In this document: positions 1 through 64,000 of the stretch, in pieces
Position numbering within the stretch: the stretch's first letter is position 1
Layout: every line of letters begins with the position of its first letter
Assembly (NCBI RefSeq): GCF_001194135.2
Contig: NC_068989.1
Span: forward strand, 56,869,735-56,933,734
DNA: 64,000 nucleotides
DNA from: Octopus bimaculoides
Taxonomy: Eukaryota
Reading direction: 5' to 3'
Made by a program: the position numbers and the translations under genes
The notes under the pieces: model-generated
The model's input: only the letters and a program-made list of their open reading frames with translations
The model's database searches: none
Told to the model about the DNA's origin: nothing

Positions 1-1269
1 GATCAAAACCCTTGCCAGACAAGTACATCTGCGAAATAAAAGAATCATATTTTTTTCAACACAAGTAGCTGTGTTTTCTAGGTTCTGCATATTTGCTCTT
101 GGCAGAAGTGTTAGAGAATTAGACGAAATTCTTTGCAGTATTACTTCTGGTTTCTAACATTTTGAGTTCAAATTCCCTCAAGATCAATTTTATCTTGCAT
201 CTATAGGAACAAATAAATAAAGTACCACTTCAGAGTGATAAATTAGCGGAATTATTAAAGCATCGGACGGCATATTGAAAATCTGTTTCAGCTCTTTGCA
301 TTCTGAGTTCAAATCCTGCTGTAACCTGTTTGAGTGGTAGACGTTATGTTTCACGAACACCTTTATATCATCAAAATCTGATCGCTGGGTGACTTAACGG
401 AATCCACTCAAGTATGTGGGCTATTACTTCACTTGAAAGATACCTTCCTCTTCCTCTCATCAGTCTAAGGAGACCTTCAAAATGGTCATGGGTATAACCT
501 CCTCTACTGACTAACCGATAAAAAGCTACAAAGTTTCCTTACTTCTGGTTTAGAGAGATATTTTCCTGAATATATACTTGTTATATGTTTGTATATCCTT
601 TAGAAAACTCAAATACTGACTTTACCAAACTTTTCTGTAATAAAAATATATATCTATATCTTTTGACTAGAAACAAAATCGATATTTTTTGGACAAGGTA
701 TAGCTGATTGAATCGGCTCCAGTATATTATTTGTGGTTATCTTACGGAATCCGGTAATATGAAAGCTAAAGTGCTTCAATAGAGTTTTAAATTCAGAACA
801 TAGTTGGAGTCGAAATATAGTACGGCATCTAGTTTGGTACCTACTTGTTTCAGCTAACTACTTAACTACATGATATAAATATTAGTTGATAAATAGATTG
901 CTTGATTGGCCGGTTGATAGACTGATTTTCAAATTATGCTGTTATCTGACATTTTTTGCATCTTGAATTGTTAATAGGTGAACGAAATATCATATAAATC
1001 TCTAATGGATTAACGAAGCTGTGAACGTATGTTGATCATACAGATTTACACAGGTTCTGTATAAAAACTGCCTTATGCCAGTTAAGTAGGTACTGAGGAA
1101 GTCCGAATCTGATCTGAACTGATCTAATGTGATTTGAGCAGTTGTAATAATATAAATCTTGACATTTAGTTTGTGATCGACTGTCTATTGTGGCTGGATA
1201 AATATTAAATGGAATTATATTGAGCGATTATCGGGTAAGTGGAGCGAGAATAATATCGTTTATGGGGAC

Positions 1270-1271
<2 letters not shown>

Positions 1272-1319
<48 letters not shown>

Positions 1320-1321
1320 AT

Positions 1322-1353
<32 letters not shown>

Positions 1354-1420
1354 AAGCAACAGCAGCAGCAGCACCACCACCACCACCACCACTAGCACAC
1401 CAATAACAACAATAACAATA
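1272..1420. repeat. Compound trinucleotide microsatellite (ATC)n-(AAC)n-(AGC)n-(ACC)n
   Basis: Directly visible repeat runs; they produce the poly-I/N/S/T and poly-M/L/V pseudo-ORFs at 1220 and 1228. Confidence 0.95.
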
Positions 1421-1580
1421 ATGATTTCACATTTTGGCATAAGGCCAGCAATTGTGAGTGTATTACATCATTCCCCACTGTTCAACTGGTACTTTATTTG
1501 ATGAAAGGCAAAGTCGACTATGGGCATAGGGTCTGATATTTTGAGAGGTGAGGGGGTTGTCGATTGCATCGACCCAAGTG
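1420..1580 (-). mobile_element. Partial copy of the major tRNA-type SINE (family A)
   Basis: Contains ttttggcataaggccagcaatt...aactggtactttattt...gaaaggcaaagtcgac, the reverse complement of the body and tail seen in many other copies. Confidence 0.7.
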
Positions 1581-1589
1581 CAATGAGAG

Positions 1590-1830
1590 AAAACAGCGCG
1601 TCTGTGAGTTCGATACTGTAGAGCAATGGTGACTGAGTTCTTGATTCTTACATCGCATCTGGGATTGTGATGTCATGTGGCCAAGTTATTAGGCTGTTCG
1701 GCTAATGATTATAAAAATGTGGATGCGCTTTGTGTCCTTGAGCAAGGCACTTTACTTCACGTTACTATAGTCTACTTAGTTGCGAGTGTAGCTTTATCTC
1801 TCTTTACAGTTGTATGTCCTGAATGTTTCG
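1590..1830 (+). mobile_element. Degenerate tRNA-derived SINE (family B)
   Basis: B-box-like gagttcgatac followed by ttgtgtccttgagcaaggcactttacttcacgtt, matching the copy at 28262-28600. Confidence 0.6.
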
Positions 1831-2721
1831 CAGGGTTAAAGAGTGGAAGAGCCAAAAGGGTGTCTATATGAACTCCCAATTACATAGGAACCTAAAGCAT
1901 CGTCCATTATACGGTAATACTCATTGTATCGTATTTAGAGTAAGCCAACCTGATGGAGACCTTCAGTTACCCTCAAGGCTGTACCTATTCGATGATCTGA
2001 GCATAGTTCTGGAAACTAACGAAAGCATTGTTAATTATAGATTGACCCCATAGCTTACTGTGGTTGTTATTTACATCTGCTCAAACTTAGCTGACCGTCG
2101 AATTCACTTATTCTAAGTGAGGAGTCGGCAAGCTTCTTGCACCATTGGTCCCCTTCTAGGAATCGTTGATAACTTACCCGCTTCCATTATGTAAATATCT
2201 AAAATAAAATTTACAAATAATTAATAAAAACTTTCTTGATTTAAAAACAATTTTTTCCTTCTTTTGTGTCATTACCTTATTTTAATAAGAAATATTTAAA
2301 GAAATTTAATGAAAATACTCAACAATATTGTTAAAGAACAATAAAAATTTAGTCGTAACATTTAATATTTGGTGAGTACTAATTATTGCATTGTCAATTG
2401 GCAGGAAATTAATTAGTTTTAACCATAACTCTAACATTGAGATTATTCTGTCGCTTGTAATATTTATTCATTTTGCTTTAAATTAATGAAACATCATCTT
2501 GCAGCTTTTAGATTTCGGTGATACGACTTTTATTTTTAGAATGATAATGTAGGGTCGGTGTGAGAAGCTGGATCTGGCTAGTTTGACCATAAAATAAGTA
2601 GAAAACTTGGGCCGGTTAAAACACTAAAGGGTTAAATAACCTCGTTTTTCTAGATTCAATTTGCTAATCTATATACAACCAAAACTGTGATTACTTACTT
2701 GCTTGCTTGCTTGCGTGCTTG

Positions 2722-3112
2722 TCTGTAATTTAATACAGCCAAACCAGCGTATAATGGAAAAATACTCTCAAAGTAAGGTATCCCTGAAATGTGAATACAA
2801 ACGAAATAAAACGAGTTTCACGTAAATCGGATTCACGAGATACGTAGTTGTTTTTTTTGGGGTTTGTTTGCACAAATTTAAGCAGTGAGACCTGGAGTTA
2901 TTGCCCTTTACTGTGAACACACACCTTTATAAATAGCCAAACCGGCATATAATGGGAAAATACTCTGAAAGTAAGGTGCCATTGAAATGTGAATACAAAC
3001 GGAATAAAACAAGTTTCGCGTAAATAGGATCACGGGTTCCCGGGATACGTGTTTTTTTCGGGAACCTTGAACTATTGGTGCCGAACGGGTCACGGATAGT
3101 CTAATAATTATT
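2722..3112. repeat. Tandemly duplicated ~140 bp segment (copies ~200 bp apart), possibly a non-autonomous Helentron/HINE-like relic
   Basis: gccaaacc..tataatggaaaaatactctcaaagtaagg..tgaaatgtgaatacaaacg.aataaaac.agtttc.cgtaaat occurs at ~2737 and again at ~2935, next to a (GCTT)n run. The family assignment is inference. Confidence 0.55.
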
Positions 3113-3589
3113 ATCATTCAGTACCTTTAATGCTCAAATCGTTCCAAGTGTTTATCGACCCTTGGGAGAGCTACAAAAACTCTTCTCCGGGGTGGGATGG
3201 GGCTCAATATTGAACCCCTCTGCCGACTTCTGATCTAAATGAAACAGAATTCTGTGTAAAACATAATTTTTACACTGTGAATATCATTCAAACCTCACGT
3301 TCAGATACAACAACAGGAAAAGAAAAAAAAAGATACAAACAAACACTCTCTCATTCATTCCCTGTATATGTAACCTTTGATATTTATTCTGTTCTTATTG
3401 TTCTGTTTTGACGTCACGATGTGTATGTTGAGTGTCAGGAGAGTCATGACTTTTATCACAGCTAACGCTGAACTTAAACTGTATTATAGAAACTTAACGG
3501 ACATACACAAGTTAATCTGGTCATTGCGTATAGTTTTGCTTTTGATCTGTGTCTCCAAGCAAAGCACTATCTTAGTAGCAGCAGCCGTA

Positions 3590-3736
3590 TTATCATTATA
3601 ATCATAATCACTATCCTCCTCCTCCTCCTCCTCCTCCTCCTCCTCCTNNNNNNNNNNNNNNNNNNNNNNNNNNNNNNNNNNNNNNNNNNNNNNNNNNNNN
3701 NNNNNNNNNNNNNNNNNNNNNNNNTCCTCCTCTTCC

Positions 3737-3772
<36 letters not shown>

Positions 3773-3795
3773 ACAACAACAACAACAACAACAAC
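3590..3795. repeat. Compound microsatellite (CCT)n/(ATC)n/(AAC)n spanning an assembly gap (N 3648-3724)
   Basis: Directly visible. Confidence 0.95.
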
Positions 3796-3940
3796 ACACG
3801 AAGTATAGTTATTGTACATTTTACTTCTGAGAGCTCCCGATTTCACTTTCACCGTCTAATTCTGTAAGAGCAGACAGCAACCAGTTGTCAAGGGTATCAC
3901 AAGGTACTATCAACATCATTATTATTATTATTATTATTAT

Positions 3941-4820
3941 CATAGATGTCGCACAGTATACAATATCGCGAGGTTGTTGATTGAAGATATTGTGTCTACC
4001 GGGGGGGGGGGTTGTACTATTTGTCAAGTCACAACAAAGACCTCATACACACAGTACTTTACGCTATATGCGTGCAGTTCCAAGTAATGCCGACTTTTGC
4101 AATACATCTAGATTGTAGGATATCTCTAAGGTTTTCAGATGTTTTTTTCAGATTGGCTGGTATTGATGACAATAGGGATAACCTGTATGTTTGACTCTCG
4201 TAGCTGCCACATCTTAGCGATCTCAATTCTCAGGTCTCCATATTTATCAACCTTTTCTCATTTTTTCATGATGATATCTTGATCTTCTGGCACTGCTACG
4301 TCGATTATTAGGTACTTTTGTTTGACCCTCCTAAAGGTTACTATATCCGGCCATTGGTGCTCGAACACTTTGTCTGACTGGAAATCAAAGTCCCAGAGGA
4401 TTTTTGCCTTACCCTTTTTGTCCATTACATTTTCCGGTGTATGTTGGTACGAAGTACCCGTAACCTCATATCCGTACTTACGGCATAGTAGCCAGTGGAG
4501 GTTTTGGGCTACTTTGTCGTGTCTACGCTTGTACTCTTTCTGCGCAAGACTTTCACAAGCACTTACAATGTGAGTCACACTTTCGACCCTCTTCCCACAC
4601 ATTTTGCAGCGGTCCGATGCACTTGTGTGGTATATATTCTTTTTCACTGTGTTGGTATTCAATGCCTGGTCCTGGGCCGCGATGATTAGGCTTTCAGTAT
4701 TCTTTTTTATGTCACCCTTGTTGAGCCACTTCCATGATGCTTCCTGCTCTTTTAATTTGTTGGTTTCACGGTGGAACTGACCATGTAATTCCATGAGGAG
4801 AAGGGTGTCTTCTCTCTCGT
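3941..4820 (-). mobile_element. R4/Dong-clade non-LTR retrotransposon 3' fragment (CCHC knuckle + restriction-like endonuclease) ending in a (TAA)n tail at 3918-3940
   Basis: ORF 4258-4794: AAQDQAL..CKMCGKRVESVTHIVSAC..RRHDKVA..ILWDFDFQSD..PDIV..IIDVAVP. It continues through frameshifts to LQKSALLGTARI*RKVLCV* (stop 4043-4045), then a short 3' UTR and (TAA)n. Confidence 0.88.
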
Positions 4821-4847
4821 TGACTCTTCTTCTTCTTCTTCTTCGTA

Positions 4848-5035
4848 AGACGGCGAGCTGGCAGATTCGTTAAGCACGCCGGGAAAAATGCTTAGCGGTA
4901 TTTCGTCCATCTTTACGTTCTGAGTTCAAATTCCACCGCGGTCGACTTTGCCTTTTATCCTTTCTGGGTCGATAAATCACTGGGGTCGATGTTATCGACT
5001 CCCCCCTTTCCCCCATATTTCAGGCCTTAGAAAGG
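4848..5035 (+). mobile_element. Family A SINE, near full length
   Basis: ggcgagctggcaga..gttaagcacgccggg..aaatgcttagcggtatttcg..gttctgagttcaaattcc..gtcgactttgcc..ggggtcgat. Confidence 0.85.
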
Positions 5036-5036
5036 A

Positions 5037-5089
<53 letters not shown>

Positions 5090-5467
5090 TTCATATACAC
5101 TCAACAGATTAGACTGTTGGAAAAGAAAAATCCTAATATCAAGTTCCAACAAGTAATTTTAGACGCTAAAAACCCTCCTGTCGGGCTAAAACAAGTAACC
5201 TCCTAAGTATCCTAGCTGTCCCTAATAACACTGTTTTCTGGAGCTGTACTAAACTGGGTTTTAGGCCTATTTCCTCTATCCAGCTGTTCAGGTCTTTAGG
5301 GGGATGGTTCCCAATGCATCTATAACTACTGGAATACATTTTACCTGCACTTTCCATAGTCTTTGTAATTCAATAACTAGCTCCTGGTACTTTGCTACTT
5401 TTTTTCAATACTTCTCATATTAATGTTTTCATCATTTAGGACTGTAAAGTCAATTATCTGGCACTTT

Positions 5468-5516
<49 letters not shown>

Positions 5517-6612
5517 CAAATCAGGCTTTCTAGCTTCTGTTCTCTGTTAGTCTGAATGCTAAAGTCCCACAACATCTTATATTTCTTACTTTCTAGTACT
5601 CTACTAGTTTCATGTTCATACCATTTATCAGTATGTTGAAATCCTAGCTTTTTACATAGCTCCCAGTGGATTACCCTCCCTAGATTGTCGTGTCAGTATG
5701 ATACATTCACTTACTTTATGAGTAACGCTTTTCTCTTTTGATTTGCATAATCTACATTGGGAATCTACTTGATTTTTGTCTATCTTAGCTTTTATCCCAT
5801 TAGTCCTCAATGCTTGATCTTGTGCAGCTACTAACAAACTTTGTGTGTTCCTCTTCAGCTTTCCTTTCTACAACCATAACCATGTCTCACTACTACTATT
5901 TTCTGGAACTATCTTTGGGAATTCACCATGCAATGTCTTCTCCTGCCAGTCCAATTGCTAGAGTCCAATTGCTAGAGTCACAGCAAGACATAGGGAAACC
6001 AAAAACTCAAACTAGGTTTGGGTTTTTGGTTTCTCTGTGTCTTGCTGTGACTCCAGCAGCTTTTAATAAACTTCACTGTTATCTACTTACGTTATATTTA
6101 CTCTAGCTAACTCTACGCGGTCTTCTACTGATATTAACACTCTTCCGATTTCCTTTCTAGGTAGGTATAATCTTGCCACTCCTGCCCTAGTTCTTCTATC
6201 TAGCTTGGCTAATTCAGTTTTTGTATATTGCCCAAATATTTACAGCCTTCACTAGATTCGGACCATTTCGCTTTGAGTTCATTAGCTTTCTCACCATTCT
6301 GATGTACTCCTCAATTTTTATTTTCATTTTTGTAGTTAGTACTCAGTCAGATTCTAATACTCCTAGATACTTACAACTCTCGCCTTCTTTCAATGATTTT
6401 AATGTCCGGCCATCTGGTAATTGGATGCCTTCGCTGTTGACTACTTGTCCCCTTCTCATGACTAATATTGCACTCTTATCTATGCCAAATGTCATGCCTA
6501 TATCTTTGCTGAAAAGTCTTACAGTCTGTATCAAGGAATCTATCTCTTTTTCATTCTTACTAAAATGCTTCAGATCATCCATGTAGAGCAAATGGTTAAT
6601 TTTCCCCTTACT
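5090..6612 (-). mobile_element. Second R4/Dong-clade LINE, 5'-truncated within RT (YMDD) and running to the 3' end, with a (TAA)n tail at ~5035-5089
   Basis: Fragments in order: LLYMDDLKHF..GMTFGIDKSA..KYLGVLES (6343-6591), AAQDQALRTN..CRLC..SVTH (5652-5837), LQKTVLLGTARILRRLL (5166-5357). Multiple stops and frameshifts. Confidence 0.9.
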
Positions 6613-6743
6613 ATCTCTAACTATATTATTTCATTATATTATATCATATTATGTTACTTTAAGATTATAAATAAAACGTGAAAATCAAAGCTGGAATTTC
6701 TTTGAATAATATATTCTTCTATACACAATCATACACATCTGTG

Positions 6744-6774
<31 letters not shown>

Positions 6775-8419
6775 CTATATATATATATATATATACATAC
6801 ACACACACACACTCTCACACACACTCATAACATTTCTCTGCTCTACATACTCTGGATAACGAAGATTTAACTATGCAGCAATCGCGCTTGGCAAAATACA
6901 ACACATAACGCAGTCATAGGTAAAACAAAACATGCCACCTAATTAAGAAAAGTCAATAATGAATTCTTATTATAATTAACGCTTAAACATAAGTATTAAA
7001 TAATGATATCCTTGTAAGTAACGATCGTTTTATAATGATTAGGTCTAATTTGTTAATTTTAATTGTAGTTAATCGTCAGTTAAGTCACTATTTAAATATA
7101 AACTAAAGCGGGGAATTGTAGGACTGTTAGAGCGTTGGAGAGGATATTTCATAATATTTGTTCTGGTTCTCTGCCCTTTGTATTTAAATTCTACCAAGGT
7201 GAGCTTTATCTTTCTTCCTCTCAGGGTCCAATAAAAGATTTCAACCCAGAGAGTTTCAATCCATGCAGTGTTTGCTCCGGGTTTATTGAGTTTTGACAGC
7301 CACGCCTACAACACAGACGCCAAGCTATATTGGCCTTAATAGGTGAACTTTACCTTGGATAAACAAGAATTGTAGAGAAAAGAGACTTAAGAATTTGCTC
7401 ATTCCCTCATATACATGTGTAGATGCATTGTGAAATTTGACTAAAAGAGGCCTTATACATATATGAATTATAATATAATAAAATTTTGAGATTCTGGATG
7501 ACCCCTTCAGACTGAGTTACTGAGTTGAAGCATCTTTCAATCAGCACTATTACTAGTTGATATCATTCCTAGTTTATAGAGTGCGCTCTAGTTTTGTTTT
7601 AATCCTTTGCAGATACCCGAAACGGGTTTCTAGATAACCGATAACTTTTAAGCATTTCAAGGGATATTTCCTTGCAATTTTAGAAGGCTGTTAAACGATT
7701 GTTAGTTTAAATACCTAAACCTTTGCGTTATAAATTCTTCATGTGGGTGAATGTCTCAATTTACTTGCAAACAGCTTCTTTCAAAGTTTGTCTGTCCGTG
7801 TCAAAATAAATCAATATTATATCATGTTAGTGATAGAATATCAGAGAAAATAGTTATATTTTATTATCATACGGAGAACAATAATACATCAAACAAAAGC
7901 TTTTAATCCGTTATCTCAAATGTTGCTTCTTTGTTCAAACATTATCATGTTATAAATCAAATTCTCATTCAGTCATAAAAACTGCAATGTTAAACTTTAC
8001 AAAAGGAGTGTTGACTACTTATCTCCATAGAAAATAATATTGATTGTTATATTTCCTGGAAAGGTTAAGTTCAGGATACTTAACAGAGTTTACAAAATAA
8101 AATAAAAGCAGTTTCAGCACATGGAAATTTAGGCTAAAATTGAGAATATTTTAATAAAAATCCAGATATTTGAATAGCTGGGCATATGTCCAGATATTCA
8201 GGTCAATGTACCAACCCTTCTTAGGATGCAGTAGATACTGGTTAAATTATTACATTGAATAATACTGAAAATATTTGTTTGCACGGATGTGGTTATTGAA
8301 GGAGATCTTTAAACACAGTGCGTGATATTTGGCATGGTTTATAACGACCTATTGCAGTATATTATTGATGCATACATGCATGCATACATACATACATACA
8401 TACAGGCATGTATGTATGT

Positions 8420-8595
8420 ATGTATGATCGTAAGGTCGCGTGTTCAATTCCCAGTGGCGCGTTGTGTCATTCAGCAAAATACTTTATTTCACGTTGTTCC
8501 TGTCCGCTCAGCTGGCAAAAAAGAGTTGTACCTGTAATTCAAAGGGCCAGCTTGTCACATTCTGTATCATGCTCAGTCTCTTAGAGAACGACGTT

Positions 8596-8600
<5 letters not shown>
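8420..8600 (+). mobile_element. Family B SINE fragment
   Basis: gtgttcaattccc..cagcaaaatactttatttcacgttg matches the family B core. Confidence 0.6.
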
Positions 8601-8628
<28 letters not shown>

Positions 8629-8879
8629 GTCTATCTATCTATCTATCTATCTATCTGTCTGTCTGTCTGTCTATTTATCCATCTATCGGTTGGTCCATCT
8701 ATCACACACAGACACACATACACACACACTTAGATATATTTGTTTATTCATACACTTATGCATAAGAACATAATATGCATATCTACATGTATTCTTCATA
8801 AACGCAAATTGTTCATTCGATAGCCTGTCTATCAGGTTTATCTAGTACCTAGCAAAGTGGTCAACGAGTGTGCTCGCAT

Positions 8880-9012
8880 ATATAAGTTTGTGTGCGCGCG
8901 CACACACACACATATCACACACGCTTATACACACATATTGATACACATACATACACACACACACACACACACACGTATCACACACGCTTATATATACATA
9001 CACACACATATT

Positions 9013-9079
<67 letters not shown>

Positions 9080-9125
9080 CACATATATATGCATATGTAT
9101 ATATAGACATACACACAAACGTACA
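8880..9125. repeat. (CA)n-rich microsatellite complex
   Basis: Directly visible; source of the HT/VC pseudo-ORFs. Confidence 0.95.
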
Positions 9126-9469
9126 TGTGAAGCATAATGCAATAAGAACTGATTGGATTTAAATATGAGATAATATTTTATTCACTCAAAAATCGATATG
9201 CTATTTTTCGGCCAATGTTCAATTTTCTTAATGCTGCAATGATAATTTCGACATAAAGTTAAGTGTGCGTCTGGAACAAGATGACTATTGTATGCTGAAT
9301 AATTTTCACACATAATAAGTAAATAAGAAATTCAAGCTCTGTAGTCACCACTTGACCCTTGAGTCACTATAACGGAAGCGACTGTGTTGTAAACATTCAA
9401 GCCAAGCCCCAACTCCAATCTGAGTATAACTGTCTCTTTTCCTGCCAGCAATTTAGGTGCCCTAAAATA

Positions 9470-9680
9470 TTGATTTCAGATTTTGGTACAAGGACAGCAA
9501 TTTCGGAGGAGGGAGTAAGTCGATTACATCGACCCCAGTACTCAGCTGCTACTTATTTTATCGACCCTGAAAGGATAAAAGCAAAGTCAACCTCGGCGGA
9601 ATTTAAACTCAGAGCGTGAAGACGGACGAAATACCACAAAGCATTTCTCCCGGCGCGCTAACAATTCTTTCACCTCGTCA
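9470..9680 (-). mobile_element. Family A SINE
   Basis: Reverse complement of the family A body and ccctcc tail. Confidence 0.85.
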
Positions 9681-9934
9681 TCTTAGATTCCCAAAATATT
9701 ATCAATGCTGTCCCTTCCTCCTCTGACTCAATCATGAAATCAAAACACAATGTTCATACACGCAGGCATTATCACTCATATTCAAAAGTGAAGTCACGTG
9801 GCCTCGTGATTACAGAGTTTGGATCGCGCTCATAAGGTCGTTGATACGACTTTTGGACCGACGAGGCTTGTTTCTTTAGAAAGGCACATATGTTATTCTA
9901 GTCGACTTAACTAAGAATGAATCTTTTCTACTCT

Positions 9935-10572
9935 AGGCACAAGGCCCGAAATTTTTGGGGAGGGGGCCAGTCGATTAGATCGACCCCAAGTACCGGTACT
10001 TAATTTATCGACCCCGAAAGGATGAAAGGCAAAATCGACTTCGGCGGAATTTGAACTCAGAACGTAACGGCAGACGAAATACCGCTAAACATTTCGCCCG
10101 GCGTACTAACGTTTCTTATTTCTTTACTGTCCACAAGGGGCTACACATAGAGGGGACAAACAAGGACAGACAAACGGATTAAATCGATTATATCGACCCC
10201 AGTGCGTAACTGCTACTTATTTAATCGACCCGGAAAGGATGAAAGGCAAAGCCGACCTTGGCAGAATTTGAACTCAGAACGTAGCGGCAGACGAAATACC
10301 GCTAAGCATTTCGCCCGGCGTACTAACATTTCTTATTTCTTTACTGTCCACAAGGGGCTACACATAGAGGGGACAAACAAGGACAGACAAACGGATTAAA
10401 TCGATTATATCGACCCCAGTGCGTAACTGCTACTTATTTAATCGACCCCGAAAGGATGAAAGGCAAAGCCGACCTTGGCGGAATTTGAACTCAGAACGTA
10501 GCGGCAGACGAAATACCGCTAAGCATTTCGCCCGGCGTACTAAGGTTTCTGCCAGCTCACTGCCTTACTTAA
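9935..10572 (-). mobile_element. Head-to-tail trimer of family A SINE with 217 bp period
   Basis: Near-identical ORFs at 10202 and 10419 (offset 217). Two units carry the tail ...gtctgtccttgtttgtcccctctatgtgtagccccttgtggacagtaaagaaat (minus-strand sense). Confidence 0.9.
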
Positions 10573-11719
10573 CTAAAAATGAATGCAATGCCAATGTTAT
10601 GCGACTGTCACATATTAGGCGTTTTACTGAGTCAAGAATGGAAAGAAGTGCCAGAGGCTGCCTATGTCTGCTTGCAGCTTCATAGGTGTCCATAACAATT
10701 AGCGAAAACATGATACATATTACCAAGTCATAACTACTTGCGAAAGACGGCTAATGTTTTTTATTGTTTTACAATTGTGGCAAGTTGAAGTGGATGGTAG
10801 AATTAGTTGAGCACTTTACCCGATGTTCTCATTTTGTCTTCTACCACACCTTGTCCGTTGCAAAATTAATTATATAATATAGTGAAATCTACTTTGCGAT
10901 GATAGAATGAGTAGGGTACCGGACAAAATGTTGGTGGATAGTAGAATTAGTAAAAAAGCTAACCTCATAAAATAGTAAGAAATTTGAAACTTGCAGTCAC
11001 CAGTTGGTCATTGTGCTGCCTTTCATGGAGTCGATAGCGTTGCAAGCAGTCAGGCCAAATCGCTGAATACAAGTCAGACTTAAATATTTAAGGGCATTGT
11101 GTATGTTTCTTTAAGTTCTATATATATCAAATTCTGAAGGCTTTGACTTTGCTTCTCCACCCCGCTGACAGCAGAAGAGCCGGTTAAATATTGGGATTCA
11201 TATAATGAGCCACGGCGCCCCAAAGCAAGGATTTGTATGTTGTTAGAAATTATTATTAGGACGTTGATAACATTTATTTGTCATGCTTTCATTTGCTTTA
11301 ATCGATTACTCCGTTTCTCATAAGATGTTTGGTCTTGTGCCAAACTTAGAAATAATTATTTTTACTCCCAGGAGTGGTACGGACAGAATTAGTAGTCTAC
11401 TACGTGCTAACTAGACACTCCTATTTTATATTGTAGCCTCGAATCCCGATGAAATCGATAAACTCAACCACCAAATCATTAATTCTGTTTTGTTGCTGTT
11501 TGACCTCAGAATCTACCCTGAATTAACAACGTTCCAAGTTCAAACCATGACAACTTTGTCTTATTTTCAGACCTCATATATATAGGGCAACATTACACAC
11601 TATGCATTTCTTGTTTGGTAGGGTAGGCTGTAATTTGAGGAAAATATGATTGCTCTTTCTAGCAGCTCGACCGGTCAAAGCTGACGAGTGGAAAAATGGG
11701 ACAAATGTGTCGGACTATA

Positions 11720-12290
11720 TTGTACATTGTTTTCTTCATTAAGGCAGAATCGTTTAGTGCGTCGGACAAAATACTTAGCGACGTTTCTTCCGGTTGATTA
11801 CGTTCTAAGTTGGAATCTCATTGAGGTTAACATTGCCTTTCATCCTCTTGGGGTTGACGAGATAAAGTACAAATGCTGGGATAGATGTGATCGACTTGAC
11901 CCCTCCCTCTAAAATTGCCAGCCATGTATCAACATTAGAAAGAATTATTATTTTTATGGAGTCTCGGACAAAAGTACCTTGCGATATTTTTCCGACTTTT
12001 TATGTTCTGAGATCAAATCACGCTTAAATCAACATTGCTTTCATCTTTACTGGGTCGATAAAGTACCATTTAAATACTGGTGTCTCCCCACTAAATTGCT
12101 GGCCTTGCGCCATAATTGAAAGTAATTATTTACTTTAATCCTTCAATTTAAATCCCACCGTAGGTTCACTTTGGCCTTCCATTTTCAGAGGATGGATAAA
12201 ATCAGTAGTAGTATTAGAATAGAATCGATACTTATCGACTGTAGCCGTCCCCAACAAATTTGCAGTTCTATGCCAGATTTTGAAGACATA
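11720..12290 (+). mobile_element. Cluster of about three degenerate family A SINEs
   Basis: Repeated gtcggacaaaa..gttct.ag..caaat..gcctttcatc..gataaagtac..ctggccttg blocks. Confidence 0.7.
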
Positions 12291-12519
12291 GATTGATGCT
12301 AATGTCGTTCAGAGAGTTATGAGAACCAAGTGGTGACTCCCTCACCACCTTATTTATAGATCAATGGCTTTCTGCCAGAATTTTAAAAACAAATATTTTT
12401 CTGCATCGAAAATCAAGTCTTAAAATTGCTTGAGAATAAAAAGAAAAAACAAAACAAAAAACAAAAAAAAACTACAATGCACCAAATTGAATATGCATAC
12501 ATACATACTTACAGACATA

Positions 12520-12563
12520 TTTTATATGTGTGCGTATATATGTAGACATATGTATATGTATAA

Positions 12564-12613
<50 letters not shown>

Positions 12614-12766
12614 GTACACACTCACACACACGCATATGCATATGTAAGTTAGTGTTTATATATGCATAATAGTTATATGCATGTATATCAAGTTGTATGT
12701 ATGTATGTATATATATATACATATATACATATATATATATACATATATGTATATATTATATATGCA

Positions 12767-12815
<49 letters not shown>
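12520..12815. repeat. (AT)n/(ATGT)n microsatellite complex
   Basis: Directly visible. Confidence 0.95.
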
Positions 12816-12816
<1 letters not shown>

Positions 12817-13215
12817 TAAATTTGTATGGTCGTGTGTGTAAATAGAAAACAAACTGGTTAGTTTGATAAAATGATTAAAAGGAAGATTTCTCTAGAGATT
12901 GTAAGCCCATTGATTAATTGAAATGAAAGATAGCACACACACACGCGCGCGCGCGCGTGTGTAAGTGCGTTTATAAGAAGAACTGTTCAGCAGAAACATG
13001 CTCATTAATTTTCATTGTCAAATAAGAAAAGTTTGTGAATTTGCAATCTGATTATGCGGAAGTTACGTTATATAAATCTTAAACCGTTTCACTGTCTGCA
13101 TGATTTACATTATATTTCAAATCAGTTAAACGAGGTTGTAGCAAATATAACACTTGCAGTTATAAGCAATATAGTTGTTATATCTTAGCAATACATCAAG
13201 ATAATCGTGTGTGTG

Positions 13216-13258
<43 letters not shown>

Positions 13259-13516
13259 CCACGCACACACATGTATGCATATAGTATGTATTAATGTTTG
13301 CTTTTTATTTCTAGTTATATATAAAAACATTAACATTAAACTGAAGGCTTGCTCAGTACTTTCCAGTAAAGTAGTTATTTTTTAATTTTTACAAGGAAAA
13401 GATTTATAGTGACTTTGAAGTGTCGGCTTCCTCGCTCGCCTTCACCGAACAGTTTGAGGAAAGCGACCAAGCGAGTAAGTTTTTGTCGAACTTTCCCTAA
13501 TGTGTGTGTGTGTGTG

Positions 13517-13553
<37 letters not shown>

Positions 13554-13566
13554 GCACACACACACA

Positions 13567-13622
<56 letters not shown>

Positions 13623-14017
13623 GATAGCCGAAAGGTGTTTGCCCATTGTACATGTATAATTCTATTTCATGTTACGTTCGTCCGATAGTCGTGAGGTCCT
13701 TTCTGTTGTTTACTTATTTGTTTTCGTATATGTACATTCGTTTGTCTTGTCCAGTGGCTCAATGCTTTTAACTTGAGTCCATGGCCCAGCCGGTTTCTAG
13801 TAGTATCGGAAATAAATGGCCGAAACTACCTGGACATTCCGGATTTCGACGAGGCAATTGGCTGCGAATGATCTGTGTATCTTGGTTTGTTCTGTTTGTC
13901 GTTGTTGTGCTTTTGTCGTTTTCCTGCATGTTGTTTTGACGGTTTCCGTTTGTTGTGTTTTTTCTCTTCTACCTTTGATTTATCCATGCAACGCTACGTA
14001 CAACTTGTTGTTTGCTT

Positions 14018-14053
<36 letters not shown>

Positions 14054-14383
14054 NNNNNNNNNNNNNNNNNNNNNNNNNNNNNNNNNNNNNNNNNNNNNNN
14101 NNNNNNNNNNNNNNNNNNNNNNNNNNNNNNNNNNNNNNNNNNNNNNNNNNNNNNNNNNNNNNNNNNNNNNNNNNNNNNNNNNNNNNNNNNNNNNNNNNNN
14201 NNNNNNNNNNNNNNNNNNNNNNNNNNNNNNNNNNNNNNNNNNNNNNNNNNNNNNNNNNNNNNNNNNNNNNNNNNNNNNNNNNNNNNNNNNNNNNNNNNNN
14301 NNNNNNNNNNNNNNNNNNNNNNNNNNNNNNNNNNNNNNNNNNNNNNNNNNNNNNNNNNNNNNNNNNNNNNNNNNNNNNNNNNT

Positions 14384-14409
<26 letters not shown>

Positions 14410-14417
<8 letters not shown>

Positions 14418-14625
14418 ATATGTTTGTGTGTCTGTGTTTGTCCCCCTCCATCATCGCTTGACAACCGATGCTGGTGTGTTTACGTCCCCGTTACTTAGCG
14501 GTTCGGCAAAAGAGACCGATAGAATAAGTACTAGCCTTACAAAGAATAAATCCTGGGGTCGATTTGCTCGACTAAAGGCGGTGCTCCACAGTCAAAGGAC
14601 TGAAACAAGTAAAAAAGTAAAAGAA
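14410..14625 (-). mobile_element. SINE-like repeat (family C)
   Basis: cgcttgacaaccgatgctggtgtgtttacgtccccgttacttagcggttcggcaaaagagaccgatagaataagtactag..gcggtgctcca also occurs at 49975-50180, 52715-52930 and 55830-55975. Confidence 0.8.
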
Positions 14626-15477
14626 AGAAAAAGAGAGACTGGGGGACAATTTGATGATTATAATTTAATGTCTTGGCAGCGGGTGCATCACAGTGATTGT
14701 GGAGTCATATGAACTCGTGACATTACGTAAACGATTAAGCATTATATTGACATGCTTAGTTGTTCGATATGCTATCGATCAGGTTATCAGCATGATTTTT
14801 AATTTCTTGTTTATTTCAATTTTTAAAACTTTCCTTTACTTGTACCAGTCAGTTAACTGAGGCCATGCTGGAGCACCGCTTACTCATTTGCGTAGCCCTG
14901 AATAGTTTATTGCTTTTGTTGTTGTTGTTAAGTCCAATCTAGCCCCAAATGAGCAGATCTATGATCAACTGCATTTCAGGTGTAACCACCTTTCTATTCT
15001 CTCTGGTATTGTACGTCTAATACTACAATATCCAATGTGTTCACCTCTGTCCAAGTCGATAAAGTGTGATTTGATGAAAATTTAACTGCTATTTCAGCAA
15101 ATCGTATCACTATGTAAAAGTTTCCCTGGCATGTCACTGAACAGTGTATAATCATGTGTGTCAAATGTGAATCAGTATAATTATTTTCATCATTTTTCAG
15201 TCTTTTGATAAAGGCCAAACCCCGAAAATATGAGGCTTAATGGTTCAATTGGGAACGGAAAACACATGTTAGACTTCGTTCACTAATATTCTACAGAAGT
15301 ATTTCACAATGTGGACGGTACTTGGGAGTGCGGTGGTAAATTTTGTGCGAGTACCGGGGACAATCGGGACAGTTGGTGGGAGTGATAATTGATGCATCTT
15401 TTATTTGCCTTAATATTCAAAATATTTTCAATTTTATTGTGTACTTGGATTATCTGATAATATTAGAGTCAAAATAA

Positions 15478-15665
15478 GGAGGCGAGCCGGGAGAATCGTT
15501 AGCACGCCGGACAAAATGTTTAGCAGGATTTCATCTGTCAGTACGTTCTGAGTTCAAAATCCGCCGAGGACGACTTTGCCTTTCATCCCTTTCAGGGTCG
15601 ATAAAATAAGTACCATTTGAGCACTGGGGTCGAATCTTGAGCTAAAATTTGGAACCAATATTGGA
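15478..15665 (+). mobile_element. Family A SINE
   Basis: ggcgagccgggagaatcgttagcacgccgg..gttctgagttcaaaatccgccgagg..gtcgataaaataagtacc. Confidence 0.85.
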
Positions 15666-17877
15666 GTCGAAATGTTTTAACATTCGATATTATATTAACG
15701 AAATGACTTATGTGCAAGTAGCATTTTAATAGCGCTAAACTTGCCGTCAGCTATTATTTGTGGTGTATTTTATTTCTAGGGATCATTGACGTAGTGCTAT
15801 TAAAAGAACGGAGGCGATAGTAAAAGAAACAGTTTGAGAAGCACTGTTCTACAGCGTTTACAAAATATTGTGCTTGATAATATTTAAGTAATATTGAAGT
15901 TGATATAGTGTCAAAGATAGTAGAATTCCAAACCTAATAATTAACTACGTTTGTCGATATACTGAATTATGTATGCTACATCAATATTGACGTACATTTC
16001 ATCATATCATAGTACCAGTCATATAATGATCTCAATTCAGTTTAGGACACTCATTTGCAAAATGTCTCTGGACTTGTGCCAGTATCAAGAAATAAACTAA
16101 TCAAGGCTAAATGATATTGTATGGTTTTTAAACAATAGTAGCCATGTTAATTCACTTATCTTGTTCTTTATTGTAACTAGATTTATTGATTGTGTTATTA
16201 ATAACAGTCAGTAGTAATGAAGAAAATGGTGTGATATATATTATTAGCCTTGTATGTTTACTCACATTAGAAAAACTTTGGTGTCAGGTATATAGACAAA
16301 GAAGCAGAGAGACTTACATGAAACTATAATACATCGAAAAGAGTGTTGGAACAATAGGTGAACGATCTATGGTTTATATGATGCAACAATGTATAAAGAG
16401 GGTAGAAAGAAGAAATGCAGAGAAGAAAGAAAGGAAAAGTAGATGAGAGTGTGAAGGGAAGGAGAAGGAGGAATAGGAACTAATATACAAGGATACATAC
16501 CGTGATTAACATCGGCTTATAAGTGGCTCAACAATTTGAAAGAAATATCAGCCAGATATTCCTCAAATCACAGTATATCACTTGCCTTTATAATGTATTG
16601 TAAAAGGTACAGAGCTTTTAATGGTCTCGGTCTATTTGGTTGTGGACAGGTTACTATTGTTGTTTAGCCCCAGTCAGTACTTCCTGAGGAGATCTATGTG
16701 GAAAGGCGTTTCAGTGTGACCATCTCGTATTATTCTATATATCTAACTACACTGACCAGTGCATCTTTTTTTTTTAAGATGATGGGATGTGATTTGAGAG
16801 AATTTGCCTTGTAGTTCTAGTAGGTCGAACGACAGCCTAGAGGCTCCTACGTTAGTTAAAAGGCGATATTGTCTCTTGTAGTCGACAGGAGTTCTATATA
16901 ATTCTAGAACGATTTCTTTAGTTGCAGCAGAAATACTGTCATAAATCAATGAAGATACAGGAAACAAGTCATATAAAGACGGAGCTTTCATTATGTCCCG
17001 TGCAATAACTTAATGACATCTTGATTTCTTTTGACAAAATATAAATTAAAGTTATTTCAAGTAACGTATATCTGAAAATAGAGAAAGTAAAATGTGAAAT
17101 AAAATCTATCCAATTTAAATCCATCATTATTTCTTATATTAGCATGACACTTAATAACTTTTACAGGAAAATAAGAGTTATGATGTAATTAACTCAAGGA
17201 CACTAGCCGGAAATAGTTGCTTTAATCAAGCCTGTACTCGATGGTAACACTTATTTTCTGAAAAGAAGTTCCGACCTAAGCTGGTTTCGAACACAGTATG
17301 TAAATGGACGTAACTAAATATTGTAAGAAATTTTACATGATATTCCACCGATTCTGTCAAAGATTATCTTACATGATGTTATACAGAGATAAGCGGTTTC
17401 AGATTCCTTTAGTTTTTAGAAGAATAATGTGATTGTTAGACGTTCACACTTTTTCCAGGCACATAAATGATATAAAAGAATGAAAATACTTTAAACCGGA
17501 AATTGAAATGAAGTCATGAACACGATTCGACTATGCCTCTAGTAGCACATGTCTACTTTATGGCGACGTACTGTAATTGCAAGCACAGAAAGAATTGTCT
17601 GAAAATATGTTGCATCATAGTTTAAAAAAATATTTTGTGAAAATCAATAAAGTTTTCTCAGTCTCATTTATTTCCGTCTCTTTCTCTCCTTCCAAGGATC
17701 TTCATTGGAAAATATAACATGTCTGAACAGCTGTTGTACTTGGTCACATGATATCAAACTTGTTTTGTAACTGGTAAAAGAGATTATTTCTGAGAAGAAA
17801 ATTGCATTTCTCACACTTCACAAAGAGAACGAAAAATGGTTTCTAGGTATATTGAAAATGATGATCTGGCGAAAATT

Positions 17878-18065
17878 ATTTGAGTGAAATATACTTGAGT
17901 GAAGTATATTTAAGTGAAATGCACAAAAGTATATTTCAATGAAATATGGTTGAGTGAAGTATGTTTGAGTGGAATACACTAGAGTAAGGTATATTTGAGC
18001 GGAGTACATTAGAATAAAGTATATTCGAGTGAATTATAGTTGAGTGAAGTATATTTGAGTGAAGT
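17878..18065. repeat. Degenerate 15 bp minisatellite (consensus ~ttgagtgaagtatat), about 12 units
   Basis: Periodic ttgagtgaa(g/a)tata(t/c) units read directly. Confidence 0.85.
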
Positions 18066-18574
18066 GCCAGAGACGATAGTCTAACACACATAGAGTTTCA
18101 ATTACAAATACAGAAACCCTCTTATTCTGCTAATCGATAAACATATAATATTTGTATTGCTGTAGGTGGTAATGAATTATCTAGACAGATCCTACTTGTA
18201 ATCTTCCAGCTAACGCCGTCCATCTTTCTACATCCACCATTTCCCCACACCGTCTCCGATACTAACATCGCTCAATTTTTCTTTACTTCTCGACGTTTTC
18301 TTCTTCCCACATATATTTCACTAACATATACTTCTTCCCCATCCCCGTTCTTTTTCTCCGCCTCCTCCTCACCATTATTATAAGTTTCCTTCTGTGTATA
18401 TGATACTCCTTATGATTAACAATGTCGTGGTACATTTTTACAATAAAAATCTTATACTTTTCTTTTAAACAATTTCGAAGTTATATGTTCTAATATTTAT
18501 ACACACGCACGCACGCACACACGCACGCACGCACGCACGCACGCACNNNNNNNNNNNNNNNNNNNNNNNNNNNN

Positions 18575-18624
<50 letters not shown>

Positions 18625-19229
18625 TACACACACACACACACGATGGGTGCAACTCGATTTGGAGCAATGCCATCTCTTGATTGTTTTCTTATGCACGAAT
18701 AACATGAATCTGGCTTTCAGTACTGCTAGGAACCTGGACTCTTTTGCACAAATGTAACTAGGAAGGGTCCCTCATGCTGCAGGTGTTCAGAGGACTTACC
18801 ACCCACACTGACACATATCTTTATTTTGTCAAGGAATGTTTCACTCAATGTTTTGCTTTTCCGGTTACAGCCAGCCGTAGAATGCAACACATAATAAAAA
18901 TATTAAAATTCAAGCAATGCTTGTGTCCGAAGCATTTTAAAGTGAAGAAAGGCCAATCTTTGAAGGAATTCGTTAGACGCATGTTTTGCATATGAAGGAT
19001 TTTGTCCCAAATAATCATCGCAGTTTTAAAAAGGAAAATAAGTTGCTCACAATGAGTTACCGTCTCATATCACTAATCCTTCACATTATTAAAGTATGCG
19101 AGAGGGTCGTGTGATAAAAATAACTGCTTTCTTAGAGAGAAATAATCTCTTACATCCTAGATCCTTCCAGCATGGTTTTCGCTGAGGCAGAGACGGCCTA
19201 ACATTGCTCCTGTACTATTTTTTATGGCA

Positions 19230-19870
19230 TTCTAAATGCTCTAGGAAGAGGCTACAACATAAATACCACTTATCTTGACCTCAGTAAAGCTTTCGACAGA
19301 AAGTCAACCAGTATTCTGCTTAAAAAATTATCCAGCAATGGAGTCCACTGGTAAGCTACCACAGTTGATTAGACGTTTCCTGTGAAGAACCCAACAAGCT
19401 GTGATTCGCCGAATTTACTCAAGACTAACAAAAGTCATTGGTGGTGTCCTCCAGGGTACTGTGCTTAGTCCACTTCTCTTTATATTTGCATAAAAGATAT
19501 TTCAAATGCCATCGAATAAAATAAAATCCTTGTAAGGGGCACTAAACTCCAGAAAATCATCAAGGGAGTATGTAACTACACAAAACTCTAAATAGATCTT
19601 TACGCTGTAATTCGATTGGCGAAAAAGAAAAACACAAACAAACAAAATAAAACATGCAGCAAATCGAGGAGAAACTTGAGTCCATCCATTTTTGAAAAGA
19701 ATATGTACTTAAGCAGCCTTGATCTCTTCCCTAAACAGAATATCTTGTAGCGACAAGCAAAATCAGACATTTAGGTGGAAATGTGCACAAGAACCTAAGT
19801 TGAAGTGCATACACCAACAATAAAATCAATATGGCTTGTAGAATGTCTTCACGGATCCTAATAACTTTCT
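19230..19870 (+). mobile_element. Degraded CR1/L2-like LINE reverse transcriptase fragment
   Basis: Manual translation across frameshifts: YLDLSKAFDR..ILLKKLSSNGV..GGVLQGTVLSPLLF. Confidence 0.75.
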
Positions 19871-19961
19871 AGTTTAGAGATCCTGATACCGTCATCCTTT
19901 TCTAAAATCTAACACACACTCACGCGTGCGCGCGCACACACACACACATACGCACTCACGC

Positions 19962-19995
<34 letters not shown>

Positions 19996-20154
19996 ACTTA
20001 TATATGTATAAATACAAATATATATATATATGTGTAAGTTTATATATATATAAATGTTTCTAGCACACACGCACACATACACACATATGTATGTGTATAT
20101 GCATATATGTATGTATCTATGTATGTATATATGTATGTATGCATGTATGTATGT

Positions 20155-20358
20155 AAAGCGATGAGCCGGCAGAATGGTTAGCATGTCGGGGGCAAAATAC
20201 TTTGGAGCACTTAGACGGTGTTTACGTTCTGAGTTCAAATTTTGTAAGGGTCGATTTGGAGATCGATAAAATAAGTATCAGTTGTGCAGTGGGGTCAATT
20301 TAATAGACCTAGCCCCTCCCCCAAAACTGCTGGCCTTGTGCCAAAATTTGAAACCAAT
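20155..20358 (+). mobile_element. Family A SINE
   Basis: Head, gttctgagttcaaat, body and ..ctggccttgtgccaaaatttgaaacc tail. Confidence 0.85.
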
Positions 20359-20368
20359 ATATGCGCGC

Positions 20369-20406
<38 letters not shown>

Positions 20407-20784
20407 ATGTATGTAGTATAATATATATACTACACACACACAAACACATTTATCTATCTATATGTGAGTGTGCATGTATGTATACAACTAAACTAAACAA
20501 TTTCATTGAAAACACTTATAAAAATCTGCCGATAATTGGATTTTTATATGAAAGATATTTCCATGGGTTTTCCAATTAGTTTAAAGAAACATCAGCGTCT
20601 ATCGACCACTTGGTGCTTGGTAGTGTTTTGTTTGAAGACATTTCACGTGATCTTGAAAACAAGCAACCAAAAGAAGTAAAGAAAAAGAATAAAAAAGAAG
20701 GAAAAGAATTAAAACGTTGCCTGTTTATCGGAAATTTTTTTTCCGGGTATTTAATTAATTTTCTTTATTAATTCGAACGAACAT

Positions 20785-20905
20785 GAAAATGATGATGACG
20801 ACGACGACGACGACGATGATGGTGATGGTGACGAGGATGAAGAGGATAAAGAAGAAGAAGAAGAAGAAGAAGAAGAAGAAGAAGAAGAAGAAGAGGAAGA
20901 GGAAG
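20785..20905. repeat. Compound (GAT)n(GAC)n(GAA)n microsatellite
   Basis: Directly visible. Confidence 0.95.
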
Positions 20906-21334
20906 TGGGGGTTGTAGGAACGGTAAAAGCTTGTGTAATAGATGGACAAAAGACAGGATTGTTTAGTTATTAGAGATGCTGTTATGAGCAGAATGTCTTC
21001 TGTGGATGATGAAGTATGTCAACAATCAGCGACCAGTTGGGCTTTTTTTTTTATCAGTCTATAATATTAATACGAATACTATTCGTTTGTGTTTCAATAA
21101 AGTATTTCATTTGAGCTGGTTTATTCAATAAATAAGGAAAGACAAAAAAACATTGAAAATGCAGAGACGTAATAGAGGAAGTTGTATAATTTAATACACT
21201 CGATATTGAGTTTTAACCAAATATGGTCAACCTGCAGCAGTGGAGTTATGTGTTCTCTTTTATGGCTATTTATGTAGCATACGTAACGCCTTGATTATAT
21301 ATAAACATACGCTTGTCTTATTATCATATAATGA

Positions 21335-21900
21335 TGATGAGCTGACAGAATCATTAGCATGCTGGGCAAGATGTTTAGCGGCGTTTCGTTCGCCCTAACG
21401 CCGTGGTCGACTTTGCCTTTCATCCTTTCGGAGTCGACAAAATAAGTACCAGTTGAGTACTGGAGTCGCTATAATCGACTTGCTCTCTCTCCTGGAATTG
21501 CTGGCCTTGTGCTAACTTGTGCTAAAATTTGAAACCATTATTATCATATAAAAGACGTTGAAACTGACGGAGTCGTTAGCGGCATTTCAGCCATCTTAAC
21601 GTTCTGAGTTCAAATTTCACCGAGGGTAACTTTGCCTTTCGTGGTCAATAGAATAAGTATCAGTCACGATGTAACCGACTATTCTTCTCCCTCCAAAATT
21701 TCAGCTCTTGTACCTATTGTAAAAAGGGTCACTGAAGGCAGTGATCTGGCAAAATCGCTGTTGTGCTGGGAGTCATACTTAGCGGCAATTCTTCCGGCAC
21801 TTTATGTTCTGAGTTCAAATCCTGCCGAGGCCAACTTTGGTTTCCATCGTTTCAGGTTGGATAGTTATAAATCCGGTTCGTACTCTATCGACTGCTAAAT
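21335..21900 (+). mobile_element. Three adjacent family A SINE copies
   Basis: Three successive head/body motifs at ~21340, ~21560 and ~21740. Confidence 0.8.
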
Positions 21901-22339
21901 TACAAGGACTCAAACAAACTAACAACGATTGCTATGCAGTGGGCGGGGAACAAACCCAAAGACACACACAAACACATATGCATGTATATATATATATATA
22001 TATATATATATTTNNNNNNNNNNNNNNNNNNNNNNNNNNNNNNNNNNNNNNNNNNNNNNNNNNNNNNNNNNNNNNNNNNNNNNNNNNNNNNNNNNNNNNN
22101 NNNNNNNNNNNNNNNNNNNNNNNNNNNNNNNNNNNNNNNNNNNNNNNNNNNNNNNNNNNNNNNNNNNNNNNNNNNNNNNNNNNNNNNNNNNNNNNNNNNN
22201 NNNNNNNNNNNNNNNNNNNNNNNNNNNNNNNNNNNNNNNNNNNNTATTATAAGTCGTGTATTAGCGTGTGTATATGTAAATATATAAAAACAAAAAGATA
22301 AAGAGAGCAAAGGTAAGGTTGAAGAATTTTATGGATAGA

Positions 22340-22388
22340 GTCTTACAGCTGTTTCTGGGAAGATACAGTACTTCCCTTCATCGGAGAC
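22340..22388 (-). ncRNA. Minimal type I hammerhead ribozyme motif of the Penelope-like-element type, with two core deviations
   Basis: Minus strand GTCT-CCGATGA-A-GGGAAG-tactgtat-CTTCCC-A-GAAA-C-AGCT-G-TA-AGAC. Stem I gtct/agac, stem II gggaag/cttccc, short stem III with palindromic AGCT loop, UA cleavage site. U4 is C and 10.1/11.1 is an A-A mismatch. Confidence 0.7.
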
Positions 22389-23083
22389 AGAAAAAATAAA
22401 GTAATCTATTATTATATCCATAGGCGGATATTTTTAGTATGAAGTGGTAAAGAGTGTGATGTGCTGAAAAAAGAGAGAACAGTACTTGAAGTGTAGTTTC
22501 ATTCCAGTGGTAAATATCCGTGTAGAAATTCGTGCAAATTAATCCTTGTGTGAATAATCCGGAAATTTATTTCCTTTCGATCATTTCACCACACATATAC
22601 CACCAAATCTATTTCTCATATTCTCAATTTAACAAGAACACTACCTACACAAACAGACTACGTCACCTCTTTCAATCCCTTTCCACCGTCTATAAATAGG
22701 CTTGGCAGCATCCAAAAATATGATACTACTAACTACCTTGCCCACCCATCCCTCTCCTTTATCTCTGTTCTTCGTTTATCACTCATACCCCCACCACCTA
22801 TATACTACACACGCATTCCTTCCTACTCACTAGACCTTTTAACCTCATCCCCTATTCCTCCTTCACTCTATATGCTCTTCCCCTCTACCCTGTTAAGACC
22901 AACTGACCATAAATATATCGCTACCATCCTCCACCTCTATATCTTCTCTATCCCCTTCCACATTCTATCGTCTTGACTTGACCTAATTACCGCTAACTTT
23001 TCACTTGACTTGGACATCCTTCAAGTAAACAAGCAAAAATCTATTGCAAGATGAAATATATATACCTCTGCTACCTAAGCTAT

Positions 23084-23773
23084 NNNNNNNNNNNNNNNNN
23101 NNNNNNNNNNNNNNNNNNNNNNNNNNNNNNNNNNNNNNNNNNNNNNNNNNNNNNNNNNNNNNNNNNNNNNNNNNNNNNNNNNNNNNNNNNNNNNNNNNNN
23201 NNNNNNNNNNNNNNNNNNNNNNNNNNNNNNNNNNNNNNNNNNNNNNNNNNNNNNNNNNNNNNNNNNNNNNNNNNNNNNNNNNNNNNNNNNNNNNNNNNNN
23301 NNNNNNNNNNNNNNNNNNNNNNNNNNNNNNNNNNNNNNNNNNNNNNNNNNNNNNNNNNNNNNNNNNNNNNNNNNNNNNNNNNNNNNNNNNNNNNNNNNNN
23401 NNNNNNNNNNNNNNNNNNNNNNNNNNNNNNNNNNNNNNNNNNNNNNNNNNNNNNNNNNNNNNNNNNNNNNNNNNNNNNNNNNNNNNNNNNNNNNNNNNNN
23501 NNNNNNNNNNNNNNNNNNNNNNNNNNNNNNNNNNNNNNNNNNNNNNNNNNNNNNNNNNNNNNNNNNNNNNNNNNNNNNNNNNNNNNNNNNNNNNNNNNNN
23601 NNNNNNNNNNNNNNNNNNNNNNNNNNNNNNNNNNNNNNNNNNNNNNNNNNNNNNNNNNNNNNNNNNNNNNNNNNNNNNNNNNNNNNNNNNNNNNNNNNNN
23701 NNNNNNNNNNNNNNNNNNNNNNNNNNNNNNNNNNNNNNNNNNNNNNNNNNNNNNNNNNNNNNNNNNNNNNNNN
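23084..23773. other. Assembly gap (others at 3648-3724, 14054-14382, 18547-18574, 22014-22244, 50220-50797, 56044-56818, 58322-58331, 59009-59677)
   Basis: N runs, mostly flanked by microsatellites. Confidence 0.99.
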
Positions 23774-23885
23774 GTACTGCAATCACTTTTGAAATCCGTG
23801 TTGCTTATTGTTTGATTTTAATCACCCATCCTTTTGGGATGTGATATTCGGGTGCCTTCGCATAAGTTCCATATTCAAGCCTTGA

Positions 23886-23941
<56 letters not shown>

Positions 23942-23959
23942 ATCTCTCTCTCTATATGT

Positions 23960-24028
23960 ATATGTATGAGACAGCGAGCTGGCAGAAACGTGAGCACGCC
24001 GGGCGAAATGCTTAGCGGTATAACGGCT
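23960..24028 (+). mobile_element. Family A SINE head, interrupted by the ORF1-only element
   Basis: agcgagctggcagaaacgtgagcacgccgggcgaaatgcttagcggta; the SINE sequence resumes as cggtatttcggct at 25550-25562. Confidence 0.85.
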
Positions 24029-25549
24029 CTGTGAATTATTGTGAATTATTGTGAATACTGTTGTGTTACTTTGTGAAAACTGTCTCGGTAAATAATTGTG
24101 ATTCTTGTGGAATTATTACGGTTACGTTTCACGCGAGCCGCTGCAATTTTTCCCAGCTATGGCAAGTGGTAGTGTCTCCAGTATGGAGAGCTACGCCAAG
24201 GCCACTGCGGTGAGGAAGCCAGTGCCGCTGGAAACCAAAATTCTGAGGACAGTTGTGTATCGTACACAGGCTGTAGAAACCTGTAAAATTGAAATGGTGA
24301 CGGAAGAGGAAATCGAGGAGTGCCTGGGTGAAATTGTGAATGAAGCCACGTACATCAACAGAGGAAGAAAGTTCGGTACGGTAGAGGTGAGGTTCGCCAC
24401 TATAGAAGAGGCAACCAAGCATGCGACCAACATTTTAAGAAGTGAAAACATAGCATTGCTACCAAGTTATAGAGGAAAAAGAAGTGTGAAAATACGTATT
24501 CCCAGAGTTACACCAGATATTAAACCAGAGTGGTTGGTTGCAACAGTGCTGGCTGCAACCAAGGAGGAGCCGGAATTGGAACCAGTGGCGAAATCAAAAG
24601 TGCGCAAATGGTGGGGATTTGGACACGAAATGTGGCTTTTTGCCACATTCGAGGACATAGAAATAATTCCCTACCAGATAGAAGTGGAGGATGAGAGAAC
24701 GTTAAATGCTGTAGTCGAGAGAAGGAAACCAAATTGCTACATATGCGGGGAAAGAGGTCATATGAAGACCAAATTCCCCCTATATGAGTTCACACAGCCA
24801 CAGCAAGAGAAAGCACAAGCAGAGGAGGAAAACATTGCAGACCACACTGAGGAAATGAAATAGAGACAGAAGTGTGAAACAGAGAAAACAAAGGAGAACG
24901 AAAATGGAGCTACTAACCCTAAAAAGCGAAAGAAAAATAAGTCAAAGGAACGGTCAACAGAAAACAAAAAAGAGATAGAAAAGCCAGAAACTAATAATGT
25001 ACAAAAAGAGGAGGAAAGAACGGATAAAGATGTGAAATACAAGGGGGTTTTGATAAAGTACGAGAATTGCGAGCAGATGGAGAGAAAAGTCGAGAGGTTG
25101 GAGGAAATAATAAGAGTGAAGATGCCAGAGAAATGTGCTGAGAAATGCATTTTGATACATGAGGAAAACTACTGTGAGTACATAAAAGAACTTGGTGAAA
25201 ATATAATAACGAAACGGGTATGGTTGGTGGAGACACCACCCCTAGAACTGATTATTTGCAGTTGATAGGGACGGAAGTAACAATGGTTAATGGGAGAAAG
25301 GTAATGCGAGTGTTTGAATTTTTTGAGTTACAAAACCGTTAAAATGTTTACATGACGTTGAACGTAAAAGTGAAAAACTGGATAAATGTAACCACCCGAC
25401 TTCGGGGATCGAGTGGACATTGCGCCTCATTTTTTTCATTCTTTTATTTTAATTACCCCGATTTTATGTTTGTTGCGTTTTGTACTGTATTTATGTTTTG
25501 TGATGTCTTAAAAATTCTTTGTATAGCCCTTGATGGGTAATAAAGAAAT
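24029..25549 (+). mobile_element. ORF1-only ('half-LINE') non-autonomous retroelement, copy 1
   Basis: Bounded by cggtataacggct (24016-24028) and cggtatttcggct (25550-25562), 11/13 identical. GT-rich 5' UTR, a single ORF, 3' end ...tagcccttgatgggtAATAAAGAAAT. No RT or endonuclease. Confidence 0.75.
24159..25265 (+). pseudogene. LINE ORF1/Gag-like nucleic-acid-binding protein, ~368 codons with one in-frame TAG (24861-24863)
   Basis: Track ORFs 24105-24863 and 25032-25265 are in the same frame and the DNA between them is open after the single stop. Motifs: YINRGRKFGTVEVRF (RRM-like), CYICGERGHMKTKF (knuckle, last Cys to Phe), K/E-rich linker. Confidence 0.8.
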
Positions 25550-25562
25550 CGGTATTTCGGCT

Positions 25563-26545
25563 GTGTGAGTTTGGATTTATTGGTAATTATTATTGGTGTG
25601 CGTCTGTATAGTAAGTGCAAGTTTCTATTGACTGCTTTTGTGTTATTTCCTGTTATGATTATTGTTCCTGTGATAATTATTTGTGTGATAGTCTTCGTTC
25701 GAAAACTATCGTGTGTTTTCCCTTGTGGGGGAAACATTAATTGCTGGCAAGATGCTGAAAAGTGTAACTTCGTCCGGCGAAGAGTCGCCAACTGACAGGG
25801 CGGCAAAAAAGAGTGAAAGTTTAATATTTGGCGATATTTCGGATTCTTCTGAAAGTGAATTTCCCCAACCATCAATGTGTAATAATGACGTGTAAAGCCT
25901 TCAAACAGAAGAAAATAAACAAAAAAAAAGTTTTGCGTCGGCGGCTGGAGATGGAACCCGCCAGCTGTCGATAAACAAAAATGACCTGATAAAGAACAAA
26001 GATATGATAACAATTGAAGACGGTGTTGTGAAAGTTCAAGCCCCGGAAGAACTATTAATGTTAGAAAAAAGAAAAACAATTATTTTAAAATCTTACTGTC
26101 TAAAAGGAAAAAAATTGATCGAGTGAGTGAAGAGAAAGTTGAGAAGTGCTTGAAACCCATCTGGCAGGATGGGTTCCCTAGCTAGAGGGAAGAAGTTTGA
26201 TACTATCGAAGTACGACTTGAAGATATAGTAACTGCACAAATGCACTCCGTTAAATCTTTAGAAACGGAGGACGTTGTTTTAATTCCAATATATATGAGA
26301 ATGAAGACGCCAAAGATACGTATACCAAGGGTACCACCTCAAGTCGACCCTATGAAGTTGATGGCGGCAGTCCTGGCAAAAAAGGAAGATAATATAACAC
26401 TCCCTCACGCTACCGTCACAGAAAAGGTTTATTGGACTAGTCAAACGGTTCACCTTCTAATACAAACAGAACAGTCAATCTTAGAACAATTACCGGAGAA
26501 AATAGAAATTGGGGAGGAATTCCTTAACGTATTCGTCACGTGCCC
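25563..26545 (+). mobile_element. ORF1-only element, copy 2 (diverged, disrupted, 3' end lost)
   Basis: Frames 25713-25895, ~25896-26125 (KSFASAAGDG..VVKVQAPEEL..KTIILKSY) and 26169-26549 (ARGKKFDTIEVRL..KIRIPRVPP) align to copies 1 and 3. It is cut just before the zinc knuckle. Confidence 0.7.
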
Positions 26546-26878
26546 CTGAGCAAATATGGTGTACTCAGCTGTGCTCCATAGTAATGTCTGCGATGGCGTT
26601 GCTACAGAGAGGGACAGTCGCTGCAGCAGTCACTCCACCTCGCGGTGATCATTTCTGTGACGGGCGGCTGTTATCCCTGTTTTGTGAAGGAAATCGGTAG
26701 AACGGGGTCCGAGAACACCAGGCGTCACGACGGCGACCAGAACAAACAGATATTGGCCGGTAAGGCCCCTGTGTTTATTGATTTTTCTCTCCTCTGCGTT
26801 ACGGGCGGTGACAACCGGATTTGCAGCCGATGGAGCTCGGTTGGAGCAAATTTAAACAGCATCTTCTTCCAAAGATGC
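26545..26878 (-). mobile_element. CRE-like RLE non-LTR retrotransposon C-terminal fragment (not in the ORF track)
   Basis: Manual minus-strand translation: PVVTARNAEERKINKHRGLTGQYLFVLVAVVTPGVLGPRSTDFLHK..DHREVE*LLQRLSLSV. This resembles the AE..K..KY..F.p.avET.G..G..QRLS C-terminus of CRE-type RLE proteins. Confidence 0.7.
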
Positions 26879-28261
26879 TAGTTTCTAGTCGATACAGTAT
26901 ATAAATTAGACTTAAACTCTTAGAATGAATTACGTAAATCTGTGCCTTAAGATGCATAGACCATTTAATTGAAGGTGGTCTTCGTTTATTAATTTAAAGT
27001 AGCATAAAAAGCGCAGGCGTGGTTATAGTCGCAGGCATGACTTAAAGTTTATTTATTTTGGTTTATACTAGAGACAACCCTGGATATTTTCAATATCATT
27101 AATCTGTTTTATGTCAATTTATTTATTTAGTGACTCTTTCATTAGTACTTCAGCAAGTATTGCAAAGTGTTAGGCGTCTCTGAAAAGGCTGATTATAAAT
27201 ACACATGTTTCTGTTTTATTGGACTTCTTCAGCGTACGGATTTGTCAACCTTCCGTTCCAGAATGATTAAAAAAATGATATTAGTCATTAGAGCTTATAC
27301 TTGTTTTTTTCTCAACACATAATTATACGGATATCGAAATTTATGTTAACATTAACTTGATTAAATATAAGGAGATTGTATTTGAATATGTTAGCTCTTA
27401 ATATGTTAAATACTACATGATGAGTAAGCCAGATAACAACAGATAACTTTGGAAGTATACTCTTGCCAACATGAGTAATATCAGGAAATAATGATTATAA
27501 TTTAACATTTATCAAATTATAATTTGATGAGATTATCAAATAAGGAAATGAATACTAATTTTCAAAAGAAAAATATTTATCACTTTAAGTAAAGCAAATT
27601 TCTAATTTGTATAATTCCTCTCTCATTTACTCCCTCTTCTCCTCTTCTTCATCTCCTTCATCTTCCACGTTCTCCTCTTCCCCCTCTTCCTTTTCCTCTG
27701 TCTATGATTTTCTCTCTCTCATAATATTTGTGTCTAGCGTTCCTTTACTCATCACCTGCCACCAGGTCTAATAAGTGCACTCATCCTGCACTCCTTATGT
27801 TAACTCACTGTGCTTATCTTTCACTCTATCTCTCCTCTCGCTGTACGATGTAAAACGAGAATGGTTGGTAACAAACAACCAAGCAGCCAAACCACATTTA
27901 TATCGGCTATCATTATGCAGAGATACTGAATGTGTTAATACTGAATACGTTAAATGCGTTATCACTAATTTAACGATATAAGAGTTAAATATATTAAACT
28001 AAGTAATAAGAGAACGAGTTTCTTAACGGAGAGAGGGAAATATTCAATCCCACACAAATCTTATACAACTACTACACAAATCTAAAGAAACAAAACACTT
28101 ATACCATACCAGGAGGACTGAAATTCTTCAATATGTTAGCCGATTAATGAATTCTAGGTGTAGGAGCGAGTCAGCTTAACTTATATAACACTCTGTACAT
28201 AATTTTGGATATGTTTGAGCATTATTAACCCTTTTTATATCAATTTATATATAAAGGGAAA

Positions 28262-28600
28262 AGGGTAAAGACCCCCTTCGGTCATGAATGACCATGGGAT
28301 TACATCTAGAAAGTTCCCTTCCAAGACACTAGCCCAGACAAGGTTGTTTATGGAAAACCAGCAATCGCCCATGCATACCAGCCTCCCCTCACCACACTAC
28401 TGATGTTATCAAAGGAAAGGCAAACGCCGATACAGCTTGGCATCAGTGATGTCACAACTCATTTCTACAGATGGGTGAACTGGAGCAACGTGAAATAAAG
28501 TGTCTTGCTCAAGAACATAACATACGGCCCGGTTCGAGAATCGAACTCACTACCTCATGATTGTGAGCCTGACGCTCTAACTACTGAGCCATGTGCCTTC
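28262..28600 (-). mobile_element. Full-length tRNA-derived SINE (family B)
   Basis: Minus-strand head gaaggcacatggctcagtagttagagcgtcaggctcacaatcatgaggtagtgagttcgattctcg with A and B boxes, then a ttgagcaagacactttatttcacgttgctccag core. Confidence 0.85.
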
Positions 28601-29634
28601 ATAATTTATATATAATGCTGTACTTAAACTTTATGACTCTTTCATTACTACTTCAGAAAGTATAATATTGTGCGATGCTACTCTGAAAGTCCTGACGGAA
28701 AACAGAAAAGTGCTTGTTTTATTGGACCTTTTCCACGTATGGAGTCTTTGTGGGGATTACAGATAGACGAAATACGAAGTCTACTACAGAAGGATTTAAG
28801 CTCAGAAACGACAGGCCTCAGAGTAAATACTGAAAATCACTCGGTCTGGCAATTTACCGTTTCAACAAACGCTACTGCGAAAACAAAATTATTAATTTAC
28901 CGATTTTTATTTGTTTTTACCCAATTGTCCCCAGGCTGAAATTGTGAAAGACGCATCACTTGTCAAATTCAGTTGTTCTGCGTTCATTATATTACAATAA
29001 ACTTTATAATGTATTCTAAGCGTTTGCTGAAGAATGTTTTCTGAAAATATAAAATTTATTCAATTCAAAGCAACTCCTAATTACATAACCAATATTTTAA
29101 ATAGCTGTGATGCAAGTCGTGCATGCAACAAACAACAGAATAGCTTCCGGCAAGCTGGGACTAAAATATTATACTGAATCCCTGGCTGACCCCATTTCTT
29201 TTCACTTCACTTGTTTCAGCTATATTGAAGTGCGACTAGTCAAAAACAAAGCAATATTTTAGATATTCGTTTAGCTGGCATAATACATTTAGAGCATTGT
29301 TCCCCATAGGCCAAGACACTGAAAGTCTGAGATTTTCTGTTGATGAGATTTTCATTTCTTTCATGTGGTCATTACATTCTCATTTCTAAAAGTCCACTGT
29401 AGCAATAAGACTTTCTGGTTAGGACTTCGCTTTGCAGGCATATGGCCCCGATTTTGATCCCACTGTACAGCATCATGTTGAAGTGTTTTCTACTGCAGCC
29501 TTGTGTTGGCCGATTCCTTGCAAGTGGAATTTGGCATATGAAAACTGTCTATACGTCTGTCTGTCTCTGTCTATGTACATATGTGTGTGTGTGTACGCAA
29601 TATATATATATATATATATATACACATACACATA

Positions 29635-29848
29635 CAGTAATCCCTTGCCATATCGCGGTGCACCGGTTCACCTACCATGCACTCAGTACATCGCAGATTT
29701 TTCTGGCTAATATATGTAAATTTATATCGCGGTCTCCTCAGTATATCGCAGGTTTTTGCGGCTGATGGGTATTTATATTTTTTTAGATTTTAATTATTTC
29801 TGTGGGAGGTTTTGGAACGTAACATCCGCGATAGTCGAGGGATTACTG
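29635..29848. mobile_element. Tigger/pogo-type (Tc1/mariner) MITE, 214 bp
   Basis: TIRs cagtaatcccttgccatatcgcgg and cagtaatccctcgactatcgcgg (reverse complement), flanked by TA on both sides (29633-29634, 29849-29850). Confidence 0.85.
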
Positions 29849-29857
29849 TACATATAT

Positions 29858-30145
29858 TGTTGTAAAGTGAGTTCCTCTCACTGGTATGATGTGTGACTGC
29901 TGTTGTACTGAAGTTGCCGTTTTACGCTAGTAGCCACAACACTTACTAGTCATCGGATAGCGTTGTATCTCTTCGTATCGGAATAGTAACACACTAACTT
30001 CTGTCTTACTATCGCTGATAGCTCCACAAGACGCCGACTAGAACTGTCGACTTAGGACCCTTCCTCGACGACTGGCTACTGGTATATTTATAATGGCCTT
30101 TTCCTATCACTTTTTATCGGGAGGAGTATACAGTTTCACTATACA
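29858..30145 (-). mobile_element. 3' LTR (288 bp) of a Ty3/Gypsy element
   Basis: Minus strand TGTATAG...TTACAACA with an internal TATAAATA, preceded by the polypurine tract aaaaggagaaa (30146-30156). Confidence 0.8.
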
Positions 30146-32530
30146 TTTCTCCTTTTAATTATTTTATTTAACAATCAATTTCTTTTATTCACCCTACCTC
30201 TTCCATTAAAAAAAAATTATATACTCGATATATTTTCTTCTTAGGCTCTGCTTTTAGGAACTCAGTGTTCTTCCTTTTTCTTGTACATGTGGTTTCGACT
30301 TCTTGTAACGGTATTGAAATCTGAAAAGTGTCATATAGCTAATCTATCGGTATTCCTACTCTTGTTGGTTCCTTTTCTATGACTCTTTCCTTAAGCTGAT
30401 TTCTATATCTCCTTTCCATTCCATTTCTGCTTCTTACACCATACATAATTCTTTTTGTGTGTTACAATTTCTCCTTCCCTGTATTGCTTACCATTTCTGT
30501 ACATTTTTCATATACCTTATCACCGATTCTAAAAAGATTTGGCATGTCTTTACTAACACGTAGTTTTTTCTTCACTGGTAACGGTTTTATCGAATACAGA
30601 CTTCATCTTTCTGGCAAGCATTAATTCTGCTGGTGAACTTCCTTCTGGTGCATTTGGGTTTGGAGTAACTCTGTATACCCTTAAGAATTGTTGGATCGTG
30701 ACCTCGACAGTGGCTTCCTTATTAGCTTTCTTTAAAGCTCTCTTAAAAGTGTCCATGAACCATTTAGCTCTTTACATTCGATCTAGGGTGATACAGTGCT
30801 ATAGCTTTATGTTCTACCGTGAAAATCTCACAGAATCTTTTAAACTCACAGGATACAAACTGTGTTCCGTTATCAGAGACAATTATATCCAGTACACCAA
30901 ATCTTTTGTGTAGCTGTTCATAACTATTAAGTAATAATATCCATTTACCGGGCCTGCAAAATCGATATGCAATTAGGACCATGGTATTTTCACTTCCGGT
31001 CAAGGTTCCCATTTTGTAGTAGGTAGTTTCGCTGCCAGCGCACATCCTCAGCAGCCTTTTACCAGTTTTCAACTACCTTGTCCATGCTTGGCCAGTATAT
31101 GAAACCTCGCATCAGCGCTTTCACTCTAGAGATGCCTGGGTGTCCCACATGGAACTCTTTTAGCATTCTCTTTTCTAATGTCTGTGGTATGACCACCCTC
31201 TGAGCGTCCATTAGTACACCGTCACATATAGAGTACACACTCACATCTTTGCATCAGACCTTCATTTATTTCCTTTTGTCGACTACAGTTTTCTTCTTGT
31301 CTCATTAATACGTCGGCAATAATGTCCTTGATGTATGAGCTATGGCCCGTCTGCCATCGTTATCCTTGTATAGGAGCACGGCTCCTATCTCATCCTCGCT
31401 AGCATCTATAGCTAGTATTATCTTTAACTTTGGGTCGAAATGCGTAAGACACAAGTCTGAAGTTAACACATCTTTTAACTCGTTAAATGCTTTCTGGCAT
31501 GTCTCTGTCCAAACCCATTAGGCATTTTTTTTTTAGTAATTCATTAAGTGGTGCCTTTACTTTATGTATATTTGGGATATACACTTGGTAATAATTTACC
31601 AAGCCTAGGAATGCTTGTAGCATTGTCCCGTTCGTCGGGAGTGGCATATTTCGTATTACCGTCGCCCTTGGTGGGTCCGGTCTGCGTCCACTTTCGCCGA
31701 TTACTTGACTTAGGTATTTTATTTTTGCCACAAAAAATTCACATTTTTCTTCTGTCAATTTTAGCCCGTATTCACTTATTCTCTCGAATACTTTCTTTAT
31801 GTGTTCAACGTGTTGCACTCGAGACTCGCTACTTATCAAAGTGTCATCGAAGTATGCGATGGCAAAGTCACAATCCCTTAATATCGCATCCATTATTTGT
31901 TGGAATATGGTGGGTGCCACTTTTACTCCAAACGGCAATCGTTTGAACGTGTACAATCCACGGTGCATATTGATTGTTAGTAGATGTGTGCAATCTTCCT
32001 CTAAGTGAATTCGAAGGCACGCCTCTGAGAGGTCTAATTTCGAGAAAATTTTCCCTCCGTTTAGTTTAGCAAATACATTTTCTGGGCTTGGTAGTGGGTA
32101 ATTGTGTGTGAGTAAACAGTCGTTTAATCCGATTGAGAAGTCTGCGCACACTCTTAGCTTTTTTTTCTTTACGTAGACCACTGATGCAGCGCAGTGTACA
32201 TGGTCAATCTTTTCAATTCAGGTTTTCCAACCTTTCTAGTCTTTATTGACCTAGTCAACCGCCGCAAACGGCCCGTTCCGTTTGGGCCTGAAAATAGGTG
32301 TTGAATTTTCTTTGATAGCAATCTTTGCTTTTGTTTTTCTGCAACAATCTCAACCTTCGGAAAAAAATTTGGGGAAATTTTCTTTCATTTTTGTCTCAGT
32401 TCATCAACCTCATTCGATCGTTTGGCTGTTCCGTTTATGCTATTGCCCAAAACGCTTATGGGTGTATTCCATAAATTAAATTTCTCCATAAATTCGGTGC
32501 CAAATAAATTCATGGATTTTTTTCAACACA
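30146..32530 (-). mobile_element. Degraded Ty3/Gypsy pol (RT, RNase H remnant, integrase)
   Basis: RT: LRVCADFS..FSKLDLS..RLPFG..IAYFDD..KYL (31483-32181). Integrase: HVGHPGISRVK..YWPSMD (31059-31244), IVSDNGTQF (30764-31072), YRVTPN..SPAELM (30553-30756). Confidence 0.92.
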
Positions 32531-32539
32531 TAAACATTC

Positions 32540-32745
32540 ACTTTTTTGGCGTCGTCCTGTTCACTGTGGCTTAACGATATTTTGTCCATCTTTACGTTCT
32601 GAGTTCAAATTCCGTCAAGGTCGACTTTGCCTTTGATCATGTTGGGGTCGATAAAATAAGTACCAGTTGAATACTGCGGTCAATATAATTGACTTATCCC
32701 TCTTCCTTGAAATTGTTGGCCTTGTGCCAAAATTTGAAACCGATA
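32540..32745 (+). mobile_element. Family A SINE at the 5' truncation of the Gypsy element
   Basis: gttctgagttcaaattccgtcaaggtcgactttgcc..ggccttgtgccaaaatttgaaacc. Confidence 0.85.
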
Positions 32746-35151
32746 TTAATATAGTTCGTCCTTCCTTCTTCACCATTGTGAGTCCTATTCTTTAACATTT
32801 AAATTCTTTCGATATAATAACATATGTCATTAATTCCATGATTTTTTTATTGGACAGAAAATTGGTTAATAATTGGAATGTGATTATATATTTTATTGAT
32901 ATATGAGTGTACATATCTGGCAGCTATGATAATGAAACAAAGTTCGTAATAGACCAGATAATACACACATTGCTAATGTGTTGATAGTTGTAATATGACA
33001 AAAAACGAAATTCTGACATTTCTGTTTTCTTGTCTGTAGAATATTAAATCTGAAACCACCAGACATTCATTTGTAAGAAGTTTAAATCGCAAAACATGAT
33101 ATCCGGTATGGCTTTGTACCCAATTATATGGTTCAGTTACGTAGTTTTATGTTTGATCTCAGTGTTTAACACCGTAGATCGACCAAAACTTTCGGAAATT
33201 TGGCAAGCAGAAACAGTCTGCAAGAGTATAGAAAGGATCGTTCCTATTAAGGGACCGTGGACTGACCACAATGTCACTACCTGGCCATTGGGTGATTTTT
33301 AGCTTATTCACTTCGGTTCAAGTTTCCGGTTTGAGAATAACTTTTTCCTTTCCTTCCAAGTCTCGAAAGTAAAAAAAAAAGTGTTATAGGCATTTTCTTT
33401 TTTCCTTTGACTAAGCTATTACGAAAATGGTCGGTACTTTTATATCGGTACTTTTAGAAAGTTTCAACTGGGTTTCAGTAAGGAACACTGCACTACAAAT
33501 CCTTAATAGGGACATGATAAAAACACTGTGTAACACGACTTTTCTCCTTGAGTAATAACTGTTATTTCCAATTTGCTTACTCATAGAAAGTATGAAAAAT
33601 GGCTCAGATTTCCTTCAAACTTTGCTTTTGTTACATTTATTCAATACATCCCTCTCAATCCCTCTCAATACATGACTAAATGCTCTCCCATTACTCCCGC
33701 TCATGATCAGAAATGCACATATTGTCAGCTACTAAAGGTCAAGCAACTGACAAGCAAATCTGTGGTACTGAGCAGAATATTTGCTATAACGATATTTCTG
33801 TTTCAGCTGCACAGCGCTGAATCTGTATGAAATGTGATGGAAAGTAAGTCAGTTTCAAAACATTCACGTCCAAGTTACAAAAGCAAAGTTTGAAGAGAAT
33901 ATTAGTAATTTCCTTTGATTTCTAGATAGAAGCAAGTAGGAAATAACACTTACTGACCAAAGACAAATAAATAAATAAAAAATGAAAATTTTGTTGCACA
34001 GTGTAATCTGTGAAAAATTACGGAGTTAACATGAAGAACACATAATTGAAGCCCCTCAAAATATAATTTTAAAAAATTAAATGGTGATATCCTTGTTTAA
34101 TCAAGATTAAGCTTTATCGCTCAAATATGTAAACAAAAGCATTACTGCAATGTCCAACCTGTATTTTTAGTGTAATATAGGATTCCCTTAACCTATTATA
34201 CGTCCTTCGATTATAAAGACAATAAATTGTGATTTGAGGGAGATTTGGTTACTCATATTAGTAGGAAGAGTAACAACGTAGAGAGACGCTATGAGGAGAG
34301 GAGGAAGGAGATATAATGCATCTAACTTTTGAAGGTTCTCTTAAATTGGTGAGATTGATGTGGATGATGTCTAGTACAAATATAAGTAAGCCAATGTTTG
34401 CATGGAAAGGGAAGACGGGATGGGAAATCTAGAAGGTTGCAGTTCTTAAGTTAATAGATTAGACGATGTGTTCCGTGAGGTATCTGGGATGTAAGGTAAC
34501 TAAAACAAGACAGGTGAGTCTTGGTGGTGAGGGTATGAGACTTACTAGTTTAGAAGTGTTTAACTTTATTATCCCTGATGATATCTCTAGTCCTGTTTTA
34601 GAAAGAGAGTGAGAGAAAGAAAGAATGAAAGATACAGCAAAAATTAACACAAGGAGCGCAGAATGAGTGCACATACTAGGCTTAGTAGCAGACAGTGAGC
34701 AAAGGAACGATTTATACACAAAAGTACAAAAGAGAGAAAGAATCATAGAGATAGAGGAAGAGAAGCACTAAATAACAGAATAGTTATGAGGGGAATTATA
34801 CGAATGACAAATTTGTTTCATTTAAATGCATTTAAATATATTTAAAAGCAACTGGGAAAATTAGTATTCATCCCATCCTTTTCTATAGACACTAAAAAAT
34901 TTGATAAAAGTTAATTTATAGCTATTGTGTTAATTGCCATATTTCCTGATATTACCCAGTGTGGCAATAGTATACTTCTAAAGTTACCCATCATATAACG
35001 GGTAGCTCTTTTGTACATATAAATGAAACACTTCCATACATGTATACCAAAGACTAAAAATCGTCTTCAGATCCTTTGAAAGGTATAAATTTAAAAATGA
35101 GATAGGTAAGATGCTGAACTTATAAAAGTTTAAGATAGGGCCGCATTGGAA

Positions 35152-35208
<57 letters not shown>
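35152..35208. repeat. (TAC)n microsatellite
   Basis: Directly visible. Confidence 0.95.
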
Positions 35209-36829
35209 ATGTATGGGATATATAATGCATACTAGAAAAAATAAAACAGAAAAAACACGGACCACTCATGAAAAGACCATCCAAGTAATTATCAAAGATT
35301 CATTCTCCACCTACGTAATATAGCCTCAAGTTAACAGATACACTGTTTCTTTTTTCTATTTTTTCAGTCATTACTGCAACGGCATCTGCTCATCTAATCT
35401 AGCTTTCTATGTATCTTCTCTGTTCAAGCCTATTTGACATACCACTTTATCCTTCTCTCATCATAATTAGTCTCTTTCACTTTCAAAGTTTTATTCTGAG
35501 CATTTTACTCAAAACCTTATACCCTAGAACTGCAGCTTTCCGCAATCTCTCACATTAGCCATACTTTAAAAATAGATGCTATCGTTATAAAAGATCTTGG
35601 ACATCAACCACCACAATCTTATCTGTTTCAGAAAGCTTGGAAATGTGTGATCATTATCTTCACTTTCTGACAAGTTCATAAAACAAATCAAAATACTCTT
35701 ATACTGGAGTGTTGTCCATCATATGACAGATAATTTTGCCACCATAGGTAATATTAGATGATACGGCATACATACAATTATTATATTGACACTTTTATCA
35801 AATTTCTTGGTGCCTATACAGAATGATGAAATTTTCATAATTTTCATAATAAAAACATATTACCATAAATAGATTAAAAATAAAACTCATTTCTCATTTG
35901 TATAATTTCTCTCATAACTACTTTGCCTTTTACTCTCTCTCATCTTCCTCTCTATGTCTATGATACTTTCTCTTCGTGGCTATTTTTTACTGTCTCTCAA
36001 CCTCTCGCTATACGATATAAAAGGTGACAAGAGAAATCAACCAATTAATCAACCAACCAAACAACCAAACGACCGACTAAAAATAAAACAACATTTATAT
36101 CAGCTATTATTCACAACAATTTGTTATCGAAACCTACTCAAGGGCTTCTTTGTTGGGGAACTTTCTTTTCAATACAGTTCGGCCTAATATATTTGTGACA
36201 TTTTAATTGGTTGCAACCAAAAACTGACTGATTTGTCAGTAATTTAATTACATTATTCTAGAATTTTAATTATGAACGACTCCTTAAAGTAATTAGCGAT
36301 TGCCTTTAGTTCCACTTTAAGCACATACATACACATGCACATACATACATGCACATACACATGTATACGTCCAAAGACACACACTTAGACACATTGCCAT
36401 AACTAACCAAAAGACTGGATAATGTTTACTGAGCAGTGATATTAAAATGATTTGGTGATGGTTTCTTTCTCACAAGACCAAATAAAATAGAGATACGCTT
36501 CTTCCTCTTAAGTGGTCTAATTTAGTGAAATTAAATTGACAAGTTAGTGACAATTACCTATGCAGTGAAGTGGTAACGAAGCCAAATGGAATTTTCTATT
36601 AGCTTACGTCCATTAATAATATGGATAACACGCTTGGTGTATAACCTACTACATAAGAAAAGCAATGCTACATAATTTCATGGTTTCGATACTAAAGTTT
36701 CAGCGATTAAGCCAAGCTACAAACAGACACCATGGGTATGTTGATTCATTAAAATATTACATGCACATAATAATTAATGAGTATTAGCTTTCAATACAGA
36801 GTTCAAATCGTAACAAGAGACATAGATAT

Positions 36830-37035
36830 TGGTTTCAAATTTTGGCACAAGGCCAGCAATTTCGGGGGAAGGGGCTAAGTCGATTACATCGACCCCAATG
36901 TTCAACTGGTACTTATTTTATCGAACCCGAAAGGATGAAAGCTAAACTCGACAACAGCGGAATTTGAACTCAGAACCTACAGATAGACCACATGTCACTG
37001 AGCATGTTTCCCGGCGTGCTAAATGTTCTGCCAGC
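36830..37035 (-). mobile_element. Family A SINE
   Basis: Reverse complement of full head, body and tail. Confidence 0.88.
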
Positions 37036-37789
37036 TCGACGCCCTACAAGAGACATGGATGTGATCACAGGCTATGACATATAGAACCATGGGTTTCAAA
37101 AGGCTGATTTAGTATAGCTAACACTACCCGAACACATAGTCGTTAGCAGTGTCCAACGACGAGCTCATAGGATATAGGACATAGCACATTATAATACCAT
37201 CTACTGGGACTTCTTCCGAGGATCATGTTTGTTTCAACTCTCTTCTGACAATGTTATAAGAATGAATAATTAAAGCCGAATCTTCCCCACGAAGGCAATG
37301 ATTTTATAATCATTTCGTTCTGGCATATTCTTTAGTGGGTTTCAACTACAAAGCAGTAAAAGAATACATTAGTAGCTGATCTACCTCGTCAGTTGCAACG
37401 GATATACAATATGTGAGGTTTCCAAACAAGAATAGTATTATGGGATTGTATGTTGCTAAGTTGGCCAAACTGACAGTAAGCTGAATGTAAAGACGATAGG
37501 TACCTTCCGCTCTGATATATATTAAGAATGACTTATACGGCTCCATGCTGTTCTAGGCATCGATGATGGAAATTTGCAGATATTATATGTGCAAAGATTA
37601 AACACAGACAAATACGTGAATACATTTACATTTATAGACACATGATCACATGATAAACTGTGTTTAGCGTCTGTAAATGGATGTTCAAGATTTTTCCCTG
37701 TATCTATATCTGTGTGTGGGCATCATTCATTACAGACATATACATATAAACACATACACATGCATGCACAAGAAGACATGTACACACTC

Positions 37790-37833
<44 letters not shown>

Positions 37834-37915
37834 ATATTTACATATATACATACGTATATATAGGAATAAATATGAACATGTATATATAATAGACACATAA
37901 TACTGACATACATAC

Positions 37916-37968
<53 letters not shown>

Positions 37969-38894
37969 TGTGTGTGTACACGTACTTCTACGTTGCAGAC
38001 AAGTACTTTCCAAACAAGAGATTAGATTTCCCATCGCACTACAAAGATCAAAGCTTACTGTATTCTAAAACAAGCTGGGAGAGTAGTGACTAGTCCGTCG
38101 ACATTAGTATATAACAGCTCTGTTGGTGACTATCAAAAATCACTGTTACACTACATTAGAGAATAATGTGTATTATATGGCTGAAAGTTAGTGAAGCAGA
38201 AAGGCTATAGACTGCCATATTAGATGTCTGATAATACGTTCTCTCGTCCTTTCTGAATTTCGCCATGACCAGATCTGCTTGGTGGTTACAATATACAGTA
38301 GTGATTTCGCAAAATCGATTCAAAGGACAAAATCATGCCAATGCATGAAATCATTATAAACTTGTAGATAACTAAGGTTTCATATCTCGAGTGACGTTAT
38401 CGGGATGTACTGTGTCCAATCATTTAACACAGTTTTACTAGCTCACAACTATGAACATAACATCGGTTATTGCGCTGTATAATTAACGGGTGTTAAATGA
38501 AGATCCTGCATTGGCCTGGATGAAGCAATAGTTAAACATTGCATTAGTTCAGCTTCAGCCCAAACGGTCTCGGCAGCCTTGATATTAAATTTGAACCCTG
38601 AGTAGTGCTGCAGGATAACCGGCATATACCAGTCTTCTTGTAGAAGTCCCCACCATCAGGTAGAAGCATTAGGATAATTTAGTATATTACAAAAGATCAC
38701 ACGCTGCTATTAACCCGACTGCTACTAAAATTTACATAACAACAACGACGGTGTCGTTGACAGCGATTCAGTGACTGTATGCTAAAATATTAAATAGATA
38801 TTTTAGTCGCATCACAGTAGCAAGAAAACAACAATAAAATAAACGATTTTGTGAACAAATTTCTGTTAATATTTCAATGGCCTTTATTATTTTT

Positions 38895-39112
38895 TTGAAG
38901 GCGGCGAACTGGCAGAGTCGTTAGCACGCCGGGCAAAATGCTTGGCGGCACTTCGTCTGTCATTACGTTCTGAGTTCAAATTTCACCGAAGTCGACTTAG
39001 CCTTTCATTCTTCGAGGTCGATAAAATAAGTACCAGTTGAGCACTGGAGTCGATGTAATCGACTTAACCCGTTTCCCGAACACGCTGGCCTTGTGCCAAA
39101 ATCTGAAATCAA
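38895..39112 (+). mobile_element. Family A SINE, full length
   Basis: aaggcggcgaactggcagagtcgttagcacgccgggc..ggccttgtgccaaaatctgaaatc. Confidence 0.9.
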
Positions 39113-41281
39113 TGTTTCGATGGTCTTTGAAAATTTCTCTGGTTATTTTTGTTGCTATTGTTATTGAAGTGATTGTAATTGTTTTATCCTATTAATGCAG
39201 TTTACCAGACAAGGTTTGTTCAGGTATAACGTAACAGGAACGAGTCTCAGTCTGTATTCCAAATTACGATCTTAATCCTGGCTTACAGGTTCAAGGGTTT
39301 GCTAACAAGTGTTAAAGATAAATAGCTGACCAGTATAGGGATGGTTATAAGTGACAAGTGGTTTAAAGTAATCAATAGATTAATTTCTGTAATAAAAACA
39401 ATTAGTAAAAAACACATCATTGAAATTTTTAACTTCTATGCAGCTTATTTCTCACCTTGTTGAACAATTGTAACATCTCATTTATATTGTACAAAATATC
39501 AACAACTCCTGACCAAGTTTCCATGGATGAAATTATGTAATATGAATGAGACTCACTACCATTGAATTATCATAACTCTAGATACGAACGAACCAAGTTA
39601 CATAATGAAAAACAATATAAATTTTTATATCCTTGTATGTTACTAAATTTGGTAGCGAGGTGCGGTTTACGCCTTTAGTGATTCTAAGAAGATATATAGT
39701 ATCGAAGTGACGTAATTTTCATTAATCTGAAATTGCATTTTCGGTAGTTTATTGTATGCTGAGAGCTATATTAAGCAGTTCTTGATTTTTATTCATCACT
39801 AAAAAAAGCTAATAAGGTTCTATGAGTTCAGCTGTTGTGAAATTTACTGTATCTAATGTTCCAGGTCCTTACTTTTCGTTTCAAGCCAAAGAAAAGGGAG
39901 ATTGTGATGTTGTCCTCAATAGCTGGGTCAAGTTATTTATGTGTGAGGGGCTGTACAAGTTTATTGTTCGTGTAGTAAGCTATGAAATTCTCACATTCTC
40001 CCGATTTACTGTAATTCAGACCGTTTCATGGCCCAAGAAGACAAAATAGAAAAGGCGTTGCCCCGGAGGATGGCGAGGGAGATGCGCTGGAACAGCCGCT
40101 CTGACCCACTTGCGGCTGGGTTAACACTGGTTTTCAGGGAAGAGATTTGGCCAAATAAATCCAGTTTCTTTGTATGTAATTAATTACTAATTTAATTTGC
40201 ATTTCTCTTTCATCATTTAGACAAGTGCCAGAAAACAAATTATATTCTAATGATGTGAGATTGTTGTAAATCCTTTTCTAGTCTTGGCTGAAGGTGATCC
40301 ATCAATGTTGCTTGAAGTGAAAGGGGAGGTCTATAAGAAATAGCATCCTAATATCTTAAAATAACACCACTTAGTCTGAAAAAAGAAAGGATACATTGGA
40401 TGTATTGTAGTCCAAGATACACAAAATAATAGGATGGCCACATCTGGAATGCCTTTGATTATAAGCCTGCTCAGTTAGAGTTGATAAGTGGGGGGAGGGC
40501 CTGAATAACACTAACTACTACTACTACAGTAACAATAATCTCCATTAATGCATTTCAGCAATTACGATTTCGCTTTCTATGAGTTTGTGACGTCATACTC
40601 GAGGACCTTTCTTTCTTTCTTTCTTTCTTTCTTCTTTCCTTTATTTCCTTCTTTCTCCTTCATCATTTTTACACACTGCCTCTTTGTCTTCGTTTTTACC
40701 TTTATCCTTCCCTTTTTACTCTCTCTCCTTCATACACACACAGATTCACACACACACACGCTCGTGCCCACGCAGCATACATCTCTCTCATTTCTATTTT
40801 ATATTTGTCAATCCTTTCGTATTAATCTCAATTGTTGATCGCAGTTAATATCAAATAATATAAGTTTATCTCCTTCAATATTTAAGCTATTTAACATTAT
40901 GTATCTCTGCTGCTTAGTCCCGCCTTTTATATTCCAAGTTCGAATCTAGTTTGGGGTTCATATTTACTTCCATCATTTTCTTTCTTCTCCCACTTAAGGC
41001 TGATAACCTTAAACCTCCACACTAGCGGTAACAATAAAACATTCATACTTATTTCTTCCGTATTTTGATTTCTAGCTTCACCAGTACTCTTTGTCTGGCT
41101 AATGTTGATAAAATGTGTGTAAATTTTGTATTGGAACCGATTTAATTCACTATATATCCTGCTTCCTTCAGGCTGCAATAAGGTGTAACTAAGATGATAC
41201 AATGTCACCTTTACTGTCTATATCATACCTACAAGACGTCGTTATACAAAAGATAAACTGTGAAATCGGAAATATCGAAAA

Positions 41282-41636
41282 GAAGAGCACTCAGAGAGTG
41301 CAAACCTCCACCAAGGCATCACCAACGTCCTCTCAACAATTAGCCAGAGATGATTTTTAGAATGGGAATATCTGAAATAAACTCAACTGCTCTCACAAAC
41401 GAGAATATTAAAAACGAACCCGAACGCTCTCATAAATTAAGTAAATAAAAAAAAAACAGAAAAAAATAATCCAGAAATGATCCCAAAATCTAATCAGTTT
41501 GTGCCAGTCACAAGGCCAAACATCCCTGAAAGTTTCATCCGAACCCATCTAGCAATTCTTGAGATATCTTGTCCACGGACAAACAAACAAACACGATTGA
41601 AAACAATACTCCCGCCTTCGTTAAGGCATAGGTAAT
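41282..41636 (+). mobile_element. Interspersed repeat with (CAAA)n and a terminal hairpin, possibly Helentron/HINE-like
   Basis: Ends ..ggacaaacaaacaaacacg..aacaatactcccgccttcgttaaggcataggtaat, containing the gcctt..aaggc hairpin. Family assignment is inference. Confidence 0.45.
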
Positions 41637-42409
41637 AAAGTGAGAACACCCTTATAACCTCATTTTCGTCAATGACATAATAGTGATTATTGAAACGATC
41701 TCAGAATTACTGGGAGATGCTGCAGGAAATGCTATTGGATCTGATAGAAGAAAGAAGCCTTTGGCATAATCCCTTTTATGAAGTGACAGAAGCACATGGC
41801 CTCAAACGCCTGCAGGACATTTGATGGATCAAACAAGTGACTAAGTCGTATCCATGAAACTACAAGCGGTCAAAAGGTATTCCGAAACGAAAGTAGCGGG
41901 ATAACTCTGATCGGGTTTTTTGTTCAAACTAGAACGATTGTTAGGCAGAGTAGACAGAGTTTACAGAGCAATATGTACCTTCATGATAAGGAAGACAACG
42001 TGCCTCTCCCTTCCTATATTCCTCGAGCCAATGATATATCAGAAATACTAAACATATCGTAGTATTAATTTAGCCCCTTTACATTCTATGTTCACCCATT
42101 CGTATTCAATAAATCAAACCAGACAGCCACTGCAGTCGTTTCAGTATACTCCATTCAATAAATTTATTATCTTATAGTAACACAAGAAATCATTATTTTT
42201 CTCCTTTTCTATTGAAGATATTTCTAAGACATACGCTGTAGATTTATTTCTTACTTGACAGACGTAGACGCAGAATTAAGAAGTTCGCTGCACCGCCATG
42301 TTAGTTTAGGTTTGATCCTATTGTGTGGCATTTTTGACAAGTGTCATGTACTCTAGCTTCAGATTGGTCAATGTCTTGTGAAGAAAATTTGGTTGCAGAA
42401 ACTGTACGG

Positions 42410-42612
42410 AAGTTTGTATGTATGTATGAATGTATGCAAATATGTGTGTACGTATGTATGTACGTGCGTACGTACTTACATATGTATGTATGCATGTATG
42501 TATGTATGTATGCATGCATGCAAATATGTGTGTATGTATGTATGCATGTATATACGTATGTATGCGTGTATGTATGTATGGATGGATGTGTGAATGGATG
42601 TATGTATGTGTT
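42410..42612. repeat. (TATG)n-rich microsatellite
   Basis: Directly visible; source of several pseudo-ORFs. Confidence 0.95.
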
Positions 42613-43109
42613 TTAATTTGAGTATATCGATATGAAGTGTTGCGTCGAGTTTCATGCCTATAATTTAGAACCATTCTATAACAGAAACCTTGAAGGCAAT
42701 ATCTCAGAGTTATTCGGTTACCATATGATGAATCGCGTTTGCAAGTCTTGTGCAAGTTTATTTTGTTGTAATTACAAGTGAACTCGTATGGAATTGGCGA
42801 ATAGTTGCTAGAACTTAGCAGCGATTATTTATCATAACAGAACTTTGTGCATTACTCTAGCGTACTACAAAGAGAAAATATGTCTTATCTTTTCTGTGAT
42901 ATGAAATCTGAGATACAATATCAGTTCAATGGACGCTTGTTGTTCATGAGAGGATTAATTTTACTGAAAAGTATACTTGAAAGTGATAAGTGATACTCCG
43001 CTCACTAACAAACAAACAAACAAACAAAAATGCTTCTCATTAATACATTACAATATTTATTATTGCCACTATAGTTCTAAATTTAAAATCCCGCAATCAA
43101 CATTGTCAA

Positions 43110-43285
43110 AGCGAGTTCGTAGAAATCTGGGGGCTTGCTTCAGTAAAAATTAGACGATAAAAAGGCGCTCGAATTCCGCCAAGGTCAACTTTGCCTTTCA
43201 TCATTTCTGGGACGATAGAATAAGTACCAGTTGAGTATTGGGTCCATGGAATCGACTTACCCCTCCCCCGAAATTGTTGGCCTTG
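43110..43285 (+). mobile_element. Family A SINE (degenerate head)
   Basis: gaattccgccaaggtcaactttgcctttcatc..aataagtaccagttgag..ggccttg. Confidence 0.75.
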
Positions 43286-44453
43286 TATATATATTTGAAA
43301 TCAAAATATCAATTTGTACTTAATTAAATAGAAGTCTCTATCAACGGCATATCTGACAATCATGACTTCTCAAGTTCATCAATATGGTAGAGGAAGTGAG
43401 GGAGAGATAAAATTTCAGCAACAGATGTAAGTAAATGGACCTCCTTTGGTTTCGACGATGAGAATAGATTTCCTCCTTCAGCAGAATTACTTGCTCGATG
43501 AATTAGTAAGTAAGTGGCTAAGTATACGTGAACCTTCAACGTAATTTTCTAGCAAAGTGATTGTGATACACTATGTGACATGGCTAAATATTTTAGATTA
43601 TAGGCACAATCCATCCAACGGGCATCCTTACAGTTTCTGTCAACCCAATATTGTTCATAAGGCTTAGTTTGACCCGACGATAGCAAAAGTCACATCCTCA
43701 AGAGGCTAACAAATGGGATCGAAATCGAGATCTGGTGGTTGAGAAGCAAACTCCGTGATCATTCAATCATGCTACATTACAGCAACATATGTAATCATTA
43801 CATTAATGTATATGATATGCGTTATACACACACGCATAAGCACACACACACACACACACACGTGTGTGTGTGTGTTTGTGTATTAATAAATATATTCATA
43901 TGCATACGTATGCATTACGTATGTATGCATTAATATAATATAATCATTATATTAACTCTAGGTGATATATTTTTATTGTTCTACAGACGCACTCACGACT
44001 ACTACTTCTATATCACAAAATACCTAATTTCTAATCATGATTTATGGGAGAAATTTCAATTTAATTTCAATATATTTTCATCAAATAATAACATTTAAAA
44101 ATCGTTATAAATTCAGTGAAGTAAATCAAATGTTGCAACAAATTGTATGTAGAAGTAAGAATGTCAAGGAGGGAGAGAGAGAGAGAGGGAGGGAGAGAGA
44201 GACCCATATTTAATTATGAAGTCTAGCAAATTGGAATAAAACAATTTATAGTAAGTAGATATAGTCATCAATAAAAATACACATGCAACTATATGTACAC
44301 GTATAAGTATACATATATATATTGTACGCCAGAGGTATGCATAATCTGTAGCATTAATACACTTAATGTATGGTGTTCAGGCTAAAGTCAGGGTAATTTA
44401 CATTATCAATTTAAGATTTTGAAATTTTAATAATGAATAATACATTCTCACAT

Positions 44454-44511
<58 letters not shown>

Positions 44512-44770
44512 GTATGTATGTATGTATGTATCAACAGAGGTGTCATCTACGAACAGAATAGGATCGAAGGAGTACAAGAAAAAATGAGCTGCGCAAGTCC
44601 AGAGCCAACTTCTTGCCTTCATTTTCAGCACACCACCTGTACCCGATCTGCGGCAGAAACTTCCCAGCTATAGCCGTACACACCATAATCCATCTTCTCC
44701 CATGTGATGTCCTTTATATTTCTAATGTTTTATCTATCTATCTATATATACGTGTAGTGTAACGTAGTTA

Positions 44771-44925
44771 CTCGTCGCCAATTGTAGTATCGCTACTATT
44801 CATGACGATACTTGTTTACACTATAACCATAGAGTAACAATAAAATATATAAGGAAGCAGAGTAACAACAACGTAACAATCCAACAAACTCTCTACGAAC
44901 TATACACGAACCAACAAACGTGAAA
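44771..44925 (-). mobile_element. Partial Gypsy LTR plus PBS, duplicate of 45855-46010
   Basis: About 150 bp direct repeat of the LTR 3' portion, ending CTACA-AT-TGGCGACGAG on the minus strand. Confidence 0.75.
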
Positions 44926-44999
44926 TTTTTGATGTTTTTCTTAACGTAGGTTTCCCAAATCTTATCCACATGTCGGTATTAATAATAGAGATGTCGCTC

Positions 45000-45790
45000 C
45001 CAGTATCTAGCTGTTTTTTAATATTCACTTAATTTTACATGTACAAATTTCCTCTTTTTTGTGTCGCTTCTAATGTACGTTGAGAAAACTTCAGAATTTT
45101 TCATGTTCGACCTTCCTAACTTTGCTCTGCGATGTGAGCTCTTGTGTCCTACTTTTTGGCAACTGTAACATTTTTGCATTTTGAAACAACAATCCTTTCT
45201 GAAATGTAGGGCTCCATATTGGTAGCATGAGTTTGGTCTTAACATTTTTCTTTTGTTTATATCCCCTTGTACAAAAAAAAAGGAGGCACTTAAACGTATC
45301 GGGATTAGTTCCTTCAGTTTAAACCTTTACGGTCCCGGCATACGTGACAAAATCTTCCTTTCTTTTAACTAGATTTCAACACTCCCATCGAGTGTTAAAT
45401 AGGTAATATTTTTGATAGTAGTTCGACTGTTTTCTGGAAACAAATTTCACTATTTTTTTGGTAGTATGAAATAATATTTTTCATGTTCAGCCGGCGCTAA
45501 TTTATGTAATAATAGTCTTACCTTTTCGTTGTCCGTCCACGACTTGCAATATTCCATGAAGAATTCTTCGTACCTTGTTAAAGTACGCTGCAAACGTTAT
45601 ACCCTCTTCTAGGTCATAAGTGAATTCTGTTATAGAGTTCGATACGCCATCTGGCGAAAACGAAATTACAGTGTTTCTTAAGACATAGTTCCATTAATTG
45701 TTGTTGTTTTTCTTGTTGCTGAAGTCGTTTCTGCAACTCCTGCTGCTGTTCTTGCAACAGTTTTGCAACTGTATTATAGAAGCTAATAGG
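45000..45790 (-). mobile_element. Degraded Ty3/Gypsy gag
   Basis: VSNSITEFTYDLEEGITFAAYF..SWTDNEKVRLLL..PAEHE.., then two knuckles CYQYGALHFRKDC (degenerate) and CYSCQKVGHKSSH (45018-45245). Confidence 0.8.
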
Positions 45791-46061
45791 TCTTCCATCA
45801 TTAACAGCTTTGTATCACAAAAATTTGTTAACTGACCTGCGTGAGTTTCAAATGCTCATCGCCAATTATTGTAGTATCTCCACTATTCATGACGATACTT
45901 GTTTACACCAATACCATATAGTAACAATAAAATATATAACGAAGCAGAGTAACAACAACGTAATAATCCAACAAACACTTCACAAACTATACACGAACCA
46001 ACATACAATATTCCGACAAACTGCCAAAACGACACCCCACGACTTCCTGCGATCGACTCTA

Positions 46062-47734
46062 ATTTCTTTATTTGGCACATGCGACCACAACACAGAGGAG
46101 GACACTACAAGGATAGACGCAACAATACAGCACGTGGGGTACAAAGAAAGAATGATGAATGAAATGAATTACTTGCAATGAGGTGATGAAATGGCATACG
46201 AGTCCCCCAAAACTCGCAGTTTCATTTTACAGTTCTCTCATACAGTTAATGATCGTTTTTTCCCTTTAACAATTGTAAGTGGCCACAGCTCCTCTGCCGT
46301 TACTACACTTGGCAGGATGTCGTAGCCCACGTATAATCAACTTATTTGAAACTTGTCCGGGTGTATCTGTTGCAGTCTATGCATCACATGCTCTTCTACC
46401 AATATGGCTTTCTTTTTTTCTTCAAACGTTTCAGGGTCCAGTTTAAGTCTTACTAATCCTTTTATTCTTGCAATCATCTTTTCCAACTCTAAATCCTTGT
46501 CGTAAAAATTCACTGTTCTGATATTTTTATAATCAACTCTTCCAATTACCTTTCCTTCCATCCTTGCTCTTGTCTGCTCGTCTATTATCTTGTTCGACCA
46601 TTTCCTCCGCTTTTCCTTTCTTTTCACTTTTTCGTGCTCTGTATCTTGGGTTCGATTCTCAACTTCGTCTTTTTCGGTTTCCATTTCCTTCTCTGTCTTT
46701 TTTTCCTCCTCTCTTTTTTGGGAGGTTCTTTGGCGGCGATTCAGTCCGCATACGCTTTCTATCTGTTTCTTGAGAAATTTTCTCGCACTCCACAGTTTCC
46801 ACCTGCTTTTTCTCAACCTCCTTTTGTACGCCTTCCACCATCTCTTCACAGACCTCTATTTCTTCCACTTGTACTTCTCTGCGGGGGCACACCGCCTGCA
46901 TGTGTCCCCTACTTTTACACTTATAACAGATTGGTGGTCTTCCCTCCACCACAACTCTCAGTCGTGCTCCGTCAGGGAGCTCTACCTCCTCTGCTATGTT
47001 GTGTAGATCTGGTAAGGTTATGTGTACGAGTGCATCTATACCAAATCCCCACCAGTTGATCTCTCTCGATTTTTCTACTTTTAAAACCTCCACTTCGTTG
47101 CAGTTATGAATAACGGCTGTAACCAGCCATTTCAGATCTATTTCGGGAGGTGCTCGTCCAATTCTCACACGTGCAGCTCTTCTTCCACAATAGGTAGGTA
47201 AAAGGGCCCACCTAGCCATTCTTAAGGGTACAGTGGAGTGCTTTTTCGCCTCTTCCTCACTCGTAAATCGCACCTCTACCGTACCGAACTTTCTACCACG
47301 TACGTAGAATGTTGTTAATTGCTTGACGTCGTTTAGGTACTGCTCCAATTCGTCCGTCTCAGCCACTTCTATTTTCTTTGTTTCAACGTTAAGCGTTCTG
47401 TATGTTATTATTTTTCTCTCGGCTCGCTCGAAAACTTCCTTCGGCGGTGTTAATTTTAAAACATCACCTTGCTTCTTGAATAATTTCTTGTATTTCTCTA
47501 ATTTTGTTTTATCCACGTGTATCTCTTGCATTTCCATTGCATTGGCAGACAAGTTTCTACTTGTTGCCGCAGCATACGTTGTTTCTTCCATACCCGATAT
47601 GGGTAGGAAAACAATTTTCAACAATAAATATTAACGATAATATTTACACAACAATTCTTAAAACAATTTCAACAGAACGCAAATCAGACAAACTCATCGC
47701 GTTGAACGCTTTCTTTAACCCAAAATCACAACAC
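46062..47734 (-). mobile_element. ORF1-only ('half-LINE') non-autonomous retroelement, copy 3, 1673 bp
   Basis: TSD cctgcgatcgactcta (46046-46061) and cttgcgatcaactcta (47735-47750), 14/16 identical. Single ORF; 3' end ...gtgccaAATAAAGAAAT. No RT or endonuclease. Confidence 0.82.
46337..47591 (-). pseudogene. LINE ORF1/Gag-like protein, ~418 aa with one frameshift near 46700
   Basis: MEETTYAAAT..FYVRGRKFGTVEVRF..RVRIGRAPP..VVVEGRPPICYKCKSRGHMQAVC (intact CCHC), continuing in ORF 46337-46849 (K/E linker plus C-terminal domain). Confidence 0.85.
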
Positions 47735-48712
47735 CTTGCGATCAACTCTACCTGTCTCTCACTCACATCGCAACTATTTATAGTCATTCGGTCGAATCTA
47801 TTGTCGCAGGAGGCGACGTGACGCTCGCCACAACAACATGTATATCTATCTATCTATCTACCGATACGTGCATACATATATGAAGGGAGAGAAAGAGATA
47901 GGTGTGTGTATTTGTATGTATGTACATATGTATATGTATGTGTGTGTATATATGTATGTATAAGTATATGTATATGTAGTTAGCGCCACCAAGCCAGTAG
48001 TACATGTCTTTCAACTCTGATGCATCTCCCACACAAACAAAGTTTACACCTATCAAACCTACAAATCATTAACTCGATCTCCTGCTTAGTTCCGTTCATG
48101 GTATGCAAGCAGTCTAGATTCAATATATAAATTGATAATTCTAACATCACGTCGATTCCATGCAATTCCAGTTTCCCTTGATACCATATAATGCTTCTAG
48201 CAAAGGACTATCGAATCTATATATATACACACATATGTGTATTTACTGGCCTTCTTTTTTAGAAATGAATAATATTATTTAAAGTACATCTTTGACTAGG
48301 AGGTATCTACACTCCTACAAAATATCTGGAAGAACTCAAGAAAAAAGAAACTAGTTTTATAAATCGTATGGCCTTAAAATCTCACTACTCCCTAATTGCA
48401 GTCATGCCCTATTGTCTCTTACCTCCCTAAGATGGCATGCTACTTAACATAAACATATTGATAAACTTGTTTGTATTCATATATATATATATATATATAT
48501 ACACATCAGTGTTGTGTGTGTGTGTGTTTGTACGTGTGAATGAATGCTTGTATATATGTTTTTAAGTATATACGAGCATTGCCACTACATTCAGTGTGGT
48601 TAATATATTGATGACGATATAAATTTAATGCTGTATCAGTTGCATATATCAAGTTATATATATGTGTGTGTATGTACTATATTCATATATGCATATGTAT
48701 ATTTATACCCCA

Positions 48713-48762
<50 letters not shown>

Positions 48763-49099
48763 TGGGGTATATTTGTCTATGTGCGTGTGCGATTGTTTGT
48801 GCATATATGTGTGTGTATAAGTGTATGTATAAGTGTGCATATCTGTGTGTGTATAAGTGTATGTATATGCGTTTGTGTGTGCGTGTGTGTGTGTGAGTAT
48901 GCGCGCGTGTATGTGCGTGTTAGTGTACAAATAACAAAAACACGTTGACCGTTGTTTCTATCAAATAGACTGTGAAAGATCTGTTTCACATTATAGTCCA
49001 GAGGGAAGGACCTTTTTCAGAGCTTCAGCGAATCATTACCACAGAGTGAACTCCATCAAAGGCTCTCAAGAACCAGGCAGTGAAACAATAACAATGCCG

Positions 49100-49230
49100 C
49101 TCAAGTGTGGCCTAGTAGTTAGAGTATTGAAAACACGATCGCAAGATCGTAGTTTCGATACCCGGATATGTCATGTCGCTATGTTCTTGATCAAACCATA
49201 TCAATTCACGTTGCTCCAATGCACTCGACA
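49100..49230 (+). mobile_element. Family B SINE head
   Basis: gtggcctagtagttagag..gtttcgatacccgg..gttcttgatcaa..ttcacgttgctcca. Confidence 0.65.
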
Positions 49231-49974
49231 GACTGGCGCCTCGTTCAAGGGCTACGTTGTCATTTCAGTCACTAATACGCCATAGAAGCCAGTTGACCGG
49301 CCACATGAACCCTACAACTTGAGACATTAATATCCAGGGGTTGATGAGGATGACTCAAGTAAGCCAAAATGGGATTTGAACTTAAAACGCAAAACTCAAA
49401 GACGGGAACAAATATCGCAAAAAATCTGGTCCGACATTATAATTTCGTCCCGTCAATCCGTGGCCCTGAATTAGTATTGTTTTACTGACCCTGAAATCTT
49501 TCGGCAAGATTTGAACTTAGTGTTGAGAGTGATGGAACATTTCATCAATTACAGCGAAACATTCTATTCAATGCTCTAACGACTCTACCAATCGCATAGT
49601 TTTGAAATTTTATTAACGTCTCATTCTTTTTTATGAACACCTCCATTGCACCCATACAGTCTCATATTCTTTGATACACTTTCTTGTTTATAAATTTTTC
49701 TTAAGTGTCACCTCTAACACTATCTGGATCACCAACAATGCACATGTTTCCTTTCTGAGTGTAATGTGCAATCACATTTTACGAAAAAATATAATTTGCA
49801 TAACTTTCTTGATACAAATTCTTAATTTGAATACAAAATAAATAATAGCGCCATATTTGAATAATGTGGTGGTATTATTTAAAACTGAGCGGATATCATA
49901 TATGTTATAAAATATGTTATAAAATGAGAGTGATGAGAGAGAAATAGAGAGACTTATGAGGAAAGAAAAAGAAC

Positions 49975-50176
49975 CTTTTGTCTTTTACGTGTTTCAGTCA
50001 TTAGACTGCGGCCATGCTGGAGCACCACCTTGAAGAACTTTTTAGGCGAATGAATTAACCTCACTACTTCTTTTTAAAGCCTGGTGCTTATTCTATCGAT
50101 ATTCTTTGCCGAACCACTAAGTTACGGGGACGTTGACACACCAACACTGGTTTCAAGCGGTGGAGGAGGGACAAAC

Positions 50177-50180
<4 letters not shown>
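49975..50180 (+). mobile_element. Family C SINE-like repeat
   Basis: gtttcagtcattagactgcggccatgctggagcacc..gccgaaccactaagttacggggacg. Confidence 0.8.
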
Positions 50181-50219
<39 letters not shown>

Positions 50220-50797
50220 NNNNNNNNNNNNNNNNNNNNNNNNNNNNNNNNNNNNNNNNNNNNNNNNNNNNNNNNNNNNNNNNNNNNNNNNNNNNNNNNN
50301 NNNNNNNNNNNNNNNNNNNNNNNNNNNNNNNNNNNNNNNNNNNNNNNNNNNNNNNNNNNNNNNNNNNNNNNNNNNNNNNNNNNNNNNNNNNNNNNNNNNN
50401 NNNNNNNNNNNNNNNNNNNNNNNNNNNNNNNNNNNNNNNNNNNNNNNNNNNNNNNNNNNNNNNNNNNNNNNNNNNNNNNNNNNNNNNNNNNNNNNNNNNN
50501 NNNNNNNNNNNNNNNNNNNNNNNNNNNNNNNNNNNNNNNNNNNNNNNNNNNNNNNNNNNNNNNNNNNNNNNNNNNNNNNNNNNNNNNNNNNNNNNNNNNN
50601 NNNNNNNNNNNNNNNNNNNNNNNNNNNNNNNNNNNNNNNNNNNNNNNNNNNNNNNNNNNNNNNNNNNNNNNNNNNNNNNNNNNNNNNNNNNNNNNNNNNN
50701 NNNNNNNNNNNNNNNNNNNNNNNNNNNNNNNNNNNNNNNNNNNNNNNNNNNNNNNNNNNNNNNNNNNNNNNNNNNNNNNNNNNNNNNNNNNNNNNNA

Positions 50798-50925
50798 TAT
50801 AAAGGGCTTCTTTTAGTTACCATCTACCAAATATGCTCACAAGGCTTTGGTCGGCCCGAAACTATAGTAGAAGACACTTGCCCCTCGTGCCACTCAGTGG
50901 GACTGAACCTGGAACCGCGTAGCTT
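50798..50925 (-). mobile_element. Family D tRNA-derived SINE
   Basis: Reverse complement of the copy at 52520-52690. Confidence 0.7.
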
Positions 50926-52519
50926 GGAAGTTGAAATTAATTTCTCAGTTGTGTATAATTTACCTTCAAATTTTCTCACCAAGCTTTATCTGTTAAAGTC
51001 CCATTGGAAGCAATTTCTTGCTAGAATTTCTGTTATCTAATAAAGTATATATAAGTTTTTAGATGAGACAAGGTTTGAAATTTGGATGGCATTCACCCCT
51101 GGCTTTTGTTAGTTATAACATGAGTTCCTAGCCTTGGATGAATGGTAAACTTGGTGCAAAAGTCGTTGATTGACTCATATATATGGTTGAAAAAACATTA
51201 TATAGTTTAAAGATACCACATTATGTAATCCTTTCGTTCTGTTTAAGTCATACTCTACTCCACAATTTCACCTCTATAATCTTTACATAAATTTAATGAG
51301 AAGCTGGTCACTGAAGACAATACTTGAGAATATGTAGTTGATGATAGGTAGATACATTTCATATACGACAAGTATAGAGTGTAAGTACTTCTTGGTTCCG
51401 AGATCAAATTGTGCCAGAAATTTCAACTGTCCGAAGTCATATAAGAGACCAACAATATAGTAATCTCGATACATTTGACTAAAGATATTTGGCATTATGC
51501 CCGGATAGAAAATCAATATTTCATACATTTTTATGGTACTTCTCCTATACAGCAATAACTATCCCATTAAATATATCAGAATGGCTGGCAACGTGGCAGA
51601 TATAAGCATTTTTATTGCAAGAAATGTAAGTAAAAAGATAGTTTCTTAACTTCTGTATTCTTTTTATCTTTCTTGAAGCCAGTGATGAATTTATGACTTG
51701 AAATCTTCTTTCATTTGGTGCACCAATATACTTTCATTCATAGCAGAGTGATCACATTTCTTCCCACTACTTTTAAGATTCTTTTAACACACTTTGTTTT
51801 TCTCTTTTTATACGCGATATTATTTCATTTTTATGAGACAAAGATGGAACAATCAAGTCGTATACACAACATAAAAGCCAACACGAACTATAATTTATTT
51901 TCCAGAATATCCTCCTGGAAATTATTCTGACAAACATATTAACGCACATTTACAATAGATAGATATTCATATTGTTTTCATGTTGGTTTGTTTTTCAAAT
52001 AAAGTTAATAGAGGAAAAAGATTAGAAGTTATAGTTAAAATATATCAAAAATAAATGGCAGCAAGTCCTGAAAGAATATGTAAGTCATAAATTGGAATTA
52101 AAATGAATTATTTTTAAAATACGGCTTATTGACAAATCATGTAAACAAGATTGCCTACTAACAAGCTACACGATATATAACGTACAATCACCTATAGATC
52201 TGTTAATCAACAGTTACAAATCTAAGTCAATGTTCTAAGTGGGAGATCTAAGTTTATTTATAGGTCTGACTGCATTCTAAGGGCCTTCTTTTTCTTCTTG
52301 GTTCTTGTTTTTATAGGAACATTATAAAGCAAGTATAAACTTAGATATGTTTCGGCCAAAATTCGTCCAAGGCATGTCTAACTTAAAAGCAACACCTGAT
52401 AGAATCTTTTAAGCCGGTATTTTAGCCCTTGAAGTATTGAGTTATTTGTTGACTGAGATATATCCAGGTATACGTCGTTCGTATGGAATCCGGGGAAGAA
52501 ATTTATTCAGATATCTTTT

Positions 52520-52690
52520 GAAGGCGCAGTCGTGGCTGTGTGCTAAGAAGCTTGCTTTCCAACCACATGGTTCCGGGTTCATTTCCACTGCGTGGCACCT
52601 TGGGCAAGTGTCTTTTACTAATGCCTCCGGCCAACCAAAGTTTTGTGAGTGAATTTAGTAGACGGAACCTGAAAGAAACCCGTCGTATAT
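52520..52690 (+). mobile_element. Family D tRNA-derived SINE
   Basis: gtggctgtgtgctaagaagcttgctttccaaccacatggttccgggttca..cttgggcaagtgtc..gacggaacctgaaagaaacccgtcg followed by (TA)n. Confidence 0.85.
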
Positions 52691-52714
52691 TTATATATAT
52701 ATATAAGATTGTGT

Positions 52715-52930
52715 GTGTGTGTGTGTGTGTGTTTGTCTCCCCACCATCGCTTGACAACCGGTGCTGGTACGTTTATTTCCCCCGTAACTTAGCGGTTCGG
52801 CCTAAGACACCGATAAAATAAGTACTAGGCTTACAAAGAATAAGTCCTTGGATCGATTTTTTCAACTTTAAGGCGGTGCTCCAGCATGGCCACAGTCAAA
52901 TTTTACAAAAACAAGTAAAAGAATAAAAGC
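52715..52930 (-). mobile_element. Family C SINE-like repeat
   Basis: Same sequence as 14410-14625. Confidence 0.85.
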
Positions 52931-53909
52931 TATGGGATCTTTTTCTTTGATTTTTAAAAAAATTATATTGAATAGAGCAGGACCTGTTGAAGATAAGTAA
53001 GTGAGTTACAATGCGGTTATGTGTAGTGAGCATTGCACAGGTAGCACATGGAACGGGGTCCCAGGTTTGAACGAATTGCAAACTTGATGTTAAGGTCGTT
53101 GAAAGACGCACCTATATATATTGCTGAAAGACGCATCATATAATCTTTTGTTCTATTTAACTAGTACTCTGCTCCATAAATTCATCTCTATAATCCTTAC
53201 ATAAATATAATGAAAAACTGGATACGGAAGAGAAAACTTGAGAATAGGTAGTTGATTTATGCTAAACCAGACTAACTGATAGAGATCAACTGAAAATTTG
53301 TCCTAAAGGTAAAATTTACAAAACGTTTAAGGTTATATAGAGTTATTTTTACTACATGATGTTCGTATAGAACAGCAGGACAAACCTGAGACTATGGAAT
53401 GCAGTTAGAACTATACTGAAATTGTCGTAGGTAATTTATTAATCAGCTTGTTAACAAGTTTCCTTCTTTACATGATTTGTCAATAAGCCTTATTTTATAT
53501 TTAATTCACTTTAATTGCTTTTTATGACTAATATAGCTGCCATTTATTTTTGATAGATTTTAATGATAACTTTTAATCTTCTTCTTCAAATAACTTAATT
53601 TGAAAAACAAATTAAAAAGAAGACAATCTATTGTAAATGCATGTTGATATATTTGTAAGAATGATTTCCAGGAAAATAAATTATAGTTCGTGTTGGCTTA
53701 TATGTTGTATATACTACTTGATTATTCCATCCTTGTCACATAAAATAGAAAGAAAGGAACTGAAATCATCGATTCATTCGAAAATGGCGTATCACAAGGA
53801 GAACTATGGAAGGATTATCTTTCATTCTACGGCATTTTCTACAATGTAATCAATTTAGAATATATTTTATAAAAGAAAAGAAAAGCAACACAAAACTCAA
53901 AGACATGAG

Positions 53910-53941
<32 letters not shown>

Positions 53942-55829
53942 GTCTGTCTGTCTATGCATGTATGTTTATCTGCATGCCTTGTTAATATACATGAAATCAT
54001 ATATCCAAGATACATGTACTACTAACGGCACCGGAAGAACAAATCTGCTTAATCAAAAGTCGGCTTGAAGCTAATCAGCGGCTATAATATCAAGCGTCAT
54101 CCGACGAAATTACACACCCATGCATTTATGCTTCTCTCACCCAGAAACACCAACAAAAGGAGACTCTAATGTACATAATATATCATTGGTAGTAAATCAA
54201 TAATTTCAAAACTAAACTACGTAAACATCTAAAAAATGTTCCCATTAATACACTAATATGCTGAGTTATGAATAAATATGCATACGTGAACATATTCATG
54301 TTTACTAATCATACATTTGATCATCTTGTATGATTAGGTCACGTGGTTAAACCAAAGTGATTCGGAAATTTGCAATAAAGGTGAAATTAACTAGTTTCGT
54401 CTTAAGATTCATCAGGGATCGTTTATCTCTGTCTTACAAGTTACCCAAAATAGTTAGCAGAGAGCTACTTTAAAAAGTGTAAATAAGATTGTATTTGGGC
54501 ATAAATAAAGTTGATGATAGAACATATCTGGCTGAAATAGCAGTACTTGCGGTGATATTAAGACTCCATACATTGATTGAGCTGGCTTTATGCCTATTCA
54601 AAATATATATTTAGTAAATAACGGCTTAGCATATTTGATTCAGCTTCCTAAATGGATTGCCAAGCATTTACAGTTGAAGTCTCTTTGCATACTAAAATAA
54701 GAAAGTGATTTATAAGTTTTCATTATCTATTTCCCGATAAAAATATAAAATGTTGGATTCTATTCATAAAGAAACAATAGCGGTCATTTTTAGAAACTTA
54801 TCCGAAACATTCGCTGACGTATGTCAAATACTGGCAGGTATTTGGATGTAAATAGAATAACATTTGGTTTTATTCCATAAATAGTTCTTCCTTAATCAAT
54901 ATAGATTGATAAATAGAGCACAAATTTGTCAAAGGTCATTCACAGTTGTTATTCATTGACAATGGTATTTGGTTCATTTGTAATGAGAATCCAAGTAGGA
55001 TGATTTCTTCAAGTATCTGCTAATAGTGATTAGTTAACTAGATTTGCTATTAATGAAATATTCTAGGGAAATAAAAAAAAAACATTACAACAAACAACAA
55101 TCTCAGTAATCTCAATTGACGTGTGACGTCATTGATTGAAGTACTAGCATCACCAATTTTAACTTGACGTAGAGTTTTATGAGAAATCTCACAATAAAGA
55201 ATTTTTGGACAGTTGAAGGATTATAATTAATCTCCTGTGACATTCCATGAAAGTCTAAGGAGGTTAACTATTATCGTTTTTGCTCGGAGGTAAAACAGAT
55301 TCTGCTTTATCATTAATTAATCAGAAGTAGAAATAAAAAAAAATTAGCGTCATGCTGGTTATCTTCTTAGACTGGTGAAAACAGTATAGCTAAGCTAAGG
55401 TTGAATTTCAGCAGGACGACATCTTGACGAAAAATGTAGGCGGAAGCGAAATTGAAGAGCGTTCTGGTTTTGGTGGGAAGAATTTAGAAAAGTGGTTTGT
55501 GAAGGATCTGTAGAGATGTCTGACACTTTGACATTATAAGTGGAGGAAAGACAGGCATATCAAGTAGGCTGAAATGGAAGTTGTACGCAACATGTTAGTT
55601 TAGAGAAGGAAGAGGTGAATTTAACAGCGATGACGGAGGAAAAGAGAAATGAAAAAGATTCTGTTGCTGCAAATGGTTGTAACACGAACGGGTCTTCGAT
55701 AATCAACCGAATGAGATTTTTTGTTAGATGCTGTCTAAAGATATTTATGTGTGTAGTAGCGTCAGTACGATATGTGTTGGAGATCAAGAACTTTATCCCC
55801 TACGTTTCATTAGAGAATAGCCATACTGG

Positions 55830-55975
55830 GACACCGCCATGAAAGGTTTAGTCGAACAAATCGACACTAGCACAGTCTATCTGTATCTTCTGCCTATCCA
55901 CTATGTTACCGGGACGTAAACAAACCAACACCGTTGTCAAGCGATGGTGGAGATACACACAAGCACAAAGGTTTA
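55830..55975 (+). mobile_element. Family C SINE-like repeat, internally deleted
   Basis: caccgccatgaaaggtttagtcgaacaaatcgac..accgggacgtaaacaaaccaacaccgttgtcaagcgatggtgg. Confidence 0.7.
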
Positions 55976-56008
55976 TACACACACTTATCACATTTATATA
56001 CACTCGAT

Positions 56009-56043
<35 letters not shown>

Positions 56044-57249
56044 NNNNNNNNNNNNNNNNNNNNNNNNNNNNNNNNNNNNNNNNNNNNNNNNNNNNNNNNN
56101 NNNNNNNNNNNNNNNNNNNNNNNNNNNNNNNNNNNNNNNNNNNNNNNNNNNNNNNNNNNNNNNNNNNNNNNNNNNNNNNNNNNNNNNNNNNNNNNNNNNN
56201 NNNNNNNNNNNNNNNNNNNNNNNNNNNNNNNNNNNNNNNNNNNNNNNNNNNNNNNNNNNNNNNNNNNNNNNNNNNNNNNNNNNNNNNNNNNNNNNNNNNN
56301 NNNNNNNNNNNNNNNNNNNNNNNNNNNNNNNNNNNNNNNNNNNNNNNNNNNNNNNNNNNNNNNNNNNNNNNNNNNNNNNNNNNNNNNNNNNNNNNNNNNN
56401 NNNNNNNNNNNNNNNNNNNNNNNNNNNNNNNNNNNNNNNNNNNNNNNNNNNNNNNNNNNNNNNNNNNNNNNNNNNNNNNNNNNNNNNNNNNNNNNNNNNN
56501 NNNNNNNNNNNNNNNNNNNNNNNNNNNNNNNNNNNNNNNNNNNNNNNNNNNNNNNNNNNNNNNNNNNNNNNNNNNNNNNNNNNNNNNNNNNNNNNNNNNN
56601 NNNNNNNNNNNNNNNNNNNNNNNNNNNNNNNNNNNNNNNNNNNNNNNNNNNNNNNNNNNNNNNNNNNNNNNNNNNNNNNNNNNNNNNNNNNNNNNNNNNN
56701 NNNNNNNNNNNNNNNNNNNNNNNNNNNNNNNNNNNNNNNNNNNNNNNNNNNNNNNNNNNNNNNNNNNNNNNNNNNNNNNNNNNNNNNNNNNNNNNNNNNN
56801 NNNNNNNNNNNNNNNNNNAATATGAATTAATATCCAATTTTTTTACCCTACTATTTTAATTAACCATAACCACGTTCTCAAAGTTGGTAAATTCGATGCG
56901 GAAATTATTTTCTGCAGAGATATTTCCGGATTTAGCACGCCAAAACAAAGACTTTTGAATCTTACCCTATATAATTAACAGAACTATGTGCACGTTCTTC
57001 ACTCGTTGGGAACAACTAGTACATGATTCTGGGAATTATATTTCTTTGGTAGTCCGTACTGAAGAGAAACAGATATTTTCGGTAAGGAAATATTAATTTC
57101 AAAACCGGTCTACGGATAACTTTGTATTTATTTCTGTAATTTTCACTAGTCTCGCCCGTATGTTTTAAGAAAGTAGCATTGTCGTACTTGTTTTTCATAA
57201 ATATCTACTTACTCGTGTGTTACCTCTACTTTCTTGTCATGCTACCAGA

Positions 57250-58110
57250 ACTAAAGGATATTATCACCTGTTCTGAAAAAAGCAAAAGGTTGGTTAAAAA
57301 CAATAGAAACTAAATCCTTACCATACAGACAGAGAAAGAAAAATGTGAAATACAATACTGAAATATGGAATACATTTGAATTGATAGAAATCTGAGAAGA
57401 CAGATCTTCATCCTTCCACATTGGAATTGAATAGTTTAATAGGAAACGCCTAATGAGAGACGTACAAATGGGATTCAGAAGCAGGCTACTTAACCAGCAA
57501 TGTCTCATGCTGGAGAGAATCGAGAGCTTTATTGTCAACGACAAAAATAGGAAAAATGTCATTGTTTCAGCCTTGGCATTTTCTATGTAAGTTTGTAAAG
57601 ACGCAGGCGTAAAGACGTAAATTTGTAAAGACGCGTCGTTGTATGGTAAGAAACTTGCTTCCTAACCATATATGTCCGGGTTCCAATGAGCCTTCCTTTA
57701 CGAAAAAGAGTAGCAGTCCATAAAGAACAGATAAATCTCCCACAATACCGTCAAATTCCACTCAGTGGCCACATAGACTCTTGCGCTAGAAATAGAAATC
57801 CTAAATTTCTTATATTCCCACTCTATCAATGTAAAGACAGAATCTCTACACAAGAAAGAATCAACAATGAGAATCTTTTTATTGAAAAATTCTAAACACT
57901 TCTTAATATGCGAACTCCACGGTGACCGCATTCTCTTTTTCTAACCTACCTCATTAAATATAAGAACAGACATAAGCATCCTATTGACAAAGAATCCAGC
58001 ATTCCAATTAAAGAGTACAAAACCCACAAAATTGTCTCCCCTTACTCACAGGAACATGATAACTCTTACCCCATTTCCTGTTTGACACATAAACATCCAG
58101 CCTTTTTGAA
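57250..58110 (+). mobile_element. Very degraded APE-type LINE RT fragment, interrupted by a family D SINE piece at ~57600-57690
   Basis: Manual translation ILSPVLKKAK..LMRDVQMGFRSR..KNRKNVIV resembles the RT N-terminal Q.GFR motif. Confidence 0.4.
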
Positions 58111-58331
58111 AAAAAAACACTACATAGATACACATGTATTCTAACCCTTCCAACAAGTTTTTCCAAGGAAAACTAGTGAACTTCAAAAGCTTAAAGACAC
58201 TATGATGTATTGGTATATTTATTTTTTTTATATATTTATTATTGTTTTGAAAAAACATTTTTTCCCGCTTTTTTATCATGAAAATTTGCCATGCAATGAA
58301 AGAAAATTTGAAATCCTTTCTNNNNNNNNNN

Positions 58332-58367
<36 letters not shown>

Positions 58368-59677
58368 TTTATTAAAAAGCAGCAAAAATATATATATATA
58401 TGTACATGTTGGAGCAAAAGTAGGTTTACAATTATGAATAAAGAAAACACGTACAATCCTCATTTATTTTTATTTAAAAAAATTAAGCTGCGATAATAGT
58501 ACTATTATAGTTATGATAACTATTATTATGATTAATGACGCTGAAAATACCAAAAATGAGGCTAACTAATTAAATGTACTAATAATTTTAATGAAATAAA
58601 GTATCATAACATTGATGTGATACTGACTGTATACCTACTTTTGTACCCCAACCCTGAATACGCATACATGTATATGTATAGTCGAAAGCCACCTGTTGTT
58701 ACCGTCCTATTTGCATTTGTATTTGTGTGCTGTTTCTCCGTTTTTTTCCGTCCTTGTTTTCGTATACATTCGCTGCTTTTTCTTCCAAGGAATCTAGTGC
58801 TCTTAGCTTAGTTTTCCCTTGGGGCTAGCCAGCTTGGAGCAATCTCGAGTATAACCAACCGAAATTGCAAAGATAATCTGGAACTCGACTGAAGAAAGAA
58901 AACTCCGAATGACCCGTCCTTATATTTTCTTGTCCCTCTTTTGTATCACCTCTTTGTATGTTTTGCGTTCTTGTCCCATTTTTTGTATTCCTTTATATAT
59001 ATATATATNNNNNNNNNNNNNNNNNNNNNNNNNNNNNNNNNNNNNNNNNNNNNNNNNNNNNNNNNNNNNNNNNNNNNNNNNNNNNNNNNNNNNNNNNNNN
59101 NNNNNNNNNNNNNNNNNNNNNNNNNNNNNNNNNNNNNNNNNNNNNNNNNNNNNNNNNNNNNNNNNNNNNNNNNNNNNNNNNNNNNNNNNNNNNNNNNNNN
59201 NNNNNNNNNNNNNNNNNNNNNNNNNNNNNNNNNNNNNNNNNNNNNNNNNNNNNNNNNNNNNNNNNNNNNNNNNNNNNNNNNNNNNNNNNNNNNNNNNNNN
59301 NNNNNNNNNNNNNNNNNNNNNNNNNNNNNNNNNNNNNNNNNNNNNNNNNNNNNNNNNNNNNNNNNNNNNNNNNNNNNNNNNNNNNNNNNNNNNNNNNNNN
59401 NNNNNNNNNNNNNNNNNNNNNNNNNNNNNNNNNNNNNNNNNNNNNNNNNNNNNNNNNNNNNNNNNNNNNNNNNNNNNNNNNNNNNNNNNNNNNNNNNNNN
59501 NNNNNNNNNNNNNNNNNNNNNNNNNNNNNNNNNNNNNNNNNNNNNNNNNNNNNNNNNNNNNNNNNNNNNNNNNNNNNNNNNNNNNNNNNNNNNNNNNNNN
59601 NNNNNNNNNNNNNNNNNNNNNNNNNNNNNNNNNNNNNNNNNNNNNNNNNNNNNNNNNNNNNNNNNNNNNNNNNNNNN

Positions 59678-59972
59678 TGACAGACCATGTCTGTCCTTGG
59701 CTGGCCTCAAATCTCACCTGCGAACCCATGGAAAACAAACCTCATCCAGCTATTCTGATTATATGTCTGTGCAGACGTTTGAATGTGGTGTGTGCCAGAG
59801 GGTTTGCAAATCCAATGGGGGTCTTAAAAGACATGTTAGGATCCATAATGAGCAGAACTTACTTGCAGGTATTGGTAATGCAAATCAGAGGTGCAATCTG
59901 TGTGGGTGTTTTTTCAAAACACTGTCTGGTTTAAAAAGCCACATCAGACGCCATGAAAGGGCTAAGGTGTAG
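59678..59972 (+). mobile_element. Tandem C2H2-type zinc fingers, most likely the 3' end of an RTE-like LINE ORF2
   Basis: ..CLSLAGLKSHLRTH..CGVCQRVCKSNGGLKRHVRIH..CNLCGCFFKTLSGLKSHIRRH then stop. Long non-TGEKP linkers; the GLxSHxRxH pattern is typical of RTE C-termini. Upstream sequence is lost in the gap. Confidence 0.55.
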
Positions 59973-60404
59973 GTGCAAGAGGTGGTCAAACTTAATCGTT
60001 TAGACTATCGGATGTTCTTATACATGGCTGGTCACGATGAACTTTGTATCGTTTTAGTTCTCGAACGATGCCACCCAGTTCGCTAGGCGAGTAGGCCAAT
60101 ATTTCCCCTGGTCAGAAATATGTATTTTCCCTAATCGGAGTACGTGAAATGGTTGGAATACGTGAAAGAAGTGCTTTGCTCAAGAACACAACATGCAGCC
60201 GATTTGGAGCTCGAAACCACAATACTGTGAATGTGATTGCAATACGCCTAACCATTAGGCCACGCGCGCGCGCGTACACACACACACACACACACATACA
60301 TACACACACACGCATTCACGAACCCACACATACACACACAAACACACACACATATGCATATGGATTTGAATATATTTATGAGAAAGTAATCGTGCGTTTG
60401 TGTG

Positions 60405-60522
<118 letters not shown>

Positions 60523-61040
60523 ATGGAATATAGTATACCACCACATCTTCATAAACATATAGCTCTCAGCAATGAGATTTTTATGAAGATAAGTATTGCT
60601 CCTCAAATACATCTTAAAGATGAGGTCATCGATTAACATTATATACTTCGACGTCTCCCTCGAGCATTCATTTAGACAATAAAAACAAGGCAAATTAAGA
60701 GAAATGTTTTATGTCGAGGCCACTGTTTTATTGCTCGATTATCGTTGGGTTTGTTATTCTTGTAAATCGACAAAAACATTCAATATATTTCTACAAAGGT
60801 ATCGACTTATTTCTTTAACACACGCTGTGATGGCTAAGAGTGAAAGAGTAAGAAATATGATACTTATATAATATACATACACACATATATATAAAATCAT
60901 ATATGTGTGCATGTTTGTATGTACGTACGTGTGTATGTATGTATGCATGTGTGTTTGGGTGTGTGAGTATGCGGGTGTATAACCGCCATGACGGGTAAGA
61001 AAGAAAGGGAAAGATATACATGTATGTGTTGTGTGTGTTT

Positions 61041-61078
<38 letters not shown>

Positions 61079-61153
61079 TATACATATATTCAAGGCGATG
61101 CTCCAGCATGGCTGCAGTCAGATGATTGAAACAAGTAAAAGAATAAAGTAAAA

Positions 61154-61188
<35 letters not shown>

Positions 61189-62732
61189 AAGAGAACGAAA
61201 AATAAAAATATAAAAAGGAGAGAGAAGAGAACAAACTAGACATGACTATAGATTTCTATATGGAAATGCGACGTATTGGAGCAGTTTGATTGGTTTAACT
61301 GAATTATACTAGAATCTAAAATCGACGTATCGTCTGAATAAATCAGATAAAGTAGATTAAGAAATTTCTAGAAATCATCAAGCAAACGTCAAAGGATATC
61401 TTAGAAAATATTTATATTTTCATGAGTAGCATTTCTTTAAAAAAACAGAACATAACAAAACAAAAGACAAGAAACAATAGTTGGTTCTCTTCAGATACAA
61501 CTCAGACTAATCTTAGATACCTACTTAATGAAATCTAGTCAGAGTATTATCAAAATCTTTATGTATACTGACGGACTTATACACACGAGTACACGCATGC
61601 TTATGCGTCCATCACTAAAATAATCTCATTTATTTTATATCCTGTGAAATTTCACGGTTGACTTAAAATTATTTTCTTCGACTCTATAGGTAAATGCTTC
61701 ATATACATATAAAAGTGATAGCTTTTTAATCACTCTTATCTATTTTAAGGAATGTTAATCCTAATTTAAGCTTCATATACGAATTTATTCACTTCTCTTT
61801 TAATAAACTGCGCCCTAGTTCTGAAGGACGATGTTAAAACTTTATTAATTTCAATAATCTAAATCTTGTAGACTTCTTAGATGTGTCAATATTTTTACGT
61901 GACATTCTCTTAAGTCTAATTCCATCATTTCAGCTTTGATTAGTCTAACCTCGTATCACTGCCCTACCAATAGCGTTAGTCTCCAAATTGATCAGCGTAG
62001 CTGTCATTCAAAACATTAATATATGATGATATCTTTAATAAGTTTGCTCTGAAGAAAAGAGCTGAGCTCATAGCCATTATAATCGCTGTGATACGGTGAA
62101 ACTGACGCGATTAATGTAAAAAGAAAAAAACGAAAAACAAAAACAAAATCATGAGCAACGAAGTAATTCCATAGGGGCAAGGCATCCTGGAGAAAAAAAT
62201 CAGGTATAGCGGTGACTGTGTGGTGAGGTGAGGACAGAGGTGATGGAGTGACGGATGAGACGAGAGTCAATGAATGGAGGTGACACAAGACAAACCAGCA
62301 TAATTTTTATTTATGGTTGATGATTTTGGTATATGTAATTGACTAAACTGACTATGCACCGGACTGCTAGCACATATGTTCGAATTTCACAAACCATCAA
62401 TAGCATTGTAGTTTGTCCATAGCCAAAATACTTTGTCAACTTACTTTTAATTTTTATTTAATAGCAGAGTACAAAATTTATCTTTACAAACAGTGGGAGC
62501 ACTAAACAACTTTAAATCACTACTGTGTCATTAACTTTCAGTATTAAACCAACCATGGAAAGAAATTAGATGCGCCCTATTGATTTTGCCTTTGATATTC
62601 TTCATGAAGACCAAGTTGTCAGTGAGAGCTGAGAATTCAGTGGCTATAATTACTCTCCATTGGTACAATAGCACTATCATATTCAACCGAATAAGTTATG
62701 AAGTAGTAGGTTATCGATATATATATATATAT

Positions 62733-62896
62733 AGTTATGTATTCCGATAAGATAATGAAGGGTGAGAACTTACCCTAGGCGAGTTAAACGTTTGTCAACG
62801 ACTGTTTGAACATTTACTTCCCTGTTTGAACACTTTGTTGTTGCGATCAGAAGGTTACCCCTTTTTCTTACATTATTAATTTGTCTGATCATAACA
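62733..62896 (+). mobile_element. Short 5' LTR (~164 bp) of a Gypsy element
   Basis: Starts (a)gttatg and ends cataaca (imperfect TG..CA inverted termini), followed by the PBS. Confidence 0.6.
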
Positions 62897-62899
62897 AAT

Positions 62900-62917
62900 T
62901 GGGGGCTCGTCCAGGAT
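62900..62917 (+). promoter_or_regulatory. Primer-binding site complementary to tRNA-Pro
   Basis: TGGGGGCTCGTCCAGGAT matches the known tRNA-Pro PBS TGGGGGCTCGTCCGGGAT at 17/18 positions. Confidence 0.9.
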
Positions 62918-63185
62918 CTGAACTCTCGCACACACATTGTAAAACAACTTTACTATTCACCTATGAACTGATCGATTTGAGTTTTAAAAAAAGTCTATAT
63001 ACAAAAATTTCCACTGCTAAAATACACATATTACCTGCATAATTTTGTCTGACCACGAGTAGTGTCCAACTTTCTACTCTGTAACTCCATTTCTTTCAAT
63101 TTTAATTCTTTTTGAATTTTCATTTCCCTTATTGCTTTTTGAAATTGATAGGTGAGAGAAGGAAAATTTGTTTGATAGGTGATGT

Positions 63186-64000
63186 GTGTCAAAAGAAGTT
63201 GGGGAAGATTTTCCCAAATTGAGGCAGCTTATATTATTAGAAGAGTTCAAACAGTGTGTTCATATTGATATTAGGACTTATTTGGAAGAGCAGAGAGTAG
63301 AAGAGTTACAAGAAGCAGCTAGTTTAGCAGAGGATTACTCTATTACTCATAAGCATGAGTTCAAACTGTAAGGTTATTGTCATCCGGATAATTTCGAGGT
63401 AGGTCGGACAAGTAAAATAATTTATTCAGCTCGGTCAGGTTCGAATCCTAACAACTCCAGTGGTTCAGAGTTAAGAAAGTCAACCAGTCCTTTTGTTTCT
63501 AAATCTGATTCACATTTTCATTCAACAATTATTTGTAGATATTGTAGAAAGTCAGGCCATTTGATTTCTGAGTGTAAAAAGCTCAAGTTAAAAAATCAGT
63601 CACAACCCTTTCCACACGCTTTTGTGAATATCAAGTTTCAGCCTATTTTCGATATTATTAACAATGAGGAGGGGTACTTGCCTTTTATTTCAAAAGGGTT
63701 TATCTCACTTAAGGGTGATAAGTCCACGTTACGACCCATCACTATTTTTAGGGATACAGGCGCACTACAGTCTCTAGTGCTGGAAGGTACTCTTCCTTTC
63801 TCGGACGTGTCGTCTGCTAACTCTGATGTTTTATTAGAGGGTATTAGTGGAATTTCAAATGCACCTCTTCATTTTGTTGATTTGCAGTCAGATTTTGTGT
63901 CTGGTTTGGTGAAAGTTGGTGTTAAGAAAACTCTCCCAGTTTCAGGTGTAGACTTGATTATTGGAAATGATTTAGCAGGGTCCAAGGTTTTGTCTGATCC
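63186..64000 (+). mobile_element. Gmr1-like Gypsy gag-protease (SCAN-like domain, CCHC knuckle, aspartic protease), running off the window
   Basis: LRQLILLEEFKQCV..IRTYLEE..LQEAASLAEDY; one stop at 63369-63371; then in frame CRYCRKSGHLISEC and ITIFRDTGALQSL..LIIGNDLAG. Confidence 0.85.

What the first reader, a model, noticed from the sequence alone, without database searches (positions are those of the whole stretch)
10118..10388. A SINE subfamily shares its 3' tail with the ORF1-only elements
Seen: the SINE tail at 10118-10171 and 10335-10388 (plus strand atttctttactgtccacaaggggctacacatagaggggacaaacaaggacagac) aligns along its length with the 3' end of copy 3 at 46062-46118 (atttctttatttggcacatgcgaccacaacacagaggaggacactacaaggatagac). 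Its last ~30 nt (sense tgtgtagccccttgtggacagtaaagaaat) match the end of copy 1 (tgtatagcccttgatgggtaataaagaaat). Established: SINEs of the stringent type share 3' ends with the partner LINE whose RT recognises them. Inference: SINE, half-LINE and an unseen autonomous LINE form a three-member system competing for one ORF2p. No LINE with this tail is present in the window.
Basis: partly seen in the sequence, partly recalled or inferred. Interest (0 to 1): 0.78.

Follow-up and report, generated by a model that had tools for sequence, protein, structure and literature searches.

The report
Octopus SINE, half-LINE and LINE share tail
A short octopus repeat and two "ORF1-only" elements really do end in the same ~55-base sequence, and related octopus genomes hold the complete jumping gene (LINE) that owns this tail, which makes this a well-documented but ordinary LINE/parasite partnership.

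Summary
I scanned the SINE variant tail (10335-10388 and 10118-10171, minus strand) against both strands of the window. Its two best non-self hits are the 3' ends of ORF1-only copy 3 (46062) and copy 1 (25549), both end-anchored on TAAAGAAAT and above all background.

The predicted partner LINE exists. Octopus vulgaris and O. sinensis chromosomes carry 5.3-5.6 kb LINEs with a homologous ORF1 (32-37% identity). ORF2 has an APE endonuclease, a reverse transcriptase and zf-RVT. The 3' end is the reciprocal best match of the SINE variant tail.

The ORF1-only elements are deletion derivatives with their own LINE-type 3' UTR. Copy 3 is 1672 bp and flanked by a 16/17-bp target-site duplication. Their tails are not secondary SINE insertions.

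The main qualification concerns the SINE. In this window the variant tail never ends an insertion. It sits at the two internal junctions of a three-unit head-to-tail SINE array (9923-10566). That array has one 18-bp duplication and ends in the ordinary SINE tail. The other SINE copies read through their 3' ends all carry the ordinary tail, which is unrelated to the LINE. A mobile "SINE subfamily" is therefore unproven; a one-off template-switch chimera fits equally well.

Head-to-tail joining recurs in the LINE, the ORF1-only pair and the SINE array.

Verdict: a new member of a known kind, of moderate interest.

The parts
9923..10566 (-). Composite SINE insertion made of three head-to-tail units. 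Units 1 and 2 are 98% identical and each ends in the LINE-type variant tail. Unit 3 is about 89% identical to them and ends in the canonical-type SINE tail.
   Evidence: Self-BLAST gives period ~215, 93.7%; SINE BLAST; alignment of 12 SINE copies; sequence.
10335..10396 (-). Variant (LINE-derived) tail, copy A, 62 nt: ATCCGTTTGTCTGTCCTTGTTTGTCCCCTCTATGTGTAGCCCCTTGTGGACAGTAAAGAAAT. It is followed by AAGAAAT and then SINE position ~26 of unit 2.
10118..10179 (-). Variant tail, copy B, identical in sequence to copy A. It is followed by AAGAAAC and then SINE position ~26 of unit 3.
9905..9922 (.). Target-site duplication of the whole SINE array, 3'-side copy (ACTTAACTAAGAATGAAT).
   Evidence: Read; matches 10567-10584 at 17/18.
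10567..10584 (.). Target-site duplication of the whole SINE array, 5'-side copy (ACTTAACTAAAAATGAAT).
   Evidence: Read.
23969..24021 (+). 53 nt of SINE head (SINE positions 11-63, 90.6% identical to array unit 1), fused directly to the 5' end of ORF1-only copy 1.
24022..25549 (+). ORF1-only element copy 1. It has a 5' UTR, an ORF at 24159-25266 with a single in-frame TAG at 24861-24863, a 283-nt 3' UTR, and a tail ending ...TGTATAGCCCTTGATGGGTAATAAAGAAAT.
   Evidence: The 3' UTR is homologous to the O. sinensis LINE 3' UTR (60.5 against a shuffle maximum of 41.5).
25550..26560 (+). ORF1-only element copy 2, joined head-to-tail to copy 1. It starts CGGTATTTCGG (SINE positions 57-66). An ORF1 remnant lies at 25938-26519, and the element is truncated or decayed after that, so its 3' end was not found.
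46062..47733 (-). ORF1-only element copy 3, 1672 bp. The ORF runs 47624-46659 (321 aa) and, after one frameshift, continues 46849-46337. A 275-nt 3' UTR ends ...GTCTATCCTTGTAGTGTCCTCCTCTGTGTTGTGGTCGCATGTGCCAAATAAAGAAAT.
47734..47750 (.). Target-site duplication of copy 3, 5'-side copy (minus-strand sense TAGAGTTGATCGCAAGG).
   Evidence: Read.
46046..46061 (.). Target-site duplication of copy 3, 3'-side copy (TAGAGTCGATCGCAGG). It differs from the 5' copy by one mismatch and one indel.
   Evidence: Read.

Best explanation
The window is from an octopus, most likely Octopus bimaculoides. It contains three kinds of retroposed sequence that end in the 3' terminus of one LINE family. This LINE has two ORFs and an APE-type endonuclease and looks L1/Tx1-like. 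ORF1p has RRM-like folds and one CCHC knuckle. ORF2p has endonuclease, RT and zf-RVT domains. The element is 5.3-5.6 kb long and has no long poly(A). It ends in a conserved ~30-55-nt block (..TGTCCCCTCTnTGT..GCCC(C)TTGTGG..) followed by a short A-rich terminus (TAAAGAAAT or AAATAAAATAAAA).

1. The ORF1-only elements are ORF2-deletion derivatives of this family, analogous to HAL1. They keep a 5' UTR, ORF1 and the LINE 3' UTR. They are inserted by target-primed reverse transcription, presumably with ORF2p supplied in trans by autonomous relatives. Copy 3 has a 16/17-bp target-site duplication.

2. The SINE variant tail is the last ~62 nt of such a LINE-family RNA, joined to the body of the common tRNA-like octopus SINE at about position 187 in place of the SINE's own unrelated tail. 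This is a tail swap, most simply produced by RT template switching.

3. The same machinery tends to join units head-to-tail. It produced arrays of full-length LINEs in O. vulgaris, the copy 1-copy 2 pair, the SINE head fused to copy 1, and the SINE array here.

Shown: homology of tails, ORF1 and 3' UTRs; the target-site duplications; the anatomy of the arrays.

Inferred: that ORF2p recognises the tail; that mobilisation is in trans; that template switching is the joining mechanism.
For: Tail homology inside the window:
- The top two non-self hits of the SINE variant tail are the 3' ends of copy 3 (38) and copy 1 (31); background is at most 25.

The partner LINE:
- L003 (O. vulgaris) has ORF1 of 503 aa and ORF2 of 1132 aa with Exo_endo_phos, RVT_1 and zf-RVT.
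- L002 (O. sinensis) has ORF1 of 615 aa followed by frameshifted EN and RT with YADD.
- Human L1 ORF2p is the best solved-structure match.

Reciprocal best tail matches between LINE and SINE:
- SINE tail against L003: 52.5 and 47.5, next best 26. LINE tail against the window: 53.5 twice, then copy 3 at 35, then background at most 31.
- L002 tail against the window: SINE tails 44.5, copy 1 at 42, background 33.

ORF1 homology:
- tblastn and blastp give 32-38% identity with E-values from 1e-30 to 1e-52 among the four lineages.
- The last ~34 nt are nevertheless 74-94% identical in aligned columns. This argues for constraint on the terminus.

3' UTR homology beyond the tail:
- Scores exceed the shuffle maxima: 60.5 against 41.5, 57.5 against 36.5, 40 against 35.5.

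Target-site duplications:
- Copy 3 has 16/17 bp. The SINE array has 17/18 over 18 bp.

Absence of ORF2 in the window, and a genuine tail swap:
- No ORF2 homologue is in the window.
- The canonical SINE tail does not match the LINE tails, so the variant tail is a real swap.

Head-to-tail joining:
- LINE units have a 5277-bp period and are 98.3-99.6% identical, with the 3' end abutting the next 5' end.
- Copy 1 abuts copy 2. The SINE units abut one another.

ORF1 in a LINE context elsewhere:
- Two further contigs (L001, L004) show an ORF1 homologue followed by the start of an ORF2 (M..CLNVKGL and M..SINVRGL).

Literature:
- A 2026 repeat annotation lists 13 recently active L1-Tx1 families in O. 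vulgaris, with a mean insertion length of about 5.4 kb (PMC13282606). That length is consistent with this LINE.
Against: - The autonomous LINEs were found in O. vulgaris and O. sinensis, not in the genome the window comes from. No ORF2 fragment lies in the window.
- The LINE ORF1s are only 32-37% identical to the ORF1-only proteins, so the exact parent subfamilies are unseen.
- The variant-tailed SINE occurs at one locus only. There the tail is internal and the insertion ends in the canonical tail. No insertion event primed on the variant tail of a SINE has therefore been observed.
- No significant or conserved stem-loop is present in the tails (z-scores -0.7 to -2.0; a 2-bp consensus at -1.08 kcal/mol).
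- If the LINE is L1/Tx1-like it may use a relaxed, A-rich-tail recognition mode. In that case the shared tail reflects descent rather than necessity.
- The assignment to L1/Tx1 rests on domain content and literature statistics, not on a phylogeny.
Confidence: 0.8

Rival explanations
1. There is a true variant-tailed SINE subfamily. A master SINE carrying the LINE tail is transcribed and repeatedly mobilised through that tail. The array arose when such a SINE inserted into the AGAAAC site near the 5' end of an older canonical SINE. Its 5' junction was resolved by homology, and one 217-bp unit was later duplicated.
For: - Units 1 and 2 differ from unit 3 by about 11% but from each other by 2%. 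This fits a younger element nested in an older one, followed by a recent duplication.
- The junction TAAAGAAAT/AAGAAAC-GTTAG shows microhomology between the tail end and the SINE's CAGAAAC. That is expected if the RNA 3' end anneals to the nicked target.
- The terminal motif is conserved across deep lineages, which suggests it is functional.
Against: - There is only one locus in 64 kb, while the window holds about ten other SINE copies and every one whose 3' end is readable carries the canonical tail.
- No variant tail is adjacent to a target-site duplication.
- No further copy was found in the 36 kb of O. sinensis and O. vulgaris DNA examined.
Confidence: 0.4
2. The SINE array is a one-off mosaic cDNA. 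During a single target-primed reverse transcription primed on a canonical SINE RNA, the RT jumped to the 3' end of a LINE or ORF1-only RNA and copied about 62 nt. It then jumped back to a SINE RNA at about position 187. A later unequal crossover duplicated the unit. On this view no variant-tailed SINE lineage exists.
For: - One target-site duplication surrounds the whole array, and the 3'-terminal unit has the canonical tail.
- Other template-switch-like chimeras lie nearby: the SINE head (positions 11-63) fused to the 5' end of copy 1, and copy 1 abutting copy 2.
- LINE units are concatenated in O. vulgaris.
Against: - It needs two jumps plus a duplication.
- The canonical SINE's partner RT would have to be the one that jumps onto a LINE RNA from another family.
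- Units 1 and 2 carry several private substitutions relative to unit 3, which fits separate source RNAs as well.
Confidence: 0.4
3. The head-to-tail arrangements reflect repeated insertion into a preferred target at the element's own end, or ordinary tandem duplication and unequal crossing-over. They say nothing about the RT. In that case the shared tail is only common descent plus a recombination accident.
For: - Double insertions at one site are a documented route to tandem TE dimers and satellites (bioRxiv 10.1101/158386, listed).
- The LINE units are 98-99.6% identical, and SINE units 1 and 2 are 98% identical. Both figures are compatible with DNA-level duplication.
Against: - The LINE unit junctions differ in the length and sequence of their A-rich termini (AAATAAAATAAAA-CACTGATA against AATAATAAAAAA-CACCCGAT), although the unit bodies are more than 99% identical. 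This looks like separate reverse-transcription events.
- Three unrelated RNAs (LINE, ORF1-only, SINE) all show the same kind of junction.
Confidence: 0.25
4. The tails of the ORF1 elements are secondary insertions of variant-tailed SINE fragments.
For: The tail similarity itself, and the SINE-derived sequences that flank copy 1 on both sides.
Against: - Copy 3's target-site duplication brackets the whole 1672-bp element, tail included.
- No duplication flanks the 55-nt tails themselves.
- The 3' UTRs of copies 1 and 3 are homologous to each other and to the LINE 3' UTRs well upstream of the region shared with the SINE.
- Full-length LINEs carry the same tail with no SINE body attached.
Confidence: 0.03

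Closest known systems
SINE/LINE pairs with a common 3' tail (Ohshima & Okada model; tRNA-derived SINEs whose tails derive from a partner LINE)
   Same: About 62 nt at the 3' side of a tRNA-like SINE body are homologous to the 3' end of an autonomous LINE. The insertions have 16-18-bp target-site duplications and no long poly(A).
   Different: The LINE-type tail is seen at one locus only, and there it is internal to a SINE array. The abundant SINE copies use another, unrelated tail. Recognition of the tail is untested, and no conserved stem-loop was detected.
HAL1 (half-L1) of mammals: non-autonomous L1 derivatives that encode only ORF1p (PMC5753468)
   Same: The elements retain a 5' UTR, an ORF1 homologous to that of an autonomous LINE, and the LINE 3' UTR and tail. 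They lack ORF2. Several deeply diverged lineages exist; HAL1 likewise arose repeatedly.
   Different: The host is a mollusc and the LINE family is different, with a type-I-like ORF1p (RRM-like folds plus a CCHC knuckle) rather than the coiled-coil, RRM and CTD arrangement. The 3' end is a defined motif with a short A-rich terminus rather than poly(A). One copy carries a SINE head at its 5' end.
Internally deleted non-autonomous LINE derivatives (SIDEs of R2/R1; PMC3414825, listed)
   Same: They are deletion derivatives that keep the ends needed for target-primed reverse transcription and depend on the full-length element.
   Different: SIDEs are short and non-coding and derive from site-specific RLE-type elements. 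Here ORF1 is retained, and two of the copies are almost intact.
L1-Tx1-type LINEs annotated as recently active in Octopus vulgaris (PMC13282606)
   Same: APE endonuclease, RT and a C-terminal zf-RVT motif; two ORFs; about 5.3 kb, close to the mean of about 5.4 kb for the 421 recent L1-Tx1 insertions reported; young copies that are 98-99.6% identical.
   Different: Whether the LINE in L003 is one of those 13 families was not checked. That paper does not mention ORF1, tails or SINE partners (0 occurrences of 'ORF1').
U6/L1-type chimeric retrocopies and end-to-end template jumping by LINE RTs (from general knowledge)
   Same: The junctions are the 5' end of one RNA joined to another RNA: a SINE head on copy 1, tail-to-head joins, and a SINE body joined to a LINE tail.
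   Different: The mechanism is not demonstrated here. Some of the junctions could equally be nested insertions or DNA-level duplications.

Membership tests
SINE with a LINE-derived 3' tail (SINE/LINE partner pair) | The 3' region of the SINE is homologous to the 3' end of an autonomous LINE. | tested here: met
   Reciprocal best matches: SINE tail against L003 scores 52.5 and 47.5 with 26 next; LINE tail against the window scores 53.5 twice. The same holds for L002.
SINE with a LINE-derived 3' tail (SINE/LINE partner pair) | The tail lies at the 3' terminus of dispersed insertions, each next to its own target-site duplication. | tested here: not met
   There is only one locus. Both tail copies are internal junctions, and the array ends in the canonical tail with a single 18-bp duplication. 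A genome-wide test was not possible with these tools.
SINE with a LINE-derived 3' tail (SINE/LINE partner pair) | The head derives from a small RNA and carries an internal pol III promoter. | tested here: inconclusive
   Box-B-like GAGTTCAAATTCC and a tRNA-like head can be seen by eye. ARAGORN and Rfam at gathering threshold report nothing.
SINE with a LINE-derived 3' tail (SINE/LINE partner pair) | The partner RT recognises and needs the tail (stringent type), typically through a stem-loop. | tested here: inconclusive
   No significant fold was found, and only a 2-bp consensus hairpin appears. The terminal ~34 nt are 74-94% identical across lineages whose ORF1 is 32-38% identical, which suggests constraint. 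A functional test cannot be run here.
HAL1-like ORF1-only non-autonomous LINE derivative | Encodes a homologue of the ORF1p of an autonomous LINE. | tested here: met
   tblastn and blastp E-values from 1e-30 to 1e-52 against the ORF1 of the L002 and L003 LINEs.
HAL1-like ORF1-only non-autonomous LINE derivative | Lacks ORF2 within the boundaries of the retroposed unit. | tested here: met
   Copy 3 is 1672 bp between its target-site duplications. In copy 1, only 283 nt separate the ORF1 stop from the tail. The window has no tblastn hit to ORF2.
HAL1-like ORF1-only non-autonomous LINE derivative | Shares the 3' UTR and terminus with the autonomous LINE. | tested here: met
   3' UTR alignments exceed all or nearly all shuffles; tail scans.
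HAL1-like ORF1-only non-autonomous LINE derivative | Propagates as an ORF1-only lineage, with many copies sharing the same deletion. | tested here: inconclusive
   Two copies with 38-44% amino-acid identity share the architecture, and their 3' UTRs are homologous (57.5 against a shuffle maximum of 36.5). O. bimaculoides has at least 6 annotated protein fragments of the family. Genomic copies outside the window could not be fetched.
L1/Tx1-group LINE (classification of the partner) | ORF2 with an N-terminal APE endonuclease, an RT, and a C-terminal CCHC (zf-RVT) motif. | tested here: met
   Pfam hits Exo_endo_phos 10-228, RVT_1 512-753 and zf-RVT 972-1024. The best PDB match is human L1 ORF2p, E 5.5e-16.
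L1/Tx1-group LINE (classification of the partner) | Phylogenetic placement of the RT domain inside the L1 or Tx1 clade. | not tested
   No reference RT set was available. Named homologues are teleost, plant and fungal RT proteins at 23-32% identity, which is compatible but not decisive.
Retrozyme or Penelope-like tandem element with a hammerhead ribozyme (considered because of the tandem units) | A hammerhead ribozyme motif in the repeat unit. | tested here: not met
   The Rfam scan of the whole window at gathering threshold returned no match of any kind.

The most novel reading that the evidence does not exclude
The window may capture a SINE changing LINE partners. On this reading, this LINE family's RT habitually jumps end-to-end between templates. 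That habit would produce LINE concatemers and ORF1-only concatemers. It would also fuse the abundant octopus SINE to LINE-family RNAs at both ends: a SINE body with a LINE tail, and a SINE pol III head on a whole ORF1-only element. If the fused forms are themselves transcribed and mobile, there would be a three-tier parasitic network (LINE, protein-coding half-LINE, SINE). There would also be a new chimeric element type, a SINE-headed ORF1-coding retroposon.
Probability: 0.15. Interest if true: 0.6.

Novelty: new member of a known kind. Interest (0 to 1): 0.4.

Why it matters
SINEs and LINEs make up about a quarter of octopus genomes, and their activity has been linked, speculatively, to cephalopod neural evolution. 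Published searches for competent octopus LINEs reported only RTE and Dong elements (PMC9115989).

This analysis shows an intact two-ORF LINE in O. vulgaris. It ties that LINE by sequence to two classes of dependants: ORF1-only "half-LINEs", a type best known from mammals as HAL1, and a tail-swapped SINE.

That provides concrete partner assignments and a defined ~30-55-nt candidate recognition element. It also provides natural chimeras that can be used to test how SINEs acquire or exchange LINE tails. The principle itself is textbook.

Tried and rejected
1. **Retrozyme, Penelope or hammerhead idea for the tandem units.** Rfam found nothing in the window, so I dropped it.
2. **tRNA detection in the SINE head.** ARAGORN found none.
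3. **LTR-like reading of the tail-plus-head junctions** (AATAAA as an R-region signal, a TATA box upstream of copy 3). I rejected this because the 16/17-nt repeat brackets copy 3 as a target-site duplication. The sequence downstream is a separate gag/protease-type fragment.
4. **A conserved stem-loop in the tails.** Single folds are not significant, and the alignment fold gives only 2 bp.
5. **Canonical SINE tail derived from the same LINE.** Its scores are at background, so this is rejected.
6. **Shared 5' UTR sequence among copies 1, 2, 3 and the flank of copy 3.** Only borderline similarity was found.
7. **Other TAAAGAAAT sites** (2297, 16912, 60809, 61431). Their contexts are unrelated and no ORF1 lies upstream.
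8. **Fetching genomic copies of O. bimaculoides family members.** Eight of twelve look-ups returned nothing.
9. **Metagenome scan with the degenerate tail motif.** It gave 0 hits.
10. **RT domains in long profile-search hits.** None of the 10 tested has one. This is uninformative, because ORF1 and ORF2 are separate reading frames.
11. **Fold search of the ORF1p model** (pLDDT 58). It gave only weak tandem-RRM matches, with best E 2.3e-3.
12. **Identifying the source samples** SRR11869391 and ERZ25513664 in the literature. Nothing was found.
Full report
**Source of the window**

The window is a draft eukaryotic assembly with N gaps and many microsatellites. The ORF1-like proteins it encodes find their nearest database relatives only in Octopus bimaculoides, at up to 90% identity. 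It is therefore octopus DNA, most likely O. bimaculoides.

**Check of the observation**

I scanned the 54-nt SINE variant tail (sense = minus strand, 10335-10388) against about 6000 90-nt windows on both strands.
- The best hits outside the array are the 3' end of ORF1 element copy 3 (score 38) and the 3' end of copy 1 (score 31).
- The best unrelated window scores 25, and the 99th percentile is 20.
- Both alignments run to the last base of the elements, ...TAAAGAAAT.

The similarity is real and position-specific. Copies 1 and 3 resemble each other less than each resembles the SINE tail. This fits a family of diverged tails.

**Anatomy of the SINE locus**

BLAST with the SINE unit finds about ten further copies or fragments of this tRNA-like SINE in the window. 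Where these can be read through the 3' end, homology to the variant unit stops near position 180-187. From there they continue into a different, canonical tail (...CCCCGAAATTGCTGGCCTTGTGCCAAAATTTGAAACCAATAT). The variant tail exists only at 9923-10566.

That locus is one composite insertion on the minus strand:
- Unit 1 has a full head and body followed by the 62-nt variant tail.
- AAGAAAT follows, and then unit 2 runs from SINE position ~26 through its body and a second variant tail.
- AAGAAAC follows, and then unit 3 runs from position ~26 through its body and a canonical-type tail.

Units 1 and 2 are 98% identical, and unit 3 is about 89% identical to them. One 18-bp target-site duplication (9905-9922 and 10567-10584, 17/18 identical) brackets the whole array.

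In this window the "SINE tail" is therefore never the 3' end of an insertion. No simple duplication flanks the 62-nt segment either, so it is not a plain nested insertion of a LINE fragment.

**Anatomy of the ORF1-only elements**

- **Copy 3** occupies 47733-46062 (minus strand) and is 1672 bp long.
  - It is flanked by TAGAGTTGATCGCAAGG and TAGAGTCGATCGCAGG.
  - A 16-17-nt repeat sitting exactly at the 3' end and within the expected 5' zone has a chance probability of about 1e-5 by my estimate. I take it as a target-site duplication.
  - The ORF is 321 aa and continues after one frameshift for another 170 aa.
- **Copy 1** (24022-25549, plus strand) has one ORF at 24159-25266 interrupted by a single in-frame TAG. 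A related database protein, P0006, reads through that position.
- **Shared architecture.** The proteins of copies 1 and 3 are 38-44% identical. Both have a weak zf-CCHC hit and a C-terminal domain also present in P0002. A pLDDT-58 model gives only weak tandem-RRM matches.
- **Ends.** In both elements a 3' UTR of about 280 nt follows the stop codon and ends in the tail. No ORF2 is present: tblastn with an intact octopus ORF2 finds nothing in the window.
- **Junctions of copy 1.** Copy 1 is preceded directly by 53 nt of SINE head (positions 11-63, 90.6% identical to array unit 1). It is followed directly by copy 2. Copy 2 starts with CGGTATTTCGG (SINE positions 57-66), carries an ORF1 remnant at 25938-26519, and is then truncated.

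**Search for the partner LINE**

A profile of the ORF1 proteins found 797 relatives among 1.84 billion representative proteins. Looking up the contigs that encode four of them gave four loci.

- **L002, O. sinensis chromosome CM016872.1**:
  - ORF1 of 615 aa, 35.6% identical to copy 3 with E 7e-50.
  - A start of ORF2 reading MANLRIGCLNVRGL.
  - An Exo_endo_phos domain, an RT with YADD, and zf-RVT, all broken by frameshifts.
  - A 232-nt 3' UTR.
  - The element sits in an (ATT)n microsatellite and ends ...TCGTCCTGTTTTGTCCCTTTATG...TGTGTCAGCCCTTGTGGCCAATAAAAAGAAT.
- **L003, O. vulgaris chromosome OX597840.1**:
  - At least three head-to-tail LINE units with a 5277-bp period, 98.3-99.6% identical.
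  - The first unit is intact, with ORF1 of 503 aa and ORF2 of 1132 aa (Exo_endo_phos 10-228, RVT_1 512-753, zf-RVT 972-1024).
  - Each unit ends ...GTTGTATTGTCCCCTCTTTGTTGGCCCCTTGTGGGTAAATAAAATAAAA (or ..GGGTAATAATAAAAAA). The next unit's 5' end follows immediately.
- **L001 and L004** are short contigs from unidentified samples. Each shows an ORF1 homologue followed by the first codons of an APE-type ORF2.

**Tail comparison with the LINEs**

I used a scoring scheme that tolerates the 14-nt indel between subfamilies.
- The SINE variant tail's best hits in L003 are the two LINE 3' ends (52.5 and 47.5; next 26).
- The L003 LINE tail's best hits in the 64-kb window are the two SINE array tails (53.5 each). 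Copy 3's tail follows at 35, with background at 31 or below.
- For L002, the SINE tail's top hit is the LINE end (43.5 against 31). The LINE tail's top window hits are the SINE tails (44.5) and copy 1's tail (42), with background at 33.
- The whole 3' UTRs of the LINEs and the ORF1-only elements align better than all or nearly all shuffles.
- The canonical SINE tail does not match the LINE tails.

The four ORF1 lineages (two LINEs, copy 1, copy 3) are mutually only 32-38% identical in protein. Yet the last ~34 nt are 74-94% identical in aligned columns. I read this as constraint on the terminus.

**Interpretation**

- The ORF1-only elements are best described as HAL1-like ORF2-deletion derivatives of this LINE family. 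HAL1 is a non-autonomous L1 derivative that encodes only ORF1p and arose several times (PMC5753468).
- The variant SINE tail is a LINE-family 3' end grafted onto the common SINE body in place of its own tail.

What is not established is that a variant-tailed SINE lineage is itself mobile. The single locus can be explained in two ways that I rate about equally:
- a variant-tailed SINE inserted into the AGAAAC site of an older canonical SINE, and one unit was later duplicated; or
- a single mosaic cDNA was made by template switching, and one unit was later duplicated.

The recognition mode (stringent or relaxed) and competition for ORF2p are also untested. The folds give no convincing stem-loop.

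Head-to-tail joining occurs in all three components:
- LINE concatemers in O. vulgaris, whose junctions differ in their A-rich termini although the unit bodies are more than 99% identical;
- the copy 1-copy 2 pair;
- the SINE head fused to copy 1;
- the SINE array.

End-to-end template jumping by the RT is the most economical common cause, but this is inference. Repeated insertion at one site (bioRxiv 10.1101/158386) and unequal crossing-over remain alternatives.

**Comparison with what is known**

Sharing of tails between SINEs and LINEs, and ORF1-only LINE derivatives, are both established phenomena.
- For octopus, the paper on competent LINEs reports only RTE and Dong elements, and no assembled full-length LINE in O. 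bimaculoides (PMC9115989).
- A 2026 annotation lists 13 recently active L1-Tx1 families in O. vulgaris averaging about 5.4 kb per insertion. It does not discuss ORF1, tails or partners (PMC13282606).
- The LINE found here fits the L1-Tx1 label in three ways. Its domains match. Its nearest solved structure is human L1 ORF2p. Its named homologues are teleost, plant and fungal RTs. I did not run a phylogeny.

**Verdict**

It is a new member of a known kind, with interest of about 0.4. The most novel reading still open is a SINE caught switching LINE partners through a template-jumping RT, together with a SINE-headed ORF1-coding chimera as a mobile form. I give that reading about 15%.

Noticed in passing
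window 23969-24021 (+) joined to 24022-25549: ORF1-only copy 1 carries 53 nt of SINE head (positions 11-63) fused directly to its 5' end. Copy 2 begins with SINE positions 57-66 (CGGTATTTCGG) immediately after copy 1's tail. The head is closest to unit 1 of the SINE array (48/53). This could be a 5' template-switch chimera, or a SINE-headed half-LINE lineage.
   Followed up: partly
L003 1-13026 (O. vulgaris OX597840.1:31866384-31879409): A head-to-tail array of at least three full-length, nearly identical LINE units with a 5277-bp period. One unit has intact ORF1 and ORF2, so it is a candidate active autonomous LINE.
   Followed up: partly
L002 8001-14928 (O. sinensis CM016872.1): The annotated 623-aa 'gene' P0008 is the LINE ORF1 spliced onto downstream sequence. 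The tool reports that the locus does not translate to the query. This is probably a gene-model artefact caused by a transposable element.
   Followed up: no
window 3960-5950 (-): Two consecutive fragments of another LINE's ORF2 C-terminus, each ending in an (AAT/TAA)n tail. The first is the ORF at 4258-4794, with a weak zf-RVT hit (E 4e-5) and RHD/PD..D-like motifs. The second is a decayed copy at about 5950-5100. A canonical SINE copy (4845-5028, + strand) lies between them. They look like Dong/R4-type elements.
   Followed up: no
window 44760-46045 (-): Immediately downstream of copy 3 lies a decayed LTR-retroelement-like gag/protease fragment, with a CCHC knuckle (CYSCQKVGHKSSH) and a DTGS protease motif. 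It contains a 150-bp internal direct repeat (44771-44919 against 45855-46006, 88.8% identical). Copy 3 appears to have inserted into its 5' region.
   Followed up: partly
window 31483-32181 (-): A fragment of an LTR-retrotransposon reverse transcriptase (RVT_1, E 9.5e-28).
   Followed up: no
window 59690-59972 (+): An ORF that emerges from an N gap encodes C2H2 zinc-finger-like repeats (..CGVCQRVCKSNGGLKRHVRIH.., ..CNLCGCFFKTLSGLKSHIRRH). It may be an exon of one of the expanded octopus ZNF genes.
   Followed up: no
window 13900-14400, 22000-22250, 23050-23770, 50200-50800, 56000-56800, 59000-59680: Runs of N (assembly gaps), typically bordered by (TA)n, (TATC)n or (CA)n microsatellites. Elements that abut these gaps cannot be delimited.
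   Followed up: no
L001 1857-1930 and L004 2105-2209: Contigs from unidentified samples (Logan SRR11869391 and ENA ERZ25513664) carry ORF1 homologues followed by ORF2 starts (MSICLGCLNVKGLRS.. and MALLKVGSINVRGLGS..). The LINE family therefore extends beyond the three Octopus species, in hosts not identified here.
   Followed up: no

What the first reader, a model, noticed from the sequence alone, without database searches (positions are those of the whole stretch)
46046..47750. Cleanly delimited retroelement encoding only an ORF1/Gag-like protein ('half-LINE')
Seen: a 1673 bp insert (46062-47734, minus strand) splits a Gypsy LTR and is bounded by a 16 bp TSD (14/16 identical). It holds a 5' UTR, one ~418 aa ORF (RRM-like block with RGRKFGTVEVRF, intact CX2CX4HX4C, K/E linker, C-terminal domain; one frameshift) and a 3' UTR ending AATAAAGAAAT. 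There is no RT, endonuclease, LTR or TIR inside the TSDs. Established: long TSDs indicate target-primed reverse transcription by an APE-type LINE; RRM plus CCHC is the L1/Tx1-type ORF1 architecture; mammalian HAL1 elements are non-autonomous L1 derivatives encoding only ORF1p. Inference: this is a cephalopod HAL1-like family that brings its own RNA chaperone and borrows ORF2p in trans. I know of no description of such a family in octopus but cannot search to confirm.
Basis: partly seen in the sequence, partly recalled or inferred. Interest (0 to 1): 0.88.

Follow-up and report, generated by a model that had tools for sequence, protein, structure and literature searches.

The report
Octopus ORF1-only "half-LINE" retroelement family
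This is a decayed copy of a jumping gene that keeps only the RNA-binding gene of an octopus L1/Tx1-type LINE and has lost the copying enzyme, one member of a diverse family found in several octopus genomes that probably spreads by borrowing the enzyme from full-length relatives.

Summary
Window 46062-47734 (minus strand) is a 1673-bp insert flanked by a 16-nt repeat (14/16) that occurs nowhere else in the window. It carries one ~418-aa ORF with a single frameshift, and no RT, endonuclease, LTR or TIR.

- The window holds a second bounded copy (24035-25549, 40-44% aa identity, TSD partly inside a SINE) that ends in the same AATAAAGAAAT.
- It also holds a fragment of a related, full-length-type ORF1 (about 25746-26549).
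- Homologous ORF1s sit directly upstream of an APE-RT ORF2 in Octopus vulgaris, O. sinensis and Argonauta hians. That ORF2 is most similar to human L1 ORF2p.
- These full-length LINEs share the terminal ...GCCCTTGTGGC-AATAAAGAAAT module and a 16-nt TSD.
- Further ORF1-only copies in O. vulgaris and O. bimaculoides have no ORF2 within 6-8 kb.
- The six ORF1-only copies included in the tree group together (bootstrap only about 50%).
- Synonymous sites between them are saturated; non-synonymous sites are not.
- The modelled protein is two tandem RRMs, a CCHC knuckle, a long helix and a C-terminal domain.

It is a HAL1/HeT-A-like analogue, not a member of HAL1. Trans-mobilisation is inferred. "Gypsy LTR" is unverified.

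The parts
47735..47750 (-). 5' copy of the target-site duplication, TAGAGTTGATCGCAAG
   Evidence: matches 46046-46061 at 14/16 and occurs nowhere else in the window
46062..47734 (-). ORF1-only retroelement, copy 1 (1673 bp)
47592..47734 (-). 5' UTR (143 nt, T/G-rich start GTGTTGTGATTTTGGG)
   Evidence: alignable with the 5' UTRs of the copies at L011 and L012
46659..47591 (-). ORF1, frame A (310 aa to a premature stop caused by the frameshift)
47190..47411 (-). RRM-like domain 1 (aa 61-134, contains RGRKFGTVEVRF)
   Evidence: AlphaFold model, pLDDT >90; Foldseek hits to tandem-RRM proteins
46947..47183 (-). RRM-like domain 2 (aa 137-215)
46887..46928 (-). CCHC zinc knuckle, CYKCKSRGHMQAVC
   Evidence: Pfam zf-CCHC E 0.005; the cysteines are conserved across the family
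46698..46722 (-). Zone of the single 1-nt frameshift (two A-runs)
   Evidence: frames compared with P0001 and P0003
46337..46715 (-). ORF1, frame B: K/E-rich linker, long helix (46559-46678), C-terminal domain (46364-46528), stop at 46337-46339
46062..46336 (-). 3' UTR. The last ~45 nt form the block shared with the full-length LINEs, ending in AATAAAGAAAT (46062-46072)
46046..46061 (-). 3' copy of the target-site duplication, TAGAGTCGATCGCAGG
24016..24034 (+). 5' TSD of copy 2 (CGGTATAACGGCTCTGTGA), continuous with a SINE fragment upstream
24035..25549 (+). ORF1-only retroelement, copy 2 (~1.5 kb). ORF 24159-25265 with one in-frame TAG at 24861. Same architecture as copy 1 and ends in AATAAAGAAAT
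25550..25568 (+). 3' TSD of copy 2 (CGGTATTTCGGCTGTGTGA)
25746..26549 (+). Copy 3: degenerate 5' fragment of an ORF1 of the full-length-LINE type, lying head-to-tail after copy 2

Best explanation
Window 46062-47734 (minus strand) is a dead copy of a non-autonomous non-LTR retrotransposon that descends from an octopod L1/Tx1-type LINE. It keeps the LINE's 5' UTR, ORF1 and 3' terminal module, and it lacks ORF2.

Shown here:
- It is an insertion flanked by a 16-nt duplication.
- Its ORF1 is homologous to the ORF1 that sits directly upstream of an APE-RT ORF2 in full-length LINEs of Octopus and Argonauta.
- It shares their 3' terminus (...GCCCTTGTGGC-AATAAAGAAAT) and their TSD length.
- Several other ORF1-only copies exist in at least two Octopus species. 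They have the same layout and group together in an ORF1 tree.

Inferred:
- The element is transcribed and its ORF1p coats its own RNA. ORF1p is predicted to consist of two RRMs, a CCHC knuckle, a long helix and a C-terminal domain.
- ORF2p supplied in trans by autonomous relatives recognises the shared 3' end.
- ORF2p nicks the target with a stagger of about 16 nt and copies the RNA by target-primed reverse transcription. Priming starts at the defined AATAAAGAAAT terminus, not on a poly(A) tail.
For: - Boundaries and TSD.
- Second bounded copy in the window with the same terminal 11-mer. That 11-mer occurs exactly twice in 64 kb, both times at element 3' ends (0.19 matches expected). Its TSD is unique in the window and partly SINE-derived.
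- Third bounded copy in O. vulgaris (L005), with an 18-19-nt TSD and ending in AATAAAGAGAAAT.
- No ORF2 in the window or near L005, L007, L008, L009, L011 or L012.
- Full-length relatives with ORF1 plus an ORF2 of about 1130 aa: L004 (intact, three tandem 5.28-kb units), L002, L006, L003 and L001.
- The ORF2 is closest to human L1 ORF2p (E 2e-71, against 1e-24 for R2).
- The L006 LINE has a perfect 16-nt TSD and ends in GGCGAATAAAGAAAT.
- Alignment of the 3' tails of ORF1-only and full-length elements.
- NJ tree: the six ORF1-only copies included fall on one side of a split and the five ORF2-linked ORF1s on the other.
- ORF1-only proteins all start within about 10 aa of the SYAAAT motif, whereas ORF2-linked ones carry N-terminal extensions of roughly 50-300 aa before the corresponding motif.
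- Between ORF1-only copies pS is 0.74-0.84 (saturated) and pN is 0.28-0.46.
- Family size: 896 clusters at 50% identity with E<=1e-3, named ones from O. bimaculoides, O. sinensis, O. vulgaris and Argonauta hians.
- Structure: pLDDT 80, with tandem-RRM Foldseek hits.
Against: - Bootstrap support for the ORF1-only clade is only 101/200. Some ORF1-only copies could therefore be independent deletions.
- Only about nine ORF1-only loci were examined. There is no genome-wide census of copy number, boundaries or TSDs.
- No empty site was recovered for copy 1.
- Copy 1's 16-mer is 10/16 identical to the first bases of the 5' end of a related element at L011. A terminal redundancy or target preference cannot be fully excluded for this copy.
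- L012 has an N-gap just after its ORF.
- RNAalifold found no conserved 3' structure. 3' recognition therefore rests on sequence conservation only.
- There is no evidence of transcription, of recent insertions or of trans-mobilisation.
- Both window copies are defective.
Confidence: 0.8

Rival explanations
1. Each ORF1-only copy is a one-off. On this view a full-length LINE RNA or cDNA lost ORF2 by internal deletion or template switching during a single retrotransposition event. There would be no self-propagating ORF1-only lineage.
For: Bootstrap for the ORF1-only clade is only about 50%. Some copies keep what look like the first codons of ORF2 after the conserved GTAAGT junction, as a deletion derivative would.
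Against: At least eight independent ORF1-only loci share the same layout. The six included in the tree fall on one side of the NJ split, and all share a shortened N-terminus. They differ from one another by 50-70% at the protein level, with saturated synonymous sites but non-saturated non-synonymous sites. This implies long divergence under protein constraint. In a profile search built from ORF1-only members, 93 of 138 family representatives are closer to ORF1-only references than to ORF2-linked ones; that comparison is biased by the query.
Confidence: 0.1
2. The copies are host genes or retrogenes. On this view a domesticated ORF1-derived RNA-binding protein family was dispersed by retroposition of its mRNA.
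For: Public annotations call them proteins ('CCHC-type domain-containing protein', 'uncharacterized protein LOC...'). An AATAAA signal lies near the 3' end. Protein-level constraint is seen between copies.
Against: There is no poly(A) tail. The 3' terminus is identical to that of the autonomous LINEs. Copies are inserted in a SINE and in an LTR-element remnant with TSDs. Both window copies carry disabling mutations. The one multi-exon model inspected spans LINE ORF2 sequence, and other long models are chimeras with WD40 or LDLa domains.
Confidence: 0.05
3. For copy 1 specifically, the 16-nt flanking repeat is not a TSD. It would instead be the element's own 5'-terminal sequence repeated after the 3' end. 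That could be the stump of a head-to-tail tandem partner or a read-through transcript from a tandem array.
For: Head-to-tail arrangements recur in this group: L004, L001, L003, L011, and window copy 2 followed by copy 3. Copy 1's 16-mer is 10/16 identical to the first bases of the L011 unit ii 5' end.
Against: Copy 2's repeat is demonstrably SINE sequence. The full-length LINE at L006 has a perfect 16-nt TSD of unrelated sequence, so a TSD of about 16 nt is the family norm. A 10/16 match in one post hoc comparison is weak. This rival would not change the classification of the element.
Confidence: 0.1

Closest known systems
HAL1 ('half-L1') of mammals
   Same: A non-autonomous derivative of an L1-superfamily LINE that encodes only ORF1p. 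It arose by loss of ORF2, is dispersed with TSDs, and is presumed to use ORF2p in trans (PMC5753468, citing Smit 1999 and Bao & Jurka 2010).
   Different: HAL1 ORF1p is the mammalian Type II protein (coiled coil, one RRM, CTD; Pfam Transposase_22). The octopus protein has no Transposase_22 match and is modelled as two RRMs, a CCHC knuckle, a helix and a CTD. The octopus elements end at a defined AATAAAGAAAT with no poly(A) tail. They occur in a different phylum and have an independent origin.
HeT-A telomeric retrotransposon of Drosophila
   Same: A non-LTR element that has a Gag/ORF1 coding region but no pol coding region. It must obtain RT from another source and is more abundant than its putative helper (PMC2173066).
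   Different: HeT-A is a telomeric retrotransposon (from my own knowledge assigned, like TART, to the jockey clade). It transposes only to chromosome ends and serves a host function. The octopus elements are interspersed, flanked by TSDs and of L1/Tx1 type.
Octopod L1/Tx1-type autonomous LINEs: L004 (O. vulgaris OX597840), L002 (O. sinensis CM016872), L006 (Argonauta hians)
   Same: Homologous ORF1 (30-38% identity, same domain order), the same 3' terminal module, the same TSD length of about 16 nt, and the conserved GTAAGT after the ORF1 stop. L1-Tx1 LINEs are already reported as present and recently active in octopus (PMC8967140, PMC13282606).
   Different: They carry an APE-RT-zf ORF2 of about 1130 aa and an ORF1 with a longer N-terminal extension. 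They are about 5.3-5.4 kb long, against 1.5-1.9 kb.
Type I ORF1p (Khazina & Weichenrieder classes, as summarised in PMC5203782)
   Same: At least one RRM followed by a CCHC zinc knuckle. This type is reported for plant L1 and for non-mammalian L1/Tx1 elements.
   Different: Here there are two tandem RRM folds, a single knuckle, and an additional long helix plus a small C-terminal domain with a conserved FPxDVG-like motif in relatives. No Pfam RRM model matches the sequence.

Membership tests
ORF1-only non-autonomous LINE derivative (HAL1-like kind) | Encodes an ORF1 homologous to that of an autonomous LINE | tested here: met
   tblastn and profile hits to ORF1s that lie directly upstream of ORF2 at L002, L003, L004 and L006
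ORF1-only non-autonomous LINE derivative (HAL1-like kind) | No ORF2 (APE/RT) within the element boundaries | tested here: met
   Pfam. There is no tblastn hit of the L004 or L003 ORF2 anywhere in the window. The element is 1673 bp, of which about 1.25 kb is ORF1.
ORF1-only non-autonomous LINE derivative (HAL1-like kind) | Shares the 3' end of the autonomous partner | tested here: met
   The terminal block ...TGTCCCCTCT..GCCCTTGTGGC.AATAAAGAAAT aligns between ORF1-only copies and full-length LINEs. The L006 LINE ends in the identical AATAAAGAAAT.
ORF1-only non-autonomous LINE derivative (HAL1-like kind) | Multiple copies with the same boundaries and different TSDs | tested here: met
   Three bounded copies have unrelated TSDs of 16, 19 and 18-19 nt. 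Further ORF1-only loci are L007, L008, L009, L011 and L012. No genome-wide census was possible.
ORF1-only non-autonomous LINE derivative (HAL1-like kind) | Mobilised by ORF2p supplied in trans | not testable with these tools
   Needs a retrotransposition assay or evidence from polymorphic insertions.
Mammalian HAL1 proper | ORF1p of the mammalian L1 Type II kind (Pfam Transposase_22) and a poly(A) tail | tested here: not met
   No Transposase_22 match. The fold is tandem RRM plus CCHC. There is no A-tail at 46062. It is an analogue, not a member.
L1 superfamily (L1/Tx1 group) for the parental LINE | ORF2 with an N-terminal APE endonuclease, RT and a C-terminal zinc-binding region, closest to L1 ORF2p | tested here: met
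   Pfam Exo_endo_phos, RVT_1 and zf-RVT. phmmer against the PDB gives human L1 ORF2p at E 2e-71, against R2 at 1e-24.
L1 superfamily (L1/Tx1 group) for the parental LINE | Type I ORF1p (RRM plus CCHC) | tested here: met
Tx1 clade specifically | RT phylogeny places the element within Tx1 | not tested
   No reference RT set was available. Hit names were uninformative. The literature labels octopus elements of this class 'L1-Tx1' (PMC8967140, PMC13282606).
Tx1 clade specifically | Sequence-specific target sites | tested here: inconclusive
   TSDs differ: TAGAGTYGATCGCARG, CGGTATTTCGGCTG.., GCTGGGTTCGGCTA.., TCTTCAACTTATGTTT, and (ATT)n. Two of them share TTCGGCT, and head-to-tail arrays are frequent.
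Processed pseudogene / retrogene | Poly(A) tail and an intron-containing parent gene | tested here: not met
   There is no A-tail. No parent gene was found. The one multi-exon model inspected spans LINE ORF2 sequence, and other long models are fusions with unrelated domains.
Gypsy LTR (identity of the host sequence) | A pair of LTRs flanking gag-pol with a Gypsy-type RT/IN order | tested here: inconclusive
   Only a decayed gag (weak DUF7083, CCHC) and a DTGS protease motif lie downstream. The only repeat of the flank (45855-46006 against 44771-44919) includes the gag start and is not an LTR.

The most novel reading that the evidence does not exclude
The ORF1-only elements are not just debris. 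They would be an old, monophyletic lineage that parasitises the autonomous LINE and has persisted and diversified across octopods. The lineage would be under selection for its own N-terminally shortened, tandem-RRM ORF1p. It may have become more diverse than the autonomous L1/Tx1 LINEs whose ORF2p it uses. That would make it a natural system for asking what ORF1p contributes to cis-preference and to capturing ORF2p, or whether such proteins also restrain the parent LINE.
Probability: 0.3. Interest if true: 0.7.

Novelty: new member of a known kind. Interest (0 to 1): 0.5.

Why it matters
ORF1-only LINE derivatives are known from mammals (HAL1) and, in a special telomeric form, from Drosophila (HeT-A). 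An independent and diverse example in cephalopods has a different ORF1p architecture and a defined, non-poly(A) 3' terminus. It would show that keeping the chaperone while losing the enzyme is a recurrent evolutionary strategy, not a mammalian oddity.

It also matters for annotation. Many octopus 'CCHC-type domain-containing' or 'uncharacterized' proteins in UniProt and RefSeq are ORFs of these elements, and some gene models are chimeras with them.

Octopus LINE activity is currently discussed in relation to brain function. A protein-coding non-autonomous partner family should be counted in those analyses.

Tried and rejected
- The repeat finder on the whole window was swamped by microsatellites and N-runs. 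I used BLAST self-comparison instead.
- Word-indexed protein searches returned only 4-6 hits because K/E-rich words dominated. The exhaustive HMMER search found the family.
- AlphaFold with a 6-sequence alignment was useless (pLDDT 46). With 119 sequences it reached pLDDT 80.
- BLASTN cannot detect the UTR homology between subfamilies. Only the terminal ~45 nt and parts of the 5' UTR align.
- RNAalifold found no consensus structure in the 3' tails. By eye, a possible 3-bp GCC/GGC stem lies before AATAAA and shows some compensatory changes, but it is too small to claim.
- dN/dS could not be estimated properly because dS is saturated for every pair with DNA available. Closer paralogues (P0012, 90% identical to copy 1; P0007, near copy 2) exist only as proteins.
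- I considered origin by splicing from the conserved GTAAGT after ORF1 and rejected it, because the ORF1-only copies retain that motif.
- I considered a strictly sequence-specific target and did not support it, because the TSDs are unrelated.
- No empty site for copy 1 could be found, because the host LTR-like element has no intact second copy in the window or the fetched loci.
- Names of ORF2 homologues gave no clade label.
- The Bao & Jurka HAL1 paper is not held in the library.
Full report
**1. The observation**

Read on the minus strand, the region contains a 1673-bp insert at 46062-47734. It is bounded by TAGAGTTGATCGCAAG (47750-47735) and TAGAGTCGATCGCAGG (46061-46046), which match at 14/16. 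With up to three mismatches this 16-mer is found only at these two positions in the whole window on both strands. Chance expectation is 0.13 matches, and no shuffle out of 100 gave two.

The insert has a 143-nt 5' UTR. The ORF starts at 47591 and runs in one frame to a stop at 46659. After a 1-nt shift in or near the A-runs at 46698-46722 it continues in a second frame to the stop at 46337-46339. The repaired product is 418 aa. It contains RGRKFGTVEVRF, one CX2CX4HX4C knuckle (46887-46928; Pfam zf-CCHC E 0.005), a K/E-rich linker and a C-terminal block.

The 275-nt 3' UTR ends in AATAAAGAAAT with no A-tail. There is no Pfam RT or endonuclease domain and no tblastn match to a related ORF2. There are no terminal direct or inverted repeats.

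**2. The host sequence**

Downstream of the insert (minus orientation) lies a decayed gag-like reading frame starting about 155 nt away. It has a weak DUF7083 match (E 1e-4, below threshold), a CCHC knuckle and, further on, an LDTGSD protease motif. The insert therefore sits in the 5' region of an LTR-type retroelement remnant.

I could not show a pair of LTRs. The only repeat of the flank (45855-46006 against 44771-44919, 89% identity) includes the gag start codon, so it is not an LTR. Gypsy identity rests on nothing I could test. A separate RT/integrase remnant lies at 30764-32181.

**3. More copies in the same window**

tblastn with the repaired protein found two further relatives on the plus strand.

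Copy 2 spans 24035-25549.
- It has a 125-nt 5' UTR and an ORF at 24159-25265, interrupted only by one in-frame TAG at 24861.
- It has the same domain order as copy 1, including RGRKFGTVEVRF, a knuckle with the last Cys mutated, a K/E linker and a C-terminal block.
- Its 3' UTR ends in exactly the same AATAAAGAAAT.
- That 11-mer occurs twice in the 64 kb, both times at these 3' ends (0.19 expected).
- It is flanked by CGGTATAACGGCTCTGTGA and CGGTATTTCGGCTGTGTGA (16/19). This pair is again unique in the window.
- The upstream flank, and the first ~14 nt of the repeat, belong to the abundant octopus SINE (90% identity over 53 nt to other copies in the window). The repeat is therefore target sequence, a true TSD.

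Copies 1 and 2 are only 40-44% identical in protein.

Copy 3 (about 25746-26549) is a degenerate 5' fragment. Its best matches are ORF1s of the full-length type.

**4. The family and its autonomous relatives**

An exhaustive profile search found 896 clusters at 50% identity with E<=1e-3. Named members come from O. bimaculoides, O. sinensis, O. vulgaris and Argonauta hians. The rest come from marine metagenomes and unlabelled read assemblies. None of the longer hits contains RT or APE. The long ones are chimeric gene models with WD40 or LDLa domains.

Genomic context is decisive. At the following loci the homologous ORF1 is followed within 6-50 nt by an ORF2:
- L004 (O. vulgaris), with three tandem units of 5.28 kb and an intact 1132-aa ORF2;
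- L002 (O. sinensis);
- L006 (Argonauta);
- L003 (marine metagenome);
- L001.

That ORF2 has an N-terminal APE, an RT and a C-terminal zf-RVT. It is far closer to human L1 ORF2p (E 2e-71) than to R2 (1e-24). The literature already lists L1-Tx1 LINEs as present and recently active in octopus (PMC8967140, PMC13282606).

By contrast, no ORF2 match lies within 6-8 kb of the ORF1 at L005, L007 and L008 (O. vulgaris) or at L011 and L012 (O. bimaculoides). None is present on the 1.9-kb L009 contig or anywhere in the window.

**5. Shared ends and shared TSD length**

The Argonauta full-length LINE (L006, 7806-13242) ends in ...GCCCTTGTGGCGAATAAAGAAAT and has a perfect 16-nt TSD, TCTTCAACTTATGTTT.

The 3' ends of the other elements are as follows:

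| Element | Type | 3' terminus |
|---|---|---|
| L002 | full-length LINE | GCCCTTGTGGCCAATAAAAAGAAT |
| L004 | full-length LINE | CCCCTTGTGGGTAAATAAAATAAAAC |
| L005 | ORF1-only | GGCCTTGTGCCTATAATAAAGAGAAAT |
| L008 | ORF1-only | ...CTATAATAAAGAGAAA |
| L011, unit i | ORF1-only | ...GTGCCTAATAAAGAAAA |
| Window copy 2 | ORF1-only | GCCCTTGATGGGTAATAAAGAAAT |
| Window copy 1 | ORF1-only | GTCGCATGTGCCAAATAAAGAAAT |

The last ~45 nt align across both kinds of element. L005 is bounded by an 18-19-nt TSD (GCTGGGTTCGTCTAGCTCT and GCTGGGTTCGGCTACTCT).

ORF1-only elements thus carry the same terminal module and the same target stagger as the autonomous LINEs. This is what one expects if the same ORF2p integrates them. 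No conserved RNA structure was detected in the tails.

**6. A lineage or one-off deletions?**

In an NJ tree of the 181-column core, six ORF1-only copies fall on one side of a split: window copies 1 and 2 and the copies at L005, L007, L008 and L009. All five ORF2-linked ORF1s fall on the other side. Bootstrap support is only 101/200.

The ORF1-only proteins also share a short N-terminus that begins within about 10 aa of the SYAAAT motif. ORF2-linked ones have extensions of roughly 50-300 aa before the corresponding motif.

Between ORF1-only copies, synonymous differences are saturated (pS 0.74-0.84). Non-synonymous differences are not (pN 0.28-0.46). The proteins therefore diverged under constraint.

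Taken together I favour a self-propagating ORF1-only lineage with several subfamilies. Monophyly is not firmly established.

**7. The protein**

With a 119-sequence alignment AlphaFold gives mean pLDDT 80. The model has:
- a short N-terminal helix and hairpin;
- two beta-alpha-beta-beta-alpha-beta domains at aa 61-134 and 137-215;
- the knuckle at aa 222-235;
- a disordered K/E region;
- a 40-residue helix at aa 306-345;
- a small C-terminal domain at aa 356-410.

Foldseek against the PDB returns tandem-RRM proteins (IMP3 RRM12 at E 6e-5, Sxl, HuC, hnRNP A1 UP1), each covering about 170 columns. This fits the Type I ORF1p definition (at least one RRM plus CCHC; PMC5203782). It does not fit the mammalian Type II protein, and there is no Transposase_22 match.

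**8. Mechanism**

Shown: the insertion, its TSD, the ORF1 homology, the shared 3' module, and the absence of ORF2.

Inferred: the element's RNA is bound in cis by its own ORF1p. ORF2p from a co-resident L1/Tx1-type LINE recognises the shared 3' end, nicks the target with a stagger of about 16 nt, and primes reverse transcription at the defined terminus. That terminus lies only 5 nt after an AATAAA signal and carries no A-tail. This suggests internal, sequence-directed initiation rather than poly(A) priming.

**9. Comparison with known systems, and novelty**

The closest kinds are mammalian HAL1, a non-autonomous L1 derivative encoding only ORF1p that arose several times (PMC5753468), and Drosophila HeT-A, which has Gag but no pol coding region (PMC2173066). 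The octopus family works like these but is a member of neither. Its ORF1p type, 3' end and phylum differ from HAL1. Its clade and interspersed, TSD-flanked distribution differ from HeT-A.

I found no mention of an ORF1-only LINE derivative in the octopus TE papers I could search. I rate it a new member of a known kind, of moderate interest.

**10. Caveats**

- Only about nine ORF1-only loci were inspected.
- Copy 1 has no empty-site control.
- Copy 1's 16-mer is 10/16 identical to the start of a related element's 5' end at L011, where that element directly follows another element's 3' end. Head-to-tail arrangements are frequent in this group. A terminal-redundancy reading of copy 1's repeat is unlikely but not excluded.
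- Expression and current activity are untested.

Noticed in passing
window 24016-26549: ORF1-only copy 2 lies head-to-tail immediately upstream of copy 3, a 5' fragment of a full-length-type LINE ORF1. Only copy 2's 19-nt TSD separates them. The bases after the TSD (TGTGAGTTTGGATTTATTGG) resemble the 5' starts of other elements.
   Followed up: partly
L004 2722-17026; L001 1-460; L003 3-1886; L011 4447-6402: Head-to-tail tandem arrangement recurs in this LINE group. L004 has three 5.28-kb full-length units. At L001 and L003 the tail of an upstream unit lies directly before ORF1. At L011 an ORF1-only unit's 3' end (AATAAAGAAAAC) abuts the next unit's 5' UTR. The cause is unknown. Candidates are re-insertion at duplicated target sites, template jumping or unequal exchange.
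   Followed up: partly
L004 ~9333-9340; L001 ~1849-1857; L003 ~4472-4482; L002 ~11803-11853; L006 ~9585-9622; also L005 9151, L007 7168, L008 7353, L009 1198, window 25272: A splice-donor-like GT(A/G)AGT sits immediately after the ORF1 stop in all full-length LINEs and is retained in ORF1-only copies. At L002 and L006 it is followed by a polypyrimidine tract, and at L002 by an AG, just before the ORF2 ATG. This looks like a mini-intron between ORF1 and ORF2.
   Followed up: no
window 25550-25568 and L005 9653-9670: The TSDs of copy 2 and of the L005 element share the 7-mer TTCGGCT (TTCGTCT in the SINE consensus and in the L005 upstream copy). The L011 junction also contains CGGC. This may be a weak target preference or a shared SINE-like target. 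The full-length LINE at L006 has an unrelated TSD.
   Followed up: partly
window 42900-45900 (minus strand) and 30764-32181 (minus strand): There are two LTR-retroelement remnants. One has a decayed gag, a CCHC knuckle and a DTGS protease next to copy 1, with an internal duplication of its 5' UTR and gag start (45855-46006 against 44771-44919). The other has an RVT_1 reverse transcriptase and an rve integrase fragment.
   Followed up: partly
window 4848-4990, 9631-9677, 10079-10116, 10296-10333, 10420-10585, 15482-15620, 21339-21381, 36998-37038, 38904-39040, 23969-24034: Many copies or fragments of one SINE family are present (…GCTGGCAGAAxCGTTAGCACGCCGGGCGAAATGCTTAGCGGTATTTCGTCTGCCGCTACGTTCTGAGTTCAAATTCC…). 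One of them is the target of copy 2.
   Followed up: partly
L008 5186-5411 vs 7772-7998, and 5700-5860 vs 7340-7470; L007 5360-5480 vs 5690-5810 vs 7708-7779: In O. vulgaris, ORF1-only elements sit inside local inverted or direct duplications that include part of their own 3' UTR and flank (96% identity at L008). These are either post-insertion rearrangements or assembly artefacts.
   Followed up: no
P0010 (XP_036364761.1), P0011 (CAI9742213.1, 'EPM2A-interacting 1-like'), P0040, P0082, the UniProt A0A0L8* entries: Public gene models annotate these TE ORF1s as host proteins. At least one model runs across LINE ORF2 treated as an intron. Others are fused to WD40 or LDL-receptor class A domains.
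   Followed up: partly
window 47850-47990, 13900-14450, 50180-50820 and elsewhere: Dense microsatellites (TATG/CA/TA runs) and 3386 N bases in several gaps. One microsatellite (gata/tatg) directly adjoins the host element upstream of copy 1.
   Followed up: no
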